In this document: piece by piece, positions 1 to 64,000 of the stretch
Position numbering within the stretch: position 1 is the stretch's first letter
Layout: every line of letters starts with the position of its first letter
Assembly: GCA_050123235.1 (NCBI GenBank)
Contig: JASFHL010000001.1
Location: 20,651-84,650 of the forward strand
Source of the DNA: Candidatus Woesebacteria bacterium
GTDB taxonomy: Bacteria; Patescibacteriota; Microgenomatia; UBA1400; PJMF01
Reading direction: 5' to 3'
DNA: 64,000 nucleotides
Made by a program: the position numbers and the translations under genes
Notes under the pieces: generated by a model
Databases searched by the model: none
The model's input: the letters and a program-made list of their open reading frames with translations, nothing else
What the model was told of the DNA's origin: nothing

Positions 1-800
1 GTTTTAAGACTAATGATTTTCAGAATTTTTTAAATCAATTTTTTGGTCTAGCTAATACAGTTTTGATTTTATCTGGAAAAAAAAGCTTAGTTGAAAATAA
101 TAAGATCTTAGAAGAACTAGATAAATTTTTTAGCAAAACCCCTGATTTTAGAACTACTCAAGATAAAAATTTGGATATTGGTAAGTTTTTGTCAGAAAAT
201 CCGATTTCTGTAGATAAACTTCACTTGGAATATAGAAAGACTGAACAAGCTCATTTTGTGATGGGGTGGCCTGCTATTAAAAGAAAAAGTAAAAAAAGAT
301 ATGCTTTGACCTTATTATCAGTGATTTTAGGGGGGAATATGAGTTCTAGGTTATTTAGTGAATTAAGAGAAAAACGAGGTCTTTGTTATTACATAAATAG
401 TGATATTGACCAATTTCATGATGGGGGAGTTTTTGGAGCTTCGGCCGGGGTTGATGTAAGCAGGGTAGAAGAGGCAATTAAATTGGCAATAGCTGAATTT
501 GCGGCTATTGCTGATGGTAGTAAAGCTATTAGTGATAAAGAGTTGCGAAAAGCCAAGGATCATTTGCTGGGTAAAATGGTCTTGGGTTTTGAAGACAGCG
601 AGGCTGTGGCTCAATATTTTGGTATGAAACAGTTATTGATGGGTCAGATCGAAACACCAGACGAAGTGCTAAAGAAAGTTCAGGCAGTCAGTAAAGAAGA
701 GATAGAGGCTTTGGCAAAAGAGATTGTTAAGCCTGCTGAGCTGCGTTTAGCTTTGATTGGTCCTTTTAAAGATAGAGGGAGATTTGAAAATATTATATGA
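1..800 (+). CDS. M16-family (insulinase-like) zinc peptidase, C-terminal portion; gene continues upstream of window
   Basis: Reading frame is open back to position 3 (no stop). Translation contains GGNMSSRLFSELREKRGLCYYI, the characteristic motif of M16 peptidase C-terminal domains. Confidence 0.6.
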   Translation, partial: FKTNDFQNFLNQFFGLANTVLILSGKKSLVENNKILEELDKFFSKTPDFRTTQDKNLDIGKFLSENPISVDKLHLEYRKTEQAHFVMGWPAIKRKSKKRYALTLLSVILGGNMSSRLFSELREKRGLCYYINSDIDQFHDGGVFGASAGVDVSRVEEAIKLAIAEFAAIADGSKAISDKELRKAKDHLLGKMVLGFEDSEAVAQYFGMKQLLMGQIETPDEVLKKVQAVSKEEIEALAKEIVKPAELRLALIGPFKDRGRFENII

Positions 801-839
801 TGTTCTTGATTAATTCATGTCTAATTAGAATACTATACT

Positions 840-990
840 TTATTATAAGAGAATATTTCAGTCGTTCGCTGCAGCCTTGTTTTTTGATTGTGGGACATAA
901 AGCTCACTCGGTGAAGCTCGGTAGTATATAAAGTGCTAGCTCAATCCCAGCCATACCTCGCTTCAACGCTCAAATATTCTCTTATAATAA
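840..990. repeat. Inverted-repeat-bounded intergenic element, copy 1 of a conserved-core family (candidate structured ncRNA or MITE-like)
   Basis: Perfect 19-bp inverted repeat 840-858 / 972-990 (tttattataagagaatattt...). It encloses a 113-nt core that is ~75% identical to the core at 20159-20263 (agctcacYggtgaagctcggtagta ... tgctagctcaa ... cctcgcttcaa). Confidence 0.45.
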
Positions 991-1071
991 GGTCTAGGTA
1001 TTTAACGTATACATTAATCTAATCAAAGACATCGTGTAATACTTTACAAATTATAAAAAAAGAAAGGAAAT

Positions 1072-1542
1072 ATGAAAAATACTCGCACAGCAGTTTTAGT
1101 TAAACCAGATGGTCTACAAAGAGGCCTGATTGGTGAAATCATTAGCCGTTTTGAAAGAAAAGGTTTGAAGCTAATTGCTTTAAAAATGACTTACATGACT
1201 GACAAAATGCTTAGCGCATGGTATGCAGAACACAAAGATAAGAGTTTTTTTAAAGACCTTAAAATGTTTATGAGTTCTATGCCTATTGTGGCTATGATTT
1301 GGGAGGGAGTTGATGCAGTACCAGTGGTTAGAAAATTAGTAGGTACTACCTTGGGCAGGGAAGCAGAAGCAGGTTCTATTCGTGGTGATTTTGGAATGAG
1401 TCAACAATTCAACCTTATTCACGCTTCTTCTAGCAATTCTGATGCGGAAAGAGAGATTGGGATAGTTTTTGATAAGGATGAATTGTTTGAATACAATGGA
1501 GCGTTAGATTGTGTAATTTATGCTGACGATGAAATATCGTAG
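1072..1542 (+). CDS. ndk: Nucleoside diphosphate kinase
   Basis: 156 aa. N-terminal TAVLVKPDGLQRGLIGEIISRFERKGLKL and the NLIHASSS active-site His region are typical of NDK. RBS-like aaaggaaa lies upstream. Confidence 0.9.
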   Translation: MKNTRTAVLVKPDGLQRGLIGEIISRFERKGLKLIALKMTYMTDKMLSAWYAEHKDKSFFKDLKMFMSSMPIVAMIWEGVDAVPVVRKLVGTTLGREAEAGSIRGDFGMSQQFNLIHASSSNSDAEREIGIVFDKDELFEYNGALDCVIYADDEIS

Positions 1543-1552
1543 CAGTAGAAAG

Positions 1553-1624
1553 TGCCCTCACCAGGAATCGAACCTGGATCTATCGCTTAGGAGGCGATTA
1601 TTCTATCCGTTTAACTATGAGGGC
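1553..1624 (-). tRNA. tRNA-Arg (anticodon CCT)
   Basis: Reverse complement gives a 72-nt cloverleaf: acceptor GCCCTCA/TGAGGGC, T-loop GGTTCGATTCC, anticodon loop CTCCTAA. Confidence 0.85.
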
Positions 1625-1801
1625 GTTTAGAAAGATTTATTAAATTAAACAATCTATTTTACCATTTCTCTTTCATTATAACTCTATAATCTAGATTAAA
1701 TCATTCAAATTAACTCTACATTTTTTACAGATACTTTATTGACTCTTATTTCAAAAGTATATAACATAAGATTACTATTTTTTGATGAATAGAAAATATC
1801 C

Positions 1802-2380
1802 ATGACAATTGAATTCAGAAAAGAGAACAAGAGTAAAGCTTCAAAGACAAGAAAAACAATTATTTTTTCTGTTTTCATAGCTTTATTTTTCCTCAGTATT
1901 GCTGGTTTTGCTTTTTCATATTGGCAATATAGTCAGGCTAAGAAACAACTTAGTTATTTATCATCAATTGACGGTCAAAGGGAAATGGCTCAAAAGGAGA
2001 TTGGGGCGCTATTGGAAAAGGTGAAAAAGCACATTGTTTTGCCAGATGATGAGCAACCAATTGTAGCTACTATTACTGATATTGAAACATTGGCTGCAGA
2101 GCAAGCTTTTTATCAAGGAGCTGAAAATGGAGACAAGGTTTTGATTTTTGTGAAGGCTAAAAAAGCATTGATTTACAGTCCTAGCCGAGATATTTTAGTT
2201 AATGTAGGTCCTGCTTACATGAATGCTCAACAATCAATGCCTGTTCCTGAGCAAGCAACTCAAACCGAAGAGGGAGAAATAGAAGAAAAAGAAGATTCGC
2301 AAGTTGAGCCGACTGTTAAAGCAGAGAAAGAGCCAACAGTTGCTGAGCAAGAGAAGCCTGCTAATTCAGAGGGTGAGTAG
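1802..2380 (+). CDS. Hypothetical membrane-anchored protein (N-terminal TM, acidic C-terminal tail)
   Basis: 192 aa. Hydrophobic segment IIFSVFIALFFLSIAGFAFSYW, then a soluble region and an E/K-rich tail. Sits upstream of the ATP synthase genes but I see no convincing b/delta similarity. Confidence 0.45.
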   Translation: MTIEFRKENKSKASKTRKTIIFSVFIALFFLSIAGFAFSYWQYSQAKKQLSYLSSIDGQREMAQKEIGALLEKVKKHIVLPDDEQPIVATITDIETLAAEQAFYQGAENGDKVLIFVKAKKALIYSPSRDILVNVGPAYMNAQQSMPVPEQATQTEEGEIEEKEDSQVEPTVKAEKEPTVAEQEKPANSEGE

Positions 2381-2512
2381 CTTGATAATTTGCGGTACTT
2401 AGATAAAAACCTCATCTGTGTACTTTGGAACAACGGAAGATCACAAGTTTGACAGCCTAAGTGTTTGAGTAATTATTAATAGAAGATAGAAATGAACTTA
2501 TGAGTTCAAAAC

Positions 2513-3409
2513 ATGCCCAAAGTTGTTCGTAGTTTAATACTTTTTTTTATTTTCTTCAGTTTTTCTCCTTTTTTATTAGGCACTAATAAGTTTTCGATTA
2601 TTGATAGTCAGTTTTATGAAGTGGTACAAGCTCAGGAGCTTGATTCTCCTCAAGGATTAGGCATTGCTAAACAGCTACCCGTCACTGGTGATAATCTACT
2701 AGAAGGCTCAATTGTGTCTTATCGTGATTCAAACTATCAGTTGAGTTCAGAAGCTTATGATAAAAGCATGTTTGGGGTTGTCAGTCAAAACCCTGCTATG
2801 GAGATTAGTTTTGAGCAAGCAACTGATGCGCAATTAACCCCAGTAATTTCTGAAGGAATTGTGCCAGTGAGAGTTTCCCTCATCAACGGGCCGATTAAGA
2901 AAGGTGATCAAATTACCTCCTCTGACATTGCTGGAGTGGGAATGAAAGCTGAAAAATCTGGTTTCATTTTAGGCATTGCTCAAGAGAATAGCCCTGAAAT
3001 TTTAAATTCAGGCGAATCAACTGCTGAACAGGATGTTGCTAAGCTTAATTCAGAACAAGTAGTGACAATTTTGGTGGCACTAGATGTTAAGTTTGCTTTT
3101 TCTCAAGGTACTCCAGCTTCAAAGACAATTATCAAACGCTTACTTGATGTGGTGAATTTAAGTGCAATTGCAGTTTTTGAGGAACCAAAAGAGATCTTCC
3201 GTCATGTAGTAGCAGCTTTAGTAGTTTTAGTTGCTTTGGGATTTAGTTTTTTTAGTTTCGCCAAGTTAGCTAGAGGAGGAGTAGATGCTTTTGCTAGAAA
3301 TCCATTGGCTCATAAAACTATTAGTTTTGGAATCATCGTTAATGTTTTGCTCAGCATCTTAATTTTATTAACAGGTCTAGCAGCAGCCTATTTTATAATT
3401 TCGCTTTAA
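2513..3409 (+). CDS. Hypothetical membrane protein with C-terminal two-helix hairpin (weak resemblance to ATPase c-subunit loop)
   Basis: 298 aa. N-terminal hydrophobic segment, ~200-aa soluble region, then a C-terminal helix-loop-helix: LVVLVALGFSFFSFAKLARGGVDAFARNPLAHKTISFGIIVNVLLSILILLTGLAAAYFI. The ARNP loop recalls the ARQP loop of F-type c subunits. Located immediately upstream of atpA. Confidence 0.45.
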   Translation: MPKVVRSLILFFIFFSFSPFLLGTNKFSIIDSQFYEVVQAQELDSPQGLGIAKQLPVTGDNLLEGSIVSYRDSNYQLSSEAYDKSMFGVVSQNPAMEISFEQATDAQLTPVISEGIVPVRVSLINGPIKKGDQITSSDIAGVGMKAEKSGFILGIAQENSPEILNSGESTAEQDVAKLNSEQVVTILVALDVKFAFSQGTPASKTIIKRLLDVVNLSAIAVFEEPKEIFRHVVAALVVLVALGFSFFSFAKLARGGVDAFARNPLAHKTISFGIIVNVLLSILILLTGLAAAYFIISL

Positions 3410-3440
3410 ATATAGCAATTTATGCAATAAGTACTGCAAT

Positions 3441-5120
3441 ATGTTAAAGAAATCAAAAAATAGATCAGTTGAAGAATACGGAATAGTGGAATCTATCAAT
3501 CATCCTTTATTGTTAGTTAAGGGTTTGCCTAATGCAAGGAGTGGTGATACTTTGATTTTTGAAAATGGTGCTATGGGACAAGTTCTAAACTTCAGCCATG
3601 CAGCTGAAGTGATGCTTTTTTCAGAAGAACTTGTTAAGGTGGGCAGCCGCTGTTTAAACACCGGTCAAACACTATCATTGCATGTCTCTACTGATCTTTT
3701 GGGAGCGGTAGTTGATCCCTTAGGTAAGTCTTTGGAAGAAAAAAAACCGGTTAAAAGTTTATCCAAAGATTGTTTTTTTAAATTAGCTAAATATGGAAAT
3801 TTGAATGACAGTGAATTCTTTGGTAAAAAACAGAGTTCCTTATTAAAGTTTGCTCGGAAAAGAGAGGCAGAAAAATCTAATAAGGCTTGTTATTTAGTTG
3901 ATAGCAAAGCTACTGCTTTAGAACAGAGGGCCCAATTAAAAGAACCTCTAGTGACAGCTAGTGCTATAGTAGATCTTTTGCTTCCCTTAGCTAAGGGTCA
4001 ACGCGAACTAGTAGTGGGAGATAGAAAAACTGGAAAGACTTCTTTTCTCTTAAATTTAGCTGAAAATCAAATCAGGGCTGGTGCAATAGTAATTTATGCT
4101 TTGATTGGCAAAAAAATGAGTGAAATCAAGGCAGTTAGACAGTATTTCATAGATAAGAAACTTAATCAAAAGATAGTGATTGTTGCTGCTGGAGCTAAGG
4201 CAGTGCCTAGTATTATTTATCTAACTCCTTTTAGTGCTATGACAATTGCTGAGTATTTTAGGGATCAGAGTAAGGATGTTTTATTGATTCTAGATGATTT
4301 ATCTACTCATGCTAAATTTTATAGAGAGATCTCTTTGCTAGCTAGGAAATTTCCAGGAAGAGATTCCTATCCTGGTGATATTTTCTATACTCATGCTCGT
4401 TTGTTGGAACGGGCTGGGAATTTCAAATCAACTGTACCAGCGAAAAAGGAAAATAGCGGAGTTGGGCAGGCTGAACCTAAGATTGCTAAAGCTAAGAATT
4501 CTGCTACTCAGGCTTCAGACACTAAAATCAATCCAACAGTCAGTATCTCTTGTTTACCAGTAGCCAACACAATAGAAAGTGATTTAACTGATTATATTGT
4601 ATCTAATTTGATTAGTATTACTGACGGTCATTTGTTATTTGATGCAGCAATGGTGAGAAGTGGTCAACATCCGGCCATAAATGTTGCCTTATCAGTAACT
4701 AGGGTCGGTAAACAAGTTCAAAGCCAAGTGGTGAGAGAGTTGAACACTAAATTGTTAGCCTTTATGAATAAATATAGAAAAAGTATGAGTTTTTCTCATT
4801 TTGGAGCTGAGTTAACTGCCGAAACTCAATTTTTGATTAACAAAGGTGAAGCTTTTGAAGCTTTTTTACTTCAAAAACCTGAGGAGATTATTCCTTTGCC
4901 AGTTCAAGTAGTAGTGGCAGCATTGCTTTGGTTTGATTATTTGCTTGATTTTGAAGCTGAACAGGTAAGGCAGTTACGTCAGCAGTTAACTAAGACTTAT
5001 CTCCAAAATCAAGAGATGAGAGACTTGTTTGATAATTTATTTAGACTGGAGAATTTAGATGAATTAAAAACAGAGTTAATGCCCCTCAAGGAGAAAATAA
5101 AAGAAATATTAAAAAACTAG
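3441..5120 (+). CDS. atpA: F-type ATP synthase alpha subunit (divergent, ~40-aa insertion)
   Basis: 559 aa. Walker A GDRKTGKT (alpha-type GDRQTGKT). Strong collinear similarity to F1-alpha around QRELVVGDRKTGKTSFLLNLAENQ ... LILDDLSTHAKFYREISLLARKFPGRDSYPGDIFYTHARLLERA. Confidence 0.85.
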   Translation: MLKKSKNRSVEEYGIVESINHPLLLVKGLPNARSGDTLIFENGAMGQVLNFSHAAEVMLFSEELVKVGSRCLNTGQTLSLHVSTDLLGAVVDPLGKSLEEKKPVKSLSKDCFFKLAKYGNLNDSEFFGKKQSSLLKFARKREAEKSNKACYLVDSKATALEQRAQLKEPLVTASAIVDLLLPLAKGQRELVVGDRKTGKTSFLLNLAENQIRAGAIVIYALIGKKMSEIKAVRQYFIDKKLNQKIVIVAAGAKAVPSIIYLTPFSAMTIAEYFRDQSKDVLLILDDLSTHAKFYREISLLARKFPGRDSYPGDIFYTHARLLERAGNFKSTVPAKKENSGVGQAEPKIAKAKNSATQASDTKINPTVSISCLPVANTIESDLTDYIVSNLISITDGHLLFDAAMVRSGQHPAINVALSVTRVGKQVQSQVVRELNTKLLAFMNKYRKSMSFSHFGAELTAETQFLINKGEAFEAFLLQKPEEIIPLPVQVVVAALLWFDYLLDFEAEQVRQLRQQLTKTYLQNQEMRDLFDNLFRLENLDELKTELMPLKEKIKEILKN

Positions 5121-5145
5121 TTAGTGAGGATATGCCTACAATGCC

Positions 5146-6054
5146 TTGAAATTTAGAAAATTGTTTATGACTTTAAAAAAAATTAAATCACAAGTAGTTT
5201 TTACTAAAGATTTTGCTAAGTTAACCAAAGCTTATCAGGAGATTGCAGTTATGAAGATACAAAAGGCTAGAAGACAGATTTTGAAAACTCGTGCTTATAT
5301 TGATGGTTTATTGGAAGTTTTTGTGGATGTTCGTGCTTCTCATCAGAAAGAAATGATTGCTGAGCTCAAAAAGAAAGGCAAAATAAAAGGAGATGAAGAG
5401 AATTGGCGTTTTACTGGTTTGGGAGAAAAGGAGCAAATAGTGGCTGTTTTATTTTCTCCTAGTAGTCACTTTACTGGTGATCTTAGCAGAAGAGTTTTTG
5501 CCAACTTTAAGAAATTTGTTAAAGAAAATGAAGCAGAGATTGTGGTGGTGGGTAAAATAGGTAGAGATTTAATGAAGGAGCATTTTGGCTCGGAGAAGTC
5601 ATATAAATATTTTGATTTGGACGAATCTTTATTGGATAAGCAAGACTTTCATCTTTTATTGGACTATTTAGTCAAATTTGCCATAGTTGAGGTATTTAAT
5701 GGTCGTTTTGTCAGTTTAGTACAGCAAGAATCAGTGCGTAGTAACCTCACAGCCAATGAATTATTGTTTGAGCAAGCAACAGAACTTGAGAAAAGAGATA
5801 GTTTTTTATTTGAACCTTCGGTAGATAGAATTTTAGATTTTTTTGAAAAACAAGTTTTTGCTGCACTTTTACGCCAGACATATCATGAATCTTATTTAGC
5901 TAATCTGGCTTCTCGTATCACAAATTTGGAATCAGCTATTGATTTGACTGAGAAGAAAGAACAATCATTAATTTTCAAACAAAACAGGGTTAGACAGCTA
6001 CTAGTTAATAAAAAGCAACGGCAGAGACTGGCTGGAGTTAGTCTTTGGACTTAA
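5146..6054 (+). CDS. atpG: F-type ATP synthase gamma subunit (divergent)
   Basis: 302 aa. Sits between alpha and beta as in canonical atpAGD order. N-terminal KIKSQVVFTKDFAKLTKAYQEIAVMKIQKARRQILKTRAY matches the gamma N-terminal helix pattern (IRSKI.SV.NT.KITKAMEMVA..K.R). The call rests on both position and this weak similarity. Confidence 0.6.
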   Translation: MKFRKLFMTLKKIKSQVVFTKDFAKLTKAYQEIAVMKIQKARRQILKTRAYIDGLLEVFVDVRASHQKEMIAELKKKGKIKGDEENWRFTGLGEKEQIVAVLFSPSSHFTGDLSRRVFANFKKFVKENEAEIVVVGKIGRDLMKEHFGSEKSYKYFDLDESLLDKQDFHLLLDYLVKFAIVEVFNGRFVSLVQQESVRSNLTANELLFEQATELEKRDSFLFEPSVDRILDFFEKQVFAALLRQTYHESYLANLASRITNLESAIDLTEKKEQSLIFKQNRVRQLLVNKKQRQRLAGVSLWT

Positions 6055-6057
6055 ATT

Positions 6058-7440
6058 ATGAAAAACTGTGGAATCATTATTTCTCTTAATGTGCAAGTAG
6101 CAGAAGTGGAATTTAGTAAAAACTATCCTAGTATCCATGAGTTATTGATTTTAAATGGTGATAAATCAGTGATTTTGGAAGTTTATGCTTCTGCTAGTAA
6201 AAATTCATTTTATTGTTTGGTTTTATCTGGTCATGAGAAATTGACCAAGGGAGCTAAAGTTACTTGCACTCATCAGGCTTTGAGTGTACCGGTAGGTAAG
6301 ATGGTTTTAGGCAGAATGTTTGATATTTTTGGTCGGTCTTTGGATGGAAAGGATTTAAATCCAAGAGTTAAACAATCAATTTATCAGCGTCCTACCCTGT
6401 CTCTTAATGAAGTTGTGCCAGCGGATCAGATTTTGGAGACTGGTGTGAAGGTGATTGATTTTTTTGCTCCTTTACTTAAAGGCGGTAAAATGGGCTTATT
6501 TGGTGGTGCTGGTTTGGGTAAAACTTTGATGTTAACAGAATTGATTAATAATATTGTTATTTTAAGAAAAAAGAAAGGAAGTACTCAAAAACGGAGTCAT
6601 GTTTCTGTTTTTAGTGCTGTGGGAGAGCGTTCCAGGGAAGCGCTTGAACTTCACGCTTCTCTACAAGAAGCTGGCGTGTTGCAAGATACCACGCTAGTAA
6701 TTGGCCAAATGGGTGAGAATCCAGTAGTCAGGTTTAGAACTGCTTTAGCAGGAGTAACCTTAGCTGAGTATTTTAGAGATGAACAAAGGCAAGATGTTTT
6801 GTTTTTTATGGATAATGTTTATCGTTTTGCTCAAGCTGGTTATGAATTGTCAACCTTAATGAATATGATCCCCTCAGAGGATGGTTACCAAGCTACTTTG
6901 CCATCAGAGATTGCTTCTTTGCATGAAAGATTGAGTTCAACTGATAAAGCTAGTATTACCATGGTCGAGGCAGTTTATTTACCGTCTGATGATATTAATG
7001 ACTATAGTGTGCGTTCTGTTTTTCCATATCTGGATAGCGTAGTAGTTCTCTCACGTGATGTTTATCAAACAGGCCGTTTGCCAGCAATCGATTTGTTAGC
7101 TTCTAATTCTGCTGCCATGAATCCTGAAATAGTAGGGGAAGAACATTATCAGACTTATATTAAAGCCAAACGTTTGTTGGAAAAAGCATCTGGGTTTGAA
7201 AGAATTGTTTCCCTGGTAGGTGTTTCTGAATTAAGCAAGGAAAATCAAACAATCTATAAAAGAGCAGAGTTGTTGAAAAATTATATGACTCAAAATTTTT
7301 TTGTAGCTGAAGCTCAAAGTGGTAGAAAAGGTAATTACGTTAAATTAAAGCAGACAATCAAAGATGTTTGTAGAATTTTAGCAGGTGACTTAGATGAGAG
7401 TCAGCCAGATAAACTAAGCTTTATTGCAGCAATAAAGTAG
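6058..7440 (+). CDS. atpD: F-type ATP synthase beta subunit
   Basis: 460 aa. Walker A GGAGLGKTLMLTELINNI. Walker B/catalytic region LFFMDNVYRFAQAGYELSTLMNMIPSEDGYQATL. DELSEED-equivalent region GVSELSKENQTIYKRAELLKNYMTQNFFVAE, nearly collinear with E. coli [31 protein letters not shown]. Confidence 0.9.
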   Translation: MKNCGIIISLNVQVAEVEFSKNYPSIHELLILNGDKSVILEVYASASKNSFYCLVLSGHEKLTKGAKVTCTHQALSVPVGKMVLGRMFDIFGRSLDGKDLNPRVKQSIYQRPTLSLNEVVPADQILETGVKVIDFFAPLLKGGKMGLFGGAGLGKTLMLTELINNIVILRKKKGSTQKRSHVSVFSAVGERSREALELHASLQEAGVLQDTTLVIGQMGENPVVRFRTALAGVTLAEYFRDEQRQDVLFFMDNVYRFAQAGYELSTLMNMIPSEDGYQATLPSEIASLHERLSSTDKASITMVEAVYLPSDDINDYSVRSVFPYLDSVVVLSRDVYQTGRLPAIDLLASNSAAMNPEIVGEEHYQTYIKAKRLLEKASGFERIVSLVGVSELSKENQTIYKRAELLKNYMTQNFFVAEAQSGRKGNYVKLKQTIKDVCRILAGDLDESQPDKLSFIAAIK

Positions 7441-7647
7441 CGACAAAGTTTAGGAAGTTGTTTAGAAGATTCGTTTAAAAATTTTCAGCTTAAAGAAATA
7501 GTAATTAAATCTAATCTTCGCTCTTTTTTCGTCTATTAATTCTATTACACATTGTATATGCTAAAAAGATAGACTAATTAACTTAGTAGTTTTAGTGTTC
7601 AATAAATCATATTTTAATTGTATTAAGAACTCAAACTACTGCCCATC

Positions 7648-10600
7648 ATGACAGAAGCTGATAATTTGATTAAAACTAGTTTCCTCAAGAAGATAGTTGC
7701 TTTCTGTTTTTTTTCTTTAATCAGCCTTTTAGTTTTTAGCTTAGCTCAAATTCTTTTAGATAAGAATCCAAGTTTTACTGGGTATGATGATAATTCTCAA
7801 GTTTTAAGATCAGCTGAAAATTTAAAACAGAGCAATAGAGCTAAAGTTTTAGCTGCTGCTGATGAAAGAACAGACAGGCAATCATTGATGACTTTTAATA
7901 TTGAGACAGTTTTTAAAAAATTACTAAAAGTTGCTGGATTGAAAGTAGAGGAAGAGGCTGAGTTCGCTGGTACTAGCACTTTTAATGCTGCTTCAGAATT
8001 TAATGATAGTGTTACTTTTAATGGAGATGTTAATTTAGCAGAAAATGTGACAGTCAGTGGTCCATTAACTTTACTTAATGATATCACTGGCAAAAATATT
8101 AGTTTAGACCTAGGCACTACTGGTAAACTAACTGCTAGCAATGTAATCTATTCACTTACAGCAGGGGATGGTATTAGCATCACTAGTGGACAAACGCCAA
8201 CCATTACTAATGACGACCCTGGTTCTGATCAATTGATTTTTTCTACTATTGAAGTTGATGGCTCTGGTGTCACAGCTGGCTCCAATACTGATACTCTCAA
8301 GTTTATTTCTGGATCTGGAATAAGTTTGAGTCGATCAGGTAAAGAGATCACTATTTCTGGTACAGGCATAGGCTGGACAACAAGCGGTGATTATGTGATT
8401 TTGTCTGATTCCACAGATACTGTAGGAATTGGTACTGCCACTCCCAATGCTAAATTGGAAATTAATAGCGGGAGCGATGATACTTCTGGTCTACGTTTTA
8501 CCCAGCTGACTGGCGGTTCTACTTCAATTTCCAACCCCAGTGGCGGCAAAGTACTAACTGTTGATGCAGGCGGAAATGTAATCTTGGTTGATGATCAAAC
8601 TGGAGGTAGCCAAACTGCGGAGGAGATTCTACCTAGTGCTAGCCAAGGTGGCACACTATATTACAACGGCAGTAATTGGGCTTCTAGCACTAATCTTTAT
8701 CATTATGGTGGTAATGTGGGTATTTATGAAACAGGTCCTCAAGGAAGATTACATGTGACCACCAATTACAATGTGATTGGCTTAGTAGTGGAAAGAGAAT
8801 CTGGTCAAACTTCTAATCTCACCGAATGGGTAGATGCAAACTTTACAGCTGGAGATACTCCGCTTTCATATATTGATACTAGTGGTAATTTTCATGGCGA
8901 TGTAGTGGGCGATGTTACAGGTTCAATTAATCCTAGTCTTACAACAGGGCAATTAGCTTTTCAAGGAGCGTCAGGTCTAAGTGGGGATGATGGCTTGTTT
9001 TGGGATAATACTGGCAAAAACCTAGGTATTGGTACTACTGATCCTGGTAGTAAACTCCAAGTTGCCGGTAATATCACTCCTACTGTGACGGATTATGATT
9101 TGGGGACTTCTAGCTTGAGGTGGGATCTCTATGCCAATACTATCAATGCTGACAACACTATTACTTTGACTGGTTTAGGTATAGGCACTGACAATACTGT
9201 CTTGATTCTTGATTCTAGTAATCAAGTCACTACTGATGAAATTGATTCCAGAGTCTGGGGTTCTAGTTTAATCGATGGCTCTGGCACTCAAAATTACCTA
9301 ACTAAATGGTCTGATTCTGATTCTCTAACTGATAGCTTAGTTTTTGATAATGGTAGCAGTGTTGGCATCGGGACTAGTGCGGTAGATCACCTACTAAATG
9401 TAGGCGGTAATATGGGGCTTTTTGCTGATGCTTATATCAATTGGGGTAGCACTGACGGTTCCGATGGTTATGGCTTAAGAGATAATAGTGGGGTTATAGA
9501 ATATAAAAACAGTACTGGTGACTGGGCTACTTTTGCTTCTTTGAGTAATGATTCTTATGCCTCTCACCATGATCGTGTGGTAGATCCTAGTGGAGGTGGT
9601 ACCGATACCACTATCGCTGATGCCATTAGTAATGCTTCTGCAGGCGATGTAATCTTTATTGTGCCTGGCACTTATAGTTTGTCTAGCAACTTAAGCATTG
9701 ATAAATCCTTAACTTTACTTGGTGCTGGTCGTGATGCCACCATTGTTAATGGAGTTGATGGTAGTGAAGCGACTATCAGCATTGTTGATGGAGTCAGTGA
9801 TGTGCAAATTAAAAATATGTCTATTACTAATGCTGGCAGTGGTTCTACTGATCATGTAATCCAAAAATTAGATAATACAGCAGGTGGCACTGGAGAAAAC
9901 TACTTATTTGAAAATCTAGAAATATCAGGTGGTTACCGTGGTATTTATATGGAAGATGGTGATCAAACTTCGATTATCAATTGTTATATTCATGATACTG
10001 GCAATATCGGTGTGCAAGTAGATAGCTCCAATGATCTACTAGTTTCTGATTCTGTATTTGAGTCAACTGGCAATAGTAGTGTCTACTTACAGAGTAGCTG
10101 GCGGGCGAAAATTACAGGTAACTATATCGAAGAAGCTGGCGATGATGGGATTTACCTCTATGGTGCTTATTATTCTACAGTCTCTAATAACACTCTTTTT
10201 GAAGTTGCTGATGTAGCAATTGCAGCCAGAGAAGCAGATTACAGTACTATTACAGCTAATGTCATTCAGGGAAATAAGTCTACTGATAAAACAAACATGG
10301 GTATTTATCTCAGGCAAGTTGATCATTTAGTAATTTCTAATAACAGCATGTATCGAATTAATGGTGATGGTATTGATACTTATGCTTCTGTGGCAATTAC
10401 TGATGTGGCAATCACTGGTAATGCCATTTATGATTCAGAGGGTTATGGTATGGATCTATCCTTAAGTGCAGCAGGTGGTAATTTTACTGTAACAGGCAAT
10501 AGCCTTAATGACAATGATTCTTATGGCATTCATTTGAATAATGAGTTTAAAAATTCCTTAGTTGCTAATAACATTTTTACCAGCAATGCTTCGGGGGATA

Positions 10601-11943
10601 TTCTAGATGATGGTGGTAGTGGCAATATTATTGGGCCAAATAAAGTACAGTCTGCCACCAACGTGATGACACTAGATAATTTTACAGTCACCACGGCTGG
10701 TCAGGCGGCTGCTGTTGATGGCATGGTCACTAAGGTAGTAGCTGGAGCCTGTTCAGATGCTCAATTTACTGCAGACACCAATGGTTTACTTTGCATAGAT
10801 TCCACTAATGGTCGCATTTATTTCCGCTATGGTGATGCCTGGCACTATACTGATGAAACAGCTGGTTTTCAGATTCCTGATCATGAAACATATAGCTATG
10901 ATTTCGAAAATAAAAGATTTGATGAGAGTTCGCCCATGGTTGAAGGAGATTTTCTTTTGCCTTTTGTAGAAAGATATATGGAAGATGGGGCAGTGCACGC
11001 ACTTCATACAAAGTTTAGTGATGTCAAAGAGATTATTTTATCAGATCTTTACGAGCAAGTAGCTGGTCACGAAATAGAGATTCAAAGTCTTGGTGAGATT
11101 GCTGATGATAAAGAAACCCTGGCAGCTTTACAACTAAGTTTAGAAAATTTTGAAACTAGGGTTTTGGGATTAGAAGATAGCTTGGCTGCAATTGAAACAG
11201 AGCTCGAAGAAGCCACAGTTGATCAAAAGATGGTGGAGCAGGCAATTCTGAGTGATTACCTGAGTAAGGCAGAACTATCAAGTTTTGCTAAATTGAGCTA
11301 TCAGCTCTGGACTTTTGTAGCTGAAGTGACTTTTAAGGCCAAAGCTAGTTTCCAAGGGACAGCTGAGTTTTTGGCAGAGACTATTTTTCATGCTGAAACT
11401 AAATTTAAAGATAAGGCTCAATTTGAAGCTGAGTTAGTGGTTGATGAGAGTACAGCTGGTTTAGTGATTTTGAAAAAGGGTGAAACAGAGGTAGCAGTTA
11501 ATTTTACTAGAGAATATACTAATCAGCCGATTATCACCTTGACGGCAAGGGGAGAAGCAGCCTTAAAAGATAATCTTAGTTATACAGTAATGAATGAAAG
11601 TAAAACTGGCTTTAACATTAAAATTAATCACGCCCAAGACCAAGACTTAGAATTTGCTTGGCATGCTTTGGCAGTGGAGAAGACTGAAGCTGATCTAGAA
11701 GCGGCGCTGAATAATGCTGGTGAAACTGACGCAGCTCAGCCAGAGAATAGTGTAGATACAGATGAGACCCCAGAAATAAGCCCAACAGAAGCAGCTAACT
11801 CAGCGGCTACGGAATCTGCGGTGGTGGATATGTCAGAGCCGACAGCAGCCGAAGAAGATGGAGAGAGCAACAGTGAAACTGGAAGCAACACCAGTGAAGG
11901 TGAAGATGCTAACCTGTTGATTCAAGGTCAAGATAAATTTTAG
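7648..11943 (+). CDS. Giant cell-surface protein with signal anchor, GIGT-type fibre-like repeats, right-handed parallel beta-helix (pectin-lyase-like) repeats and acidic C-terminal tail
   Basis: 1431 aa. N-terminal TM (IVAFCFFSLISLLVFSLAQIL). Repeated VGIGTATPNAKLEI / LGIGTTDPGSKLQV / VGIGTSAV motifs. PbH1-like repeats (ISGGYRGIYMEDGDQTSIINCYIHDTGNIGVQVDSSNDLLVSDSVFESTGNSSVYLQSS...). C-terminus is D/E/S/T-rich. Confidence 0.7.
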   Translation: MTEADNLIKTSFLKKIVAFCFFSLISLLVFSLAQILLDKNPSFTGYDDNSQVLRSAENLKQSNRAKVLAAADERTDRQSLMTFNIETVFKKLLKVAGLKVEEEAEFAGTSTFNAASEFNDSVTFNGDVNLAENVTVSGPLTLLNDITGKNISLDLGTTGKLTASNVIYSLTAGDGISITSGQTPTITNDDPGSDQLIFSTIEVDGSGVTAGSNTDTLKFISGSGISLSRSGKEITISGTGIGWTTSGDYVILSDSTDTVGIGTATPNAKLEINSGSDDTSGLRFTQLTGGSTSISNPSGGKVLTVDAGGNVILVDDQTGGSQTAEEILPSASQGGTLYYNGSNWASSTNLYHYGGNVGIYETGPQGRLHVTTNYNVIGLVVERESGQTSNLTEWVDANFTAGDTPLSYIDTSGNFHGDVVGDVTGSINPSLTTGQLAFQGASGLSGDDGLFWDNTGKNLGIGTTDPGSKLQVAGNITPTVTDYDLGTSSLRWDLYANTINADNTITLTGLGIGTDNTVLILDSSNQVTTDEIDSRVWGSSLIDGSGTQNYLTKWSDSDSLTDSLVFDNGSSVGIGTSAVDHLLNVGGNMGLFADAYINWGSTDGSDGYGLRDNSGVIEYKNSTGDWATFASLSNDSYASHHDRVVDPSGGGTDTTIADAISNASAGDVIFIVPGTYSLSSNLSIDKSLTLLGAGRDATIVNGVDGSEATISIVDGVSDVQIKNMSITNAGSGSTDHVIQKLDNTAGGTGENYLFENLEISGGYRGIYMEDGDQTSIINCYIHDTGNIGVQVDSSNDLLVSDSVFESTGNSSVYLQSSWRAKITGNYIEEAGDDGIYLYGAYYSTVSNNTLFEVADVAIAAREADYSTITANVIQGNKSTDKTNMGIYLRQVDHLVISNNSMYRINGDGIDTYASVAITDVAITGNAIYDSEGYGMDLSLSAAGGNFTVTGNSLNDNDSYGIHLNNEFKNSLVANNIFTSNASGDILDDGGSGNIIGPNKVQSATNVMTLDNFTVTTAGQAAAVDGMVTKVVAGACSDAQFTADTNGLLCIDSTNGRIYFRYGDAWHYTDETAGFQIPDHETYSYDFENKRFDESSPMVEGDFLLPFVERYMEDGAVHALHTKFSDVKEIILSDLYEQVAGHEIEIQSLGEIADDKETLAALQLSLENFETRVLGLEDSLAAIETELEEATVDQKMVEQAILSDYLSKAELSSFAKLSYQLWTFVAEVTFKAKASFQGTAEFLAETIFHAETKFKDKAQFEAELVVDESTAGLVILKKGETEVAVNFTREYTNQPIITLTARGEAALKDNLSYTVMNESKTGFNIKINHAQDQDLEFAWHALAVEKTEADLEAALNNAGETDAAQPENSVDTDETPEISPTEAANSAATESAVVDMSEPTAAEEDGESNSETGSNTSEGEDANLLIQGQDKF

Positions 11944-12166
11944 CCTGATTTGCAATTAATCTTATCACCCCTAAATCAAGTTTAATTTCTTTAAATTTTT
12001 TTTTATTTTTGTGTAGAATTAATTTATTTTTGATAATGGAGATAAAATTGCTGTGTTGAGGTAAAACATCAAAGACACCTTCTTCATTTTCCGATGAAAT
12101 AGCATCAACTTCCTCTTCGAGGATCAGTCCTTTAAGACTGAAGATTTTTATCTTTATTTTGTCCAT
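11909..12166 (-). CDS. atpC: ATP synthase epsilon-like protein (N-terminal beta-sandwich domain only)
   Basis: 85 aa. IFSLKGLILEEEVDAISSENEEGVFDVLPQHSNFISII ... LDLGVIRLIANQAKIYLD aligns with the epsilon pattern [35 protein letters not shown] ... GGFLEV.PDKVTILA. Lacks the C-terminal helical hairpin. Overlaps the last 35 nt of the giant gene on the opposite strand. tRNA-Pro lies immediately upstream on the same strand. Confidence 0.5.
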   Translation of the reverse strand: MDKIKIKIFSLKGLILEEEVDAISSENEEGVFDVLPQHSNFISIIKNKLILHKNKKKFKEIKLDLGVIRLIANQAKIYLDLESTG

Positions 12167-12247
12167 TTTTTTATTAAATTTATTATGGCAAATTTTTTAA
12201 GTTAAGACTAGGGTGGAGCTTAGCTTTTCAAAGTAGAAAGTTTAGTG

Positions 12248-12321
12248 TCGGAGATGGCGGACTTGAACCGCCGACCTCACGCTCCCGATGCGTGCGCTCT
12301 AGCCATCTGAGCTAATCTCCG
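12248..12321 (-). tRNA. tRNA-Pro (anticodon CGG)
   Basis: Reverse complement gives a 74-nt cloverleaf: acceptor CGGAGAT/ATCTCCG, D-arm TAGCTCAGATGGCTAGAGC, anticodon loop ATCGGGA, T-arm GGCGGTTCAAGTCCGCC. Confidence 0.85.
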
Positions 12322-12324
12322 GAG

Positions 12325-13746
12325 TTATTTCAATTCAATGGCGTATAAATTTTTAGGAGTGTCAGGGCTAAAGGAAGTGAGAATAATAATTTTGCTACCG
12401 TCAGGCCAAGGATAAATAAAGTCATCGGCAAATGGGCCAGAATAAAGACTTTTTTTATTGGTTGCATCGTATTCCATAATGAAAATTTTTTGATCTTTGA
12501 TAAAAACAAGATGCTTTGAATCTGGGAACCATTGCAGGGTATTGATCAATAATGAACTGTGATAATTATTAAAATTCCTCACTGTTTGGGCTGAATCACT
12601 CGCTTGCAATCTAGTAAAAGCACTAGGAGATGACTCTAGTTTTATAGGAGTTTTGTTATAGATATCTGTTGCCAAAAGTTGCTTAAGATTGCTCAGTTGA
12701 GCACTTGTAGTAGCCTCTCCTTCAGTGACTGAGACTTCAGGAGTTGCTTCGCTTGCTTCATCCGATTTGTCAGTAATGATTTCTGCAGCAATTTTAAAAT
12801 TTTTATCTTCTTCTCGGTCGTAGATATAGATAGAGCCAATCTCTAATTCCCTAGACTCAGCTTGCGTATTGCTGGCAACTAAAGGGGGGATAAGATTCTC
12901 AGCTAAATTTAGGTCTGCAGTGGCAGTGTACAAAAGCCGTTTTTTATCCGGTGAAATGTATACATTTTTGGCTGACTCGGTGGCAATTTTTAAAATTTCT
13001 TCAGGAAATTCACTTAAAAACTGTCTTTCTCTAAGATACATTTCTTCTTCCCAAGTAGAAAGAATTTGTTTTCTTTTGAAGCTAATATCAGCTAGTTCTA
13101 CTAGATTATTTTTTTTATTAACATCAATTAGCATTTCTTTTTTGTCGGTGATGATAATGATTTCACTACTATCAGGTGACCAAATAAAAAAAGCATCTTC
13201 TAAGTTAATGTTAAGATTATCTTCAGCCAGGAATTTGGGTTCTTTTTGTAAAGGTAAAAAATTATTGTTTAGTTCCAAAAGATAAAGACCATTTTTATTT
13301 TCAGCACTGGCAGAAGCAGTGTAATAAAGAATTTTTTGTCCATCTGGAGAAGGGGAGATATTTTCAACACCAGTGAAAGTGAGAGGAGTCAAGCTTGGGG
13401 CAGCTGGAAAGAGTTGAGCATTAGTTTGGGTGACCAATTCCTTTTCTACTTGTAGTTGTTTTTTCCATTCAAGATAACCTTCTTTGACAATTTTGACTAA
13501 GTAGCTACCAGGTTCTAGATAAAGGGTTTCATCAGTGGCAGTCACCAGTCTGCCATCAATAAAGACTTGCGCTCCAGGAGGGAAAGAGTTAGCACTGAGC
13601 AACCCTAATTCACTTACTACTCCTTGTCTACTGAATCTCCAGTTACCTTTGGCATATTGAATAGCAGTCACAGCTCCAGCTGCGATGACTAAAAAAGAAA
13701 AGAGTGTATAAACTAAGCGAGCATTGATTTTTTTCAGAAATTTCAT
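12325..13746 (-). CDS. Membrane-anchored TolB/PD40-like beta-propeller protein with N-terminal PEGA-like domain
   Basis: 473 aa. N-terminal TM. PEGA-like GSYLVKIVKEGYLEWKKQLQV. Repeated SPDG/SPDS/SPDK...I.I/LLY motifs typical of PD40 repeats. Confidence 0.5.
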   Translation of the reverse strand: MKFLKKINARLVYTLFSFLVIAAGAVTAIQYAKGNWRFSRQGVVSELGLLSANSFPPGAQVFIDGRLVTATDETLYLEPGSYLVKIVKEGYLEWKKQLQVEKELVTQTNAQLFPAAPSLTPLTFTGVENISPSPDGQKILYYTASASAENKNGLYLLELNNNFLPLQKEPKFLAEDNLNINLEDAFFIWSPDSSEIIIITDKKEMLIDVNKKNNLVELADISFKRKQILSTWEEEMYLRERQFLSEFPEEILKIATESAKNVYISPDKKRLLYTATADLNLAENLIPPLVASNTQAESRELEIGSIYIYDREEDKNFKIAAEIITDKSDEASEATPEVSVTEGEATTSAQLSNLKQLLATDIYNKTPIKLESSPSAFTRLQASDSAQTVRNFNNYHSSLLINTLQWFPDSKHLVFIKDQKIFIMEYDATNKKSLYSGPFADDFIYPWPDGSKIIILTSFSPDTPKNLYAIELK

Positions 13747-13849
13747 TGACTTTTATTATAGTATAGAAAAGGTTAATTTTCCTATTTACTATTTTTTTTA
13801 AAAAATAATAAGTAAATTGAATATTAAATGTTAGAATTATCGCAACATA

Positions 13850-14872
13850 ATGAAAAAATTTTTAAATAACTTCAATCGCTTGATTGGCATTGACTTAGGT
13901 ACTAGTCAGACTCGGATTTGGAGTGACAAAGAAGGCTTAGTGCTGGATGAGCCGTCTTGTTTGGCTGTTGATATTTTGACAAAAAAAGTCTTGGCAGTTG
14001 GGAAGGAAGCCCTGGAGATGAAAGGTAGGGTAGATAAGAAAATCGGAGTTTATTTTCCTATGCAAAAAGGTCAGATTTATGACCTTGATTTAGCTAGAGC
14101 AATGTTGAGAGTTTTTTTACAAAAAATTTTAAAAAGTACTTATTTTTTTAATCCCAATATGATGGTCAGTGTTCCAGCTTTGGTAAGTAAAAATGCTGAA
14201 AGGTTGACTGCTGATCTATTTTATTCTCTTGGAGCTAATCAAGTTTTCACCATCAGAGAACCATTGGTAGCTGCTATCGGAGCTGGAGTACCAATTTCAG
14301 ATGCTTCAGCCTGCTTTATTTTACAAATGGGAGCAGGCATAGTAGAGGGAGCGATTATTTCTTTGGGTAGCCTAATTGACTATCAATCTAGTTTTCAAGC
14401 CGGGAATTTTTTAGATCAACGGATCATTTATGCGGTCAGAAAAAATAAGCAATTACTTATTAGTCAAGAGGCAGCTGAAAAATTAAAAGTCAAGATAGCC
14501 TCAATTTCAGCAATCGACAAGAAAGAGGTTTTGGTGATGGGCAAGGATATTGCTCAGTCTTCACCTAAAGAGTTAAGTATCAACTCTGGGGATTTAATGC
14601 CAGCCTTTGAAAAAATTTTACTTGTTTATATTAATTTATTAAAAACATTGTTATCCAAAGCTCCCCCAGAATTGATAGTTGATGTAATTAACAAGGGGAT
14701 GTTATTGTCTGGAGGTTTAGCTAAACTTGATGGTTTGGAAGAGCATTTAGTAGCAACTCTTGGGGTACCAGTTTCAGTAATTGATAATCCTAAGCTGGCA
14801 GTGATCAATGGTATTGCTACAGTTTTGGAAAATTTGGATGAGTTTAAAGAAAGTTTGGGTTATCAGCAATAA
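13850..14872 (+). CDS. mreB: Actin-like rod-shape protein MreB family
   Basis: 340 aa. Phosphate-1 motif IGIDLGTSQTRIW. REPLVAAIGAGVPISDASACFILQMGAGIVEGAIISLGSL matches MreB EEPMAAAIGAGLPV...GGGTTEVAVISLGG. Confidence 0.75.
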   Translation: MKKFLNNFNRLIGIDLGTSQTRIWSDKEGLVLDEPSCLAVDILTKKVLAVGKEALEMKGRVDKKIGVYFPMQKGQIYDLDLARAMLRVFLQKILKSTYFFNPNMMVSVPALVSKNAERLTADLFYSLGANQVFTIREPLVAAIGAGVPISDASACFILQMGAGIVEGAIISLGSLIDYQSSFQAGNFLDQRIIYAVRKNKQLLISQEAAEKLKVKIASISAIDKKEVLVMGKDIAQSSPKELSINSGDLMPAFEKILLVYINLLKTLLSKAPPELIVDVINKGMLLSGGLAKLDGLEEHLVATLGVPVSVIDNPKLAVINGIATVLENLDEFKESLGYQQ

Positions 14873-14934
14873 TTTCTTTGATTTCTCAATATTTTTTTGT
14901 TATATTAGATCTAGGAATTTGTCTTTAATTTTTT

Positions 14935-15189
14935 ATGAATAAGTCAAAAACAAAGAAAAATAGTAATTACAAACCCCCAGCAAGTATTGATGAAGCAAGG
15001 TTTAATTATCGTTATCGAGGTAAGATTGTGGTGGCCTCTGGAGGTCAAGTTTTTGGCACTAAAAGTGCTGAGCGAGCAGTGAAGATTGTTGAGCGTTTGA
15101 AAAGAAAGTATCCATCAGAAGTGCCGACTATTACTTATTTACCCAAAAAAGATCAAATGTTAATTCCTACTTTAGCGAGTAAAAAGTAA
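14935..15189 (+). CDS. Hypothetical small basic protein
   Basis: 84-aa ORF in an intergenic-sized gap with consistent AT-rich codon usage. No recognizable motif. Confidence 0.3.
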   Translation: MNKSKTKKNSNYKPPASIDEARFNYRYRGKIVVASGGQVFGTKSAERAVKIVERLKRKYPSEVPTITYLPKKDQMLIPTLASKK

Positions 15190-15267
15190 TTAGTGAAAAA
15201 GCTCTTGATCAGAGATAAGTAGAGAATTTTAGATTGCTTATCAAGGCCGAACTTAGCTATTTATTTT

Positions 15268-15732
15268 TTGAACATGAATCAATTTTTGCAAACAATTAAA
15301 GAAAAATTTTTTTTTTGGAATAAAAGCAAAGAAGTTGCTTTTTCTTTTAAATTAGAACCTTCAGCTTTATTTGGTCAGATTTATTCACCCACGATTGATA
15401 TTTTACTCTGGTCCAGGAGAGGAGAAGATTGGATAAAGACGCCAATCGTGATCGATACAGGGGCTGATTATACAATTTTACCTGAATTTTTGGCCTTGCA
15501 GCTGGGAATTGATCTGCAAAAAGACTGTGAGCGATTACTGACTATAGGGGTGGGTGGTAAAACTCCTGTCTATTTTTATCCTCGGCTAAGGGTTAGAGTA
15601 GCAAACTTTGAGCGTATTATTCCAGTTGGTTTTTTAAAGGCAGAAATCCCAGCTTTGATGGGTCGTCAAGCATTTTTTGAAACCTTTGAAACAAGTTTTA
15701 TCAGGAATAAAAGAATTTACTTCAGAGAGTGA
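15268..15732 (+). CDS. Retropepsin-like (clan AA) aspartic peptidase domain protein
   Basis: 154 aa. IVIDTGADYTILP contains the D-T/S-G-A catalytic motif in its hydrophobic context. The size fits single-domain retropepsin-like bacterial proteins. Confidence 0.5.
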   Translation: MNMNQFLQTIKEKFFFWNKSKEVAFSFKLEPSALFGQIYSPTIDILLWSRRGEDWIKTPIVIDTGADYTILPEFLALQLGIDLQKDCERLLTIGVGGKTPVYFYPRLRVRVANFERIIPVGFLKAEIPALMGRQAFFETFETSFIRNKRIYFRE

Positions 15733-15741
15733 GCAGTTAGT

Positions 15742-17331
15742 TCAGCTCAAGTTTTTAGCTTGGCTTGCAAATTGTTCACCCCGGTCACGGTAATCTATAA
15801 ACATGCCAAAACTAGCACTAGCGGGGCTGAGCAGCACTACATCTCCTGTTTTTGCTTGGCTGTGGGCTATTTTGATAGCTTGTCTCATGTCTTTAACAAA
15901 ATTAACTTTTGGTAAAGACAAGGTTTGGAGCTTTTGACTCTTTCCAGGTTTTTTTTGAATTGTGCTGGCTTGTTCTTTGACTGCCTGCCAGATTCTTTTG
16001 CCAGTTGTAGGGAAGAGAATTAGGCTTTTTACTTTTCGTTTGAGTATTTCTTTGGCTAAATCATGAAAATCCTGTTTTCGTTCATATCCACCTGCCAGGA
16101 GAATTATTTTTCCGCTGTCAAAACCCTGCAAAGCCGAGATGGTAGCATCAGGCATGGTAGCCAGGGAATCGTTGTAATATTTAACGCCTTTAATTTCAGC
16201 CACTAGTTGCAGACGATGAGCCAGTGATTTGAAACTTTTAATGCCTTGGGCAATTTGCTGCTTACTGATTCCAAAAAGTCTGGCTACTAGCACTGCCGGC
16301 ATGACATTCTGTAGATTGTGTTTACCAATTAAAGGAATATCTTTGATGGCGATAATTTTTACTTCCTCTTTGCAAGGAGCTGGAGTTTGGGATGGAATTG
16401 ATTGCTTAGTTTGAACTATTTTTAAGATTTTTTTATTTACTATTACAAAATTATCTTTAATATAAACAATGGAATCATTTTTAGCTTTTAAAGCAAATTT
16501 AAAATGTTGTCCTTGGCTTAACTTAGCTATTTTCTTTGTTTTAGGAAAAGAATCATTACATATTACTTTATATTTTCTATCTTTTTGATATTTTGTGATA
16601 GACGATTTAGCAGCTACATATTCTTCAGTACTATTATAGTAATCTAGGTGTTCAGAGCTGATATTTTGGATGATTGCTATCTGGGGGCTAATGTTTAAAT
16701 CAGCTAGTTGATGACTTGAAAGTTCTATTATTACTATACTTTTTGATTTAATTTGATCTAGCTTAGAAAGCGGAGGAGAACCAATATTACCTAATAAAAC
16801 AGCATCAAGTCCAGCAACTTTTAGAAGATGATGAACAAGCGAAGAAGTGGTGCTTTTGCCTTTAGTGCCAGTGATGCCGATTGTGATAATATTTTTTGCT
16901 TCGATCAAAGCTGGAAATTTTTTTTGCTTAGCCTTGAGTGCTGGCCGAGAAGCTAGTTTTTCTTGATTGGCTGCTTTAATAATTTCAAAAAAAAGTTGAG
17001 TGTTAGAGCTGATAAGAGCCTTGTTCTTCTTGGCTGTTTGTAATTCTTTGAGATGTCCAGGTATACCTGGAGTTTTAAAAATCAAATCAAATTTTTCTAT
17101 ATTTTGAAGGTAATTTTGACCTAAGTTTAGTTTTAAAAACTGATCTTTTTTTATAATTTGTTTAACCTTTTGATCTATTTTGTTTAAAGATCTCTGATCA
17201 GCTATAGTTAATGTTTTTTTGGGAAAATGTTTTCTTAAAAACTGATAAGTTGATTGGCCTTCACGGCCAAAACCTAGAATCAGGATTGATTTATTTGCCA
17301 GTTTTTTTAGAATTTTTTTTGAAGTTCTCAT
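15742..17331 (-). CDS. murD: UDP-N-acetylmuramoyl-L-alanine--D-glutamate ligase
   Basis: 529 aa. N-terminal ILILGFGREGQSTYQFL. Mur ligase P-loop ITGTKGKSTTSSLVHHLL. C-terminal GGYERKQDFHDLA ... VLLSPASASFGMFIDYRDRGEQFASQAK closely follows the MurD C-terminus (VLLSPACASFDQF..F..RG..F). Confidence 0.85.
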   Translation of the reverse strand: MRTSKKILKKLANKSILILGFGREGQSTYQFLRKHFPKKTLTIADQRSLNKIDQKVKQIIKKDQFLKLNLGQNYLQNIEKFDLIFKTPGIPGHLKELQTAKKNKALISSNTQLFFEIIKAANQEKLASRPALKAKQKKFPALIEAKNIITIGITGTKGKSTTSSLVHHLLKVAGLDAVLLGNIGSPPLSKLDQIKSKSIVIIELSSHQLADLNISPQIAIIQNISSEHLDYYNSTEEYVAAKSSITKYQKDRKYKVICNDSFPKTKKIAKLSQGQHFKFALKAKNDSIVYIKDNFVIVNKKILKIVQTKQSIPSQTPAPCKEEVKIIAIKDIPLIGKHNLQNVMPAVLVARLFGISKQQIAQGIKSFKSLAHRLQLVAEIKGVKYYNDSLATMPDATISALQGFDSGKIILLAGGYERKQDFHDLAKEILKRKVKSLILFPTTGKRIWQAVKEQASTIQKKPGKSQKLQTLSLPKVNFVKDMRQAIKIAHSQAKTGDVVLLSPASASFGMFIDYRDRGEQFASQAKNLS

Positions 17332-17365
17332 TAGGACCTTAATTCAAAGATTGTTTTTGGCTAAT

Positions 17366-18937
17366 TTATTTAAGTTTTGCACTGGCAAGCATTTCAGCCT
17401 CCAGCAGCTCTTGTTTAAGAATTTTTGCTAAGTCAGCCGGCAAGTAATGCTTATTATTCCAAGATTTTAAGACTTTTGATGTTCTTTTTTCTAAGTTTTT
17501 TTCTTGCGCTAAGATTTTGTTTTTAACTGCTTTTAAGACAATGGGCAATGGTTCTGATGATTGTTCATATTTTTTAACACTCAGATAAAAGGCAATCAAG
17601 GTTTCTTCATGAGTACCTACACATTCAAATGGTTTTTGAGTGCCAAAGCCAATCAATTCCCAAGCTATGTCTAAGAGTTCTGCTTTTTCAAATAAATTTT
17701 CTGAGAAAATATCGTTACATAGTTCTTTTTTATCAACAAAAGGGAAGAGAATAGTAAAGACAAACAAACACTTGGGGCAATGATGACACCAGTGATTACT
17801 GCGTTGCCCAACATTGCAACTGCGGAAGCTAGGATGATATTGAGGGTAAGCGGCAAAAAGTTTGGCGATTTGCAATTCATAAACTGGGCGAAGAAAAGAA
17901 AAATAGAGTGGGTGAGAGGGCAAATTTCGATTTCTTATTAAGTTTATTTCTTTGCTGCCACCTTGCCCGGAACCAAGCAAGTCATTTTGAAACAAGTAAC
18001 GCTTAGCATAATCTCTAAATTTTGTTTCAAAGTCAAAGGTTTTCGAGTACTGGTGATTAATTTGCTGGCCATGGAAAATTAAATTTTCTTCATTAGCTGA
18101 GCGTTCGTTAGCCAGGACAACGTATTGGTAAGCAGAAATATATGCCAAAACGCTACTCAAGAAGGCCAAATAGGCGCTATAAGGAGTATGACCATTCAGA
18201 TAACCTTGTCGGTTAAGATCAAGCAGTTTTTGATCTATACGGCGGTTAATTTTAATAGTTTCTTGGCAATGGCTTTTTTGAATAGCAGTTCCTGAAGCAG
18301 GACTTTGTGGATGTAACAATAAACAGCCATATTTTAATTTGTGTTTGTCAAAAATACCCAGAGTTAGAGAAGAGTCTTTACCACCAGCGGCAGGAATCAA
18401 ATATTTTTTTCTTGCTTTAAAGCCAGTTGCCTTAATTTGTTTTTGAGTTTTTTGAACTTCTGAAATCTTGTTGCTGGCGGAACCTGTGACTGTTTGACTG
18501 GATTGAGCTGTGATCTCAGTTTTTTTTCTGTTTTTACTTGCCTCAGCCTTAATTTTAATAAAATCCTGAGCAGTAAAATCAATCTGATTCTGATAAAAGA
18601 ATTCTCCAAGGCCTTTGATAATCAGATCCTTCCACCAGGCTATTTGATCTGGATTTAGCTGGCCAGCTTGGATGATAATCTGAGGTGAGCAACTAGCTTT
18701 CCAATAACTAGGGATTTCTGCTAAACCTAAGTGAAAGATTAGCTTATCCAGTATTTTGGGATCAATCGCTGCTAGATCATCCTCATTTATGCCTTCAATT
18801 GTGAGAGTAGGTTTAAATTTAATGCTTGGTTTTAGCAAAAAATCAAATTCTATTTGCAATTGATTTTTGACAAATTTATAAGAAAAATTTTGGTAGATTA
18901 ATTGAGGGTGTTTTTTTCTAAGTGTTTGAATGTTCAT
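17366..18937 (-). CDS. PP-loop ATPase superfamily protein (PAPS-reductase/TtcA/QueC-like) with C-terminal Cys cluster and ~180-aa N-terminal extension
   Basis: 523 aa. PP-loop-like IPAAGGKDSSLTLG (SGGxDS-type). C-terminal SCNVGQRSNHWCHHCPKC four-Cys cluster. Confidence 0.4.
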   Translation of the reverse strand: MNIQTLRKKHPQLIYQNFSYKFVKNQLQIEFDFLLKPSIKFKPTLTIEGINEDDLAAIDPKILDKLIFHLGLAEIPSYWKASCSPQIIIQAGQLNPDQIAWWKDLIIKGLGEFFYQNQIDFTAQDFIKIKAEASKNRKKTEITAQSSQTVTGSASNKISEVQKTQKQIKATGFKARKKYLIPAAGGKDSSLTLGIFDKHKLKYGCLLLHPQSPASGTAIQKSHCQETIKINRRIDQKLLDLNRQGYLNGHTPYSAYLAFLSSVLAYISAYQYVVLANERSANEENLIFHGQQINHQYSKTFDFETKFRDYAKRYLFQNDLLGSGQGGSKEINLIRNRNLPSHPLYFSFLRPVYELQIAKLFAAYPQYHPSFRSCNVGQRSNHWCHHCPKCLFVFTILFPFVDKKELCNDIFSENLFEKAELLDIAWELIGFGTQKPFECVGTHEETLIAFYLSVKKYEQSSEPLPIVLKAVKNKILAQEKNLEKRTSKVLKSWNNKHYLPADLAKILKQELLEAEMLASAKLK

Positions 18938-19349
18938 TTACAATATTATAAGTTATTATTTTTTAATTTGACAGTGTTAAGTTAGGCTGGGATTTCTTGA
19001 AAGAAAAGATAGAAGTTTAATACAAGATTTTAATTTTTGAAGATTTATAATTTTTTAAATATTTACTCTAGTTAAAAAGTGTTCAAAATTACAAAAAAGT
19101 GAAAAGAGGGTTTTGCTAGTGAGTATATCTTATGATGAATCTTGTGTTCTTTTTGATTGAGTAGTTTTCGTATTTTTTTCAGTAAAAACGAAAAATTATT
19201 GTTTTTACCCATAAAAAATACGAAAAAATCGTAATTTCATTAATTTTGCTTAATTATTTTTTATTGAGAACTGTTAAAATTAAATATAAGGCCTAATCTT
19301 TTTTGGGCTGGTTTCAGCTTTTTAGCTGTATAATTTTTTAGTAAAATTT

Positions 19350-20114
19350 ATGAAAAAGATTGACTCACAGGCACTTCTTTTTGGCATGAAGTTTTTTAGC
19401 AGTTCTAAGGAGGATTTGCTAAAGCTTTTGAAGAAGGGTTTAAAACAAGCTAAAACTCAGTATATCTTCACTCCCAACCCAGAACAGCTTGTGCAGTCTT
19501 CCAAAGATAAATCATTTCTTAAAGCTTTACAAGAAGCAAATATTTTAATTCCTGATGGAGTTGGTTTGGTATGGGCTTCTATAATTCTAGCTTCGCTGGG
19601 CAAAGCCAAAAAAATTAAGGAAAGAATCACCGGAATTGATTTGGCAATGGATCTATTAGAAGTAGCACAAGAGAAGAAACTGAAGGTATTACTGGTAGGG
19701 GGTAGGGGGTATGACAAAAAAGAGCTGCAGGCTAAGTTTGGAGATAATATTTTTTGGACAGAGGCTTACCAAAATGTTAAGCAAGTAAAAGAGCAAGAAG
19801 AACAAGCTTTGCAAAAATCAATCAAAAAACTTAGGCCAGCAATAGTGCTGGTGGCTTTTGGAGCAGCTGAGCAAGAAAAGTGGGTAGTAAAGCATAAGCG
19901 CTTACTAGAGAGTTCAGGAGCTAAGATTGTGATGGTAGTAGGCGGGGCTTTTGATGTGATTTTAGGCAAGATTCCCAGAGCACCAAAGCTGATGAGGTTT
20001 TTAGGGCTAGAGTGGCTTTATCGCCTGATCAAGGAGCCCTGGCGATGGAAAAGACAACTCAGGTTGTTAGATTTTTTGGAGTTGCTGACGAAAGAGATCA
20101 AGAAGAAGAAATAA
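19350..20114 (+). CDS. WecB/TagA/CpsF-family glycosyltransferase
   Basis: 254 aa. LVGGRGYDKKELQAKF ... LVAFGAAEQEKWV ... GLEWLYRLIKEPWRWKR matches the family hallmark GLEWLYRL..EP.R. Confidence 0.8.
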   Translation: MKKIDSQALLFGMKFFSSSKEDLLKLLKKGLKQAKTQYIFTPNPEQLVQSSKDKSFLKALQEANILIPDGVGLVWASIILASLGKAKKIKERITGIDLAMDLLEVAQEKKLKVLLVGGRGYDKKELQAKFGDNIFWTEAYQNVKQVKEQEEQALQKSIKKLRPAIVLVAFGAAEQEKWVVKHKRLLESSGAKIVMVVGGAFDVILGKIPRAPKLMRFLGLEWLYRLIKEPWRWKRQLRLLDFLELLTKEIKKKK

Positions 20115-20130
20115 ATTAATCAGGTATTCA

Positions 20131-20291
20131 AAACTCCCTACAAATAAATATTAGAGTAGTTCGCTACTACATGATATCTTTTTTAAAAGTACAAGGCTCA
20201 CTTGGTGAAGCTCGGTAGTAAGTCGATTGCTAGCTCAAGACCGAACCAGACCTCGCTTCAAAACTCTAATATTTATTTGTAGGGAGTTTTT
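20131..20291. repeat. Inverted-repeat-bounded intergenic element, copy 2 of conserved-core family (candidate structured ncRNA)
   Basis: Perfect 28-bp inverted repeat 20131-20158 / 20264-20291 (aaaactccctacaaataaatattagagt). It encloses a 105-nt core homologous to 859-971. Located between two convergent genes. Confidence 0.45.
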
Positions 20292-20319
20292 ATCAATTTA
20301 GTTTACTTATTTCTCTTCT

Positions 20320-20646
20320 TTACTCTTCGTCATCAGGGTTGATGCCTAGTAACCAGAGGACTGCTTCTTTTTTGTAGCGTCTATCACCTCTAGAGTTGAT
20401 TCTGATAGCAGGTAGTTTACCTCTCTTACCCCAACGTTTGATAGTTAGGGGAGAGACCCTGAGTAAGTCAGCTACTTCTCTGACTGTGAGTAGGTCAGGT
20501 AAGTTGCTTATATCTAGTTTAGCTGCGTCATTAGCCCGACCAGTTTTTTTCTTATCACTATCTGATAAAACACTGGCAGCTTGTTGGTCAGAAGCTTGAG
20601 AGTTGGTTAAGGGTTTGTTGGAGCTGGATTGGGTGTCTGCCATCAT
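20320..20646 (-). CDS. Excisionase-family (MerR-superfamily HTH_17) DNA-binding protein with S/Q-rich N-terminus
   Basis: 108 aa. LLTVREVADLLRVSPLTIKRWGKRGKLPAIRINSRGDRRYKKEAV is the classic excisionase/AlpA-type helix-turn-helix. Confidence 0.6.
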   Translation of the reverse strand: MMADTQSSSNKPLTNSQASDQQAASVLSDSDKKKTGRANDAAKLDISNLPDLLTVREVADLLRVSPLTIKRWGKRGKLPAIRINSRGDRRYKKEAVLWLLGINPDDEE

Positions 20647-20905
20647 TGCAGGGGCCTTTCTGAAAAATACTTGTTAATTGGCTTAAAATAATTAAATATG
20701 TCAAAGTTAAACTTTAACTATATTAAAAGTAGCAGAGTAGTGAAAACTAGGTCAAGGGGCAATTTTGATGTATGAAGCTCGGTGTTTGATTTTGACAGTA
20801 TCCTATAATATTGTTATAATATAAAGTTATCTATGTTCCGCGATGCCACCTAGGGTGCACTGCGCGCCTGCGCGGAGGTGGCGAGAAGTTTTGCACAGGA
20901 GGTGC

Positions 20906-21085
20906 ATGATGGATTGGAAGAAGAAGCTTCAAAATTTTTTGGATAGACTCGCATGGGGAGATGAGAGTCCTCCTCCTGCTTGGGAAATGAGGCCCTGGAT
21001 ACCAAGCTGGTTCGATGTGGTCACCAGCTATGGGTGGCCACTCTTAGTACTAGCAATTGTACTATTGCTACTGCGGGGTTGCTGA
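20906..21085 (+). CDS. Small GC-rich hypothetical membrane peptide (W/P-rich, C-terminal TM)
   Basis: ~59 aa (MMDWKKKLQNFLDRLAWGDESPPPAWEMRPWIPSWFDVVTSYGWPLLVLAIVLLLLRGC). Consensus SD aggaggtg 4-6 nt before the ATG. Followed by a strong intrinsic terminator. Local GC is far above the window average. Confidence 0.4.
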   Translation: MMDWKKKLQNFLDRLAWGDESPPPAWEMRPWIPSWFDVVTSYGWPLLVLAIVLLLLRGC

Positions 21086-21097
21086 ATCTCCCACAAA

Positions 21098-21142
21098 AAC
21101 CCCGCCCTCGGCCTAATGCCGGCGGCGGGGAGTCGTTTTTTA
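21098..21142 (+). terminator. Rho-independent terminator of the small GC-rich gene
   Basis: Stem ccccgcc (21100-21106) / ggcgggg (21124-21130) with an inner cggc/gccg stem, followed by gtcgtttttt. Confidence 0.6.
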
Positions 21143-21190
21143 TAAGCCTGTTTTTTAATAGAAAAAGTTATTTTGTGCTAGTTGATTAAA

Positions 21191-21314
21191 TTATATCTGC
21201 TGGAATAATACTCTAAAAAGCGAACCCTTGACGGTAGCCAGAGTTTCTGCAAAGCAGAAGAACATTCTGGCGAGAGTGGGTGAGTCTTTGAGAATATTAT
21301 TCCAGCAGATATAA
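21191..21314. repeat. Inverted-repeat-bounded intergenic element (third such element, distinct core)
   Basis: 20-bp perfect inverted repeat 21191-21210 / 21295-21314 (ttatatctgctggaataata), with partial extension. 84-nt GC-richer interior holds nested hairpins (gccaga...tctggc; ctgcaaagcag). Confidence 0.4.
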
Positions 21315-21468
21315 ATAGAGATATTCAAACTAGCAGCAAAAGTTATTTTTATACTTTTCGTCTTTTTTTCCGTTATTTTTAATTTTAAAAGTAGTTATTC
21401 ACATTTTTATCTTATAATTATTTTAATTAGATCTTATATTATTTTTAGTTTAAAAAGTTGTGGAAAAG

Positions 21469-21512
21469 TCAAAAAAACTCTCTTGACTAAAAAGCCAAGA
21501 GAGTTTTAATTT
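21469..21512 (-). terminator. Bidirectional intrinsic terminator downstream of rplL
   Basis: Perfect 10-bp stem aactctcttg / caagagagtt with 10-nt loop, flanked by an A-run on one side and a T-run on the other. Confidence 0.55.
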
Positions 21513-21538
21513 TTAAATCTATTTTTAAATTCAAAACT

Positions 21539-21988
21539 TTATTTTAACTCAACCACACAGCCTGCAGCCTCCAATTCTTTTTTGGCGGCTTCGGCATCTT
21601 CCTTTTTGGCAGCTTCTAAGACAGTCTTAGGGGCTGATTCTACAAAAGCCTTAGCTTCACCTAGCCCAAGTTCAGTCTTGAGTTTTCTGACAGCTTTAAT
21701 GGCTGCAATTTTATTTGAGCCGGCATCTTTGAGTACCACATCAAATTCAGTCTTTTCTTCAGCAGCAGCGGCTTCAGCGCCAGCGGCAGCTGGCATGGCA
21801 CCCATCATCATTGGCGCAGCAGCACTGACTCCGAAAGTATCTTCAAGAGCGCTGACCAATTCTGAAACTTCCATTAAAGAGAGTTCCTTGACTGCGTCAA
21901 CAATTTTTTGTAATTTAGCAGGAAGTTTTTTAGTTTCTTTTTTTTCTTCCTTGGTGGCTTCTGCAGTCTTTTTTTTGTCATCTGACAT
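21539..21988 (-). CDS. rplL: 50S ribosomal protein L7/L12
   Basis: 149 aa. Ala/Met-rich hinge and a C-terminal domain ending [37 protein letters not shown]. Confidence 0.9.
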
Positions 21989-22078
21989 AAGATCCTTTTT
22001 TTAATCTGAGTCTAAATAACCTCTGGGCCGATTTTATTTTAAGATTCAGATTTTTATTTTTTACAAGTTAATAATTTT

Positions 22079-22603
22079 TTATCCTTTATCTACAATTGCC
22101 TTGAGTACTCCAACTACATCCCTTTGTCCGGCCTTGAGCACATTGACTAGGCCATAACTTGGGCCTTGGATTCTGTTAATTAAAGTGGCAATTAATTCGT
22201 TTTTACTTGGTAACTTACTTAAAGATTCAGCTTCTTCTGGAGATAAAATTTTATCTTCTACACCTTCTTTGCCAGCAGACATAATGCCTTGCTTGATTTC
22301 TAGTTTGTCTGCTTCTTTATGAAATTCAAACACTTTTTTGAGAGCAGAGACTTCATCTTCATAAGAGAAGAGTACAGCATTCATGCCTGTTAGAGAATCG
22401 GTCAATTTGCCTTTACCTACAGCAATATCCATTAGGGTGTTTTTGCAAACATAAATTTCTCCGCCAGCTTCTTTGACAGCATTTCTCAAGTCAACTTGTT
22501 CTTTACTGCTGGTGCCAGAATAATCAAAAACTAGCACTGATTTAGCTCGAGCAAGTTTTTCTTTTAAAGTTTCAACTTGACTAAGATTGTGTTTGTTTGG
22601 CAT
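22079..22603 (-). CDS. rplJ: 50S ribosomal protein L10
   Basis: 174 aa. Immediately upstream of rplL on the same strand. N-terminal [34 protein letters not shown] is typical of L10. Confidence 0.85.
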
Positions 22604-22871
22604 ATTGATCCTAAGTGCAGAGTTTAGACTTGGCTAAGACTAGCCTGCTAGAATGATCTACACAAGTTTTATTAATTTATTTTTATTTAACAAGACAGTG
22701 GGAAATGCTTAGAGGATGCGGCTACTTTTCTCTTTAACCAAAAATAGCGCTGATTAGTTTTATCCTCGGCGTGATTTTCAAGCTTTTGGCCCACGCTGTC
22801 TTGGGAACGAAAATATTATATCATAATTGCTGTTATAATCATCTTCAGATCTTAAAACTAAAAATAATTCC
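22604..22871 (-). promoter_or_regulatory. Probable rplJ 5' leader (L10 autoregulatory leader region) and divergent promoter region
   Basis: 268-bp divergent intergenic region. The part nearest rplJ is locally GC-elevated (gggaaatgcttagaggatgcggc...ggcccacgctgtcttgggaacg). L10(L12)4 leader regulation is well established in other bacteria; this is an inference and the region was not folded. Confidence 0.3.
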
Positions 22872-24032
22872 ATGAAAAAACTACTTCTGATTGGCTCGAT
22901 TGCGATTGATAGAATTATGGTTTTTGATGGTTTATTTGAAGATTTGATCCAGCCAGATAAACTTCATGTCTTATCAGTAGTACCTTTAGTAGATAAAATG
23001 AGAGAAACCAGAGGTGGTACTGCCGCCAATATTGCCTACTCCTTAGCTTTACTAGGTGAAGAAGCTATTTTATATGCTTCAGCTGGGAGAAATGCAAAAA
23101 CTCATCTGAGAAGATTAAAAAAGATAGGCATCAATACTACCTATGTTCGTTATTCCAGGCTAGCTACTGCTAGTTTTACTGTTTTGACTGACAAAAATGA
23201 CTGCCAAGTTGGCGGTTTTTATCCTGGCGCAATGAGTGATGCTGATAATTTGACCATAGAGCGTTTTTTTAAGAATTGGGTTAAAGAAACACAAAAGAGT
23301 AGAGAGAATAAGACTAAACACTCGGCGGAATTTGGAGTTGCTGTGAAAGATAAAGGAACTGAGCACTTTAGTGATGAAAAACTGCTTGATATAGGATTGG
23401 CGAGTTCTAGAAAATCTAGTCAACTGAAATCAGATTTTCTGGTAGTTCTTTCTCCCCACGACCCTCAGTCAATGCTCAAACAGGTAAAGGAGTGTCAAAG
23501 TCTAAATTTACCTCTGTTTTTTGATCCTGGCCAACAGGTGTTGATGTTTTCAGGTGATGACTTAAAAATTGCTATTAAGGCGGCTGATTTTTTGGTAGCT
23601 AATGATTATGAAATGGGCATGATTAGTAAAAAGACTGGTTGGAGTTTGGAAAAAATTGCTCGTCAGCTCAAAATAATGATCGTTACTTTGGGAGGGAAAG
23701 GTTCGGAAGTTTATGAGAATAGACAAGTTAAAAAATCTGGTGATAAAACAGCAAAGAAAAAAAGTTCTCAGGGTCGCATTAAAAAAATAATAGTGCCGGC
23801 AGTGAAACTAGAGCAGACAGTTGATCCCACTGGAGCTGGTGATGCTTACAGAGCTGGTTTTTTATATGGCTATATCAGAGATTGGCATTTGAGGGATTGT
23901 GCCCGTTTAGGTTCAGTGGTGTCTAGTTTTGTACTTGAAAAACATGGAACTCAAGAACATAGCTTTACTAAAAAAGCAGTTGCCAAAAGATTTAAAGACA
24001 GTTATGGTGTTAGTTGTAGATTAATGTTTTAG
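22872..24032 (+). CDS. pfkB-family carbohydrate/nucleoside kinase (possibly adenosine kinase)
   Basis: 386 aa. pfkB signature VDPTGAGDAYRAGFLYGY near the C-terminus. Lysine-rich insertions. Adjacent to ahcY. Confidence 0.7.
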   Translation: MKKLLLIGSIAIDRIMVFDGLFEDLIQPDKLHVLSVVPLVDKMRETRGGTAANIAYSLALLGEEAILYASAGRNAKTHLRRLKKIGINTTYVRYSRLATASFTVLTDKNDCQVGGFYPGAMSDADNLTIERFFKNWVKETQKSRENKTKHSAEFGVAVKDKGTEHFSDEKLLDIGLASSRKSSQLKSDFLVVLSPHDPQSMLKQVKECQSLNLPLFFDPGQQVLMFSGDDLKIAIKAADFLVANDYEMGMISKKTGWSLEKIARQLKIMIVTLGGKGSEVYENRQVKKSGDKTAKKKSSQGRIKKIIVPAVKLEQTVDPTGAGDAYRAGFLYGYIRDWHLRDCARLGSVVSSFVLEKHGTQEHSFTKKAVAKRFKDSYGVSCRLMF

Positions 24033-24056
24033 ACAGCTTTCTAAAAAAGGAATACT

Positions 24057-25361
24057 ATGCCAAAAGACTATAAAGTAAAAAACCTTTCTCTCTGGAAATG
24101 GGGACGAGAGGAAATTAAATTAGCAGAAAAAGAAATGCCAGGTTTGATGGCATTGCGTAAAGAATTTGGCAAAAAAAAGCCACTCAAAGGCGCCCGCATC
24201 GCCGGTTCCCTGCACATGACTATTCAAACAGCGGTTTTGATTGAAACTCTCCAAGAATTAGGAGCAAAAGTAAGATGGGCTTCCTGTAATATTTTTTCCA
24301 CTCAAGATCACGCTGCAGCAGCGATTGCCAAGACAGGTACGCCAGTTTTTGCCTGGAAAGGAGAGACAGAAAAAGAATATTGGTGGTGCACTGAACAAAC
24401 TCTTAAGTTTAAAGACAAAAAAGGTAAAATCATCGGTCCCAATATGTTGCTCGACGATGGTGGAGATATAACTTATTGGGTTCATGAAAAGCATCCACAG
24501 TTAGCCAAACAAATTAAGGGTGTTTCTGAAGAAACTACTACTGGAGTGCATCAACTATATAAAATGATGAAAAAGGGGGAACTTAAGATCCCAGCTATGA
24601 ATGTTAATGACAGTGTGACTAAATCAAAGTTTGATAATCTTTATGGTTGTAGGGAATCACTGGCCGATGGTCTCAAGCGTGCCACTGGGGTGATGATTGC
24701 TGGTAAGGTGGTCTTAGTTGCTGGCTACGGTGATGTTGGCAAGGGTTGCGCTCAATCGATGCGAGGTTTTGGAGCGAGAGTGATTGTGACAGAAGTTGAT
24801 CCAATTTGTGCTTTGCAAGCAGCCATGGAAGGTTTTGAAGTCAAGACAATAGAAGATGTAGCTGAAGAAGTAGATATTTTTGTGACTGCTACCGGTTGTA
24901 AGGATGTGATTACACTCAAACATATGAAGAAAATGAAAGATGCAGCCATTGTTTGTAATATTGGCCATTTTGATGTAGAAATCCAAGTTAAAAAACTGAT
25001 GGATTATCCTAAAATCAAAAGAACCACGATTAAGCCACAAGTTGATGTCTTTACCTTTCCCAATGGCAAAAGAATTATTCTTTTGGCTGAAGGTCGCTTG
25101 GTCAATTTAGGTTGTGCTAATGGTCATCCTTCATTTGTGATGTCAAATTCATTTTCCAATCAAGTTTTGGCCCAGATTGAACTTTTTAATCATGATTATG
25201 AGGTGGGTGTTTATCGCTTACCTAAACAGCTTGACGAGAAAGTGGCAGCACTACATTTAGAGCAGATTGGGGTGAAATTGACTAAGCTAAGCAAGGATCA
25301 GGCTAGTTATTTGGGCCTGAGGTCCAAGGGGCCATTCAAGCCAGAGCATTATCGGTATTAA
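24057..25361 (+). CDS. ahcY: Adenosylhomocysteinase (S-adenosyl-L-homocysteine hydrolase)
   Basis: 434 aa. [24 protein letters not shown]-binding [46 protein letters not shown]-terminal [12 protein letters not shown]. Confidence 0.9.
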
Positions 25362-25460
25362 AGAAAATGATATTGATCAATTAAGAATCATAAATTGCAT
25401 ACTAATGGAATCTTTGTTATAAAATGTGAGAATGATTGGTAATTTTATAATAATTAAAAA

Positions 25461-25691
25461 ATGAAAAAAAATACATACATTACTGAATTTGACGAAAAGA
25501 TATTTTGGTTAATTGATTTGTATGAAAATAAAAAAATTTCAAAAAAGGTTTTGAAGATTAGTATAGGATTTCTCTTTCAAAGACATTATGGACATCAATT
25601 TCAAGAATTAATTCTACAAAGTGATGGTAGGCAAAAGTTACTTGGTATAAATTATAAAAAGATAACAGAATATTATAATGATCCCATCTAA
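25461..25691 (+). CDS. Hypothetical protein
   Basis: 76-aa ORF. Slight overlap with the next ORF. No motif recognized. Confidence 0.3.
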   Translation: MKKNTYITEFDEKIFWLIDLYENKKISKKVLKISIGFLFQRHYGHQFQELILQSDGRQKLLGINYKKITEYYNDPI

Positions 25692-26031
25692 AAAGCTTAC
25701 TAAAAAAGAGACCAGTGAATTAAAAATGATAGCTGGTCAGATGATTGATCATTCACCTAAACTTACCGAACGACATATTTCGACAATTCTTAAACAAAGA
25801 GGGACGGCGATGTCCTATCATCATAAGGATAATCAAAAGGCATTAGATAATGAGTTTCAAGGAAAGAGGGACAAAAAACAAATATTAACAGGTGCCGGCA
25901 TTTTTTTGCTTTTATTTATAGCTTTAGTTGGCTATTTTGATAGACAATATATTAAAGATATTTTGCAGATAATCAGTGGTTTCCTTGCTGGAGGAGGTGC
26001 AGGTTATTTTTACGGTAAAAAAAGTAAATAA
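25678..26031 (+). CDS. Hypothetical protein with C-terminal TM segment
   Basis: 117 aa. C-terminal GIFLLLFIALVGYF ... FLAGGGAGYFYG hydrophobic/Gly-rich segments. Confidence 0.35.
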   Translation: MIPSKKLTKKETSELKMIAGQMIDHSPKLTERHISTILKQRGTAMSYHHKDNQKALDNEFQGKRDKKQILTGAGIFLLLFIALVGYFDRQYIKDILQIISGFLAGGGAGYFYGKKSK

Positions 26032-26159
26032 ATATTTAAAAATAAAAAATTTGCAAAAAGCAAATTAAATTGTATAATCAATTACGAATGTTATTAAAAC
26101 AAGTCATCACCACAACTACTACCAGCTCCAAATAAGGAGGGTGTTGTTGTTGGTGAAGA

Positions 26160-26196
26160 CAAAAAAAAACAGCCTCCGAAAACGGAGGTTTTTTTG
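26160..26196 (+). terminator. Rho-independent terminator
   Basis: A-run, stem cctccg / cggagg with loop aaaa, then ttttttt. Confidence 0.5.
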
Positions 26197-26359
26197 TGGC
26201 TGGCGGAGAGTGGGAATTCTGGAAGTTTAATTTAAGCGATTCTCTTGGAATTAAATTCCGTGAATTAAGACCTAATACGAAACATATAAATAAATTGAAG
26301 TTTTGTCAACGCTATTTATAGATAGTATGATAAATAAATTAAAATTAAAAAGGAAAATT

Positions 26360-28246
26360 ATGTCAAAACCTAAGCCAAAACAAGCTGATAATCTGCACGC
26401 TATGCGCCATACTGCGGAACATATTCTCACTATAGCTATGCAGCAACTCTATGGCAAGGAGACTATTCTTCCAGCTATGGGTCCGGCTACTGATGATGGT
26501 TTCTATTTTGATTTTGATAGTCCAGCAGATTTTAAATTAACAGCAGCAGATTTTCCTAAGATTGAGAAAAGGATGAAAAAATTAATTCAAGCTGATTTGC
26601 AAATGCATGGTATGAAGCTTGATATTGCTGTAGCTAAAAAAGTTTTTGTAGACAATCAATACAAACAAGAATGGCTCAGCGAGATTGAAGCTAAAAACGA
26701 AAAAGCTTCTGTGTATTTAACAGGTAGTAAAGAACAATTAGCAGCTGATTTGAAAGTATTAGATGAATTATCACACAATATGAAAAAGGTCAAAGCCAGT
26801 AAAAGAGTTTCAGCCAAAGCTAAGAAGCAACAAGGTCAAGTAGTTGAACTAAAATCTTTTATCGATCTCTGTAGCGGTCCCCATGTGTCTTCTACTAAAG
26901 AAGTGAAGGCAATTAAACTTCTTTCCATTGCTGGGGCTTACTGGCGCGGTGATGAAAAAAATAAAATGCTGACTCGTGTTTATGGCACAGCTTTTAATTC
27001 TCAAGCAGAGTTGGATGAATATTTAAAAATGCGCGAAGAAGCTGAAAAGAGAAACCATCGCCGTATTGGTAAAGAATTAGAACTATTTGCTGTGTTTCCA
27101 GAAATTGGACAAGGTTTACCAGTTTGGTTGCCTCGTGGTTATGCCATGCGTCGGGCCATTGAAGACTATATGATTCAACTTGAGAGAAGCTATGGCTATA
27201 CTCATATCTTAACACCACACATTAATCGTAAGGAATTATTTGAAACTTCTGGCCATTTAGGATTTTATGATGAGTCAATGTATCCACCTCTAGAGTTTGA
27301 TAATGAAGTTTATTATCTCAAACCCATGAACTGTCCAGCAGGGATGATGGTTTATAAAATGAAGCCTAGAAGTTATCGTGACTTACCAATGAAAATGGGT
27401 GAATTAGGAACTGTTTATCGCTATGAGCAATCTGGTGAGTTGCATGGTTTACAAAGAGTGAGAGGTTTTACGCAGAATGATGCTCATATTTTTTGTACAG
27501 CTGAACAATTGGATAATCAACTCAAGGAAGTAATGGCAATGCTTAAAGTCTTTTATAAAGATGTGGGCTTTGATAAATATAGTTTCCGTCTGTCTTTATC
27601 TGATCCTAAAAAAGATAAATACAAGGTTTGTGGTAAAAGAGAAGATTGGGTTAAGGCAGAAGCTGCACTTAGAAAGATGTTAGAAGATGAAGGGGTGGAA
27701 TATGAAGAGGCTATTGGTGAAGCAGCCTTTTATGGGCCAAAGATTGATGTCCAAGCGATTAACGTTTTCGGCAAGGAAGATAGTATTTCTACCATTCAAG
27801 TAGATTTTAATTTACCAGAAAGGTTTGATCTTAATTACATTAACAGTAAAGGTGAGAAAGAGCGTCCTTTTGTGATCCACCGGGCTTTGGTAGGCTCATT
27901 TGAACGTTTTTTTGCATTTTTAATCGAACATCATGCTGGGAGATTCCCATTTTGGTTTGCCCCAGTACAAGTCAAAGTTTTGCCAATTGCAGATAGACAT
28001 CATGATTATGCGAGAGAAGTAGTGAAACAGTTGATTGAACAAAAAGTTAGGGTAGAACTGGATGACAGATCAGAGACTTTAAATGCTAAGATTCGCAGTG
28101 CTCAAATAGAACAAGTGCCATACATGTTGATTGTGGGTGATAAGGAAGCTGAGTCTAAGAGCGTAAATGTGAGGGAGAGAGATAGTGGGGAACAAGAAAC
28201 AGTAGTGCTAGATAAATTTATTGAAAAAATAGGAAAAGAAGATTGA
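26360..28246 (+). CDS. thrS: Threonyl-tRNA synthetase
   Basis: Class II aaRS. Motif 1 HRRIGKELELF, HIFCTAEQ, C-terminal anticodon-binding domain. ATG at 26360 has an RBS (aaaaggaaaatt) 7 nt upstream. The longest ORF begins at 26303. Confidence 0.85.
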   Translation: MSKPKPKQADNLHAMRHTAEHILTIAMQQLYGKETILPAMGPATDDGFYFDFDSPADFKLTAADFPKIEKRMKKLIQADLQMHGMKLDIAVAKKVFVDNQYKQEWLSEIEAKNEKASVYLTGSKEQLAADLKVLDELSHNMKKVKASKRVSAKAKKQQGQVVELKSFIDLCSGPHVSSTKEVKAIKLLSIAGAYWRGDEKNKMLTRVYGTAFNSQAELDEYLKMREEAEKRNHRRIGKELELFAVFPEIGQGLPVWLPRGYAMRRAIEDYMIQLERSYGYTHILTPHINRKELFETSGHLGFYDESMYPPLEFDNEVYYLKPMNCPAGMMVYKMKPRSYRDLPMKMGELGTVYRYEQSGELHGLQRVRGFTQNDAHIFCTAEQLDNQLKEVMAMLKVFYKDVGFDKYSFRLSLSDPKKDKYKVCGKREDWVKAEAALRKMLEDEGVEYEEAIGEAAFYGPKIDVQAINVFGKEDSISTIQVDFNLPERFDLNYINSKGEKERPFVIHRALVGSFERFFAFLIEHHAGRFPFWFAPVQVKVLPIADRHHDYAREVVKQLIEQKVRVELDDRSETLNAKIRSAQIEQVPYMLIVGDKEAESKSVNVRERDSGEQETVVLDKFIEKIGKED

Positions 28247-28299
28247 TAATTTAAAGGTTTGGGGAAATCTTGGCGGAAAAAAGTAGACAGTTATAAATT

Positions 28300-28989
28300 T
28301 TACTCAATCGCTACTTTTACACTAGGGCTCATACTGGCCGCGAGAGACATTTTGCTAATTTTGCCTTTTAAAGCTTTTATCAAAGCTTGAACATTTTCTA
28401 GCAAAGCTTTGCTGTCCATCGAGACTTTACCAACAGTGACATGCATAAGTGGTGCTTTTTTTTCTGTTTTGATAGTCATTTTGCCAGCTGCTAATTCTTT
28501 TTTCTTCAGTTCTGGATTGGGAGTGAGAGTGCCATTTTTAGGATTGGGCATCAAACCTTTTGGCCCAAGAATTTTGGCAAATTTGGTAATTTTGGGCATA
28601 TCTTGAGGAGTTGCTAAGAGTACGTCAAAGTCAATTTGATTATCGTTGATTTTTTTTAACACTGCTGGGGAGACAATGGCCACTTTAACAGTTTGGCCAG
28701 TAGCGTGAGGAAAGTTTAGTTCTGCCTTTTCTCCTGGTTTTTTAACTACTAAAGCAGCAGTGATAGTGCCATCAAATTTAGAATAAGAGAGTTTTTTGAC
28801 CAATTCTACAGCTGTGGCCAGATCATAAGCTTTACTTTTATCTATCTGACTACGAGTTGCTTGATATTTTTTACTACGGATTTTTTTCTTGATAACTTTT
28901 TTTTTCTCGACTTTTTTTTCTTCACTTGCTTTTACAATCTTAACTTTAGTATTTGAGCTGGACATGTCAACGTTTTTTTTGCTTCCCAT
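28300..28989 (-). CDS. rplA: 50S ribosomal protein L1
   Basis: 229 aa. LGPKGLMPNPKNGT and the lysine-rich N-terminus. Confidence 0.9.
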   Translation of the reverse strand: MGSKKNVDMSSSNTKVKIVKASEEKKVEKKKVIKKKIRSKKYQATRSQIDKSKAYDLATAVELVKKLSYSKFDGTITAALVVKKPGEKAELNFPHATGQTVKVAIVSPAVLKKINDNQIDFDVLLATPQDMPKITKFAKILGPKGLMPNPKNGTLTPNPELKKKELAAGKMTIKTEKKAPLMHVTVGKVSMDSKALLENVQALIKALKGKISKMSLAASMSPSVKVAIE

Positions 28990-29000
28990 ATTATCCTTTT

Positions 29001-29423
29001 TTAAGCTATTTCCACTCCCATACTTTTTGCTGTACCTGTAACAATTTTCATTGCCTGATCAAGATCATTAGTGTTAAGATCAGGGAGTTTTTTTTTTGCA
29101 ATTTCTTTTAATTGTGCAGAACTAAGTTTCCCAACTACATCAGTTTTTGTTTTTTGACTACCCTTTTTTAATTTTAGAGTTTGTTTAATCATAGCTGATA
29201 CTGGAGGCAACTTTAGTTCAAAAGTAAAAGATCGATCTTGATAAACTGTAATCTCAGCTGGAATGATTTGCCCTCTTTTATCTTTGCTTTTATCATTATA
29301 TTGTTTTAGAAAATCCATCATGTTGATTCCAGCTTGGCCCAGAATAGGTCCAACAGGAGGAGCTGGTGTAGCAGAACCAGCCGGTAGATTGAGTTTTAGA
29401 ATTTGTTTAACTTTTTTTGCCAT
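29001..29423 (-). CDS. rplK: 50S ribosomal protein L11
   Basis: 140 aa. MAKKVKQILKLNLPAGSATPAPPVGPILGQAGINMMDFLKQYN. Confidence 0.9.
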   Translation of the reverse strand: MAKKVKQILKLNLPAGSATPAPPVGPILGQAGINMMDFLKQYNDKSKDKRGQIIPAEITVYQDRSFTFELKLPPVSAMIKQTLKLKKGSQKTKTDVVGKLSSAQLKEIAKKKLPDLNTNDLDQAMKIVTGTAKSMGVEIA

Positions 29424-29484
29424 AAATAATGTTTTCTTTATTTTTCAGATTGTTATTCTAACACATAAGTCTTGCTTTTGTTCT

Positions 29485-30132
29485 CTAGACTTTAGTGACT
29501 TGTAAAAAGTCTAATTCCACAGGTGTTTCTCGGCCAAAGATGCTAATTAGCACTTCGATTTTGCCTTTTTCTTCGTCAATCGCTTTCACAGTGCCTAAGA
29601 AATCATTAAATGGTCCATCAGTGATTTTAACAGCTTCACCCTCACTGAAGTCTGATTTGTATTGAGGGGTAGCTTGAGCCATATATTTTTGAATAGCCTT
29701 AACTTCATGTTTTGGCAATGGGGTAGGGCGACTACTCATACCCACAAAGCCAGTCACCCCTTGAGTAGTTCTGACAGCCAACCAAGAATCATCAGCCATT
29801 TCCATTTGAATCAGCATATATCCAGGGAATATTTTTTCATTGACAGTTTTGCGTTGGCCTTTTTTAATTTGGATTTTTTCTTTGGTAGGAATCAAAACAG
29901 ACAGAATCTTATGAGTAAGATTAAGAGTTTCTGCTCTTTGTTTAAGCGTCTCAGCGACCTTTTTTTCGTGTCCTGAGTAGGCGTGGACTACATACCACTT
30001 GGCTTTAGGATTTTTAGCCTTGGAAATGATTACTAAGTTGGGATTTTCAATTTCTACTTCCTGGACTTCAGGAGGGCTGATTGCTTGATCAGTCACTTTA
30101 TCTGAGACTTGGGTTTTTGCTGTTTTTGCCAT
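29485..30132 (-). CDS. nusG: Transcription antitermination factor NusG (with ~45-aa N-terminal extension)
   Basis: 215 aa. NGN domain KWYVVHAYSGHEKKV. C-terminal KOW GEAVKITDGPFNDFLGTVKAIDEEKGKIEVLISIFGRETPVELDFLQV. Position between secE and rplK is canonical. Confidence 0.85.
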   Translation of the reverse strand: MAKTAKTQVSDKVTDQAISPPEVQEVEIENPNLVIISKAKNPKAKWYVVHAYSGHEKKVAETLKQRAETLNLTHKILSVLIPTKEKIQIKKGQRKTVNEKIFPGYMLIQMEMADDSWLAVRTTQGVTGFVGMSSRPTPLPKHEVKAIQKYMAQATPQYKSDFSEGEAVKITDGPFNDFLGTVKAIDEEKGKIEVLISIFGRETPVELDFLQVTKV

Positions 30133-30141
30133 AATATTTCT

Positions 30142-30327
30142 TTATCTGCTAATTAAAGATTTCATAATTGTATGAAAAACGAAATCAAGAGTACCGATAT
30201 AGCCGGCTACAATTAGGCTGACTAAAATGACTAGGAAAGTTTTATTGATAGTCTGTTTTTTATTCGGCCAAGTAACTTTTTTTATTTCGCTTAAAACTTC
30301 TTTGAAATATTTAATTAAATTTTTCAT
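30142..30327 (-). CDS. secE: Preprotein translocase subunit SecE
   Basis: 61 aa. EIKKVTWPNKKQTINKTFLVILVSLIVAGYIGTLDFVF (single TM). Located just upstream of nusG. Confidence 0.75.
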   Translation of the reverse strand: MKNLIKYFKEVLSEIKKVTWPNKKQTINKTFLVILVSLIVAGYIGTLDFVFHTIMKSLISR

Positions 30328-30457
30328 TTTATATTTTGCGTAAGAGCATATTGTAACAGATATTGCTTGTAGAGAGAAGGATCAGGACGAGGTCTTCATT
30401 TTAACTATATTGAGGATTGGCAAAACATGCTAGTTGTTCTGTTTAATGATAATTAAA

Positions 30458-33358
30458 CTATCCCTGGGGGGGTTTTACTCCCTTACTCTTCATTCTTTCC
30501 ATCATACTGGAAGCACCGTCACCTCCAGGCATATTACTAGCGGTACTTTGTCCTGGTTGAGCTGGGGGAGTACCTCCTGGGATACTTTTTGTTTGTTGGG
30601 CTTGAGGCCTTGTTATTGGGCCAGCTTGTTCTGGGGTAGCGCTGGTTTTAACTTGCGATCGAGCGCCCATTCCTACTCCTATTTTTTGGCCAGTTGAGCT
30701 TGGAGGTCTTTGGGTACTTTGGCTAGGTCTAGTACCTGTTAAAGGTTGAGCCTTTTTAATTTTATTTGGATCAATAGCCTTGGCTTTACCTTTTCTTGAT
30801 AATAGGAAAAGAAGCAAGAGTAAGAAGAAAAGACCAACAGCTCCAGTCGTTAATAGAACATTGGTGGAGATCCCTCTATCTTCCAAGTATTCTTTGAGAG
30901 CTTCTAAGGCTGTTTGCTCAGCAATTAACTCTTCTTCGGTTTCAACGCCAGTGCTGATAGGTTTATGAGTGATCTCTGGTGAAGGGGAAAGATCCAGAGT
31001 TACCTCAGCGGTTGGAGAAGCTTCTTCATCTTCAGTGCTACTGCCTTTACTGAGAGCAAGACATTCATCATTATCAGGGTTACTTGGATGACGGCACTGA
31101 TTATTGATGCACTCTAGAGCATAAGCACATTCACTATCATAAGTGCAAGATGAATTACAGCTGCCTGCAATCACATAATCAAGATAGCGAGTTTGATAGA
31201 TTACATTGCTAGTGGCTGGTTCTCGACAATAAATATCTTCTAGATTTTCTGGATTACGACAGCGGTTCCACCAGCATTCATAACCAGCAGCACATTCACT
31301 GGTATCAGCACAATATTCGTTACAGCTTCTATTCAACCCTTGGTCTGGAGGGTTAGCACAAATTTCGCTATTAGGATTGCTTGGTAAACGACAGCGACCG
31401 GAATAACAGGCTAGATTGGCATGACAGTCATGATTGCTGGAACAAGTTTCGTTGCAGAGTCGACCAGTATAAGCACCTTGGCCAGTACATCTTGGCATAT
31501 AAAAGACTGCATAATCACTGTGGCCATCTCGATAATGTAGTCTAATGTAATAAACAGTATCTGGTGAAAAATAAAAAGCATTTTGATCAGCATTGTTCCA
31601 GTAAAAGCCACTTCCTTGAGTAACTAGATATTCATAATATGAATAAGTATCATTCACGACATTTTTATGAGCAAATTCTCTGAAGTCAAGGTAAGGGCTG
31701 ATGTTAATCCAGTCTACATCTGGATATCGATTGCGATCCCAAATAATATAGAGAGATTCTCCAGCTGAATCAGCATACCAACAACTTTCATAGTTATAGA
31801 GGAAAAAATCAGTATTTGTTTGACAATATTCCCATTCATGAGGTCTTGCTGCTGACTCATACCACCAACAATTATCTGCTTGGTTTTCAGTACAAGTCCT
31901 ACTACGGATGTTGTTGTAACATTCACTCCAATCGCTGCAGCTATAGAGATCATATTGGCACTGAGGCATACAAGGTTCTGATTGCTCATAGCTGGCTGGG
32001 GAGCAAGTATCACTACTATTGGCAGTTAAGGTATATCGGAATTGCTGATAACCATCAATACATTCACTAATGGCATTGCGGTCATATTGGCAATATTGTT
32101 GATTTTGGCAATCATAAGTAAAGTCTAGATAAGTCCAGTTACTAAGGTCAGGGGTACAGGCATCGGCAGCGCTAACTGCTACTCTTAGATACCAAGTACC
32201 GTCAAGGACGTTATTGAAGTAAACCACTGGTTCAGTCACTCGATTATTGATGACATCATTGGGATTGTCAGCGTTGATTGCCTGGACTAGATACTCGCTG
32301 GCATTAGCTGTGGCTGGCCAATTAACAGCAAAGTTCATTGTTTGTCCATCGCCACTACAAGTAATGCTGTTGCTATAAAGGTAGAAATTACTTGGAGCAA
32401 CACAACTGGCTAAAGTTGGTTCTGTAGGTATAGGAGTGGCTGGTTGTTCTGGAAGACAAACTCCATTACTACAGCCGTGTTCACAAATACGTCTGTCATA
32501 ACTGATGCGTTCACCATCTAGGCAGAACCATTCATTAATATTGGCACCTTGGTCAACTGGATTAAGAGTATTCCAGTCATTAAAGCAAAAATCAGTACAA
32601 TTTCCACTAGGACAGCTATTTTCAAAACTGTTGGCGCCATTGCCAGTAACAGTACCTAATACTTCATAATTGCGGCCACCATCAGAATCAGTACATTCAA
32701 GCTGATCCACTACATAATATGACCAATCATCTGGCATCACTAATTCATCACTTACATCACCATGTCTGAGGGCATAAGAATGGATACCTTCTGAGAAGAG
32801 GAAATCAAACTGAGCATTACCAGAAGTTTGTGGATTAAATTCTAGTCTAGCAATGGTCCTGTAATCAGTACTTATAAAAGGAATATTAGGGTCATTGCTA
32901 ATAATCATTAGTTGGACAGTATAACAATCCCTACATTGAGCAGGATTGATAATTTGTTGAACAATAGTTAGACCAGAGTTAGGAGCTGATTGAAAATTAA
33001 GCCCATTGGGAAAAATTTGACCTTGATAATCACCAAGATCACCTTGGACTAAGAATTGAAGTTGAACACCATCAATGGCTGCACCATGAGTATTAACTTG
33101 TATGTCTAAACTGTTATTTTCTTCGCTTAGAAATTGATAGCCTGATACGGGATAGGTACTGATACTGACAGCTCCTTCTTGATTCCAGGCTGCTTTTCTA
33201 ATATCTTGGCTCGTTTGTAAATTTTTTTGTAAAAGGACAGAACTAATCGCTAAAAAAATGAATAGACAGATAGTAAAAAGACCAGCAAAAATAGATAGCT
33301 TTTGATTAAAGCTCATTTTTTTAAATTTTTGATAGTATTGTTTTGCTTTTTTTTTCAT
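30458..33358 (-). CDS. Large Cys-rich surface protein with N-terminal signal anchor, C-terminal TM and P/Q-rich cytoplasmic tail
   Basis: 966 aa. >60 Cys in repeated C-x-C contexts (CSDWSECYNNIRSRTCTEN, CSSNHDCHANLACYSGRCRLP, CADTSECAAGYECWWNRCRNP). TM LTTGAVGLFFLLLLLFLL near the C-terminus, then a P/Q/G/S-rich tail. Confidence 0.6.
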   Translation of the reverse strand: MKKKAKQYYQKFKKMSFNQKLSIFAGLFTICLFIFLAISSVLLQKNLQTSQDIRKAAWNQEGAVSISTYPVSGYQFLSEENNSLDIQVNTHGAAIDGVQLQFLVQGDLGDYQGQIFPNGLNFQSAPNSGLTIVQQIINPAQCRDCYTVQLMIISNDPNIPFISTDYRTIARLEFNPQTSGNAQFDFLFSEGIHSYALRHGDVSDELVMPDDWSYYVVDQLECTDSDGGRNYEVLGTVTGNGANSFENSCPSGNCTDFCFNDWNTLNPVDQGANINEWFCLDGERISYDRRICEHGCSNGVCLPEQPATPIPTEPTLASCVAPSNFYLYSNSITCSGDGQTMNFAVNWPATANASEYLVQAINADNPNDVINNRVTEPVVYFNNVLDGTWYLRVAVSAADACTPDLSNWTYLDFTYDCQNQQYCQYDRNAISECIDGYQQFRYTLTANSSDTCSPASYEQSEPCMPQCQYDLYSCSDWSECYNNIRSRTCTENQADNCWWYESAARPHEWEYCQTNTDFFLYNYESCWYADSAGESLYIIWDRNRYPDVDWINISPYLDFREFAHKNVVNDTYSYYEYLVTQGSGFYWNNADQNAFYFSPDTVYYIRLHYRDGHSDYAVFYMPRCTGQGAYTGRLCNETCSSNHDCHANLACYSGRCRLPSNPNSEICANPPDQGLNRSCNEYCADTSECAAGYECWWNRCRNPENLEDIYCREPATSNVIYQTRYLDYVIAGSCNSSCTYDSECAYALECINNQCRHPSNPDNDECLALSKGSSTEDEEASPTAEVTLDLSPSPEITHKPISTGVETEEELIAEQTALEALKEYLEDRGISTNVLLTTGAVGLFFLLLLLFLLSRKGKAKAIDPNKIKKAQPLTGTRPSQSTQRPPSSTGQKIGVGMGARSQVKTSATPEQAGPITRPQAQQTKSIPGGTPPAQPGQSTASNMPGGDGASSMMERMKSKGVKPPQG

Positions 33359-33406
33359 TATTCTTAATTTAAATTAATTTTCCATCTCTTTTTTTAATCT
33401 TAATAT

Positions 33407-34549
33407 TTAAGGAGGTGGAGTGTAAGTAGGTGAAATACAACTCTGTCCCCATTGATTGACTAATGCTGAATAATCCCAGATATTAACCGTAGCATCTGCT
33501 TCTCCATTTGGCCCGCTAATATCTGCGGCTGGATCATTAGAAAAAAATCTAGCTACCAAAAAAGCATAGTCATCTTGGTTTACCACTCGATCACCTGTGA
33601 AGTCAGCAGTAAGATAATCACAATCTACTTCTTCACCAACAGTAATTTGAACAGCAGCAGTAGTCTCAGCACCCCATTCGTCAGTGACGGTTAGAGTGAC
33701 ATTGTAAGTACCACTTCCGCGGTAGGTGTGGTCAGGATTTTGTACAGTATTTTCTAAACCATCATCATAGTGCCATAAATAAGTAATATCATCACCATCA
33801 GGATCATAAGAGCCATCACTGCTAAATTGGACAGTTAAAGGGGCGCTGCCAGAAGTAGGACTGGCGGAAATTTGTACCACAGGAGCCTGATTTCCGGCTG
33901 GTGGAGTGATACCACTGACAGTAATTCTGACAGTATCAGTGTCACTTTCTCCATCAGGATCAGTGACAGTAAGAGTTACATTATATACTCCAGCTTCGGC
34001 AAAGGTGATATTAGCATTTTGACGATAAAGGATAGTGCCATTATCAAAATCCCAAGCAAAAGTTATTCGATCGTCATCTGGGTCATGTGAACCAGCTCCA
34101 TTAAAATTGACAGCTAATGGGGCAGCCCCAGAAGTAGGATTAGCTATAGCCACTGCCACTGGGGGACGATTTTCTATAGGAGGGGGAGTGCCTCCTGGTG
34201 CTGTAGGACGGACGGTAGGAGTGGCTGAGCCTGCTGTAGGACTAACGCTAGGACTCGGCTCCTGGGTAGGACTGGGGCTGGCTGAGCCTGCTGTGGGGCG
34301 AGGAGTAGGGCTGGTTGGAATTGGAGGAGGAGTTGCAGTAGGAACCACCTGAGCCATTTTTCTTAATTCTTGTCTTTTTTGAACTAAATTTACTACAGCT
34401 ATCATTCCTAAGACTAAAGGTAGTAGTAAAAATATGGCAGATAAGCTTCTGATAGGGGTTCTATATTTTTTTGAGTAACGAAGAAAGTCTTTTTTGAAAG
34501 ATTTTACAAAATTTTTAGAATTAAAAGACTTTGGCATTGTTTTTTGCAC
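33407..34549 (-). CDS. Membrane-anchored PKD-domain protein with Pro/Thr linker and dockerin-like C-terminal repeats
   Basis: 380 aa. Two PKD-like units (APLAVNFNGAGSHDPDDDRITFAWDFDNG ... YNVTLTVTDPDGESDTDTVRITV; APLTVQFSSDGSYDPDGDDITYLWHYDDG ... YNVTLTVTDEWG). C-terminal DFTGDRVVNQDDYAFLV / DISGPNGEADATVNIWDYSALV resemble dockerin Ca-binding repeats. Confidence 0.65.
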   Translation of the reverse strand: MQKTMPKSFNSKNFVKSFKKDFLRYSKKYRTPIRSLSAIFLLLPLVLGMIAVVNLVQKRQELRKMAQVVPTATPPPIPTSPTPRPTAGSASPSPTQEPSPSVSPTAGSATPTVRPTAPGGTPPPIENRPPVAVAIANPTSGAAPLAVNFNGAGSHDPDDDRITFAWDFDNGTILYRQNANITFAEAGVYNVTLTVTDPDGESDTDTVRITVSGITPPAGNQAPVVQISASPTSGSAPLTVQFSSDGSYDPDGDDITYLWHYDDGLENTVQNPDHTYRGSGTYNVTLTVTDEWGAETTAAVQITVGEEVDCDYLTADFTGDRVVNQDDYAFLVARFFSNDPAADISGPNGEADATVNIWDYSALVNQWGQSCISPTYTPPP

Positions 34550-34730
34550 GCTATATCTAGAATACAGAGGTTTTTAACTGCTAGTCAAGCAGGAGTTTTA
34601 AGGTAGAGTAATCAAAAGCTGCTCTCACACTCTAAACTTTTCTGGACAATTAGTTAATGGTAATATATGAATAAATATGATAATTTCAATTGCTCAATAG
34701 AATGGAATTAAACAAAGAACTATTTCATAA

Positions 34731-35645
34731 TTGAGCTTTTATAAAAGGAATGACTCTATGACAGAAAAAAAAGTCAGAAAGGCGATTATCACTGATGCTG
34801 GCTTTGCTAGTAGATATTTGCCAATTACCAAAACTTTACCCAAAGCAATGTTGCCTTTAGGCAATAGACCAATCATGCAATTTATGGTTGAGGAGTGTAT
34901 GGAGGCTGGTATAAAAGAGGTTATTATTGTAGCTACACCCGAAGGAAAGCCGATTTATGAAGACTATTTTAATAATAGCGTCAACAGGATTCGCAAACAA
35001 CTAGCTGCTCAAGGTAAAGAGGATCGTTATCAACCAGTCCAGCATGTGCTTGATTATCCTAAGATTGTAGTAATTACCCAAGATCCAACTTTACCATATG
35101 GTAATGGTTCTCCAGTAGCTAGTGCCCAAAGATTTGTCGAAGGTGAAGAAGCATTTTTGGTGCTTTATAGCGATGATGTGGTTTTTGGCAAACAAGGTGA
35201 CGCTAGAACTTTAGTTGATGCTTATGAGAAAGATAGTGATGTTGAGGGGATTATTATGGCTCAAGAAGTCGATCCTCAAGTAGTAGATAAATATGGCATT
35301 ATTAGTTTTGTCAGTGGTTCTGAAGATGAATTGGATAATATTGTAGAAAAACCCGAACTAGATAAGGCCCCGTCCAACTTAGCTTCTTATGGCCGGTATT
35401 TGTTGAAACCTTCAATCTTTGAATTTTTAGATGTTAACAATATTGGCAAGGATAGTGAATTGTGGACAGTTGATGCTATTACTCAAATTGCTCGTACTAA
35501 AAAAGTGTTAGTAGAGAAAACTCAAGGCACTTGGATGACTACAGGTGATCCGGAAAATTATTTTAAAGCCCACCTTAAATTTGTGATTGAAGAAGAAAAA
35601 TATGGCAAAAATGTTAAACGATGGTTAAAAGAATTCTGTAAATGA
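34731..35645 (+). CDS. Sugar-phosphate nucleotidyltransferase (UTP-glucose-1-phosphate uridylyltransferase-like)
   Basis: 304 aa. N-terminal KAIITDAGFASRYLPITKTLPKAMLPLGNRPIMQFMVEECMEAGIKEVIIV is collinear with GalU [26 protein letters not shown]...P.IQY.V.E...AGI.EI..V, but the G-x-G-T-R motif is altered. Confidence 0.65.
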   Translation: MSFYKRNDSMTEKKVRKAIITDAGFASRYLPITKTLPKAMLPLGNRPIMQFMVEECMEAGIKEVIIVATPEGKPIYEDYFNNSVNRIRKQLAAQGKEDRYQPVQHVLDYPKIVVITQDPTLPYGNGSPVASAQRFVEGEEAFLVLYSDDVVFGKQGDARTLVDAYEKDSDVEGIIMAQEVDPQVVDKYGIISFVSGSEDELDNIVEKPELDKAPSNLASYGRYLLKPSIFEFLDVNNIGKDSELWTVDAITQIARTKKVLVEKTQGTWMTTGDPENYFKAHLKFVIEEEKYGKNVKRWLKEFCK

Positions 35646-35744
35646 ATAAAAACTTAAAATAATTTATAATTAAAAAGAAATAGTTAGCATTAGTTTGGTA
35701 TTGACTCTGAAAAAAGTAATGCCAAAAAAAGTAAAGAGTTACCT

Positions 35745-35900
35745 TAACAGCCAAATGTGAGGGGAAAGCAAATTTTCCTCAACAGCTCTCTTAAGGGTTT
35801 ATGGATTGTCTGGTTAAGCTGTGGCAAAACTGGCTTCCTACCCACCTGAATTATTCGGGGAAGCAGCTGCCCCTCACAATTGGTTGTTAAGGGTTTTTTT
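35745..35900 (+). ncRNA. Candidate small structured RNA with its own terminator (identity unknown)
   Basis: Long-range pairing tgtgagggg (35757-65) / cccctcaca (35869-77), internal hairpins, GGAAGCAGC motif, ends in a 9-T run. No ORF. ~100 nt downstream of the preceding gene and ~100 nt upstream of the tRNA-Thr/Tyr pair. Confidence 0.25.
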
Positions 35901-35996
35901 TTGTATAATAGAGTTTATTGCAAAATAAGAGTCTGAGTAGAAGGCTTATCAGTAGTAAATGTAGCTAATTAGATCTTATTTTGTAATAACGATAAT

Positions 35997-36070
35997 GCCT
36001 TTGTAGCTCAGTCGGTTAGAGCGCAGTCTTGGTAAGACTGAGGTCTCGGGTTCGACTCCCGACAAAGGCT
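35997..36070 (+). tRNA. tRNA-Thr (anticodon GGT)
   Basis: 74-nt cloverleaf GCCTTTGTAGCTCAGTCGGTTAGAGCGCAGTCTTGGTAAGACTGAGGTCTCGGGTTCGACTCCCGACAAAGGCT. Anticodon loop TTGGTAA. Confidence 0.9.
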
Positions 36071-36136
36071 CAGTGAATTGCTATGAATTACAAGATGGTT
36101 GTTCAGGGTTTTAGCTCGGCACAAATAGCTTTACTT

Positions 36137-36219
36137 AGCCAGGTTACTCAAGTGGTCAACGAGGGCAGTCTGTAAAACTGCTGGCTTTCGCCTACGTAGG
36201 TTCGAATCCTACACCTGGC
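36137..36219 (+). tRNA. tRNA-Tyr (anticodon GTA, long variable arm)
   Basis: 83 nt. Acceptor GCCAGGT/ACCTGGC. Anticodon loop CTGTAAA. Variable arm GGCTTTCGCCTACG. T-arm GTAGGTTCGAATCCTAC. Confidence 0.9.
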
Positions 36220-36338
36220 ACAATTTATTAAAACGAAAATTAAATTATGAGTCTTTATCAAGAAGAAGATATACGCACATACTTAGAAAAGTGAAGAAAG
36301 GGGATAGTTGTAATGTTTTGATATGTTTTGATTTACTC

Positions 36339-36367
36339 TTGACAAATCTCAAGAATTTTAATATATT
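36339..36367 (+). promoter_or_regulatory. Near-consensus sigma70-type promoter (TTGACA-N17-TATATT)
   Basis: ttgaca at 36339-44, 17-nt spacer, tatatt at 36362-67. Followed within 25 nt by a terminator-like hairpin. Confidence 0.4.
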
Positions 36368-36388
36368 ATTGACACGCTAATGTAAATA

Positions 36389-36412
36389 GCCCAAAAAAAA
36401 GGGCTTTTTTTT
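36389..36412. terminator. Bidirectional intrinsic terminator-like hairpin
   Basis: gccc-aaaaaaaa-gggc followed by tttttttt and preceded by an A-run in the loop. Confidence 0.45.
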
Positions 36413-36459
36413 GTTCTCTAGAGAAATTTCTAGTCAATAAATTGAATTATTTTCCCTGG

Positions 36460-36486
36460 GAAGCCCTTCATGAGGGCTTTTTTTGT
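36460..36486 (+). terminator. Intrinsic terminator-like hairpin immediately upstream of the next gene
   Basis: aagccct-tcatg-agggctt followed by tttttgttttt. Confidence 0.45.
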
Positions 36487-36503
36487 TTTTAAGAAAGGAT
36501 TTT

Positions 36504-37628
36504 ATGACTTACATTCAGCCTTTATCAAAATATAAATTTAACCTAAAAGCTAAGAAACTAGAGGGTCTTGCTAGATTAGCTCAGTTAAATATTCCGACTG
36601 TTTCAAATTTGTTTATTGTCTCTACAAAACTTTATTTTGAGTTTTTAGAGACAAATAAACTATCTTCAGCAGCTTTGCGAGAATTAAAGGACGTGTTCAA
36701 TTCTATTCGCAAACAAGGGGAAAGCATTACTTTAAGAAATTCCATTTATGAAGATGCAAATCCTGCTATTGCTTTTAGCGTTAGCAATTCTCTGAATCTG
36801 AAAACTTTTTCTGAATTTAAAAAGAAGATGTTACTTGGTTTTAAAAAGGCAATCAAGACTGCAATTGATCCAAGCCAAGTAGAGTTTTCTTACTTAATCC
36901 AATCTTTTTATTCTTCTGAAAAATGTGGCTCTGTTTTATCAGATAATGGTCAAGGTTTGATTTATCTTCAAGCTATTTTAGGGCAGCACAGTAAACTGTT
37001 ACTTAGAGGGGATATTGAGCCTGATGTTTATGAAATCAAAAAAGGTAGTTACAAAATTCTTAAAAAACAAATTGCTAAAAAGGAACACAGAATCAAAAAG
37101 ATGAGTGCCGGCACTAAAAAGGTCAGGGTAAGAAAAGCTGAACAAAATAAGGCTGTTTTAACTGATGATCAAGTGAAGAGAATCGCCAAATTATCACAAG
37201 TAGTTGAAAGATCTTTTGGGCCACAGGAGATGGAATGGGCTGTGCTTGATTCAGGCAAAATTCTTTTTCAAGAGACTCGAGATTTTCAATTGTCAACTAA
37301 AATAAGTTTTACTAAAAGAGCAGATGTGATTTTTCCGGCACGCACTCAAGGTGAAGTAGTTAATCTCAAAAAAATGCCAAAAGCAGCCTCTTTGTCAGAT
37401 AAGATTGTGGTAACAAATAATTTAAACATCTCCTTTATTAATAAATTGGCTTTTCTACATCGTCCCAAAGCTGTGATTCTAACTAAAGGATCTGTGACAG
37501 CTCATGCTGCAACTGTGTTGAGGGAATCAAAGGTAACTACTATTTTAGCCAGAGATATTCAATTACAAGATGGAGAAAAAATTCAAATAGAAAAAGATGG
37601 AAGTATCAATAAGCTTGTTGAGAAATGA
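36504..37628 (+). CDS. PEP-utilizing enzyme family protein (PPDK_N ATP-grasp-like domain + phosphohistidine swivel domain)
   Basis: Start chosen at the ATG with RBS gaaagga (longest ORF from TTG 36483). EWAVLDSGKILFQETRDF matches the end of PPDK_N. C-terminal TKGSVTAHAATVLRESKVTTILA matches the PEP-utilizing mobile His domain (G..TSHAAI.ARE.G.P.V). Confidence 0.55.
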   Translation: MTYIQPLSKYKFNLKAKKLEGLARLAQLNIPTVSNLFIVSTKLYFEFLETNKLSSAALRELKDVFNSIRKQGESITLRNSIYEDANPAIAFSVSNSLNLKTFSEFKKKMLLGFKKAIKTAIDPSQVEFSYLIQSFYSSEKCGSVLSDNGQGLIYLQAILGQHSKLLLRGDIEPDVYEIKKGSYKILKKQIAKKEHRIKKMSAGTKKVRVRKAEQNKAVLTDDQVKRIAKLSQVVERSFGPQEMEWAVLDSGKILFQETRDFQLSTKISFTKRADVIFPARTQGEVVNLKKMPKAASLSDKIVVTNNLNISFINKLAFLHRPKAVILTKGSVTAHAATVLRESKVTTILARDIQLQDGEKIQIEKDGSINKLVEK

Positions 37629-37707
37629 ACGATAGCTAGATATTTCTATATTTTAAATCATATTTTGAGAGCGATATTTAGCTTTTACTTATTTTTTTAA
37701 AAGAAAT

Positions 37708-38475
37708 ATGAAAACAATTATTAAAGCAAAAGAAATTAATCTAGATAATAGCAGTTTAGTAGGAAACAAAGCTGCCAATTTAGCTGAATTGTCTAAGAAC
37801 GGCTTAGAAACAGCAGACTTTTTTGTAGTGAGCAATTATGCCTTTAAAAGATTTCTTGACAAAAAAGCTTTGACCCTAGATTTGCAAAAAGATATCTGGC
37901 ATCATTTAATTAACTTTCAAGGTACAACAATGGCAGTTAGATCATCTGCCAATGTAGAAGATAGTAAAGATTGTTCTTTTGCAGGTCAATTTCATTCTTA
38001 TCTTTCTGTACCAAACCGAGAAGTTTATCAGGCGGTTGAGGATTGTTTTAATTCAGTTTTTAGCGATCAGGTGAATCTTTATTGTCAGTATCAAAAAATT
38101 GATCCAGCTGATATTAGAATGGCAGTCATTGTGCAAAAAATGATCAAAGCTGATAAGGCTGGCGTTATTTTTACAAAGGATGTTTTTAATGATGATAAAG
38201 ATAAAGTTATAATTGAAGTAGTGAAGGGCATAGCTGAGAAGTTAGTTGATGGCTCAACTAATTCTGAAAAATTTATTTTTTCTAAAAAAAGAAAAAAATT
38301 TCAAAATTATAAGAAAGGTAAAAACCAGCTTGATTCAATATTGACTTTGGAAGAAGCTGAACGTTTAGCAGAAATGTCTTTGCAGGTAGAGGATTTATTT
38401 GGAGGGGTACAAGATATTGAGTGGGCTATGGAAGATGATCAAATCTATATTTTACAAACTAGACCAATTACTTAA
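37708..38475 (+). CDS. PEP/pyruvate-binding (PPDK_N) ATP-grasp domain protein
   Basis: 255 aa. VGNKAANLAELSKNGLETADFFVV at the N-terminus and VQDIEWAMEDDQIYILQTRPIT at the C-terminus are the PPDK_N family end motifs. Confidence 0.6.
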   Translation: MKTIIKAKEINLDNSSLVGNKAANLAELSKNGLETADFFVVSNYAFKRFLDKKALTLDLQKDIWHHLINFQGTTMAVRSSANVEDSKDCSFAGQFHSYLSVPNREVYQAVEDCFNSVFSDQVNLYCQYQKIDPADIRMAVIVQKMIKADKAGVIFTKDVFNDDKDKVIIEVVKGIAEKLVDGSTNSEKFIFSKKRKKFQNYKKGKNQLDSILTLEEAERLAEMSLQVEDLFGGVQDIEWAMEDDQIYILQTRPIT

Positions 38476-38539
38476 TTTATTTGTAAATTTGCCAATCTCT
38501 GTTAGTTGGTCGTAGGGAAGCAAACATTAAAAATAGAAT

Positions 38540-39022
38540 ATGTCAAAACATCGTCATACCGTAGTTCCTAGAACTTTATGCTTTGTCTTTCACCAAGACG
38601 AGCTTTTATTAATTAAAGCCAATGCTAGCAAAGATTGGGAAGGATTTTACAATGCCTTGGGAGGGCATATTGAGAAGGGGGAAGATATTATTGATAATGC
38701 AGTTAGAGAAATTAAAGAAGAGTCAGGGTTAGATGTGACTGAAACTAAATTGAAGGGTATTGTGCACGCAAGTAATTTTTTTGGCAAAGATATCATGATG
38801 TTTGTTACTACTAGCAAGGCTAGCACCAAAACTCTTGATGAAATTGAAACTCGTGAAGGAAATCTGGAATGGGTGAGAGTATCAGAACTAGATAAATTAA
38901 AAATTTTTGATGATATTAAACCTATTTTGAGCAAAATTCTAAAAAATGATTCGGATGAGGTCTTTACAGCTGCGAGCGAATTTGATGGTAAAGATGGCTT
39001 GCTAAAGATATCATTTTCTTGA
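38540..39022 (+). CDS. Nudix hydrolase
   Basis: 160 aa. Nudix box GGHIEKGEDIIDNAVREIKEESGL (GX5EX7REUXEEXGU). Confidence 0.8.
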   Translation: MSKHRHTVVPRTLCFVFHQDELLLIKANASKDWEGFYNALGGHIEKGEDIIDNAVREIKEESGLDVTETKLKGIVHASNFFGKDIMMFVTTSKASTKTLDEIETREGNLEWVRVSELDKLKIFDDIKPILSKILKNDSDEVFTAASEFDGKDGLLKISFS

Positions 39023-39194
39023 TTTTAATAATTAATGAATCAAAGTAGATAAATCACTATAGTGATGATGCCTTCTTTATAAAGGAGGTGGATTTTTTGA
39101 TTCAGAATATTTTTTCTTACCCCTTAGCGACTTTTTATTTCGTCTGGTAAAATACTTCAGTAAGTGAATTTTAATATTTACTACAGATAGTCAC

Positions 39195-39268
39195 GCCAAT
39201 GTAGCTCAGCTGGTCAGAGCAACGGTTTTGTAAACCGTAGGTCGTGGGTTCGAGTCCCACCATTGGCT
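39195..39268 (+). tRNA. tRNA-Thr (anticodon TGT)
   Basis: 74 nt GCCAATGTAGCTCAGCTGGTCAGAGCAACGGTTTTGTAAACCGTAGGTCGTGGGTTCGAGTCCCACCATTGGCT. Anticodon loop TTTGTAA. Confidence 0.85.
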
Positions 39269-39272
39269 CATC

Positions 39273-41180
39273 ATGATGAACATTACTAACACTATTCAGA
39301 ATTTAATCCAGCAGGCTCTGACAGAGTTAGGTTTTACAGTGGAGCAGAGTGAGATCACGCTTGAGCATCCAGCTGACCTTAAATTTGGTGATTATAGCTC
39401 TAATGTGGCGATGGTAAATTACAACCGGTGGGTCCAACAGCTTTCTAATAAAAAAATGCAGTGGCTGGACCGTAATAAGACAAATTCAGATCAGTATAAC
39501 GGTCCCAGAGCCTTAGCCCAAGCTATTGCTGATAAAATCCAGGCGCAACTTGCCAAAGATAAGAAAACAATGATAGCAGAAGTATCTGTAGCAGGGCCCG
39601 GCTTCATTAATTTCAAACTTAGTGACAGTTTTTTCCTGGCTGCCATGCAGCAGCTTATTAAACAAAAGGCAGATCTAATTCCTCTATTGAACAAAAATAA
39701 ACGAGTGATGGTGGAATTTACTGATCCAAATCCTTTCAAAGAGTTTCATATTGGTCATTTATATAGCAATATTGTGGGAGAGTCTTTAGCTAGATTATTT
39801 GAAATCACAGGGGCTAAAGTAAAAAGAGTTTGTTATCAAGGTGATGTGGGTATGCATGTAGCTAAGTCAGTTTGGGGAATGTTGAAAAAAATGGATCAAG
39901 CAAAGTTGGAGCTTCAGGATCTGGAAAAATGGCCGCTTAATAAGAGAGTGAATTTTTTGGGTCAAAGCTATGCACTAGGTGCTAATGAATACAAAGGAGA
40001 TGAAAAGACCCAAGAAAGAATAAAGAATCTAAACTACTTAATATATATCTGTGGTCAAGAGAATTTAGAAGAATTAAATAACTGGCAAGCACAAGTTGAT
40101 TACAAGCAATATCTCAAAGAGAGTGGTTTTGATTACCAAGAAGTTAAGCGTGTCTACCAAGTAGGCAGAGCTTGGAGCCTGGAATACTTTGAGAGTATTT
40201 ACCAGAGATTGGGTACTAAGTTTGATGACTACTTTTTTGAGAGCTTGGTGGGAGAGTTAGGAATTAAAGTAGTTCGCGAAAATATCAAAAATAAAATTTT
40301 TCAAAAAAGCAAAGGCGCTATTATTTTTCCAGGAGAAAAATATGCTTTACATAATCGAGTGTTTATCAACTCATTGGGCTTACCTACTTATGAGGCCAAA
40401 GAATTGGGCTTAGCTATAGAGAAGAATAAAAGGTGGCCCTATGATTTATCTATTCCTGTTACTGGTAATGAAATTGATGAATATTTCAAAGTTTTATTAA
40501 CTGCCTTAAGGCAAGTGAAACCAGAGCTGGCCAAAAAAACTGTTCACATCTCTCACGGCATGGTTAGACTACCAGAGGGTAAAATGTCTAGTAGGACTGG
40601 CAAGGTTCTAACTGGTGAATGGATGCTGGATAAAGCAAAGGATTTGGTGAAAAAAATTCTTGATGAAACAAGGACAGAAGTCCCAAGTGCTGAAAAAGAA
40701 GATGTGGCAGAGAAGGTGGGCCAGGCAGCTATCAAGTTTGCTTTACTTTCAACAGATTTGGGTAGAAACATTGCTTTTGCTTTTGATACTTCTTTAAAGT
40801 TTAGTGGCTTTTCCGGTCCTTACCTGCAATATACTTATGCCAGGTGTCAAAGTGTTTTGAGAAATGCTAAGTTAAAATCAGAGACAAAACTAGCTTCTAA
40901 GTTTAGTGATATTAAGCAAGAAGAAAAAGCTTTGCTAAGAGTGATCTATCAGTTTCCTGAGGTGGTATTAAAGGCAGCTAGCAACTTTATTCCTCATCAT
41001 CTTGCTACTTACCTTTTTGAATTAGCTCAATCTTATAGCAGTTTTTATAGTAAACATCAGATCATTAAAGCAACCACTCAAGAACAAAAGCTCTTTAGAC
41101 TGCAATTGACTCAGGCAACAGCTTTGATTTTGAAAAAAGGTTTGGGTTTATTGGGTATCCAAGTAGTAGAGAGGATGTAA
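39273..41180 (+). CDS. argS: Arginyl-tRNA synthetase
   Basis: 635 aa. Class I HIGH motif (FKEFHIGHLYSNIVGESLARLFE). KMSSRTG (KMSKS-type). DALR-like anticodon-binding C-terminus. Confidence 0.9.
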   Translation: MMNITNTIQNLIQQALTELGFTVEQSEITLEHPADLKFGDYSSNVAMVNYNRWVQQLSNKKMQWLDRNKTNSDQYNGPRALAQAIADKIQAQLAKDKKTMIAEVSVAGPGFINFKLSDSFFLAAMQQLIKQKADLIPLLNKNKRVMVEFTDPNPFKEFHIGHLYSNIVGESLARLFEITGAKVKRVCYQGDVGMHVAKSVWGMLKKMDQAKLELQDLEKWPLNKRVNFLGQSYALGANEYKGDEKTQERIKNLNYLIYICGQENLEELNNWQAQVDYKQYLKESGFDYQEVKRVYQVGRAWSLEYFESIYQRLGTKFDDYFFESLVGELGIKVVRENIKNKIFQKSKGAIIFPGEKYALHNRVFINSLGLPTYEAKELGLAIEKNKRWPYDLSIPVTGNEIDEYFKVLLTALRQVKPELAKKTVHISHGMVRLPEGKMSSRTGKVLTGEWMLDKAKDLVKKILDETRTEVPSAEKEDVAEKVGQAAIKFALLSTDLGRNIAFAFDTSLKFSGFSGPYLQYTYARCQSVLRNAKLKSETKLASKFSDIKQEEKALLRVIYQFPEVVLKAASNFIPHHLATYLFELAQSYSSFYSKHQIIKATTQEQKLFRLQLTQATALILKKGLGLLGIQVVERM

Positions 41181-41344
41181 AGATATTGACTGCAAATAAA
41201 TCTTAGACCGTTAAAGCGATGTCTGGTTAGGATTGCATTAGCAGTCAATATTTTTTAGATTTCTACACTGGATCAGGAATTTAACAATTTTTATGATAAA
41301 ATATCTCTCTTGAGTAAAAAATTTTAAAAGAATAAGGAAAAATC

Positions 41345-41551
41345 ATGGCAAAAAAGAAAAAAGGACCAAGACAAGCTGCAGGTTTGAAATGTACTGTTTG
41401 TGGCAATTTTAATTACATTACTGAATTTAATAAAAATAATGAGCAATTGAAAAAGCAAACCACAGGTGAAAGTACTTTTCCTCTTAAAAAGTACTGCAAT
41501 AAAGTTTGTAAAAAACGCACAAAACATGTGCTGGCTAAAAAACTCAAATAA
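41345..41551 (+). CDS. rpmG: 50S ribosomal protein L33
   Basis: 68 aa. MAKKKKGPRQAAGLKCTVCGNFNYITEFNKNN...LKKYCNKVCKKRTKHVLAKK matches the L33 pattern C..C...NY.T.KN..N....L.L.KYC..C.KHT.H.E.K. RBS aaggaaaa upstream. Confidence 0.75.
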   Translation: MAKKKKGPRQAAGLKCTVCGNFNYITEFNKNNEQLKKQTTGESTFPLKKYCNKVCKKRTKHVLAKKLK

Positions 41552-41605
41552 ATTTTAAGCTCAGTTTTTAAATATCTCCTTAGCGGTCTTTAAAGCGACA
41601 GAGCT

Positions 41606-43042
41606 TTACTTAGAACTTTTTACCGCTTTCAAAATGTTACGAGCACCCTTGAGAAAAAGAGGATCAATTCTCACCGCATTCAGCATAGCTTTTTCTACCC
41701 ATGATTGGGCTCGGCCCCTAGTTTGAGTAATCTCATCTAGTTGTTCTATAATGTTTTTGACATTAGCTTTTTGGCTAATTTCTTTTTGTTCAAAAATTTT
41801 TCTAATATTATGTTCCCATTCACCCCATTCTTTTAGTGTCAAAAGAAAACTCCCACTAGCTACAGCATCATAAGCCATATCACCAGAAGGTTTAGTAATA
41901 AAGCCATCAGCCCAAGGAAAGGCAAACTTGATCAACAATTCATTGGCATCAACAATTTGAGGATGATAAAGTAGGGTTAAGAAGGCTTGTTCTTGATCAA
42001 TTAGCAGTTTTTTTTGAGGGCAGGCTTTTTTTTCGTCCTCTTGTTTATAAGGAGCAAGGGTGCTGCTTTCTAAATCAATTAAACTAGCTTTGAGGGCAAA
42101 TGGAGCTGGATCTTTGGGTTCTGGTTGGTAAATTTCAATCTGATATTTTTTAGCAAGCTTCAATACCATCTCTTTGATATCTTTTTGGGTGCCAGCATAG
42201 ACCATTAATCGATAGTTTTTTTGCTCTTTGACGATAGGCAATAATTGTTTGAGTAGATTTTTAATTTCATATTTATTAGTGCCTAAACCGCCAGTAGTAA
42301 TACAGAGTTTAAGTACGCCGCAGCGCCAAGCATGCTTATTTTTTCTGGTTTTGAGTATGCGAGGATCAATGGGTGAACCAGTAACAATTACCTGATTTTG
42401 TTTAACTTTTTTACCCATTTTTTCAGCTTTTTCAAAAAACTCTTTTTTAGTATCTTGATCAAAAACAGCAAACTTCATATTAGGTCGATCTGCATTAACA
42501 AGATAATCTTCTCGTACATGGGGATCAGTAATGACTTGAATAACTTCTTTACCAAGGCTAGCTAAAATATTACCAGCAGCAATGTGAAAGGAAAGAATTG
42601 GTTTCTTGATATTTTCGCTTAAATAAAGTAGAGGAGGAGTAATGCTTTTTAAGATTGGAAGTTTTTGCCTAGCAAATTTATCAACTAAATCTTTAATTTT
42701 TTTCAAAAAGGAATAGCGAGCTAAGGTTTTACCGATTGCCTCAGTTAATTGAATATTGTGTAAATCTGCTTGGCAAACATAATTTGTAGGATCAACCACC
42801 CAGGCTTTTTTGGGATCGATGTGCTTGCCCCATTGCTTGACAGCAACCCCTAGAGCCATTGAGTAATGAGCCCTAGAAAAAACAATATCAGGGATAGTGT
42901 CAACTTCTGGTAAACCATGGAGACCCTTGAGATCTTCTTTGTAGGTAGCTGAGACAGTGATGATGGGCAGTTCTGTCTTCTCTAAATAACGTTTATCTTG
43001 ACGGAAAGTTTTTCTAAGTTGCGGATCAAAAAGTTTGCGCAT
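41606..43042 (-). CDS. Glycosyltransferase, MGDG-synthase/UgtP/MurG-like (GT28-type) family
   Basis: 478 aa. C-terminal LIKFAFPWADGFITKPSGDMAYDAVASGSFLLT resembles the GT28/UgtP C-terminal motif (…ITKPGG.T..E..A...P…). Confidence 0.5.
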   Translation of the reverse strand: MRKLFDPQLRKTFRQDKRYLEKTELPIITVSATYKEDLKGLHGLPEVDTIPDIVFSRAHYSMALGVAVKQWGKHIDPKKAWVVDPTNYVCQADLHNIQLTEAIGKTLARYSFLKKIKDLVDKFARQKLPILKSITPPLLYLSENIKKPILSFHIAAGNILASLGKEVIQVITDPHVREDYLVNADRPNMKFAVFDQDTKKEFFEKAEKMGKKVKQNQVIVTGSPIDPRILKTRKNKHAWRCGVLKLCITTGGLGTNKYEIKNLLKQLLPIVKEQKNYRLMVYAGTQKDIKEMVLKLAKKYQIEIYQPEPKDPAPFALKASLIDLESSTLAPYKQEDEKKACPQKKLLIDQEQAFLTLLYHPQIVDANELLIKFAFPWADGFITKPSGDMAYDAVASGSFLLTLKEWGEWEHNIRKIFEQKEISQKANVKNIIEQLDEITQTRGRAQSWVEKAMLNAVRIDPLFLKGARNILKAVKSSK

Positions 43043-43233
43043 AAATCTATGCTAGAGATTTTGCATTTATAGGTCTAGTGGGAATTTTTAGAAGCTGGAA
43101 TTTAGGAGAGCTAATGGCCTGTTTCATAAGTAAATTACGCTCTTTATTACTACTTTTTTATTCGGGTAAAATCAAGCTTTATGATAAAATTAATAATAAA
43201 TTAAAACTTTTAACTTAAAATTAGTGAAAATAA

Positions 43234-43306
43234 AGGGCTGTGATGTTAATGGCTAGCATGGTGGTCTCCAAAACCACTCGTGGGGGTTCGAATCCCTCCA
43301 GCCCTG
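43234..43306 (+). tRNA. tRNA-Trp (anticodon CCA)
   Basis: 73 nt. Acceptor AGGGCTG/CAGCCCT. Anticodon stem GTGGT/ACCAC with loop CTCCAAA. T-arm GGGGGTTCGAATCCCTC. Followed by terminator hairpin agagctatgtatggctct + T-run. Confidence 0.8.
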
Positions 43307-43381
43307 CAAATTAAAAAGAGCTATGTATGGCTCTTTTTAATAAACTAATGTCTCTTGCATCATTACTGTTATAATTAATTT

Positions 43382-44641
43382 ATGAATGGAAAAGAAGTAG
43401 ATAGATGTGGTTTGTTGCACTTGGGCAAAGAACAACAAAAAAAAATTTTATTTTCATTACTTCATCAAAAAGAAGATTTAACTAGATTAATTCCAAGAAA
43501 AGAGGCTTTATGTATAGGAGAACATTTAGAAGCAGCAGGTTTAGTTGCTAACAAATGGAGTATCTGGAATGCTTTCTCGGTTTTATTTAAACCACTTGCT
43601 CCGAATAGTTCAGTTGCTGAGGTAAATTGTAATTTGATTGATCAAGAATATAAATTGGGAGGACTTATAGATAGTAATTTACCGTTAAGAGCTTTAACTC
43701 ATGTTTTAAGAAATTATTTTGTTGCTGGTTTTAGAAAAGAAATGGAAAACAGAAGTTTTTCTAACTTAGCTCAGCCAAATTTAGTTTCATATGTTACTAA
43801 TAGAATCGATCGTTCTCCTATGGATCCAGAAAATGCAGTTTTATCTATATCAAGCTTTGTTCCTCCTACTTATGGAGTATTTAATGTAGGAGTAGGAGCT
43901 ATATTTTATAGACAAAGTCAGTCTGGTAATCCTGAAATTTTAGTTGGTGAAAGAAGGAAAAGAGAAGGCAAATGGAGCCCAAATGGTTTGGTGATTCCTT
44001 CGGAAACGATGAATATTGTTTGTCCTAATTTAACTTATTTGCAAGATTATAATTTTTCTTCAGAAGAAACAATTGGTTTAGAGAATTGGTCTTGGGATTT
44101 ATTAGGCTGCATGTATGACTTAGCAGAGTTACCTGCTGAAGTTTTCTTGAAGAGACAATTAATGAGTATGTTATTTGCTGGTGAGGTTATGTCCTCACAG
44201 TGGAATAGAGCTTATACTCTTCAGGGTTTCTTACATACTTTAGTTCGAATGATGATAGAAGAATTAGTGGGTTTTTCTATACCGTCAAAAAGTCAGGCAA
44301 TACAAGAGTCAGACATCAAAAGTTTGCGGGAAAGTTATCTTACTCTACGTCAAGTATTTACAGAATCTAGTCACAGATTAAGTAATTATATTGCTGAAAA
44401 ATCGAGTTTATTGACTATGTATCTTGATATTTCATCTGGGGTGCCTTGGCTTGTACCCATAATTGCTTTACCAGTAAATGATGTACTAGGAACAGAGTTA
44501 GGTGCTTTAGTTTTAAATTCAGGACAATGGCACAAAGAATTTGATGGCGAAGCACGGTGGGTAGCTTGTGATAGTGAAGAATTAGTCGCTGAAGGGCCTA
44601 GATTTGCAGCGAGAAAACTTTTGGAGAAGGAATCTATTTAA
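43382..44641 (+). CDS. Hypothetical protein (module 1 of tRNA-Trp-associated array)
   Basis: 419-aa ORF. No recognizable motif. Bounded downstream by tRNA-Trp-3'-half-like repeat R1. Confidence 0.4.
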   Translation: MNGKEVDRCGLLHLGKEQQKKILFSLLHQKEDLTRLIPRKEALCIGEHLEAAGLVANKWSIWNAFSVLFKPLAPNSSVAEVNCNLIDQEYKLGGLIDSNLPLRALTHVLRNYFVAGFRKEMENRSFSNLAQPNLVSYVTNRIDRSPMDPENAVLSISSFVPPTYGVFNVGVGAIFYRQSQSGNPEILVGERRKREGKWSPNGLVIPSETMNIVCPNLTYLQDYNFSSEETIGLENWSWDLLGCMYDLAELPAEVFLKRQLMSMLFAGEVMSSQWNRAYTLQGFLHTLVRMMIEELVGFSIPSKSQAIQESDIKSLRESYLTLRQVFTESSHRLSNYIAEKSSLLTMYLDISSGVPWLVPIIALPVNDVLGTELGALVLNSGQWHKEFDGEARWVACDSEELVAEGPRFAARKLLEKESI

Positions 44642-44730
44642 TGCATAATTTTGCTTGGAGATAAATACAAATAGGCTCCAACATCCTTCGTTAGTCCTTT
44701 ATAAATAGTGTTTGCATTTTTTATTAAAAT

Positions 44731-44807
44731 TCCACTCGAGGTAGGTTCGAACATCGTCCACTAAGCCCTGTAGATGATAAAAAGAGCCATGCATGGCTCT
44801 TTTTTTA
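44731..44807 (+). repeat. Degenerate copy of tRNA-Trp 3' half + terminator hairpin (R1; a weaker copy also at 44671-44700)
   Basis: tccactcgaggtaggttcgaacatcgtccactaagccctg + agagccatgcatggctct + T-run. Compare the tRNA-Trp 3' region ccactcgtgggggttcgaatccctccagccctgca + agagctatgtatggctct + T-run. Confidence 0.6.
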
Positions 44808-44827
44808 ACGCTTGAGTATGTGAGTCA

Positions 44828-45544
44828 TTAAAAATTTTTCATCCATGAAGGCATTTCATCACCTAATTGAGCTTGCATTTTTGTTCTCCACTGTTGTGTT
44901 TCTGCCTTATCTCTTGCTGCTTGTTTTGCCTCAATTGCATCGCTTCTTTTTTGTAGATCTAAATATTGTTGTCTGGTTTGTTTTACAATTGATTCTGTTC
45001 CATAAATTTCTTCATAGGCTTTATCATGATAGGTAATTCCTGTGAGTTGATATGGTTTTCCTTCTCCTGCCTGAGTTTCGATTAATTCTTTGAGTTGTTG
45101 TCTAGTTCCTATAAAAACATGATTGTGTCCCACTAAATATTGACCAATACTGGGATCAATAATAATTTCCACTTCTTCTTCATCTATCACTATTAATTGA
45201 CGTAAGAATATGTGCGGATTGTAAACATCACTGATGTCATCTACGATAGCGTTTTGGCAACGATCAATATTAATTCCCATTTCAATAAGATTTCTCTGAA
45301 GTTCTGAACTTAAAGTATCACATTTTGACCAAAGTAGATCTCTATCAATGTAGTCCGAATCGACTTGTTCTGGTATTGTTGAAAGCTGTTTTTTAAATAT
45401 AAGACTTCCATCCAAAGCTCTTTCACCTACACCTAGTTTTTCTTGAAGGGCAATTTCAACTAATTGTCTTAAAACTTCAATAGCTTTTCTGATTTTTTCA
45501 TTTCTAGATAAAATTTCAGCTGTTTGTTTTTGTTCATCTGACAC
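44828..45544 (-). CDS. Hypothetical acidic protein (module 2)
   Basis: 238-aa ORF with no recognizable motif. Lies between repeats R1 and R2. Confidence 0.4.
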   Translation of the reverse strand: MSDEQKQTAEILSRNEKIRKAIEVLRQLVEIALQEKLGVGERALDGSLIFKKQLSTIPEQVDSDYIDRDLLWSKCDTLSSELQRNLIEMGINIDRCQNAIVDDISDVYNPHIFLRQLIVIDEEEVEIIIDPSIGQYLVGHNHVFIGTRQQLKELIETQAGEGKPYQLTGITYHDKAYEEIYGTESIVKQTRQQYLDLQKRSDAIEAKQAARDKAETQQWRTKMQAQLGDEMPSWMKNF

Positions 45545-45602
45545 TTAATCAGTCTAAGTAAAAAATGGTCAAGTTTCAAGAAGACAGTAAATTATAGAAA
45601 GC

Positions 45603-45644
45603 TCCACTCGAGGTAGGTTCGAACATCGTCCACTAAGCCCTGCA
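45603..45644 (+). repeat. Degenerate copy of tRNA-Trp 3' half (R2; weaker copy at 45747-45775)
   Basis: tccactcgaggtaggttcgaacatcgtccactaagccctgca, identical to R1 over 40 nt. ctcgag palindrome duplicated at 45605 and 45657. Confidence 0.6.
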
Positions 45645-45824
45645 GCGCATTTTTTACTCGAGCAGATATCCTATAAAAATAGAAGAGACGGAAGGAATTG
45701 GATTGAATTTTTTGCGTTTTTGTTCTCATTTATCAGCCCTTTTTAATAGGTTCGAGCGTTGTTTACTTAGACTTTTTTCGAATGGAGTTTTAAGTTTTAT
45801 GAATTAGCATGCTATAATTTTTTT

Positions 45825-54620: not shown

Positions 54621-55598
54621 TTGTTTTGGTTAAAGTTGGGGTATAATTTAGCTATGATTCGGGAACGAATAGGTCAAGCTAGGGCAACTAGCCCAGAAGG
54701 AGAATTTAAGCTAGAAGATTTATGTTACATGGCTAGAGAACTCGACTCAGTAGTCTGGACTGCAAAAGACTTTCCTAGACAGCATAGGCCTGATGTTAGA
54801 GCATTAGTACCAGGGATTAGAATAAGAGATTTTGATCGGCTGGGCTCTCCTCTTGAACTTCATCCTAGGATAAAGAAACAATTTAAAATGAATACATTGA
54901 GAACTCTTAAAGCTTCAAGCGCTGTTTTTGTTTTCAAGAAGATCGCTTATTATGATCCTCAAACAAGGCAAATATTCATCCGGCCAATGGCATTATCATT
55001 TCAAAAACAGAGACTGCAAAGGATTCTTGCTCATGAGTTCTCAGCTGATAATAGCGACAGACTAATGATTATTCAGCCCGGGAATTATACTGATTTTCAA
55101 AGAAAAAAAATTCGGCCCCTTTTAGAAATTCTATTTACCAAAAAACATCGTCCGAGAATGGCTCAAACCCATATTGAAAAAACAGGCTATCGAGAAACAT
55201 TATTTCAAGGTCAATTTGCAATTAGTGATATTTATCCAAGGGAAGTAATTGAGTTGTCAGAAATTTATCATTGCTTGATGGAGTTGATTAGCATGCAGCT
55301 TTTTCAACGAAATGGAGATGTAAAGGCTTTCGATCTTGATATCCAGAGTGGACGGTTGCAGTCACTAGGAGTAATGGAGTATCCTCGTTTTGAGGATATT
55401 GCTTACAAGGCTTTCAGAGTTATAAACTGGAGAACATTATTAGATGCATTTAAAACTGAGGATATTTTTGAAACACTGGCAATACTAGAGACTAGCTCTT
55501 CAAGGTATGGCAAGGGTGTTTGTAATGAGTTGATAAGGGCTAGTAGGCTTGATGAAGGAAATGTATTAGCTCAAAATAAGATGTTTTTTGATTTGTGA
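54621..55598 (+). CDS. Hypothetical protein, divergently adjacent to the radical SAM/HhH gene (possible partner DNA-metabolism protein)
   Basis: 325-aa ORF. No motif recognized by eye. The partner role is inferred only from the conserved pairing of such radical SAM proteins with a second DNA-metabolism gene. Confidence 0.3.
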   Translation: MFWLKLGYNLAMIRERIGQARATSPEGEFKLEDLCYMARELDSVVWTAKDFPRQHRPDVRALVPGIRIRDFDRLGSPLELHPRIKKQFKMNTLRTLKASSAVFVFKKIAYYDPQTRQIFIRPMALSFQKQRLQRILAHEFSADNSDRLMIIQPGNYTDFQRKKIRPLLEILFTKKHRPRMAQTHIEKTGYRETLFQGQFAISDIYPREVIELSEIYHCLMELISMQLFQRNGDVKAFDLDIQSGRLQSLGVMEYPRFEDIAYKAFRVINWRTLLDAFKTEDIFETLAILETSSSRYGKGVCNELIRASRLDEGNVLAQNKMFFDL

Positions 55599-55622
55599 AA
55601 TTTTTTGATTTAATTATTAATT

Positions 55623-56072
55623 ATGAAAAATGAAACTCAGTCCGGAAATATTCTAAGTCATGGTCTAGATAAATGTATTTTAGGTTTTTCATCTGGTTTT
55701 ATATTTTTACTTTCTAGAACTGAAACTGAGATATCAAATCTAGTAGCAAGGTTAGTGGGAGGACATTATCATCGAAGTATTATTGAGCATGGTTTAACTG
55801 CTTTTTGTATGGGATTATTGGCTAATGGCCTATGTGAATTTTTTATTATAGAGTCAGATTCTGATGAAGAGTATCAAGAGTTTTCTCGACGAAAATTGTC
55901 TTTTATTATTGTTTTTGTTTATATTGTTTTATTATTGACAGTAGAACTTTGTCAAACAGTCAAATTAAGTCGGGAATTTCAATGGGAGCAATTAGGAGGC
56001 ACAGGGGTAGGTTTAGCTTCATCTTTATTTGCGATAGCTTTATTAGAATTATTACGAAATAGTGGTAAATAA
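55623..56072 (+). CDS. Hypothetical integral membrane protein
   Basis: 149 aa with 3-4 hydrophobic segments (FIFLLSRTE; LTAFCMGLLANGLCEFFII; IIVFVYIVLLLTV; GLASSLFAIALLELL). Confidence 0.35.
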   Translation: MKNETQSGNILSHGLDKCILGFSSGFIFLLSRTETEISNLVARLVGGHYHRSIIEHGLTAFCMGLLANGLCEFFIIESDSDEEYQEFSRRKLSFIIVFVYIVLLLTVELCQTVKLSREFQWEQLGGTGVGLASSLFAIALLELLRNSGK

Positions 56073-56078
56073 AAAGAT

Positions 56079-56858
56079 ATGAAAAAATTCAGAAAATATG
56101 GAACCAAGCCTTTTAAGCTAGCACTGCTTCATGGCGGTCCAGGAGCTGCCGGAGAAATGGCTGCAGTGGCCAAGGAGCTATCTAAAGAGCATGCTGTTTT
56201 AGAACCATTGCAAAGCAAAACTAGCATCCAGGGTCAAGTTGAAGAACTAAAAGCTATTTTGCAGACAAACGCTGACTTGCCTGTCACATTGATTGGCTAT
56301 TCTTGGGGAGCTTGGCTAGCTTTTATTTTCGCAGCTCAATATCCTAAATTTGTTAAAAAATTAATTTTGCTAGGCAGTGGGGCGTTTGAGGAAAAATATG
56401 CCAAAGATATTATGAAAGTTCGCTTGGCCCGTTTGAGCAAAGCAGAGAGGAAAGAAGTAGATTCTTTGTCTAAAGATTTAGAAAGGGCGGAGCCAGAGCA
56501 AAAAAATGCAATTTTTGCTCAATTTGGTAAATTAATGACTAAGGCAGATTCATATAATCCTTTGCCTGATAAAAATAAATCGATTAATTGTCGCTATGAT
56601 ATTTATGAAAAAGTTTGGCCAGAAGCGGCAGAGTTAAGAAGGACTGGTAAGTTATTGAAGCTGGGCAAAAAGATCCAGTGCCCAGTGGTAGCAATTCATG
56701 GCGATTATGAACCACATTTACCTGAAGGGGTGAGAGTTCCTTTAGCTAAAGTTTTAAAAGATTTTAAATTTATCCTTTTAAAAAAATGCGGACATACAGT
56801 CTGGCTCGAGAAAGAAGCAAGAGCTAAGTTTTATGCTTTGCTGAAAAAAGAACTATGA
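56079..56858 (+). CDS. Alpha/beta hydrolase
   Basis: 259 aa. HGGPG oxyanion region, nucleophile elbow LIGYSWGAWLA (G-x-S-x-G), C-terminal KCGHTVWLE (catalytic His). Confidence 0.65.
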   Translation: MKKFRKYGTKPFKLALLHGGPGAAGEMAAVAKELSKEHAVLEPLQSKTSIQGQVEELKAILQTNADLPVTLIGYSWGAWLAFIFAAQYPKFVKKLILLGSGAFEEKYAKDIMKVRLARLSKAERKEVDSLSKDLERAEPEQKNAIFAQFGKLMTKADSYNPLPDKNKSINCRYDIYEKVWPEAAELRRTGKLLKLGKKIQCPVVAIHGDYEPHLPEGVRVPLAKVLKDFKFILLKKCGHTVWLEKEARAKFYALLKKEL

Positions 56859-56939
56859 TTTCTTTGATCCATAGCTAAGATTTTAGCCTGGGAGGCTGCT
56901 AATAGCCCTTATATTCAAAGGCCGTTTAAGAACGCAACT

Positions 56940-56968
56940 AAAAAGCTCCCGGATGAACCAGGAGCTTT
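56940..56968. terminator. Terminator-like hairpin between convergent genes
   Basis: aaagctcc-cggatgaacca-ggagcttt: 9-bp stem with A/T-rich ends. 19 nt past the stop of the minus-strand RRM gene. Confidence 0.4.
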
Positions 56969-56986
56969 CTTAATTTTAAGATAATT

Positions 56987-57337
56987 TTATCTTGAATAAT
57001 TATCTCTTCTGGGCCTGAAGTCTCTTCTTGGACCTCTTGGACCTCTGGAATCTCTAGGAGCTTGAGGTCGAGCAATGTTAACAATTAACTCTCTTCCTTC
57101 AACTTCCATGCCATTGCTAGCCTCCTCAGCTGCTTTAGCATCTTTTTCCTCTTTAAATTCAACAAAAGCAAAACCTCTAGATCTACCAGTTGCTCGGTCA
57201 ATGATGAGTTTAACTGAAGCTAATTCACCATATTCACTGAACATATTTGTGAGTTCATCCTCGCCTAAGCTAAAGGGTAGGTTACCTACAAAAAGTTTGC
57301 TTTTATTTTGTTGTGCTGTGTCACTTGGACTGAACAT
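56987..57337 (-). CDS. RRM-type RNA-binding protein with Arg/Gly/Pro-rich C-terminal tail
   Basis: 116 aa. RNP2 KLFVGNLPF and RNP1 RGFAFVEF. Tail PRDSRGPRGPRRDFRPRRDNYSR. Confidence 0.8.
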   Translation of the reverse strand: MFSPSDTAQQNKSKLFVGNLPFSLGEDELTNMFSEYGELASVKLIIDRATGRSRGFAFVEFKEEKDAKAAEEASNGMEVEGRELIVNIARPQAPRDSRGPRGPRRDFRPRRDNYSR

Positions 57338-57574
57338 GCTTGTCTTTCTTCTTTCTCCAATTTTTTGGAGAAGATTATTAATAACTTAACAGTGTAATTT
57401 ATCACTGTTTTCTCTGGAAAGTAGTGTTGAAGATGGGAACTTATCGGCTTGATACCGTGATCACCTGTGCATCAAGCACTAATTACAGATATATAAAAAT
57501 ATATATTTATATTATACCATGGTATTTGTAAAGCTACTAGATGACTATAGTGGCTCAGCTAAAAAAAGATTAAA

Positions 57575-57928
57575 ATGATCACTATGAACGAAAATTTACC
57601 ACAAGCTCCAAAAAGCAATGCGCAGACCCAAAGTATTTATGATGTGAGTTTAAGCACTATCTTTGGGCGTAATTTTTTGGCTGGTATGAGCCGAGCTTTA
57701 GGAGGGATTTTTATCTATCTGCTTTTTTTAATTTGTCTATTTTTGATTTTAAAATCAATCTTTTGGCCTAAACTAGAGCCATACTTAGATTCCTATCAAA
57801 AAGCAATGCAGTCAATTGAACAACTAGAAAGACAAAGCGAAGTTTTAAATTCTTTGCAAAAAAAAAGCAACGAAGTGGTAGATCAAGAACAAGTAAATAA
57901 TTTACTTAAAAAACTGGGAGAACTGTGA
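57575..57928 (+). CDS. Hypothetical small membrane protein
   Basis: 117 aa. One TM (IFIYLLFLICLFLILKSIFW). Stop overlaps the GTG/ATG start region of the downstream response regulator. Confidence 0.35.
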   Translation: MITMNENLPQAPKSNAQTQSIYDVSLSTIFGRNFLAGMSRALGGIFIYLLFLICLFLILKSIFWPKLEPYLDSYQKAMQSIEQLERQSEVLNSLQKKSNEVVDQEQVNNLLKKLGEL

Positions 57929-58602
57929 GATTGTTGATGGTCGAAGACCAAGTTGCGCTGGCAAAAATTGTAAAGAATTCTTTTAAAAAATCATTTGTAG
58001 TAGATTTAGCTCAGACAGGCAAAGAAGCTTTATACCAAGCTAGCGTGACTGACTACCAAGCGATCATCTTGGATATAGGCTTGCCAGATGTAGATGGTTT
58101 TACTGTTTGTCAGCAACTAAGATCAGCAAAGATTGATTGCCCGATTTTGATCCTGAGCGCTCATGGTAAACTAAGTGAAAAGGTCAGAGGTTTAGATCTA
58201 GGCGCTGATGATTATTTGACTAAGCCATTTGAGCTGCTAGAGTTACAGGCCAGGGTGAGGGCCTTATTAAGAAGAAAAACGAAATTGCTGTCGTCTAAAT
58301 TGACTCTAGGAGCACTAAGTCTCGATTTTGAAAAACGAAAAGTAGCATATCAAAATATTGATATACCTTTGAATAAAAAAGAGTTTTTAATTCTGGGATT
58401 ATTAATGCAAAACCCTGGGCGTATTTTTAGTAGGGAGGCGATCTTAGAACAAGTTTGGCCAAACCCATATTCCAGTTCTAGTAACTTAGTTGATGTTTAT
58501 ATTAGTTTTTTAAGAAAAAAAATTGATAGAAGATTTGGGGTGAAGTTTATAAGGACGGTGCATGGGAGAGGGTATAGGGTGGTGGGGATGAAGGAAGATT
58601 AA
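57925..58602 (+). CDS. OmpR-family two-component response regulator
   Basis: 225 aa. Receiver LLMVEDQ...DYQAIILDIGLPDVDGF...KPF. Winged-helix output domain ending TVHGRGYR. The start may be GTG 57925 or ATG 57937. Confidence 0.8.
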   Translation: MRLLMVEDQVALAKIVKNSFKKSFVVDLAQTGKEALYQASVTDYQAIILDIGLPDVDGFTVCQQLRSAKIDCPILILSAHGKLSEKVRGLDLGADDYLTKPFELLELQARVRALLRRKTKLLSSKLTLGALSLDFEKRKVAYQNIDIPLNKKEFLILGLLMQNPGRIFSREAILEQVWPNPYSSSSNLVDVYISFLRKKIDRRFGVKFIRTVHGRGYRVVGMKED

Positions 58603-58609
58603 GGAAATT

Positions 58610-59272
58610 ATGAACGATAGAGATAAAAAAATACTACTAAAATTAAAAAAGATAATAAAGAAAAGATTTATCAATGAGGCGACGGGGCATGATTGGTTTC
58701 ATATGGAGCGGGTGTTACAAATGGCAGTAAAGATTTCGGAGGAAGAAAAGCCAAGTGATATTTTTGTACTTGAAGCTGCTTCTTTATTACATGATATAGC
58801 TGATTATAAATTTTCTGATGGTGATGAAAAAATTGGATTATTGGAAGCTAGAAGGATTCTTCAAAATTTAGGCGTGGATGAAAAAAAAATAAAGCATGTT
58901 TGTCAAATAATAGATAGTGTTTCCTTTAAAGGTCTGAAAGTAAAAACAAGAGTAGAAACTCTAGAAGGTAAAATTGTTCATGATGCTGATCGCTTGGATT
59001 CAATTGGAGCCCTAGGAATTGCTAGAACTTTTGCTTATGGAGGCAGAATGGCTAGAATACTACATGATCCTAGGATAAAACCAGTTAAGCATAGTTCTTT
59101 TGAAGATTATAAAAAAAAGCAAAGTACGACAATTAACCATTTTTATGAAAAGTTACTTTATATCAAGAATACTCTCTATACTGATTTAGCAAAAAATATA
59201 GCACAGTCAAGACATGATTTTATGTTACAGTTTTTAGAAAAATTTTATAAAGAATGGGATAGTAAAGAATAA
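58610..59272 (+). CDS. HD-domain phosphohydrolase
   Basis: 220 aa. H...HD motif: WFHMERVLQMAV ... LLHDIADYKF ... HDADRLDSIGALGIARTFAYGG. Confidence 0.75.
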   Translation: MNDRDKKILLKLKKIIKKRFINEATGHDWFHMERVLQMAVKISEEEKPSDIFVLEAASLLHDIADYKFSDGDEKIGLLEARRILQNLGVDEKKIKHVCQIIDSVSFKGLKVKTRVETLEGKIVHDADRLDSIGALGIARTFAYGGRMARILHDPRIKPVKHSSFEDYKKKQSTTINHFYEKLLYIKNTLYTDLAKNIAQSRHDFMLQFLEKFYKEWDSKE

Positions 59273-59274
59273 AT

Positions 59275-60570
59275 TTATAATTTTTTGATCATAGAAAATT
59301 CTTCTAAGGCTTTAAGGAAGACAGATGTTTTAAGAATATTATCATTCATTCCTAGAAAAATTTTTTCATTTTTTGCTTTTTTAAAATATTTATCTTTTTG
59401 ATTTTTGTTGTTTTTAATATGGCATATTAAACTGAATCCTATGTTATTCCATAACATTGCGCCAGCTCTTCTATGTGCTTTGTTTTCTAAATTGATGCTT
59501 TTGGAGAAATATTTTCCTGCTAGTGGAAGATTATTTTCTTGTAAGGCAATCCCTCCTAATCTGGTACAAATTATTGATTGTTGAGGTAAATCTTTGATTT
59601 TGATAGTAATATTTAGGGCTTGGTTTAATATTTTTTTTGCCTTTTTAAATTGCTTCTTTAGCCAGTAGGTTTCACCTAAATAAGTTAACGTATCTCCTAT
59701 TTCTTCTAGTTCATTTAGATGATTCAGCTCATATAAAGATTGTTGAAAAAGATCAATAGCTTTTTGATATTTTTCTTTTGCTTGATAAATTTTTCCTAAA
59801 CGTAATTTAGCTAGAGCGTAAATTTTTTTTGTTTGTTGGTTTGAACTTATAGAAAGGCCTATTTGAGCATACTTTTCTGCTTGTTTAAGATCACCTCTCC
59901 AGAAATATAACCACGATAATTCTCTAATAGAGCAGGCTGCTCTTTGATGAGGATCATTTAATTTTAAGGACAAGTTATATACCACCCGCCCCAGCCTCTC
60001 TACATCATCCCACCTACCTGTATCCCAAAGAAAAATTCCCAAATAGTTCCAGATCTCAATTACTGGTTGATAGATGTGGAATTTAAGACTTTTATCAATG
60101 GTGTTCAAAATATCAGCCAGTTGTCTTTCAATTTCATTGTAATAATAGATATTGCCTCTTTTACCTTGTTTTAGAAAGTCGAGGTAATAGCTTAATACTT
60201 TTCTTAATTTGACTATAGTTTCAATTTGTCCTTCCAATTGGAATTTAATTTTCAATTGTTTTTGGAAAAGAAAGTTTTTTTCTGTTTCAGTTAGATAACC
60301 ATAACCTGCTGCTTCACAGAGTTGATTAGCTTGATCAGCTGTATTAAGTCCTTCGTTTTCAATAAAAATTTTTAAAATATAAATCAAGGTTTCTCGGTCA
60401 CAGGGTAGTCTAGCGCCTCTTTGCCAATGTGAATAAATGCTTTCGCTATAGATTAAACCTTCATCTGCCATCGTATCAGCGAATTCTGAGAGAGTGGCGA
60501 AGCCTGATTTCAAACGATATTTTTTAAAGAGTTTAGCAAAAGTTAGATAAGGATTGATATGGTTCTTCAC
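59275..60570 (-). CDS. Tetratricopeptide-repeat protein, possibly with N-terminal HTH
   Basis: 431 aa. Multiple 34-residue TPR-like units (W-LG-Y-A-F-P pattern, e.g. AKLRLGKIYQAKEKYQKAIDLFQQSL). Confidence 0.55.
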   Translation of the reverse strand: MKNHINPYLTFAKLFKKYRLKSGFATLSEFADTMADEGLIYSESIYSHWQRGARLPCDRETLIYILKIFIENEGLNTADQANQLCEAAGYGYLTETEKNFLFQKQLKIKFQLEGQIETIVKLRKVLSYYLDFLKQGKRGNIYYYNEIERQLADILNTIDKSLKFHIYQPVIEIWNYLGIFLWDTGRWDDVERLGRVVYNLSLKLNDPHQRAACSIRELSWLYFWRGDLKQAEKYAQIGLSISSNQQTKKIYALAKLRLGKIYQAKEKYQKAIDLFQQSLYELNHLNELEEIGDTLTYLGETYWLKKQFKKAKKILNQALNITIKIKDLPQQSIICTRLGGIALQENNLPLAGKYFSKSINLENKAHRRAGAMLWNNIGFSLICHIKNNKNQKDKYFKKAKNEKIFLGMNDNILKTSVFLKALEEFSMIKKL

Positions 60571-60752
60571 TGTTAATTATATTTTAATTGATGTTTAGCG
60601 CTTTTCTAATGAGTAATCTTTACTTATTAGATTTTTATATACTTTAAACAGAAAAAATCAGTTTTTGATTGTCAAAATCGATGACTTTATGGTCATTCTA
60701 TTTTTACATTTGTCTTTGTTTAATGTTTTTGTCTAAAAGTTTTATTTAATTA

Positions 60753-61502
60753 ATGAAGAAAAAAAAAGTAAAACAACAGCTCAGTTTATTGCATGACTTA
60801 GTTAATCCACTCAGTAGCACAATTTTGATTCTGGAAAAAATGAAAGCAGAAGGTAATTTCGATTTATTACCAAGTCTAAAAGAAAATTTGTCCGAGTTAG
60901 AGATTTCTTTGCAAAAGATGATTGATAATATTAATTTAGCCAAAAAACTTTTTGTGGAAGAAAGTGAAGTTAAATATTTTTCTCTCAATCAGGCGATTAC
61001 TAAGTGCTTAAAATTGATTGCTGTAAAGGCAAAAGAGCAGCAGATTGGCATTTGTTTTATTGCTCAAGAGCAAATCAGGCTCTATGGTGATGAGCTTAAA
61101 TTAATTAGAGTAATTACTAGTTTACTAGATAATGCGGTCGCAGCTTATAAACAGGTTTCAATGAGATCCAAATCTAAAGCTAAACGTCGGATTCAGGTCA
61201 CTGTTAGCTTAGTTGCTAATGGAGTTAATATTAGCATCCAAGATTGGGGTGGTGGTATCAAAAAAGAAGATCAGGCTTTGATTTTTTATCCTTTTTTTAA
61301 TGCAGGAAAAAAAACTGGACCTATTCTTTCTAAAGCAAATTTATTTGCTCTTATTAAAAAGCCAGGATCATATAAGTCACAGCGATCAGGGATCAGCCTT
61401 TTTATTTGCAAAAATATTATTGAAAACGATTTCGAAGGCAGTATCACTTTTACTAGTCGCTGGCGCCATGGGACAACTTTTTTTATTTTTTTAGCTCGTT
61501 GA
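60753..61502 (+). CDS. Soluble sensor histidine kinase core (HisKA + HATPase_c), no TM or sensor domain
   Basis: 249 aa. H-box LSLLHDLVNPLSS. N-box LLDNAVAAY. G-boxes IQDWGGGI and SGISLFICKNIIE. Confidence 0.65.
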   Translation: MKKKKVKQQLSLLHDLVNPLSSTILILEKMKAEGNFDLLPSLKENLSELEISLQKMIDNINLAKKLFVEESEVKYFSLNQAITKCLKLIAVKAKEQQIGICFIAQEQIRLYGDELKLIRVITSLLDNAVAAYKQVSMRSKSKAKRRIQVTVSLVANGVNISIQDWGGGIKKEDQALIFYPFFNAGKKTGPILSKANLFALIKKPGSYKSQRSGISLFICKNIIENDFEGSITFTSRWRHGTTFFIFLAR

Positions 61503-61520
61503 TTGACTTTTGTTTTATGT

Positions 61521-61684
61521 TAACCTGAATCTCGAAATAGTCCCTTGGCTAATTTCACTCTATTTGGCAATTTTAGCTATTTTCCTCTTCCTCAAGTAGC
61601 TACGGCTACTATTGTCATCTGAAAATGCTAAAATTACTCAAATATATTATAATTACCTCAAGGTTTATTTCGAGATTCAGGTTA
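61521..61684. repeat. Inverted-repeat-bounded intergenic element (fourth such element)
   Basis: Perfect 19-bp inverted repeat taacctgaatctcgaaata (61521-39) / tatttcgagattcaggtta (61666-84) enclosing 126 nt. It exactly fills the gap between the histidine kinase stop and the next gene's ATG. Confidence 0.4.
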
Positions 61685-61685
61685 T

Positions 61686-63110
61686 ATGCAAAATATTATG
61701 AAACGTAAGATTAAGAATCTTCCAGCAACTCCTAGTTTTTTAAAAAGTTTTACGCCTTCTTTTATTCTTTTAAGTTTATCTTTAAGTGCTGCTGAGTTGG
61801 TTTTATGGCCTTATTTAGCAGCTCATTATGGTTTAGGTTTGTTGTGGGGAGCTTTGCTTGCTCTTAGTTTTCAGTTTATTCTCAACACAGAGGCGATGCG
61901 TTACTCTCTTGCTTGGGGAGAGTCTATTTTTTTAGGTTTTAGAAAAATGAGCCGTTTCTTACCTTTGTGGTTTATCATTTCTACTTTAATACCTTGGTCA
62001 TTGCCTGCTTTTGCTGCTGTAGCTAGTCAGATCTTAGCTCAGTTTGCAACTGATTTTAGTGAGAAGTTTTTGCTGATTTTTTTCTTGGTGATGAGTGGCA
62101 TCATGCTGAGTGCTGGCCAGCTTATTCATCAGCTTATAGAAAAGTTTCAAAAATTAATTATTTTCATAACTTTGCTCCTGATTGTTTTTTTTGCTTTTGT
62201 TTTAAGTAAATCTATAGATTGGAATGAGGCAGTTTTGGGCTTGCTAGCTAGAGGAAAGAGTTGGTGGCTATTTCCTAAAGGTATTAGTTTGGCTAGTTTT
62301 TTAGCAGCTTTTGCTTATGCTGGCGCTAGTGGTGGCAACTTTAATCTGGGTAAATCTTATGATATTAAAGAAAAAGGTCTTGGGATGGCCAAATATACTG
62401 GCAAGATAAGGCCTTTGTTTGCAGATGGAGCAAAAGCAATGGCAATTGAGGGTCGGCGTTTTGTAGATACTCCTAGAAATCGCCGACAATGGCAGAAATG
62501 CTGGCATTTAATTAATCAAGGACAGTTTTTTATTTCCTGGGTTTTGGCTTTATTGATGATTGTTTTATTATCAGTCTTGGCAAAAACTTTGCTTTTTGGC
62601 AAAGAAATAACAGCAGGCTTAGGCTTTTTTTATACTGAGCTTACTGTGATTCAAGCTCGTTTGGGTTCTAGTCTTAGCCTTTTATTTTTATTAATGGTAG
62701 TATTAATGCTTTTTTTTGCTCAAGTAAAAGTATTTAAATCTTCATCCAGAATAGTAAGCGAAAATTTATCATTACTGTTTTATAGAAAAGGCAAGAAAAT
62801 CAATTTATCTCTTGGTTTTTATCTTGCTTTATGGTTGCAGATTTTTGCTGGGATGGCAATTTATTTATTGCTGTGGAACGATGCTATGTTTTTGTTAATT
62901 TCAGCTGCTGTTTTAAATGCAGCTGTGATGGCCATTGCTTTTCCGCTCGTTTATTTTTTGAACAACAAAAAGTTGGCTAAGTTTTATCAACCAGCAAGCT
63001 GGCGGAAATATACTATGCTCATAGCTTTTATAATTTTTCTATTTTTAATTGGAGTAATACTGGTCAATTTTATTTCTTCTTACCCATCAAGCGTCTTCCC
63101 AGCCATTTGA
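61686..63110 (+). CDS. Polytopic integral membrane protein (possible transporter)
   Basis: 474 aa with ~10-11 hydrophobic segments. No family-specific motif recognized with confidence. Confidence 0.45.
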   Translation: MQNIMKRKIKNLPATPSFLKSFTPSFILLSLSLSAAELVLWPYLAAHYGLGLLWGALLALSFQFILNTEAMRYSLAWGESIFLGFRKMSRFLPLWFIISTLIPWSLPAFAAVASQILAQFATDFSEKFLLIFFLVMSGIMLSAGQLIHQLIEKFQKLIIFITLLLIVFFAFVLSKSIDWNEAVLGLLARGKSWWLFPKGISLASFLAAFAYAGASGGNFNLGKSYDIKEKGLGMAKYTGKIRPLFADGAKAMAIEGRRFVDTPRNRRQWQKCWHLINQGQFFISWVLALLMIVLLSVLAKTLLFGKEITAGLGFFYTELTVIQARLGSSLSLLFLLMVVLMLFFAQVKVFKSSSRIVSENLSLLFYRKGKKINLSLGFYLALWLQIFAGMAIYLLLWNDAMFLLISAAVLNAAVMAIAFPLVYFLNNKKLAKFYQPASWRKYTMLIAFIIFLFLIGVILVNFISSYPSSVFPAI

Positions 63111-64000
63111 GTACTAAGACTATTGGCAACCAGATAACAGCATAAACTAGCACCCAGATAGCTACTTGGGCAACTAGATAAAGTATGCTTGAAGCTGAAT
63201 CCCAAGCATTTCTGAGACTTTCCAGTAAGCTAGGTCTGTAAGTTCTAGGATTAAAGAAAGCTTCACTATCAGCGACGGTGAGGACTACACTAGCGTATGA
63301 AATTCTAGTTTCAGTGCTTTCTAAGCTTTTCTTAGCAGCTTCAATCTGTCTTTCCAATCTGTCAATTTCCAACTGAATTTTTTTCCTTTGACTCTCGGTT
63401 TTGGCTTCTTCAAGCTCGATTTCTTTGAGAGCTTTTTGGTTTTCAAGTTTTTCTATAGCCTCGTTTTTATTCACTAATTGGCCAGTGCGATCTTGAGCAG
63501 TAATGTTTTCACTTATAACTTTTTTAGCTTCGTTGGCTACTCTAGTTGTTGCTTCATCAAATTTTTCAACAGGAATCTTGGCATAAATATGACCATATTG
63601 GTATTTTTCATTGCTACTAGTTTCGGTAGATAGAATACGGCCATCAATGCTTAAGAAATATTCTTTGATTTGCCTAATATATGAAGAAACATCATCAGCT
63701 ACTAAATTATGGGAAGAACTTTTTTCATAAAGACGTTCATCAACTTCCAGTGCATCATCTGGATAACTGGGGTAATAGGGAGTACCGGCAGTCTCGATAT
63801 CAGAAGGAGAGATTTTTCTTTCTAAAGTTTCTACTCCCTGACCTTGAGAAGAGCCTCCTACATTAGAGTCAAAGCTAGCGGCAGGATATACTTCTTCATC
63901 CACCAGAGCCGCTTTTTTACTGCTTTTAAGCAATGAGCTTAGAGGTTTACCATCAGGCATTCTGCCTTTAACAGAAAGAGTAGCCAGGGCAGTAATTAGT
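63070..64000 (-). CDS. Hypothetical coiled-coil protein with C-terminal TM; 5' end lies beyond the window
   Basis: Frame open to position 64000 on the minus strand. Coiled-coil IEKLENQKALKEIELEEAKTESQRKKIQLEIDRLERQIEAAKKSLE. C-terminal TM ILYLVAQVAIWVLVYAVIWLPIVLVL. Overlaps the 3' end of the preceding gene by 41 nt. Confidence 0.4.
   Translation of the reverse strand, partial: LITALATLSVKGRMPDGKPLSSLLKSSKKAALVDEEVYPAASFDSNVGGSSQGQGVETLERKISPSDIETAGTPYYPSYPDDALEVDERLYEKSSSHNLVADDVSSYIRQIKEYFLSIDGRILSTETSSNEKYQYGHIYAKIPVEKFDEATTRVANEAKKVISENITAQDRTGQLVNKNEAIEKLENQKALKEIELEEAKTESQRKKIQLEIDRLERQIEAAKKSLESTETRISYASVVLTVADSEAFFNPRTYRPSLLESLRNAWDSASSILYLVAQVAIWVLVYAVIWLPIVLVLKWLGRRLMGKKK

Follow-up and report, generated by a model that had tools for sequence, protein, structure and literature searches.

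Two long inverted repeats and a third, shorter one lie between genes in the stretch of Candidatus Woesebacteria DNA analyzed here (64,000 nucleotides; referred to as the window, to which all positions refer). The first is in the spacer between an M16 peptidase gene (stop at 800) and ndk (start at 1072), with arms that start 40 nt past the peptidase stop. The second is between convergent genes for a WecG-type glycosyltransferase (stop at 20114) and an HTH_17 protein (stop at 20320), its arms starting 16 nt past the WecG stop and, on the other strand, ~30 nt past the HTH stop. Both of these contexts are as described in the first-pass annotation of this DNA. The third is between the argS stop codon (41180) and rpmG (41345), and its arm overlaps the argS stop itself. 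All three copies (3/3) begin 0-40 nt past a stop codon, and each of the two intact copies runs in the sense direction of its upstream gene.

These elements are a real, genome-specific stem-loop repeat family with three related copies within the window, two of them full (852-978 and 20147-20273) and one shortened (41179-41255, minus strand). The first-pass annotation had reported two copies; the repeat nature stood and the count did not, given the shortened copy at 41179-41255. Its location for copy 1 (840-990) was right and that for copy 2 was off by one, with arms spanning 20130-20290 and not 20131-20291. The copies and their arms are as follows.

852-978, plus strand: copy 1 unit, 127 nt, delimited by alignment and per-segment identities; in order, inner arm AATATTTCAGT, GTTCGCT, a 30-nt variable spacer (871-900), conserved block 1 (901-927), a 5-nt variable loop (928-932), conserved block 2 (933-967) and inner arm GCTCAAATATT
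833-861: 5' arm of copy 1; perfect over 840-858, outer part (833-851) specific to this copy, inner part (852-862) common with copy 2
969-997: 3' arm of copy 1; perfect over 972-990, with no T-tract behind it
20147-20273, plus strand: copy 2 unit, 127 nt, equal in length to copy 1
20130-20157: 5' arm of copy 2; perfect over 28 bp, begins with AAAA, outer 17 bp specific to this copy in comparison with copy 1
20263-20290: 3' arm of copy 2; perfect over 28 bp, ends with TTTT and is followed by a further T
41179-41255, minus strand: copy 3, shortened; its arms (41237-41255 and 41179-41197) match at 17/19 positions

The perfect closing repeats measured 19 bp in copy 1 (arm sequence TTATTATAAGAGAATATTT) and 28 bp in copy 2, as had been claimed. 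The arms of copy 1 stretch to 29 nt at 90% complementarity (833-861 with 969-997). The spacer separating the arms is 107-113 nt in copy 1 and 105 nt in copy 2. Perfect inverted repeats with a spacer of 40-290 nt were found four times in the window, all of at least 19 bp, compared to an expectation of 0.04 for repeats of at least 16 bp in first-order Markov simulations. Two of the four belong to hairpins unrelated to the family, I2 (21189-21316) and I1 (61515-61690). In 1.31 Mb of DNA from Patescibacteria and other loci, there were just eight perfect inverted repeats of at least 16 bp.

An independent Logan assembly of this organism, made from short reads, was 100% identical to the window over the whole of copy 2 and over positions 906-990 of copy 1 (the contig begins at 906); it thus adds no strain variation and held no evidence of the opposite orientation. 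The ends of this contig (SRR11698124_7564) fall at 906, near the centre of copy 1, and at 21264, near the apex of a separate hairpin, I2. No repeat of at least 31 nt that would explain either break was found in the window. A drop in coverage over long hairpins, or the presence of near-identical copies elsewhere in the genome, is a possible cause.

Conserved and variable segments of the repeat unit

Copies 1 and 2 have in common an exact 17-mer, GGTGAAGCTCGGTAGTA, which occurs twice in the window compared to 0.04 occurrences expected. Local matches between the two copies were 46 nt at 85% and 33 nt at 82% identity, and the best core block gave a blastn E-value of 2e-6. Identity was 70% over the whole interior (74/106) and 81% over its 3' 68 nt, close to the ~75% over ~80-100 nt estimated earlier. 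Both units are exactly 127 nt long, and each has an 11-bp terminal inverted repeat (AATATTNNAGT ... ACTNNAATATT) around an interior of ~105 nt. Identity between copies 1 and 2, segment by segment, was as follows.

Outer arms: 40-47%, which is background for AT-rich DNA
Inner 11 bp of each arm (AATATTTCAGT vs AATATTAGAGT): 82%, in register
CGTTCGCT / AGTTCGCT segment: 7/8 identical
29-30-nt spacer, with one alignment gap: 40%
Conserved block 1: 89%
5-nt loop: 2/5 identical
Conserved block 2: 81%

The closing repeats of the two copies had been described as unrelated in sequence. This is correct only for the outer 8-17 bp and not for the inner 11 bp (AATATTNNAGT), which by their sequence appear to behave like a conserved terminal inverted repeat. 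The hexamer AATATT sits on the inner boundary, on both sides, of both full copies.

The mosaic of conservation, in which blocks of 81-89% identity stand beside a spacer of 40%, suggests purifying selection on part of the interior. Uniform decay of a passive repeat gives neither such a mosaic nor two units of an equal 127 nt. A sequence constraint, whether imposed by a protein, by an RNA partner or by the machinery of dispersal, probably acts on some of the interior. Reading of the sequence found no reading frame common to the copies in the core, and a small ORF within the core was rejected because the copies share none.

The motif AGCTC occurs three times within the conserved blocks, in copy 1 and in copy 2. 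Together with inverted repeats whose inner 11 bp are conserved around a ~105-bp segment of constant length, and with the HTH_17 gene that adjoins copy 2, these motifs are compatible with a site that acts as DNA in protein binding or recombination, such as an invertible segment or an operator-like platform. We consider such a site very improbable. Copy 2 is flanked by two gene 3' ends, where a switchable promoter would have nothing to drive, and the opposite orientation was absent from the Logan assembly over copy 2 and 906-990. No invertase gene was seen, and copy 3 has no AGCTC motifs. An IHF site was also rejected, as WATCAANNNNTTR is unmatched inside the unit.

A shortened third copy

A profile built from the two full copies detected copy 3 on the minus strand (nhmmer E 1.7e-7). 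Of the interior, this copy retains the 3' third alone (CAATCCTAACCAGACATCGCTTTAACGG); the AGCTC motifs are missing, and so is the 5' partner of an internal pairing, TGAAGC/GCTTCA. Its 3' arm holds TCTAAKATTTATTTGYAG in common with copy 2, and the 3' arms of these two copies are identical at 16/20 positions up to ...TTTGYAG and at 3/8 thereafter. The whole of copy 3 folds as one stem of ~27 pairs. Two 3'-side substitutions that are found only in this copy, one from C to G and the other from T to G, each make a G-C pair with the retained interior segment. This pattern looks like ongoing palindrome-building.

Pairing in the closing stem and folding of the interior

The closing stems had been read as covariation, and their compensatory differences as the signature of selection on RNA structure. 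The stems do differ between copies 1 and 2 and yet stay paired: in the consensus fold, 10/22 aligned closing-stem pairs are changed on both sides. The conclusion drawn from this was not upheld: the covariation is genuine as a pattern but no good evidence for RNA-level selection, given an unfolded interior, stems free of G-U pairs, sharp edges of homology and inner arms that resemble a terminal inverted repeat. In the perfect stems, all of the pairs (47/47) are Watson-Crick and none is G-U. Stems that are selected as RNA normally show G-U intermediates, a point discussed in PMC8794818.

Folding was compared with that of shuffled sequences. When the arms were included, both strands folded far below the shuffles (z -3.5 to -7.6), and all of the stability of the whole element is supplied by the closing stem. 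The interior lacks a thermodynamic structure signal and folds no better than shuffled sequence: for the interior alone, the plus-strand z values were +1.66 and +0.86 and the minus-strand values -0.32 and -0.15, and the conserved 73-nt part scored -0.4 to -1.7. The interior pairs predicted numbered 16, of which 14 were invariant, one had a one-sided change and one a two-sided change, a count that has no statistical power with two sequences. Two and a half sequences from one genome are too few for statistics on covariation. Two internal pairings were examined individually.

912-965, plus strand: long-range pairing TGAAGC/GCTTCA (912-917 with 960-965; in copy 2, 20206-20211/20255-20260)
922-938, plus strand: candidate hairpin B, UAGUAU-AUAAA-GUGCUA (922-927/933-938; in copy 2, 20216-20232)

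The long-range pairing, which had been pointed out before, is indeed present in both full copies; it is invariant and hence uninformative. Hairpin B is the sole internal helix with a double change (U.G to A-U), and 3/5 of its loop bases differ between the copies. Because of its G-U pairs, it can fold on the plus strand only. This predicted hairpin is the single hint of structure at the RNA level.

The repeat could encode a structured noncoding RNA, either a cis-acting 3'-UTR element or a small RNA, in which a conserved domain of ~70 nt, carried on a double-stranded closing stem of variable sequence, is offered to a partner (protein or RNA) and selection on the RNA keeps the stem paired. The uneven conservation, with its 29-30-nt spacer (one gap) and identical unit length, would fit such an RNA, as would the double-changed stem pairs, none of which is broken in the perfect parts, the changes and strand preference of hairpin B, and the sense orientation of the full copies downstream of a gene. 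We judge this reading to be possible and on the unlikely side. The interior folds like shuffled sequence, and the other internal pairs, including TGAAGC/GCTTCA, are invariant save for one terminal A-U/G-U pair. The absence of G-U pairs from the 47 perfect stem pairs also counts against an RNA, as do the lack of a conserved promoter or terminator and the results of searches (no Rfam match at E<=10; no homologue in 1.31 Mb by nhmmer or covariance model, or in scans of sequence collections). Copy 3 has dropped the conserved domain while its stem has been kept and even improved. Finally, long perfect double-stranded stems are cleaved by RNase III and are unusual for stable bacterial RNAs.

Searches for known families and homologues

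A search of the whole window against Rfam 15 at gathering thresholds returned six tRNAs and nothing else. At E<=10, both copies gave chance matches to snoRNAs and miRNAs alone (13-16 bits), in agreement with the earlier failure to recognize 6S, SRP, tmRNA or RNase P motifs by eye. ARAGORN found no tRNA or tmRNA at the copies. In exact-pattern scans, four patterns taken from the conserved blocks had no matches in collections of genomes, metagenomes and viral contigs, and blastn of the core against phage and plasmid collections gave chance matches only (E>=1).

For related DNA, we used a sample of 80 loci from Patescibacteria and others (1.31 Mb), fetched via the orthologous M16 peptidase. The first-pass annotation had proposed to search related CPR genomes with a covariance model. 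In the 80 loci, nhmmer and the two-copy covariance model (R1) detected ordinary terminator hairpins and no homologue, and the third copy came from within the window. The reach of this absence is limited by sampling, because the nearest sampled M16 peptidase relatives are only about 52-65% identical, indicating that the lineage is poorly sampled. The proteins of this Candidatus Woesebacteria MAG form singleton 90% clusters.

The repeat family belongs to no known RNA family and is no classical MITE. Other identities were tried and rejected. A tRNA-derived origin is contradicted by the matches to tRNA-Thr, of which the D-arm-like one falls on one strand and the T-arm-like one on the other (z ~2.5-2.8 after many tests). 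REP/REPIN elements are high-copy, imperfect but conserved palindromes of only 20-40 nt that go with a RAYT transposase; the conserved part here is the interior and not the palindrome arms, and no Y1 transposase was seen in the annotated neighbourhoods. Retron, 6S RNA, Y RNA and inverton each fail on anatomy or context. Hairpin I2 (21189-21316) was considered as a family member; the covariance model matches its closing stem only, and its interior is unrelated.

Edges of homology and the possibility of insertion

Homology between copies 1 and 2 ends abruptly after AATATT, and that between copies 2 and 3 after TTTGYAG, with the DNA beyond still forming an inverted repeat. These sharp edges are based on short segments (Fisher's exact p ~0.04-0.07 by our own count). 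No direct repeats resembling target-site duplications were found, by reading of the sequence, next to any of the three copies. A palindromic AATATT duplication would be indistinguishable from a terminal repeat. There was no transposase or recombinase Pfam among the genes called at ~906-21264, ~29273-51180 and 50753-63205, which together cover ~55 kb of the window. The earlier statement that the element argues against a transposon with conserved terminal inverted repeats was thus borne out in part: there are no target-site duplications and the repeat is no classical MITE, but the inner 11 bp do resemble such terminal repeats (82%).

Edges of this kind, with inverted-repeat DNA outside them, might also be left by insertion of a small, non-autonomous mobile element into the middle of existing palindromes or terminator hairpins. 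The outer stems would then be the split halves of the target and not part of the element, and the AATATT at the inner boundary on both sides of both full copies might be a palindromic target duplication. Every copy is at a place where a terminator would be expected, copies 2 and 3 show an A-tract / stem / T-tract form in their outer arms, and several loop-less palindromes in the genome (I6, I9, I10, I15, I16 and I18) are potential targets. We regard this origin as improbable. The junctions have no unpaired loop remnants, so that a perfect loop-less palindrome would have been needed as target three times, and no empty-site palindrome like the joined arms was found in the window. The arms of copy 1 are not terminator-like, and the neighbours annotated with Pfam over ~55 kb of the window include no transposase or recombinase.

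Two further arrangements that involve integration were rejected. Copies 1 and 2 as att-site repeats bounding a 19-kb island are contradicted by the content of the 19 kb, which is housekeeping genes (ATP synthase, Mur ligases), and by repeats that are only ~80% alike. An integron attC site is contradicted by outer ends that do not fit the R''/R' boxes (RYYYAAC ... GTTRRRY), by a conserved centre with variable ends, which is the reverse of attC, and by the housekeeping neighbours.

Origin of the arms and probable role at gene 3' ends

The explanation we prefer, with about even confidence, is a lineage-restricted, dispersed stem-loop repeat at gene 3' ends, whose arms are kept and extended by processes acting on DNA and which probably works as a terminator or 3'-end hairpin when transcribed. 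The homologous unit of 127 bp has its own terminal inverted repeat, and beyond it every copy shows a copy-specific, perfectly complementary extension of 8-17 bp. The main candidate for the process is template switching during replication between the arms of the inverted repeat, which would homogenize the arms and push them outward into the flanks; stepwise compensatory substitution under RNA-level selection is a less likely source of the stems. A single template-switch event is known to be enough for a perfect stem, for 'compensatory' changes at several bases or for the lengthening of a stem (PMC8794818, PMC10710096), and template switching also homogenizes and expands inverted-repeat arms (PMC13100816). 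Such an origin of the arms is suggested by pattern only, and with three copies and no outgroup the ancestral states are not reconstructible.

Processes acting on DNA are favored for four reasons: the 47/47 Watson-Crick pairs without G-U intermediates; the abrupt ends of homology while the inverted repeat continues beyond; the loss of the conserved domain from copy 3, which nevertheless has a rebuilt stem of ~27 pairs; and the presence in the window of two other long hairpins, I1 and I2, with perfect outer arms of 19-20 bp and unrelated interiors. The tendency to form hairpins is thus a property of the genome and not only of the repeat family. The uneven conservation of the interior counts against the preferred explanation, as a passive repeat does not account for it. 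So do the sense orientation of both intact copies, the double-changed hairpin B with its variable loop, the lack of a T-tract behind copy 1, and the failure to find a transposase, a recombinase or a target duplication.

The copies would have dispersed in the past and now lie directly behind stop codons, where read-through by RNA polymerase would give a very stable hairpin at the mRNA 3' end. This hairpin may act as a transcription terminator or as a protective structure at the 3' end, and at copy 2 it would act in both directions. By analogy, we infer that a terminator or 3'-hairpin role is the most plausible. The stem of copy 2 is followed by U4-5 on both strands and has the A-tract / stem / T-tract look of a bidirectional terminator between convergent genes, and that of copy 3 is followed by U6 on the plus (argS) strand. 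The stem of copy 1 has no T-tract and is therefore not a canonical intrinsic terminator. Consensus scans detected no promoter- or terminator-like signal common to the copies; the terminator scan was of a simple type that cannot score loops of >8 nt.

A more speculative proposal, which we hold to be doubtful, is that the interior (~70-105 nt, unfolded) is a functional module displayed on a long perfect duplex of arbitrary sequence. It could be an RNA specific to Patescibacteria, with the double-stranded stem as a handle for processing or recognition and the 30-nt variable segment as a guide-like region that confers specificity, or a mobile element of a new kind, homing to palindromic terminators at their centre, each insertion inheriting a new stem.

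Other hairpins and features in the window

Hairpin I2 (21189-21316; 128 nt) has a perfect outer 20 bp within 37-nt arms that are 84% complementary, and its interior is unrelated to the repeat family. It folds at -59 kcal/mol on the plus strand (z -9.3) and -56 on the minus strand, has no Rfam match, and sits in a stretch of ~890 bp (20647-21538) that is free of called genes. Hairpin I1 (61515-61690), present once in the window between an HATPase_c gene and the next gene, is rod-like and 170 nt long, with a perfect outer 19 bp and 64-nt arms at 72% complementarity; its folding energy is -64 kcal/mol for the plus strand and -71 for the minus strand (z -11 to -12). Two further intergenic hairpins, at 14572-14683 and 35906-35997, have AT-rich closing stems and large loops (z ~-2.8 and -3.1). 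The latter, whose 16-nt arms are 94% complementary, is found immediately upstream of tRNA-Thr. These two add to the impression of a genome rich in long-stem intergenic hairpins.

The segment 20840-21140 is GC-rich (48%) within AT-rich DNA. It opens with a GC-rich hairpin (gccacctagggtgcactgcgcgcctgcgcggaggtggc) and continues with an AGGAGG site, a short ORF (MMDWKKKLQNFLDRLAWGDESPPPAWEMRPWIPSWFDVVTSYGWPLLVLAIVLLLLRGC) and a strong terminator (21095-21140), and it has no JGI gene call. From its sequence, it could be a gene for a small membrane protein with a leader structure. An 11-mer at 20771-20783, GAAGCTCGGTG, also in the gene-free stretch and 480 nt from copy 2, resembles the most conserved block, GAAGCTCGGTA; this likeness is probably due to chance (blastn E about 2).

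Three more copies of the 3' part of tRNA-Trp (43234-43307) follow downstream of it, starting at 44742, 45614 and 46194 (whole region, 43234-46262). Each of the three has a 5-nt insertion in the T-loop region and lies behind one ORF. A copy of the tRNA-Trp terminator trails those at 44742 and 46194 and is absent at 45614. The arrangement looks like repeated integration at the tRNA 3' end, with att-type duplications.

Significance of the repeat family

The genomes of Patescibacteria are very small and contain little DNA that is repeated or non-coding, and for this reason the retention of several perfect-stem hairpin elements of 130-170 nt at gene ends is mildly unexpected. If the elements act as terminators, they would inform on transcription termination in a lineage in which it is unstudied. 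If the interior were a functional RNA or a palindrome-homing element, that would be new, which the present evidence does not show. There is also a caution of method. When two paralogous hairpins differ in a fully 'compensatory' manner, the differences alone do not count as evidence that RNA structure is selected, because template switching at the DNA level yields an identical picture.

Comparison with known systems

Many families of bacterial stem-loop repeats have been described, 92 of them by Cozzuto et al. (PMC2267715). Like BOX, ERIC and the Cozzuto families, the Woesebacteria repeat combines conserved modules with variable segments, has paired ends that close the structure, is intergenic, and has an uncertain function that is possibly exerted as RNA (PMC2267715; PMC3049150). 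Those families have tens to hundreds of copies and conserved pairing modules, in contrast to the three copies here, in which the closing stems have diverged to background.

There is also a likeness to MITEs such as the Correia elements of Neisseria, in size (~130-160 bp), terminal inverted repeats, intergenic location, the occurrence of truncated or internally deleted variants, and the long hairpin that would form if transcribed. MITEs have terminal repeats conserved across the family, direct target-site duplications and usually a parent IS element. In the repeat described here, by contrast, the inner 11 bp alone are conserved, and neither a target duplication nor a parent element was seen. 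Bacterial MITEs are reviewed in PMC2229807 and PMC10969869.

Hairpins made by template switching, through quasipalindrome correction or expansion of inverted repeats, resemble the arms described here in their perfect Watson-Crick stems, multi-base 'compensatory' changes and outward extension, and in the rebuilding of a stem following deletion, as in copy 3. Template switching differs in being a mutational mechanism and not an element family. Its documentation comes from rRNA, miRNA and yeast promoters and not from Patescibacteria, and here it is suggested by the pattern of differences.

SPRITE of pneumococcus is a terminator-like interspersed repeat with an 18-bp duplex, enriched at the 3' ends of coding sequences and without a recognizable target duplication (PMC3049150). 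Both it and the Woesebacteria repeat are small, non-coding and interspersed, have a long duplex (18 bp in SPRITE, 19-28 bp here), lie near the 3' ends of coding sequences and between convergent genes, lack a clear target duplication or empty site, and have a proposed role as terminators. In SPRITE, conservation as a repeat is that of the stem sequence itself, and a long U-rich tract comes after it, whereas the Woesebacteria repeat has a copy-specific outer stem and carries a conserved, unfolded interior of ~105 nt in the loop; a T-run follows only 2/3 of its copies, and only three copies are known. SPRITE is the nearest described analogue of the Woesebacteria repeat.

Follow-up and report, generated by a model that had tools for sequence, protein, structure and literature searches.

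A divergent F1-like ATPase in a Woesebacteria genome, encoded beside X1, a membrane protein with a c-subunit-like hairpin: a possible cell-surface machine

The stretch of DNA analysed here (64 kb; the window) stems from the genome of a Woesebacteria bacterium (CPR) and carries an F1 ATPase that is intact yet divergent, without proton-channel genes nearby. Its features are collected in Table 1. The alpha, gamma and beta genes are F-type, as the initial annotation held and the Pfam E-values bear out, and ndk and the tRNA-Arg gene lie upstream, as it said. Gene callers place the probable start of gamma at 5167, giving 295 aa. Two genes are absent from that first account: epsilon and a 1431-aa surface protein, the gene of which separates epsilon from beta; the epsilon gene is convergent with it and overlaps its end by 35 nt. 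The best sigma-70-like promoter match of the region, 37 nt upstream of the gene for a 298-aa protein that we term X1, possibly marks the start of an X1-alpha-gamma-beta transcription unit; promoter-like sites in the region do not in total exceed the shuffled expectation, and the evidence for this one is weak.

Table 1. Features of the F1 cluster and its surroundings (positions in the window).
Feature	Residues (aa)	Position (nt)	Strand	Remarks
ndk		1072-1542		upstream of F1 cluster
tRNA-Arg		1552-1624	-	upstream of F1 cluster
192-aa N-terminally anchored protein		1802..2380	+	small conserved extracytoplasmic domain, acidic tail
Promoter match		2449..2476	+	sigma-70-like, TTGACA-16-AATTAT
X1, 298 aa		2513..3409	+	AF2 monomer model, Foldseek, family and synteny
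X1 signal peptide/N-terminal helix	3-23
X1 extracellular beta domain	49-195	2657-3097
X1 connecting helix	201-223
X1 c-subunit-like TM hairpin	225-297	3185-3403
X1 ARNP	261-264			in hairpin
X1 Arg-Asn-Pro loop	262-264	3296..3304	+	predicted cytoplasmic
X1 IIVNVLL	274-280			in hairpin
X1 Asn277 (R+15)	277	3341..3343	+	conserved polar residue of TM2
alpha-like, 559 aa		3441..5120	+	Pfam ATP-synt_ab E 1.9e-58, plus ATP-synt_ab_C
alpha Walker A GDRKTGKT	193-200	4017-4040
alpha Arg-finger motif SVTRVG		4692-4709
gamma-like		5146..6054	+	Pfam ATP-synt E 2.6e-25
beta-like catalytic subunit, 460 aa		6058..7440	+	Pfam ATP-synt_ab E 1.2e-61
beta Walker A GGAGLGKT	149-156	6502-6525
beta catalytic GERSRE	189-194	6622-6639
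beta Walker B		6802-6828
beta SELSKEN	390-396	7225-7245		DELSEED equivalent
1431-aa N-terminally anchored surface protein		7648..11943	+	Pfam Beta_helix 6e-33, NosD
H-type-lectin-like C-terminal domain of the 1431-aa protein	1263-1362	11434-11733
epsilon-like, 85 aa		11909..12166	-	Pfam ATP-synt_DE_N E 1.1e-8

Walker A motifs occur in both alpha and beta and SELSKEN in the DELSEED region of beta, as annotated; YELS (beta residues 262-265), formerly taken for the context of the catalytic Glu, is not that site: this Glu sits in GERSRE, which is present. Alpha carries two organism-specific insertions (~aa 131-171 and ~aa 336-370). Epsilon consists of the beta-sandwich N-domain alone, the C-terminal inhibitory helices being absent (median length in the family, ~90 aa). 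Against the NCBIfam models, alpha scores 366 bits (cut-off 554), gamma 62 (194), beta 429 (atpD, 463) and epsilon 36 (67), and all four fall short of the curated thresholds that define the canonical, N-ATPase, MMOB1660/1670 and MSC_0618/0619 families, the latter two being Mycoplasma F1-like. Judged by these profile scores, the F1 subunits here are a distinct class. The family as a whole differs from ATPases of the T3SS type, in that genes for an alpha/beta heterohexamer together with true gamma, epsilon and delta homologues define an F-type set.

The 64-kb window encodes no recognisable a, b, c or delta subunit; the a-subunit Arg motif, the ARQP/GxGxGxG motif of c subunits and a c-subunit HMM all lacked a match in it. 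A single protein of the window (61686-63110) has four or more TM helices, and it is not ATP-synt_A. Neither of the two proteins encoded immediately upstream of alpha matches Pfam or NCBIfam, in agreement with the earlier statement that they are not recognisable as a, c, b or delta. For the 192-aa protein, this absence of an Fo or stalk identity stands, but the suggested role as a membrane partner of F1 probably does not: it has only 10 homologues (LytR_C in four of them), which occur near the cluster in only four other loci and at variable positions. It is probably an unrelated envelope protein outside the ATPase system.

X1, by contrast, is very probably a c-derived membrane partner of the F1 encoded here. 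Its AF2 monomer model has a pLDDT of 83, exceeding 90 in the beta domain and in the hairpin. Foldseek finds the beta domain similar to capsid cement proteins of phages (E 5e-5). The C-terminus is indeed a two-helix hairpin with ARNP, as first described, and superimposes on F-type c subunits with TM scores of 0.72-0.88 (rmsd 1.3-1.7 A; identity 13-21%). Among the Foldseek matches listed (ranks 27-50), in which a few cement-domain matches are interleaved, all hairpin-only matches are F-type c subunits. Comparison of the C-terminus with c-subunit profiles, proposed in the initial annotation, revealed similarity: hhalign aligned the hairpin with canonical c subunits over 66 gapless columns (probability 69-71%, E 4e-5), setting GRNP of X1 on ARQP, while reversed controls reached 0.2% and 20 column shuffles at most 3.2%. 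The NCBIfam model “F0F1 ATP synthase subunit C” is matched within the hairpin by 23 of 47 X1 family members (best E 1.9e-5), albeit with 14-17 bits in the members with listed scores, far under the cut-off of 122; the window's own X1 has no direct match in Pfam or NCBIfam. The topology agrees with that of a c subunit, the ectodomain lying outside and the loop inside. The X1 hairpin is a remote homologue of the F-type c subunits.

All 260 unique X1 family members, without exception, have RNP in the loop, which in the alignment falls on the R(Q/N)P loop by which c subunits contact gamma/epsilon. Contrary to the initial annotation, the Asn within IIVNVLL does not occupy the position of the ion-binding carboxylate. 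In a loop-anchored gapless profile alignment, the carboxylate column corresponds to R+20 (Ile282) and is hydrophobic, while the conserved Asn lies at R+15, five residues before it at a similar membrane depth. Position R+15 is N in 222/260 sequences and H in 13/260, and R+19 is T or S in 199/260; with S at R-21, these residues make up a polar cluster in mid-membrane. A small-residue face of TM1 is conserved as well, and a minor clade has a potentially ion-binding Glu at R+14. The ectodomain (150 aa) is more conserved than the hairpin.

A profile search with X1 returned 1,409 cluster representatives (E<=1e-30), and species-representative genomes from Levy-, Roizman-, Woese-, Davies-, Gottesman- and Shapirobacteria, WWE3 and Saccharibacteria yielded ~198 stretches. 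In 77 of 85 loci (Microgenomates, WWE3, Saccharibacteria), X1 immediately precedes F1 genes, a recurrence that puts the arrangement far beyond chance. All 85 loci contain X1; alpha/beta accompany it in 77 of them, gamma in 73 loci, epsilon in 64 loci and X3, a delta-like protein, in 61-70 loci. The same gene order is found in distant clades with a GC content of 46-54%. One contig (L026) carries X1, gamma and epsilon only, i.e., the rotor parts, flanked by housekeeping genes; two MAGs harbour two complete clusters each (L013 and L053; L027 and L072). In another locus (L085), X1 adjoins surface-protein genes and the ATPase genes are absent.

These data make it very improbable that the locus is simply part of a split operon, with canonical atpB/E/F/H elsewhere and the 298-aa protein an unrelated neighbour. 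The window covers 64 kb of a genome of presumably ~1 Mb, a typical size for these bacteria, and its X1 escapes direct Pfam/NCBIfam detection, as such a reading would have it; against it speak the linkage of X1 with F1 in several candidate phylum-level lineages (with gamma and epsilon alone in one case), a hairpin that is c-like by three independent methods and F1 subunits that are atypical, all under their equivalog cut-offs. Moreover, the complete WWE3 RAAC2 genome is reported with one ATP synthase operon, of the X1 type, although the absence of further operons is not explicitly stated; the operon was noticed there without being explained (Kantor et al. 2013, PMC3812714). Family conservation, F1-adjacent synteny and the c-like hairpin rather support the other option of the initial annotation, an F1 with a divergent membrane partner.

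The notion of a decaying, functionless ATP synthase remnant is harder still to credit. These bacteria commonly have reduced genomes, the window's lineage has lost a, b and delta and alpha or beta ORFs are frameshifted or split in a few loci (L025, L041, L066), but Walker A, GERxRE and Walker B of beta are kept among 62 orthologues, invariant residues run through an X1 family of thousands, gene order persists over deep divergence and some genomes have duplicate clusters.

The initial annotation found stalk genes missing where atpF and atpH normally sit. This is so in the window, but most relatives keep there a stalk of b-like X2, the single TM helix of which has no conserved polar residue, and X3, which is above the Pfam OSCP threshold. 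The peripheral stalk was lost at least twice, including in the window's lineage, where both X2 and X3 are gone. What the window encodes is a divergent F-type ATPase that lacks the stalk, from a large family that spans CPR bacteria.

That the family consists of genuine ion-translocating ATP synthases or ATPases with an extremely divergent Fo, X1 being the c subunit, appears unlikely, though this is essentially what Kantor et al. 2013 (PMC3812714) assumed in describing the X1-type operon of a complete WWE3 genome as an ATP synthase operon, and in a 2026 review the phylum's complex V still counts as PMF-coupled (PMC13293708). Ions would bind at the Asn/Thr/Ser cluster (or Glu in some clades), and the a equivalent would be elsewhere or unrecognisable. 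The c-like hairpin, the conserved polar cluster with the occasional Glu at R+14 and the fact that most lineages keep a full rotor-stator architecture, delta-like and b-like proteins included, fit such a machine. However, Asn, His or Gln replaces the ring carboxylate in >90% of X1 members, and no a-like or c-like ORF exists in the window or in any of the 85 loci, nor is an a-like multi-TM gene conserved there. We know of no rotary ATPase that works without a ring carboxylate. The 150-aa ectodomain has no role in ion pumping, the regulatory domain of epsilon is lost, the stalk has been lost repeatedly and some genomes of ~1 Mb hold two full copies. On balance, the complex is probably neither an ion pump nor an ATP synthase.

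The surroundings of the cluster point to the cell surface. The 1431-aa protein is a tailspike-like right-handed beta helix (NosD/pectate-lyase-like), with a C-terminal domain that is H-lectin- or K1-lyase_C-like and homologous to that of Y1, the neighbour in a distant clade (hhalign 98.2%). Giant surface proteins are common in CPR genomes; a giant ORF occurs at most two genes from the cluster in 46 of 83 loci, against a background of 3.5% of other ORFs, and the beta domain of X1 recurs within adjacent giant proteins. By synteny, the giant proteins are associated with the ATPase cluster, and the 1431-aa protein is a probable client or partner of the machine.

Such tight linkage could also mean that a membrane-tethered, non-rotary or transiently stepping ATPase powers the export, assembly or recycling of giant proteins, in the way of FliI/FliH/FliJ, the type III secretion ATPase related to F1, with X1 as anchor or adaptor. 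X2 matches FliH weakly (E 0.006-0.5), the stalk is dispensable in several lineages and the Mycoplasma Type 2 ATPase was at one time suggested to act in translocation (PMC3369863). We consider this quite unlikely: the subunit set is F-type, with FliI family scores far under the cut-off, the cluster lacks a conserved export-gate or pore protein, the giant proteins bear ordinary N-terminal signal or anchor sequences, and both the RNP loop, which never varies, and the operon of X1, gamma and epsilon indicate a rotor-type contact.

Our tentative proposal is an F1-like ATPase that hydrolyses ATP without translocating ions and does its work on the cell surface. In it, the Fo sector would be replaced by one membrane protein, X1, with a cleavable signal peptide, a cement-like extracellular beta domain (~150 aa), a connecting helix and the c-derived C-terminal hairpin. 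As extrapolated from the X1 monomer, the hairpins may oligomerise into a c-ring-like assembly, the cytoplasmic Arg-Asn-Pro loops of which would bind the gamma/epsilon foot as in F1Fo. Alpha3beta3, with all catalytic residues in place at the sequence level and fewer acidic residues in DELSEED, would hydrolyse ATP next to an epsilon without the inhibitory domain. Given no a subunit, as seen locally and presumed genome-wide, and no membrane carboxylate, hydrolysis would be uncoupled from ion translocation. Torque or stepwise conformational work could pass from the hairpin via the connecting helix to the extracellular crown and on to the surface proteins with a tailspike-like beta helix whose genes adjoin the cluster; that the machine performs mechanical work on surface proteins is a shade more speculative than the proposal as a whole. 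In most relatives, X2 and X3 would form the peripheral stalk. Transmission of torque against a stator anchored in the membrane is difficult to square with their loss; since both are absent here, alpha3beta3 would be restrained otherwise or the output would not be continuous rotation.

By mode of working, the nearest known systems are the F1-like X0 ATPases of Mycoplasma, the power source of gliding legs on the surface or of the MIB-MIP system. In clusters of Types 2 and 3, the gene directly upstream of the alpha-like one codes for a protein that has a signal peptide, an ectodomain and, at its C-terminus, two TM helices, and Type 3 is needed for a surface system (PMC12994834; PMC3369863). If our proposal is true, what passes for the “ATP synthase” in many ultra-small bacteria may be a machine of the surface that is driven by ATP, not an ion pump.

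The window is chromosomal DNA of about 35% GC, and it also encodes MreB, a Mur ligase, ThrRS, ArgRS and six tRNAs; the features around the F1 genes are collected in the table. The 298-aa protein encoded directly upstream of alpha, here named X1 (a signal peptide, an extracellular beta domain and a C-terminal two-helix hairpin), has exactly the sequence of "hypothetical protein PVJ09_00105" from a Candidatus Woesebacteria MAG and is encoded on metagenomic contigs 145-188 kb long. The initial annotation had taken alpha, gamma and beta for genuine F-type subunits, which is borne out by the Pfam matches, and had overlooked epsilon, which is encoded in the window with its N-domain only and without the inhibitory C-terminal domain. 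The genes for epsilon and the 1431-aa protein are convergent and overlap by 35 nt (11909-11943). Epsilon lies on the strand opposite to alpha-gamma-beta throughout a sub-clade (the window and loci L005-L010, L015, L017, L022 and L039). Just past epsilon and tRNA-Pro, a further envelope protein is encoded near the cluster, N-terminally anchored and with a PEGA domain. A promoter and terminator scan of the region returned site counts no higher than the shuffled expectation.

Features of the window in and around the F1 cluster, with three further ORFs that have no Pfam match at E<=0.001
Feature	Position	Strand	Remarks
M16 peptidase	63-800	+	
ndk	1072-1542	+	
tRNA-Arg	1552-1624	-	
192-aa protein	1802-2380	+	
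X1	2513-3409	+	298 aa
alpha	3441-5120	+	Pfam E 1.9e-58
gamma	5146/5167-6054	+	Pfam E 2.6e-25
beta	6058-7440	+	Pfam E 1.2e-61
beta-helix protein	7648-11943	+	1431 aa
epsilon	11909-12166	-	N-domain only
tRNA-Pro	12247-12321	-	
PEGA-domain protein	12325-13746	-	473 aa; PEGA E 1.9e-11, weak PD40 match
ORF	17366-18937		523 aa
ORF	43382-44641		419 aa
ORF	61686-63110		474 aa, ~10 TM helices

The 192-aa protein was considered as a substitute for b or delta and rejected: its predicted topology places the domain outside the cell, its relatives carry LytR_C and its occurrence is sporadic. Only 10 homologues were found, four of them with an added LytR_C, and it lies near the cluster in just four other loci, at variable positions. 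On these comparisons, it is probably not part of the X1-F1 system.

The P-loops (Walker A) reported earlier in alpha and beta were found, as was SELSKEN in the DELSEED region. The "YELS" stretch is not the context of the catalytic Glu, as had been proposed; the catalytic motif is GERSRE, and it is present. Walker B in beta and the Arg-finger motif in alpha are also present, and by its motifs the F1 is catalytically intact. The catalytic motifs are kept in 62 beta orthologues, next to which the idea of a decaying relic, for which the missing Fo subunits might speak, is hardly credible. In the family as a whole, epsilon has a median length of about 90 aa, and DELSEED is weakened to SELSxED.

Alpha, beta, gamma and epsilon all exceed the Pfam domain-level thresholds, while every F1 subunit of the window falls short of the curated NCBIfam cut-off of every F-type family. 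Against the canonical F0F1 models, alpha scored 366 (cut-off 554, NF009884) and 321 (484, TIGR00962), beta 429 (463, TIGR01039), gamma 62 (194) and epsilon 36 (67). With the N-ATPase alt_F1F0 models, the scores of alpha, beta and epsilon were 289, 406 and 21 (cut-offs 750, 752 and 100). For alpha and beta, the Mycoplasma gliding Type 2 models (MMOB1660/1670) gave 328 and 344 (600 and 850), and the Type 3 models (MSC_0618/0619) 245 and 402 (520 and 570). The best score with FliI/SctN-family models was 185 (379.5, TIGR01026); alpha and beta are separate genes in the window. Membership of the N-ATPases, the V/A-type or the T3SS ATPases was rejected on curated scores. The nearest solved structures are the Bacillus/Caldalkalibacillus F1 (beta, 354 bits with Bacillus PS3 beta; alpha, about 249 bits); with the window beta as the query, the G1-ATPase beta in the PDB scored 291 bits versus the 354 of canonical beta.

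Alpha carries two insertions, a basic, amphipathic one of some 40 aa (aa ~131-171) and a Lys/Ala/Ser-rich one of some 35 aa (aa ~336-370). Both are missing in all 15 other aligned alpha orthologues, stalk-less ones included; as they are unique to the organism of the window, they were rejected as a general replacement of the peripheral stalk.

The first homologue search with X1 found 50 sequences. A profile search of 1.84 billion cluster representatives returned 23,869 matches at E<=1e-3, of which 9,934 reach E<=1e-10 and 1,409 reach E<=1e-30; nearly all of the best 150 are full-length (about 230-325 aa). The AF2 model of X1 (pLDDT 83) predicts a signal-like helix at the N-terminus and, at aa 49-195, a beta domain whose pLDDT exceeds 90; a further helix follows at aa 201-223, and then the hairpin (aa 225-262 and 264-297), with the break at Asn263 of the RNP loop. 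In Foldseek searches of the PDB, the beta domain resembled phage capsid cement or decoration proteins (Borrelia phage BB1, Pam3 gp6, XM1 gp53, TW1), and Pfam pointed to the same cement families just under threshold. Among the matches listed for the hairpin, only F-type c subunits appeared (Chloroflexus, Artemia, M. smegmatis, PS3 and spinach), with TM-scores of 0.72-0.88, rmsd of 1.3-1.7 Å and 13-21% identity.

A c-subunit relationship had been suspected for the X1 C-terminus, with Pfam ATP-synt_C as the proposed check. Compared directly, window X1 and its 70-aa hairpin gave nothing against that model at E<=10. The link emerged only from the fold search, from family-wide NCBIfam scans and from profile-profile comparison: hhalign aligned 26 X1 hairpins with six canonical c subunits over 66 gapless columns, placing GRNP on ARQP, at 69-71% probability (E 4e-5), against 0.2% for reversed profiles and at most 3.2% for twenty column-shuffled ones. 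The NCBIfam model "F0F1 ATP synthase subunit C" is matched by 23 of 47 X1 family members (best E 1.9e-5, far below cut-off), and other members match four more c-subunit models, always in the hairpin and always far below cut-off. Since the X1 ectodomain lies outside the cell, the RNP loop would be cytoplasmic, as in c subunits. Profile and fold comparisons thus describe the hairpin as c-subunit-like, with a cytoplasmic R(Q/N)P loop, and it is probably c-derived.

Among 260 unique X1 sequences, RNP is invariant and the preceding Gly is present in 252. With positions counted from the Arg of this loop, 222 sequences have Asn and 13 have His at R+15, 199 have Thr or Ser at R+19, and 247 have Gly at R+26; Gln or Glu at R+14 is confined to minor clades. 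In place of GxGxGxG, the first transmembrane helix has a small-residue face, A(-28), S(-21) and G(-17). In X1, the column of the c-subunit carboxylate, R+20, is hydrophobic (I/V/L), and there is no ion-binding Asp or Glu in the middle of the helix equivalent to c helix 2. The Asn that had been assigned to the carboxylate position sits at a similar membrane depth and, being at R+15 while R+20 is hydrophobic, is five residues off the exact column.

The claim that no recognizable Fo a or c subunit is present holds within the 64-kb window: its six-frame translation contains no a-subunit Arg motif, and no c-subunit motif or HMM match occurs anywhere in it. The sole window protein with at least four TM helices is not ATP-synt_A and has no Pfam match. 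We extended the comparison to a set of 85 loci made up of the window, a Logan contig identical to it, three loci that belong to two distant homologues, and loci of 80 species-representative genomes. The c-subunit HMM matched in 0 of 85, and no multi-TM gene is conserved across this set. A simple split operon would likewise leave a and c out of a single window; with X1 linked to F1 genes in 77 loci and its hairpin c-like, it appears very improbable. A true ion pump whose a subunit is unrecognised would fit the c-like hairpin, and it has the hydrophobic carboxylate column and the lack of a conserved multi-TM neighbour against it; we consider it unlikely. Searches for a second F1 or Fo in the flanks of the loci yielded extra alpha/beta-like matches (loci L075 and L078) of only about 36 bits, which are other P-loop proteins and were rejected.

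By HMM, X1 is present in all 85 loci, alpha/beta in 77, gamma in 73, epsilon in 64 and a delta-like gene, X3, in 61-70, the counts short of 85 being mostly due to loci on short or truncated contigs. The dominant gene order is giant surface protein (usually transcribed divergently)-X1-X2-X3-alpha-gamma-beta-epsilon. X3 scores above the Pfam OSCP threshold (23.9-29.6 versus 22.3 bits). X2, of about 220-250 aa, has one N-terminal TM helix followed by a long helix and is b-like, as judged by its position, topology and predicted coiled coil; hhalign aligned it with E. coli b at 45% (reversed control, 17%). FliH matches of X2 were sub-threshold only. They and the linkage to surface proteins are what might recommend a tethered secretion or assembly ATPase; the low FliI/SctN scores and the OSCP-like X3 make this quite unlikely.

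The hosts of the cluster include Levy-, Roizman-, Woese-, Davies-, Gottesman- and Shapirobacteria, WWE3 and Saccharibacteria, and the same seven genes occur in a distant clade of 46-54% GC (L002, L003 and L086). Many TPA "binchicken"/SRP co-assembly MAGs (among L005-L084) titled "uncultured Gammaproteobacteria" or "Pseudomonadales" have the CPR-type cluster with low-GC, CPR-like flanks, and these labels look wrong. In each of two MAGs, the complete X1-X2-X3-alpha-gamma-beta-epsilon cluster occurs twice, on separate contigs (L013 and L053 in CAYVAJ01; L027 and L072 in CAYQEE01); with a genome of about 1 Mb, one would not expect a housekeeping ATP synthase in duplicate, and a binning error is possible. 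Locus L026 (689-2675) is a rotor-only operon of X1, gamma and epsilon, without alpha or beta, flanked by a tRNA-synthetase fragment, an NTP transferase and TGT. In a Gottesmanbacteria chromosome (L082), a GIY-YIG endonuclease gene (10784-11125; Pfam E 2.7e-13) is located between X1 and alpha. In L025, L041, L066, L031 and L035, two ORFs take the place of an intact alpha or beta gene, reflecting either frameshifts or pseudogenes, or else assembly errors.

The window is a reduced form of the cluster, without X2 and X3. HMMs built from 58-66 sequences of these two genes found nothing at E<=10 in the 64-kb window and were likewise blank in L007, L015, L066, L071, L082 and L084. In the beta tree, the stalk-less loci occupy at least two clades, and the stalk has therefore been lost repeatedly.

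The cluster is linked to genes for large surface proteins. Within two genes of it, 46 of 83 loci have an ORF of at least 700 aa, and 35 of 75 have such an ORF directly upstream, while only 3.5% of the other ORFs in the same loci reach this length. In the window, the 1431-aa protein combines a pectate-lyase-type beta helix with a C-terminal domain (aa 1263-1362), an architecture that is tailspike-like on these domain predictions. This C-terminal domain also occurs in the giant neighbours of 19 loci. In the distant clade, the conserved surface-protein neighbour, Y1, has a homologous C-terminus (hhalign 98.2%, E 4e-14). The genetic linkage of the cluster with tailspike-like proteins is conserved. 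Of 17 family members of the domain, seven match Pfam H_lectin and five K1-lyase_C, with Gp53-like_C matched as well; searched against the PDB, the domain profile gave chance-level matches only. Furthermore, the X1 beta domain is found, in up to three copies, inside giant proteins such as P0157 (4272 aa) and P0194 (1543 aa), and in L013, L018, L019, L047 and L053, giant ORFs with this domain adjoin the cluster and have the H-lectin-like domain at their C-terminal end. In L085 (2223-4851), an X1 homologue adjoins the surface-protein genes Y1/Y2 with none of the six ATPase genes; in the sister locus L086, the ATPase genes sit between X1 and Y1/Y2. A WxLIP_PGBD (WxL-interacting, peptidoglycan-binding) protein is encoded in the L085 neighbourhood.

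In the mechanism that we propose, X1 oligomers would form a ring bound to gamma and epsilon, ATP hydrolysis would turn or step this ring, and the work would be delivered outside the cell through the conserved X1 ectodomain, and not into an ion gradient. We advance this mechanism as a whole only tentatively, at a little under an even chance, because a stalk that has been lost repeatedly poses the main problem for a purely rotary model. In a bolder version, X1 would form a c-ring that is driven by ATP hydrolysis and reaches through the membrane as a rotating extracellular crown coupled to tailspike-like fibres. Many ultra-small CPR bacteria would then possess an ATP-powered rotary organelle at their surface, serving attachment, drilling or motility, and the "F-type ATPase" of their metabolic reconstructions would not be bioenergetic; this is speculative and, on balance, rather doubtful. 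If it were true, "protein 5" of the Mycoplasma F1-like X0 ATPases, with its two TM helices, would also be c-derived, and the CPR and Mycoplasma systems would together be a single class of F1 motors whose rotor faces outwards.

By analogy, these Mycoplasma ATPases are the closest functional counterpart of the CPR system. Type 2 is the gliding G1-ATPase of M. mobile (MMOB1610-1670) and Type 3 corresponds to MSC_0618-0624/MMCAP2_0575-0581 and is required for MIB-MIP (PMC12994834); they serve gliding and MIB-MIP surface systems (PMC3369863, PMC12994834) and had been described as without counterpart in other bacteria (PMC3369863). Common to both systems are divergent alpha, beta, gamma and epsilon with intact Walker motifs, the lack of a, b and c genes, the genetic linkage to large surface proteins and a proposed role as ATPase rather than synthase; the delta/b stalk is missing in Mycoplasma, as in the window (PMC3369863, PMC12994834). 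A Mycoplasma membrane protein encoded just upstream of the alpha-like gene (signal peptide, ectodomain, two C-terminal TM helices) resembles X1 in architecture and gene position only; at 85-127 kDa it is far larger than X1 (about 30 kDa), whose hairpin is c-like. Neither the 12-TM protein nor the small cytoplasmic "protein 2" of the seven-gene Mycoplasma cluster is conserved beside the CPR cluster, which, unlike its counterparts, has the canonical alpha-gamma-beta-epsilon order and in most relatives keeps delta-like and b-like genes. Mycoplasmas also retain a genuine Type 1 F1Fo. Because it fails the family cut-offs, is without the 12-TM protein and usually keeps the delta-like and b-like genes, we regard the CPR system as a variant of the Mycoplasma kind and not as a member.

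With the canonical F1Fo (atpIBEFHAGDC), the CPR cluster shares the alpha-gamma-beta-epsilon order, Pfam-level alpha, beta, gamma and epsilon and, in relatives, delta; the c subunit and the X1 hairpin have the R(Q/N)P loop and the membrane topology in common. It differs in having no a subunit encoded with it, a putative c homologue without the carboxylate and GxGxGxG but with a 200-aa extracellular extension, an epsilon without C-terminal domain, subunits below the NCBIfam equivalog cut-offs and, in the window, no stalk. The N-ATPase is likewise a second, divergent F-type lineage, and window beta reaches 406 bits on its beta model; however, its gene order is atpDCQRBEFAG, as against X1-alpha-gamma-beta in the window, and in N-ATPases the a, b and c subunits, with Na+-binding carboxylates, are retained along with AtpQ and AtpR, none of which was found at the CPR loci.

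An "unusual ATP synthase operon" was reported from WWE3 RAAC2 and the OP11/WWE3 genomes ACD38 and ACD24, with a TM protein common to the OP11 and WWE3 operons as "putative c subunit" (Kantor et al. 2013, mBio; PMC3812714). The operon was assumed to encode an ATPase that pumps ions and whose a, b and c subunits are divergent; its direction, ion and function were left open (PMC3812714). The WWE3 loci L065 and L078, with X1-X2-X3-alpha-gamma-beta-epsilon, match this operon type. Its three additional genes resolve here into X1 (c-like, with an ectodomain), X2 (b-like) and X3 (delta-like), which leaves no a subunit and no carboxylate, and the window is a further reduced form of it with X2 and X3 gone. 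In a literature search on F1-like ATPases, c-rings or atpB/atpE in Patescibacteria, CPR or Saccharibacteria, the system was undescribed, being mentioned only by Kantor et al. with no follow-up found. A 2026 review still takes complex V of the Patescibacteria phylum as PMF-coupled (PMC13293708).

Metabolic reconstructions routinely score "F-type ATPase present" in CPR, and reviews infer from this PMF-coupled ATP synthesis or ion pumping. If the enzyme of Microgenomates, WWE3 and part of the Saccharibacteria is without an a subunit and an ion-binding site, those inferences would be wrong for large lineages. The CPR family would be an equivalent, in other bacteria, of the Mycoplasma F1-like ATPases and far wider spread, its cluster representatives at 50% identity numbering at least 1,409. 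Since the c-like hairpin is still recognisable in this family and delta and a b-like stalk are retained, the coupling of an F1 to a non-Fo membrane sector and to surface proteins becomes directly testable, and the family may be the missing link on this long-open question. It also suggests a candidate molecular machine for the attachment to, or attack on, hosts by episymbiotic ultra-small bacteria.

Follow-up and report, generated by a model that had tools for sequence, protein, structure and literature searches.

A cassette with a small orphan gene upstream of a conserved gene for a BldC-like regulator in a Candidatus Woesebacteria bacterium

Background

The region downstream of rplL in the AT-rich genome of a Candidatus Woesebacteria bacterium raises the question of how a short GC-rich segment, equipped with strong expression signals and encoding a small hydrophobic peptide, came to lie next to a gene for an excisionase-like helix-turn-helix (HTH) protein, and what it may encode or do. 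The original prediction, made for a window of 64 kb (the whole stretch of DNA analyzed here), regarded about 900 bp, including the HTH gene, as foreign in appearance, and proposed that they encode a type I toxin-like or membrane-active small protein or represent the remnant of a mobile element. The compositional anomaly from which that prediction started is real: the GC content of 20830-21145 is 0.535 versus 0.358 for the whole window, which corresponds to the 99.9th percentile of 316-nt windows, and the 80-nt peak reaches 0.64, a value attained by 0.09% of 80-nt windows. In order to place the segment in its evolutionary context, we compared the region with 80 loci encoding the HTH protein in species-representative genomes of Microgenomates, and checked 90-odd related loci for the small gene. 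Our verdict is that a cassette carrying a small orphan gene has been inserted in the DNA that controls a conserved gene for a BldC-like regulator.

Results and discussion

The HTH gene and its conserved surroundings

The resident elements of the region, to which all later comparisons refer, are the following:

19350-20114, + strand: tagA/WecG
20320-20646, - strand: BldC-like / excisionase-fold HTH gene, 108 aa (Pfam, NCBIfam and structure match)
20697-20766, - strand: promoter block of the HTH gene, with -35 TTGACC (20755-20750), an 18-nt spacer ending in TGn, -10 TACTTT (~20731-20726) and the start of the 5' UTR (nhmmer profile)
21393-21467, - strand: block 2, upstream of the HTH gene (found in 33 loci; window match E 3e-10)
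21474-21507, - strand: proximal rplL terminator, 15-bp stem followed by U7 (position equivalent to that of the terminator in the nearest relative)
21539-21988, - strand: rplL, ribosomal protein L7/L12
22079-22603, - strand: rplJ, preceding rplL

The HTH protein comprises about 45 variable, low-complexity N-terminal residues and a winged-HTH domain (residues 50-102); it thus represents a MerR-like winged HTH devoid of the coiled-coil dimerisation region and of the effector domain, to which only an N-terminal tail has been added. It scores above the Pfam cut-offs for HTH_17 (PF12728, 40.7 bits versus 27) and MerR and passes the TIGR01764 "excisionase family" model (34.6 versus the cut-off of 28.8), in addition to matching excisionase families of PHROGs. 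Its best NCBIfam match is HTH_BldC (NF033787; 44.3 bits, E 1.2e-11), and since these 44 bits fall below the cut-off of 77, we describe the protein as BldC-like, but outside the curated BldC subfamily. Among solved structures, its best relatives are two complexes of BldC with DNA, 6AMK and 6AMA, in which residues 12-63 of BldC match residues 50-102 of our protein with ~50% identity (E 2e-8). The excisionase fold that had been predicted for this protein is correct, but its closest structural relative is BldC and not a prophage Xis or AlpA. A total of 6663 homologues were found, the best 120 of which show 65-100% identity.

BldC of Streptomyces, the protein in PDB entries 6AMA and 6AMK, is a MerR-like regulator that consists of a DNA-binding domain only and has been reported to bind DNA direct repeats (PMC5859096). 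Like BldC, the HTH protein is small, chromosomally encoded and vertically conserved, and its gene has direct repeats (in block 2) upstream of its own promoter; it differs in the ~45-residue variable N-terminus, in belonging to another phylum and in its fixed place after rplL, and its DNA binding is putative. With the excisionases of phages and ICEs and with AlpA it shares the winged-HTH fold family and the passing of the HTH_17 and TIGR01764 cut-offs, but, unlike them, it has no integrase partner, att sites or prophage context, and is syntenic with ribosomal and murein genes.

The neighbors of the HTH gene are rplJL, tagA, murL, murD, pfkB and ahcY, and the order rplJ-rplL-HTH-(tagA)-murL-murD is widely shared: in 67 of the 80 Microgenomates loci the HTH gene is preceded, on its own strand, by rplJ-rplL, and it is usually followed by tagA, on the opposite strand, and by murL and murD. 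The promoter block (consensus ...TTGACCyAGTT-N-TCTGCTACTTT...) was found in 51 related loci with the nhmmer profile, which matches the window with an E-value of 1.1e-15. Block 2 contains two direct repeats ~22 nt apart, TTATAAGAT in the window and TTATAGGAT in the consensus, flanked by TTTTCCACA...TGTGAATAAC; the presence of two conserved TTATAGGAT repeats may be a hint of binding as a head-to-tail multimer, as in BldC. Sequence and synteny identify the HTH gene as part of the conserved core of Microgenomates, and not as foreign DNA.

The DNA around these blocks is far less constant. The distance from the end of rplL to the promoter block ranges among the relatives from 87 to 3135 nt (median 600), and the cargo found between rplL and the HTH gene includes PIN + Phd toxin-antitoxin pairs, GNAT, a methyltransferase, an ATP-grasp protein, small ORFs and proteins of unknown function. 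In 21 loci, block 2 and the promoter block are 18-51 nt apart; 10 loci have a gap of 88-158 nt, and a single further locus (L043) has one of 327 nt, which holds an ORF of its own (63 codons) and a terminator. In the window the gap amounts to 626 nt.

Extent of the insert

The nearest relative by nucleotide identity of rplL (L093, 78.8%) can be aligned with the window over two stretches, one comprising rplL, the proximal terminator and block 2, the other starting at ~20797 and taking in the promoter block and the HTH gene. Between the two stretches the window has ~520 extra bases, ~20798-21320, the edges of which lie in AT-rich sequence and are precise to about +/-20 nt. This insert holds the -10 element of a strong promoter, a leader, an ORF, a GC-rich hairpin and an inverted repeat (IR2). 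None of its content was found in the 90-odd related loci, and in 31 of 32 relatives the flanking blocks are nearly adjacent (18-158 nt apart). An identical sequence is present in an independent Logan assembly, hence the insert is neither a chimera nor an assembly artefact. Searches of INPHARED and PLSDB with blastn returned a single 34-nt AT-rich chance match, and no phage or plasmid origin was seen. The region thus consists of a conserved backbone and one lineage-specific insert; comparison of the related loci shows the backbone (rplJ-rplL, terminator, block 2, promoter block and BldC-like HTH gene) to be common to Microgenomates. The foreign look noted earlier holds for the small-gene segment, which is absent from the relatives; it does not extend to the syntenic HTH gene.

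Four structured or relic elements lie in or near the insert:

20130-20290: 161-nt hairpin element, 28-nt perfect arms and 105-nt interior
21100-21130: hairpin CCCCGCC...GGCGGGG, rplL-type intrinsic terminator (motif, folding, relatives)
21139-21174, - strand: relic resembling the rplL stop codon and 3' UTR (alignment to the rplL 3' end, 21545-21510)
21191-21314: IR2, 134-nt near-perfect hairpin, 37-nt arms with 84% complementarity

The GC-rich hairpin had been described as a textbook terminator of the small gene. The hairpin is present, but its orientation is a different one: on the - strand TTTTT abuts the stem (-30.3 kcal/mol), while on the + strand the 5 nt AGTCG lie between the stem and the T-run (U6; -24.9 kcal/mol), so that the layout of an intrinsic terminator, i.e. 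a stem immediately followed by a U-run, is found on the - strand and only loosely on the + strand. As the T-run directly follows the stem on the - strand, the canonical orientation is that of rplL and not that of the small gene, which the hairpin can also terminate. The CCCCGYC...GRCGGGG+T5 motif occurs once in the window, and in 15 relatives it lies 27-44 nt past the rplL stop codon. The hairpin resembles the bidirectional intrinsic terminators of convergent genes in its GC-rich stem, flanked by an A-run and a U-run on opposite sides, and in its position between convergent transcription units; it differs from them in being of the rplL-terminator type, in being accompanied by an rplL 3' UTR relic and in the distance of 5 nt between the stem and the U-run on the small-gene strand.

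Within the insert, the relic is identical to the true rplL 3' end (21545-21510) at 27 of 36 positions; the alignment score of 18, compared with 10.0 +/- 1.6 for shuffled sequences, is attained by 0.05% of shuffles. Its layout (TAA-CTTT...-hairpin) is the same as in three relatives (L042, L082 and L084), and the spacing from TAA to the hairpin also agrees with that in relatives. We considered the possibility that the GC-rich hairpin is the ancestral rplL terminator, still in place and separated from rplL by an upstream insertion, and dropped it, as both the nearest relative and block 2 place the hairpin inside the insert. Instead, it is probably an rplL-type terminator brought in with the insert. 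Since the insert carries both this terminator and what resembles the stop codon and 3' UTR of an rplL gene, it probably stems from the cargo region downstream of rplL in another Microgenomates genome of higher GC content; this idea is based on a single type of hairpin and on a similarity over 36 AT-rich nt.

The inverted repeat predicted to follow the small gene is also there: IR2 lies at the rplL-proximal edge of the insert, is found once in the window and folds with -59 kcal/mol (z -10.4). The 161-nt element is located between the convergent stop codons of tagA and the HTH gene, and because T-runs follow its stem on both strands, it is probably a bidirectional terminator. Its repeat family has 2.5 copies in the 64 kb. 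As long intergenic hairpins at gene ends, both elements resemble REP- or MITE-like repeats; however, in the family of the 161-nt element it is the interior that is conserved and the arms that vary, contrary to what is seen in a MITE, and no target-site duplication is visible. Nor did we find signs of IR2 or the insert being the remnant of a MITE or IS, i.e. a flanking duplication, a second copy in the 64 kb or a transposase nearby. The edge of the insert shares 11 nt (TGAAGCTCGGT) with the core of the hairpin repeat, which we judged to be due to chance, with ~0.4 such matches expected. A search with Rfam 15 over 20000-21600 yielded only miRNA-model look-alikes on the two long hairpin elements.

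The small gene and its predicted product

The elements of the small gene, in the order of the predicted transcript, are:

20792-20820, + strand: sigma-70 promoter TTGACA-17-TATAAT, 12/12, with an extended -10 (TGn) (motif scan)
20827-20905, + strand: GC-rich 5' leader, ~78 nt (sequence, folding)
20906-21085, + strand: ORF of 59 codons, or 58 from the second ATG (ORF list, SD, AlphaFold)

Among all sites scanned on both strands of the 64 kb, this promoter is the only sigma-70 promoter that matches the consensus at 12 of 12 positions. It is arranged back-to-back with the promoter of the HTH gene, the two -35 boxes being 36 nt apart, and it may be composite, with its -35 element in resident sequence and its -10 element within the insert. 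The consensus SD AGGAGGTG at 20897-20904 is separated by 1 nt from the first ATG and by 4 nt from the second one (ATGATG start). None of the 53 native ORFs of the window is preceded by the 5-mer SD core, which makes the consensus SD exceptional for the host genome. The perfect promoter and the lack of the SD core among native ORFs are features that the original prediction did not include.

In the leader, the anti-SD-like GCCACCT (20845-20851) can pair either with the decoy GGAGGTGGC (20874-20882) or with the true SD, which itself lies in the loop of a TGCAC/GTGCA hairpin. In the minimum free energy (MFE) fold AUGCCACCU is paired with AGGUGCAU, i.e. the SD and the start codon are sequestered. 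This pairing suggests translational control of the small gene, but the leader structure does not differ significantly from shuffled sequences (z -1.0 to -1.5).

The ORF with its consensus SD and the Trp/Pro-rich character of its product were correctly recognized at the outset. The 59-aa peptide contains 6 Trp and 6 Pro residues and is hydrophobic toward its C-terminus, with a maximal Kyte-Doolittle 17-residue mean of 2.14, and the AlphaFold model built from the single sequence predicts helices at residues 3-16 and 35-58 (mean pLDDT 72, and 84-86 for the C-terminal helix). Its predicted tryptic peptides are LQNFLDR and LAWGDESPPPAWEMR. An upstream in-frame ATG at 20843 would extend the product to 80 aa, but it has no SD. 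The frame of the ORF has the best coding score of the six frames; the length alone is unremarkable, as an ATG-initiated ORF of at least 58 aa occurs in 15% of dinucleotide shuffles, but an ORF of that length together with an equally hydrophobic segment occurs in 0.13%. The comparison of GC and codon usage that had been called for identifies the gene as an outlier, with GC3 of 0.48 versus 0.278 +/- 0.043 in native genes and a codon score that, although positive (0.098), is far lower than theirs (0.363 +/- 0.085). The GC3 and codon score of the HTH gene are much nearer to those of native genes.

With respect to homology, the two neighboring genes differ completely: the numerous homologues of the HTH protein argue against its foreign origin, while the small peptide is an orphan. 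No genuine homologue of the peptide was found by a HMMER scan of 1.8 billion representative proteins, three matches being dismissed as internally repetitive proteins. A word-index search yielded nothing related, and degenerate-pattern scans of JGI metagenomes and IMG/VR viral contigs detected no relative of the peptide; five matches from a metagenome scan with an exact 21-mer were chance occurrences of "SD + MMDW" in unrelated genes. The small-gene sequence is absent from all fetched related loci according to tblastn, and the relatives' spacers contain no similar small SD-led ORF on the same strand. Look-ups of the exact 80-, 59- and 58-aa products revealed that the ORF is left uncalled by gene callers in every assembly carrying the sequence. 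Comparison with Pfam, NCBIfam and PHROGs found no similarity of the peptide to any toxin family in these collections. As no search returned a related sequence, selection on the peptide cannot be demonstrated. We consider a small membrane peptide with a tail anchor to be the most likely product, and our leading guess for its cellular role is a membrane-active or toxin-like accessory function.

Alternative explanations

Islands of high GC content in an AT-rich genome often turn out to be structured RNAs, and the unit could accordingly be a non-coding sRNA of ~310 nt, transcribed from the strongest promoter in the window, with an incidental ORF. A perfect consensus promoter is typical of abundant RNAs, gene callers ignore the ORF, its codon usage is atypical, and one hairpin within the part coding for the transmembrane helix is followed by the terminator hairpin. 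However, no relevant Rfam family was matched at the gathering score or even at E <= 10, the fold barely surpasses shuffled sequences (z -2.3 for the whole unit, terminator included), covariation has no homologues to draw on, and an SD well placed for two ATG codons, combined with a hydrophobic helix of a kind rarely produced by shuffling, would be odd for a pure RNA; we therefore consider this explanation improbable. Another possibility is a type I toxin-antitoxin-like locus, in which the leader of a membrane toxin hides the SD and an antisense RNA is made from IR2. With 58/59 aa and a predicted transmembrane helix, the peptide falls within the size and hydrophobicity range of type I toxins (at most 60 aa), and the MFE fold of the leader would indeed occlude the translation start. 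The antisense RNA would start at a promoter-like site (21217-21190, - strand, 10/12), ~50 nt from the hairpin that terminates in both directions, end at this shared hairpin and overlap the 3' end of the toxin mRNA. Moreover, PIN + Phd type II modules occupy the rplL-HTH spacer of three relatives (L040, L023 and L041), so that addiction-type cargo does lodge in the region. The locus is reminiscent of txpA/RatA and bsrG/SR4 of Bacillus, type I loci whose RNAs converge on a shared terminator: it has a lone intergenic gene for a small hydrophobic peptide, a structured leader, a bidirectional terminator and, beyond it, a promoter-like site on the opposite strand. Yet it matches them neither in sequence nor in RNA family, and no toxin family and no antitoxin RNA family of Rfam was matched either; the antisense RNA and the toxicity are hypothetical here. 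Most type I toxins are not built with a C-terminal helix after a long polar part, whereas the helix of our peptide follows 35 polar residues. Promoter-like sites are common in AT-rich DNA (9 found versus 3 expected), the leader structure is not significant, and the predicted antisense RNA would cover the terminator only and not the coding region. On balance, we consider a type I-like module unlikely.

The insert might also be inert recombination debris, in which the promoter, the SD and the ORF are leftovers or coincidences. The orphan status of the unit and its undetectable conservation, the obvious relic within it (an rplL 3' end without rplL) and the high plasticity of the region among relatives agree with this view. 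Decay would, however, normally break at least one signal, and here the 12/12 promoter with TGn, the SD, an open frame of 59 codons, a clean helix and a terminator are all intact and follow each other in the right order and with the right spacing, which makes the debris explanation unlikely. It is extremely unlikely that the whole ~900 bp are a mobile-element remnant, composed of an excisionase gene and its cargo, that replaced rpoB after rplL. The TIGR01764 and PHROG matches of the HTH protein and the inverted repeats flanking the area speak in favor of this idea. However, the HTH gene keeps its place after rplL in 67 of 80 relatives, together with its conserved promoter blocks, its codon usage is much nearer to native, and no integrase, transposase or att-like duplication was found nearby. 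The premise concerning rpoB fails as well: this gene follows rplL in none of the relatives, thus nothing has displaced it here.

Conclusions

We return to the account that we prefer, a conserved backbone with a foreign insert carrying a small gene for a tail-anchored membrane peptide, to which we assign a probability of about 0.55. According to this scenario, the ~520-bp insert that parts block 2 from the promoter block would derive from the rplL-downstream locus of a GC-richer relative; in the donor genome, the small gene would have been convergent with rplL, at the usual position of the cargo. The consensus extended -10 promoter would fire away from the HTH gene, giving rise to a transcript with a 78-nt GC-rich leader, a consensus SD and an ORF of 58/59 codons, which would end at the GC-rich hairpin that works in both directions. 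In the product, a Trp/Pro-rich linker would connect an amphipathic helix at the N-terminus with a transmembrane helix at the C-terminus.

It is tantalizing to regard the unit as a laterally exchanged cassette with a new kind of type I-like, tail-anchored toxin, whose promoter is co-regulated by the BldC-like protein and whose insertion displaced the operator (block 2), but we hold this extension to be quite unlikely. In the literature collection that we searched, no paper dealt with type I toxin-antitoxin systems or with BldC-like proteins of CPR/Patescibacteria. If the extension were true, the unit would be the first case described for these ultra-small bacteria both of a type I-like module and of a defined element of a regulon.

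Taken alone, the small gene is one more orphan small ORF of an uncultured bacterium and overturns nothing known. The locus says more about the group: Microgenomates keep a BldC-like gene right after rplJL, with two strongly conserved DNA blocks upstream, and the DNA around both blocks is a hot spot with cargo that differs by lineage. The insert described here brings a consensus promoter and a consensus SD, signals that the host's own genes do not use, and suggests that cargo, along with parts of the locus, can pass from one lineage to another. The region may therefore offer a concrete, testable approach to gene flow, and to a candidate global regulator, in bacteria for which experimental genetics hardly exists.

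Conserved blocks and cargo preceding the BldC-like gene

Across Microgenomates the BldC-like gene, which encodes a protein of the excisionase fold (the HTH gene), is preceded by two deeply conserved non-coding blocks, which in related loci L003-L093 are found about 100-300 nt upstream of it. The elements discussed here are:

Window 21393-21467 (-), direct-repeat block, 2 x TTATAGGAT
Window 20697-20766 (-), extended -10 promoter
Locus L043, 3550-3876 (HTH orientation), small insertion with a 63-codon ORF

The direct-repeat block could be the operator of the BldC-like regulator itself, or a second promoter. The L043 insertion occupies the same site as the insert with the 59-codon ORF in the window, namely between the two blocks, and is independent of it. 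It is locally GC-rich (0.55 versus 0.41), and its ORF is equipped with a promoter (TGaTATAAT) and a terminator of its own.

The spacer between rplL and the HTH gene, which ranges from 87 to 3135 nt across the related loci, is a hot spot for cargo, found in L006, L008, L023, L024, L026, L040, L041, L046 and others. The cargo comprises PIN+Phd toxin-antitoxin pairs, GNAT acetyltransferases, a methyltransferase and an ATP-grasp protein, as well as a Cys-rich protein of 97 aa and small membrane proteins.

Dozens of contigs with the unmistakable gene order of Microgenomates (L002, L007, L008, L013, L014 and many more) are entitled "uncultured Pseudomonadales bacterium", or Vitreimonas, Limisphaerales or Clostridia, and these organism labels look wrong.

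Translation signals and gene order in the window

The starts of 53 window ORFs of at least 120 aa, plus that of the HTH gene, were surveyed for Shine-Dalgarno (SD) sequences. The native genes essentially lack them: the 5-mer core is found in none of the 53 ORFs and a weak 4-mer, of the AGGA or GGAG type, in 10. The form used before ribosomal-protein genes is aaaGGAt. Besides the SD of the small gene, the sole intergenic consensus SD in the window is AAGGAGGTG, within 39083-39150, which stands before a hydrophobic mini-ORF of 17-20 codons (product MIQNIFSYPLATFYFVW when read from a TTG start) directly upstream of tRNA-Thr (39195).

The nusG-rplK-rplA group (28300-30132) lies about 5.7 kb from rplJ-rplL (21539-22603), with pfkB, ahcY, two small ORFs and thrS, all on the + strand, in between; rpoB and rpoC are absent from the 64-kb window. 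One further pair of neighbours deserves mention:

30458-33358 (-), 966-aa ORF with no match in Pfam
33407-34549, adjoining gene of a PKD-domain protein, containing the GC maximum of the window (0.66, at 34131-34366)

Hairpin elements and inverted repeats

The intergenic hairpins include a repeat family and a separate long inverted repeat:

833-997, full copy of the family
20130-20290, full copy of the family
41179-41255, shorter third copy, after argS
61521-61684, inverted repeat with 64-nt arms, 72% complementary

The full copies have in common an 81-nt interior (81% identity) with the core GCTCACTyGGTGAAGCTCGGTAGTA...TGCTAGCTCAA...ACCTCGCTTCAA; their closing stems are unlike in sequence, and pairing is retained in both. 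The family has no match in Rfam and was found neither in the 90-odd related loci nor in IMG/VR. The inverted repeat, flanked by two + strand genes, has 18 perfect terminal pairs, AACCTGAATCTCGAAATA. In this Woesebacteria genome, genes seem habitually to have long hairpins at their ends.
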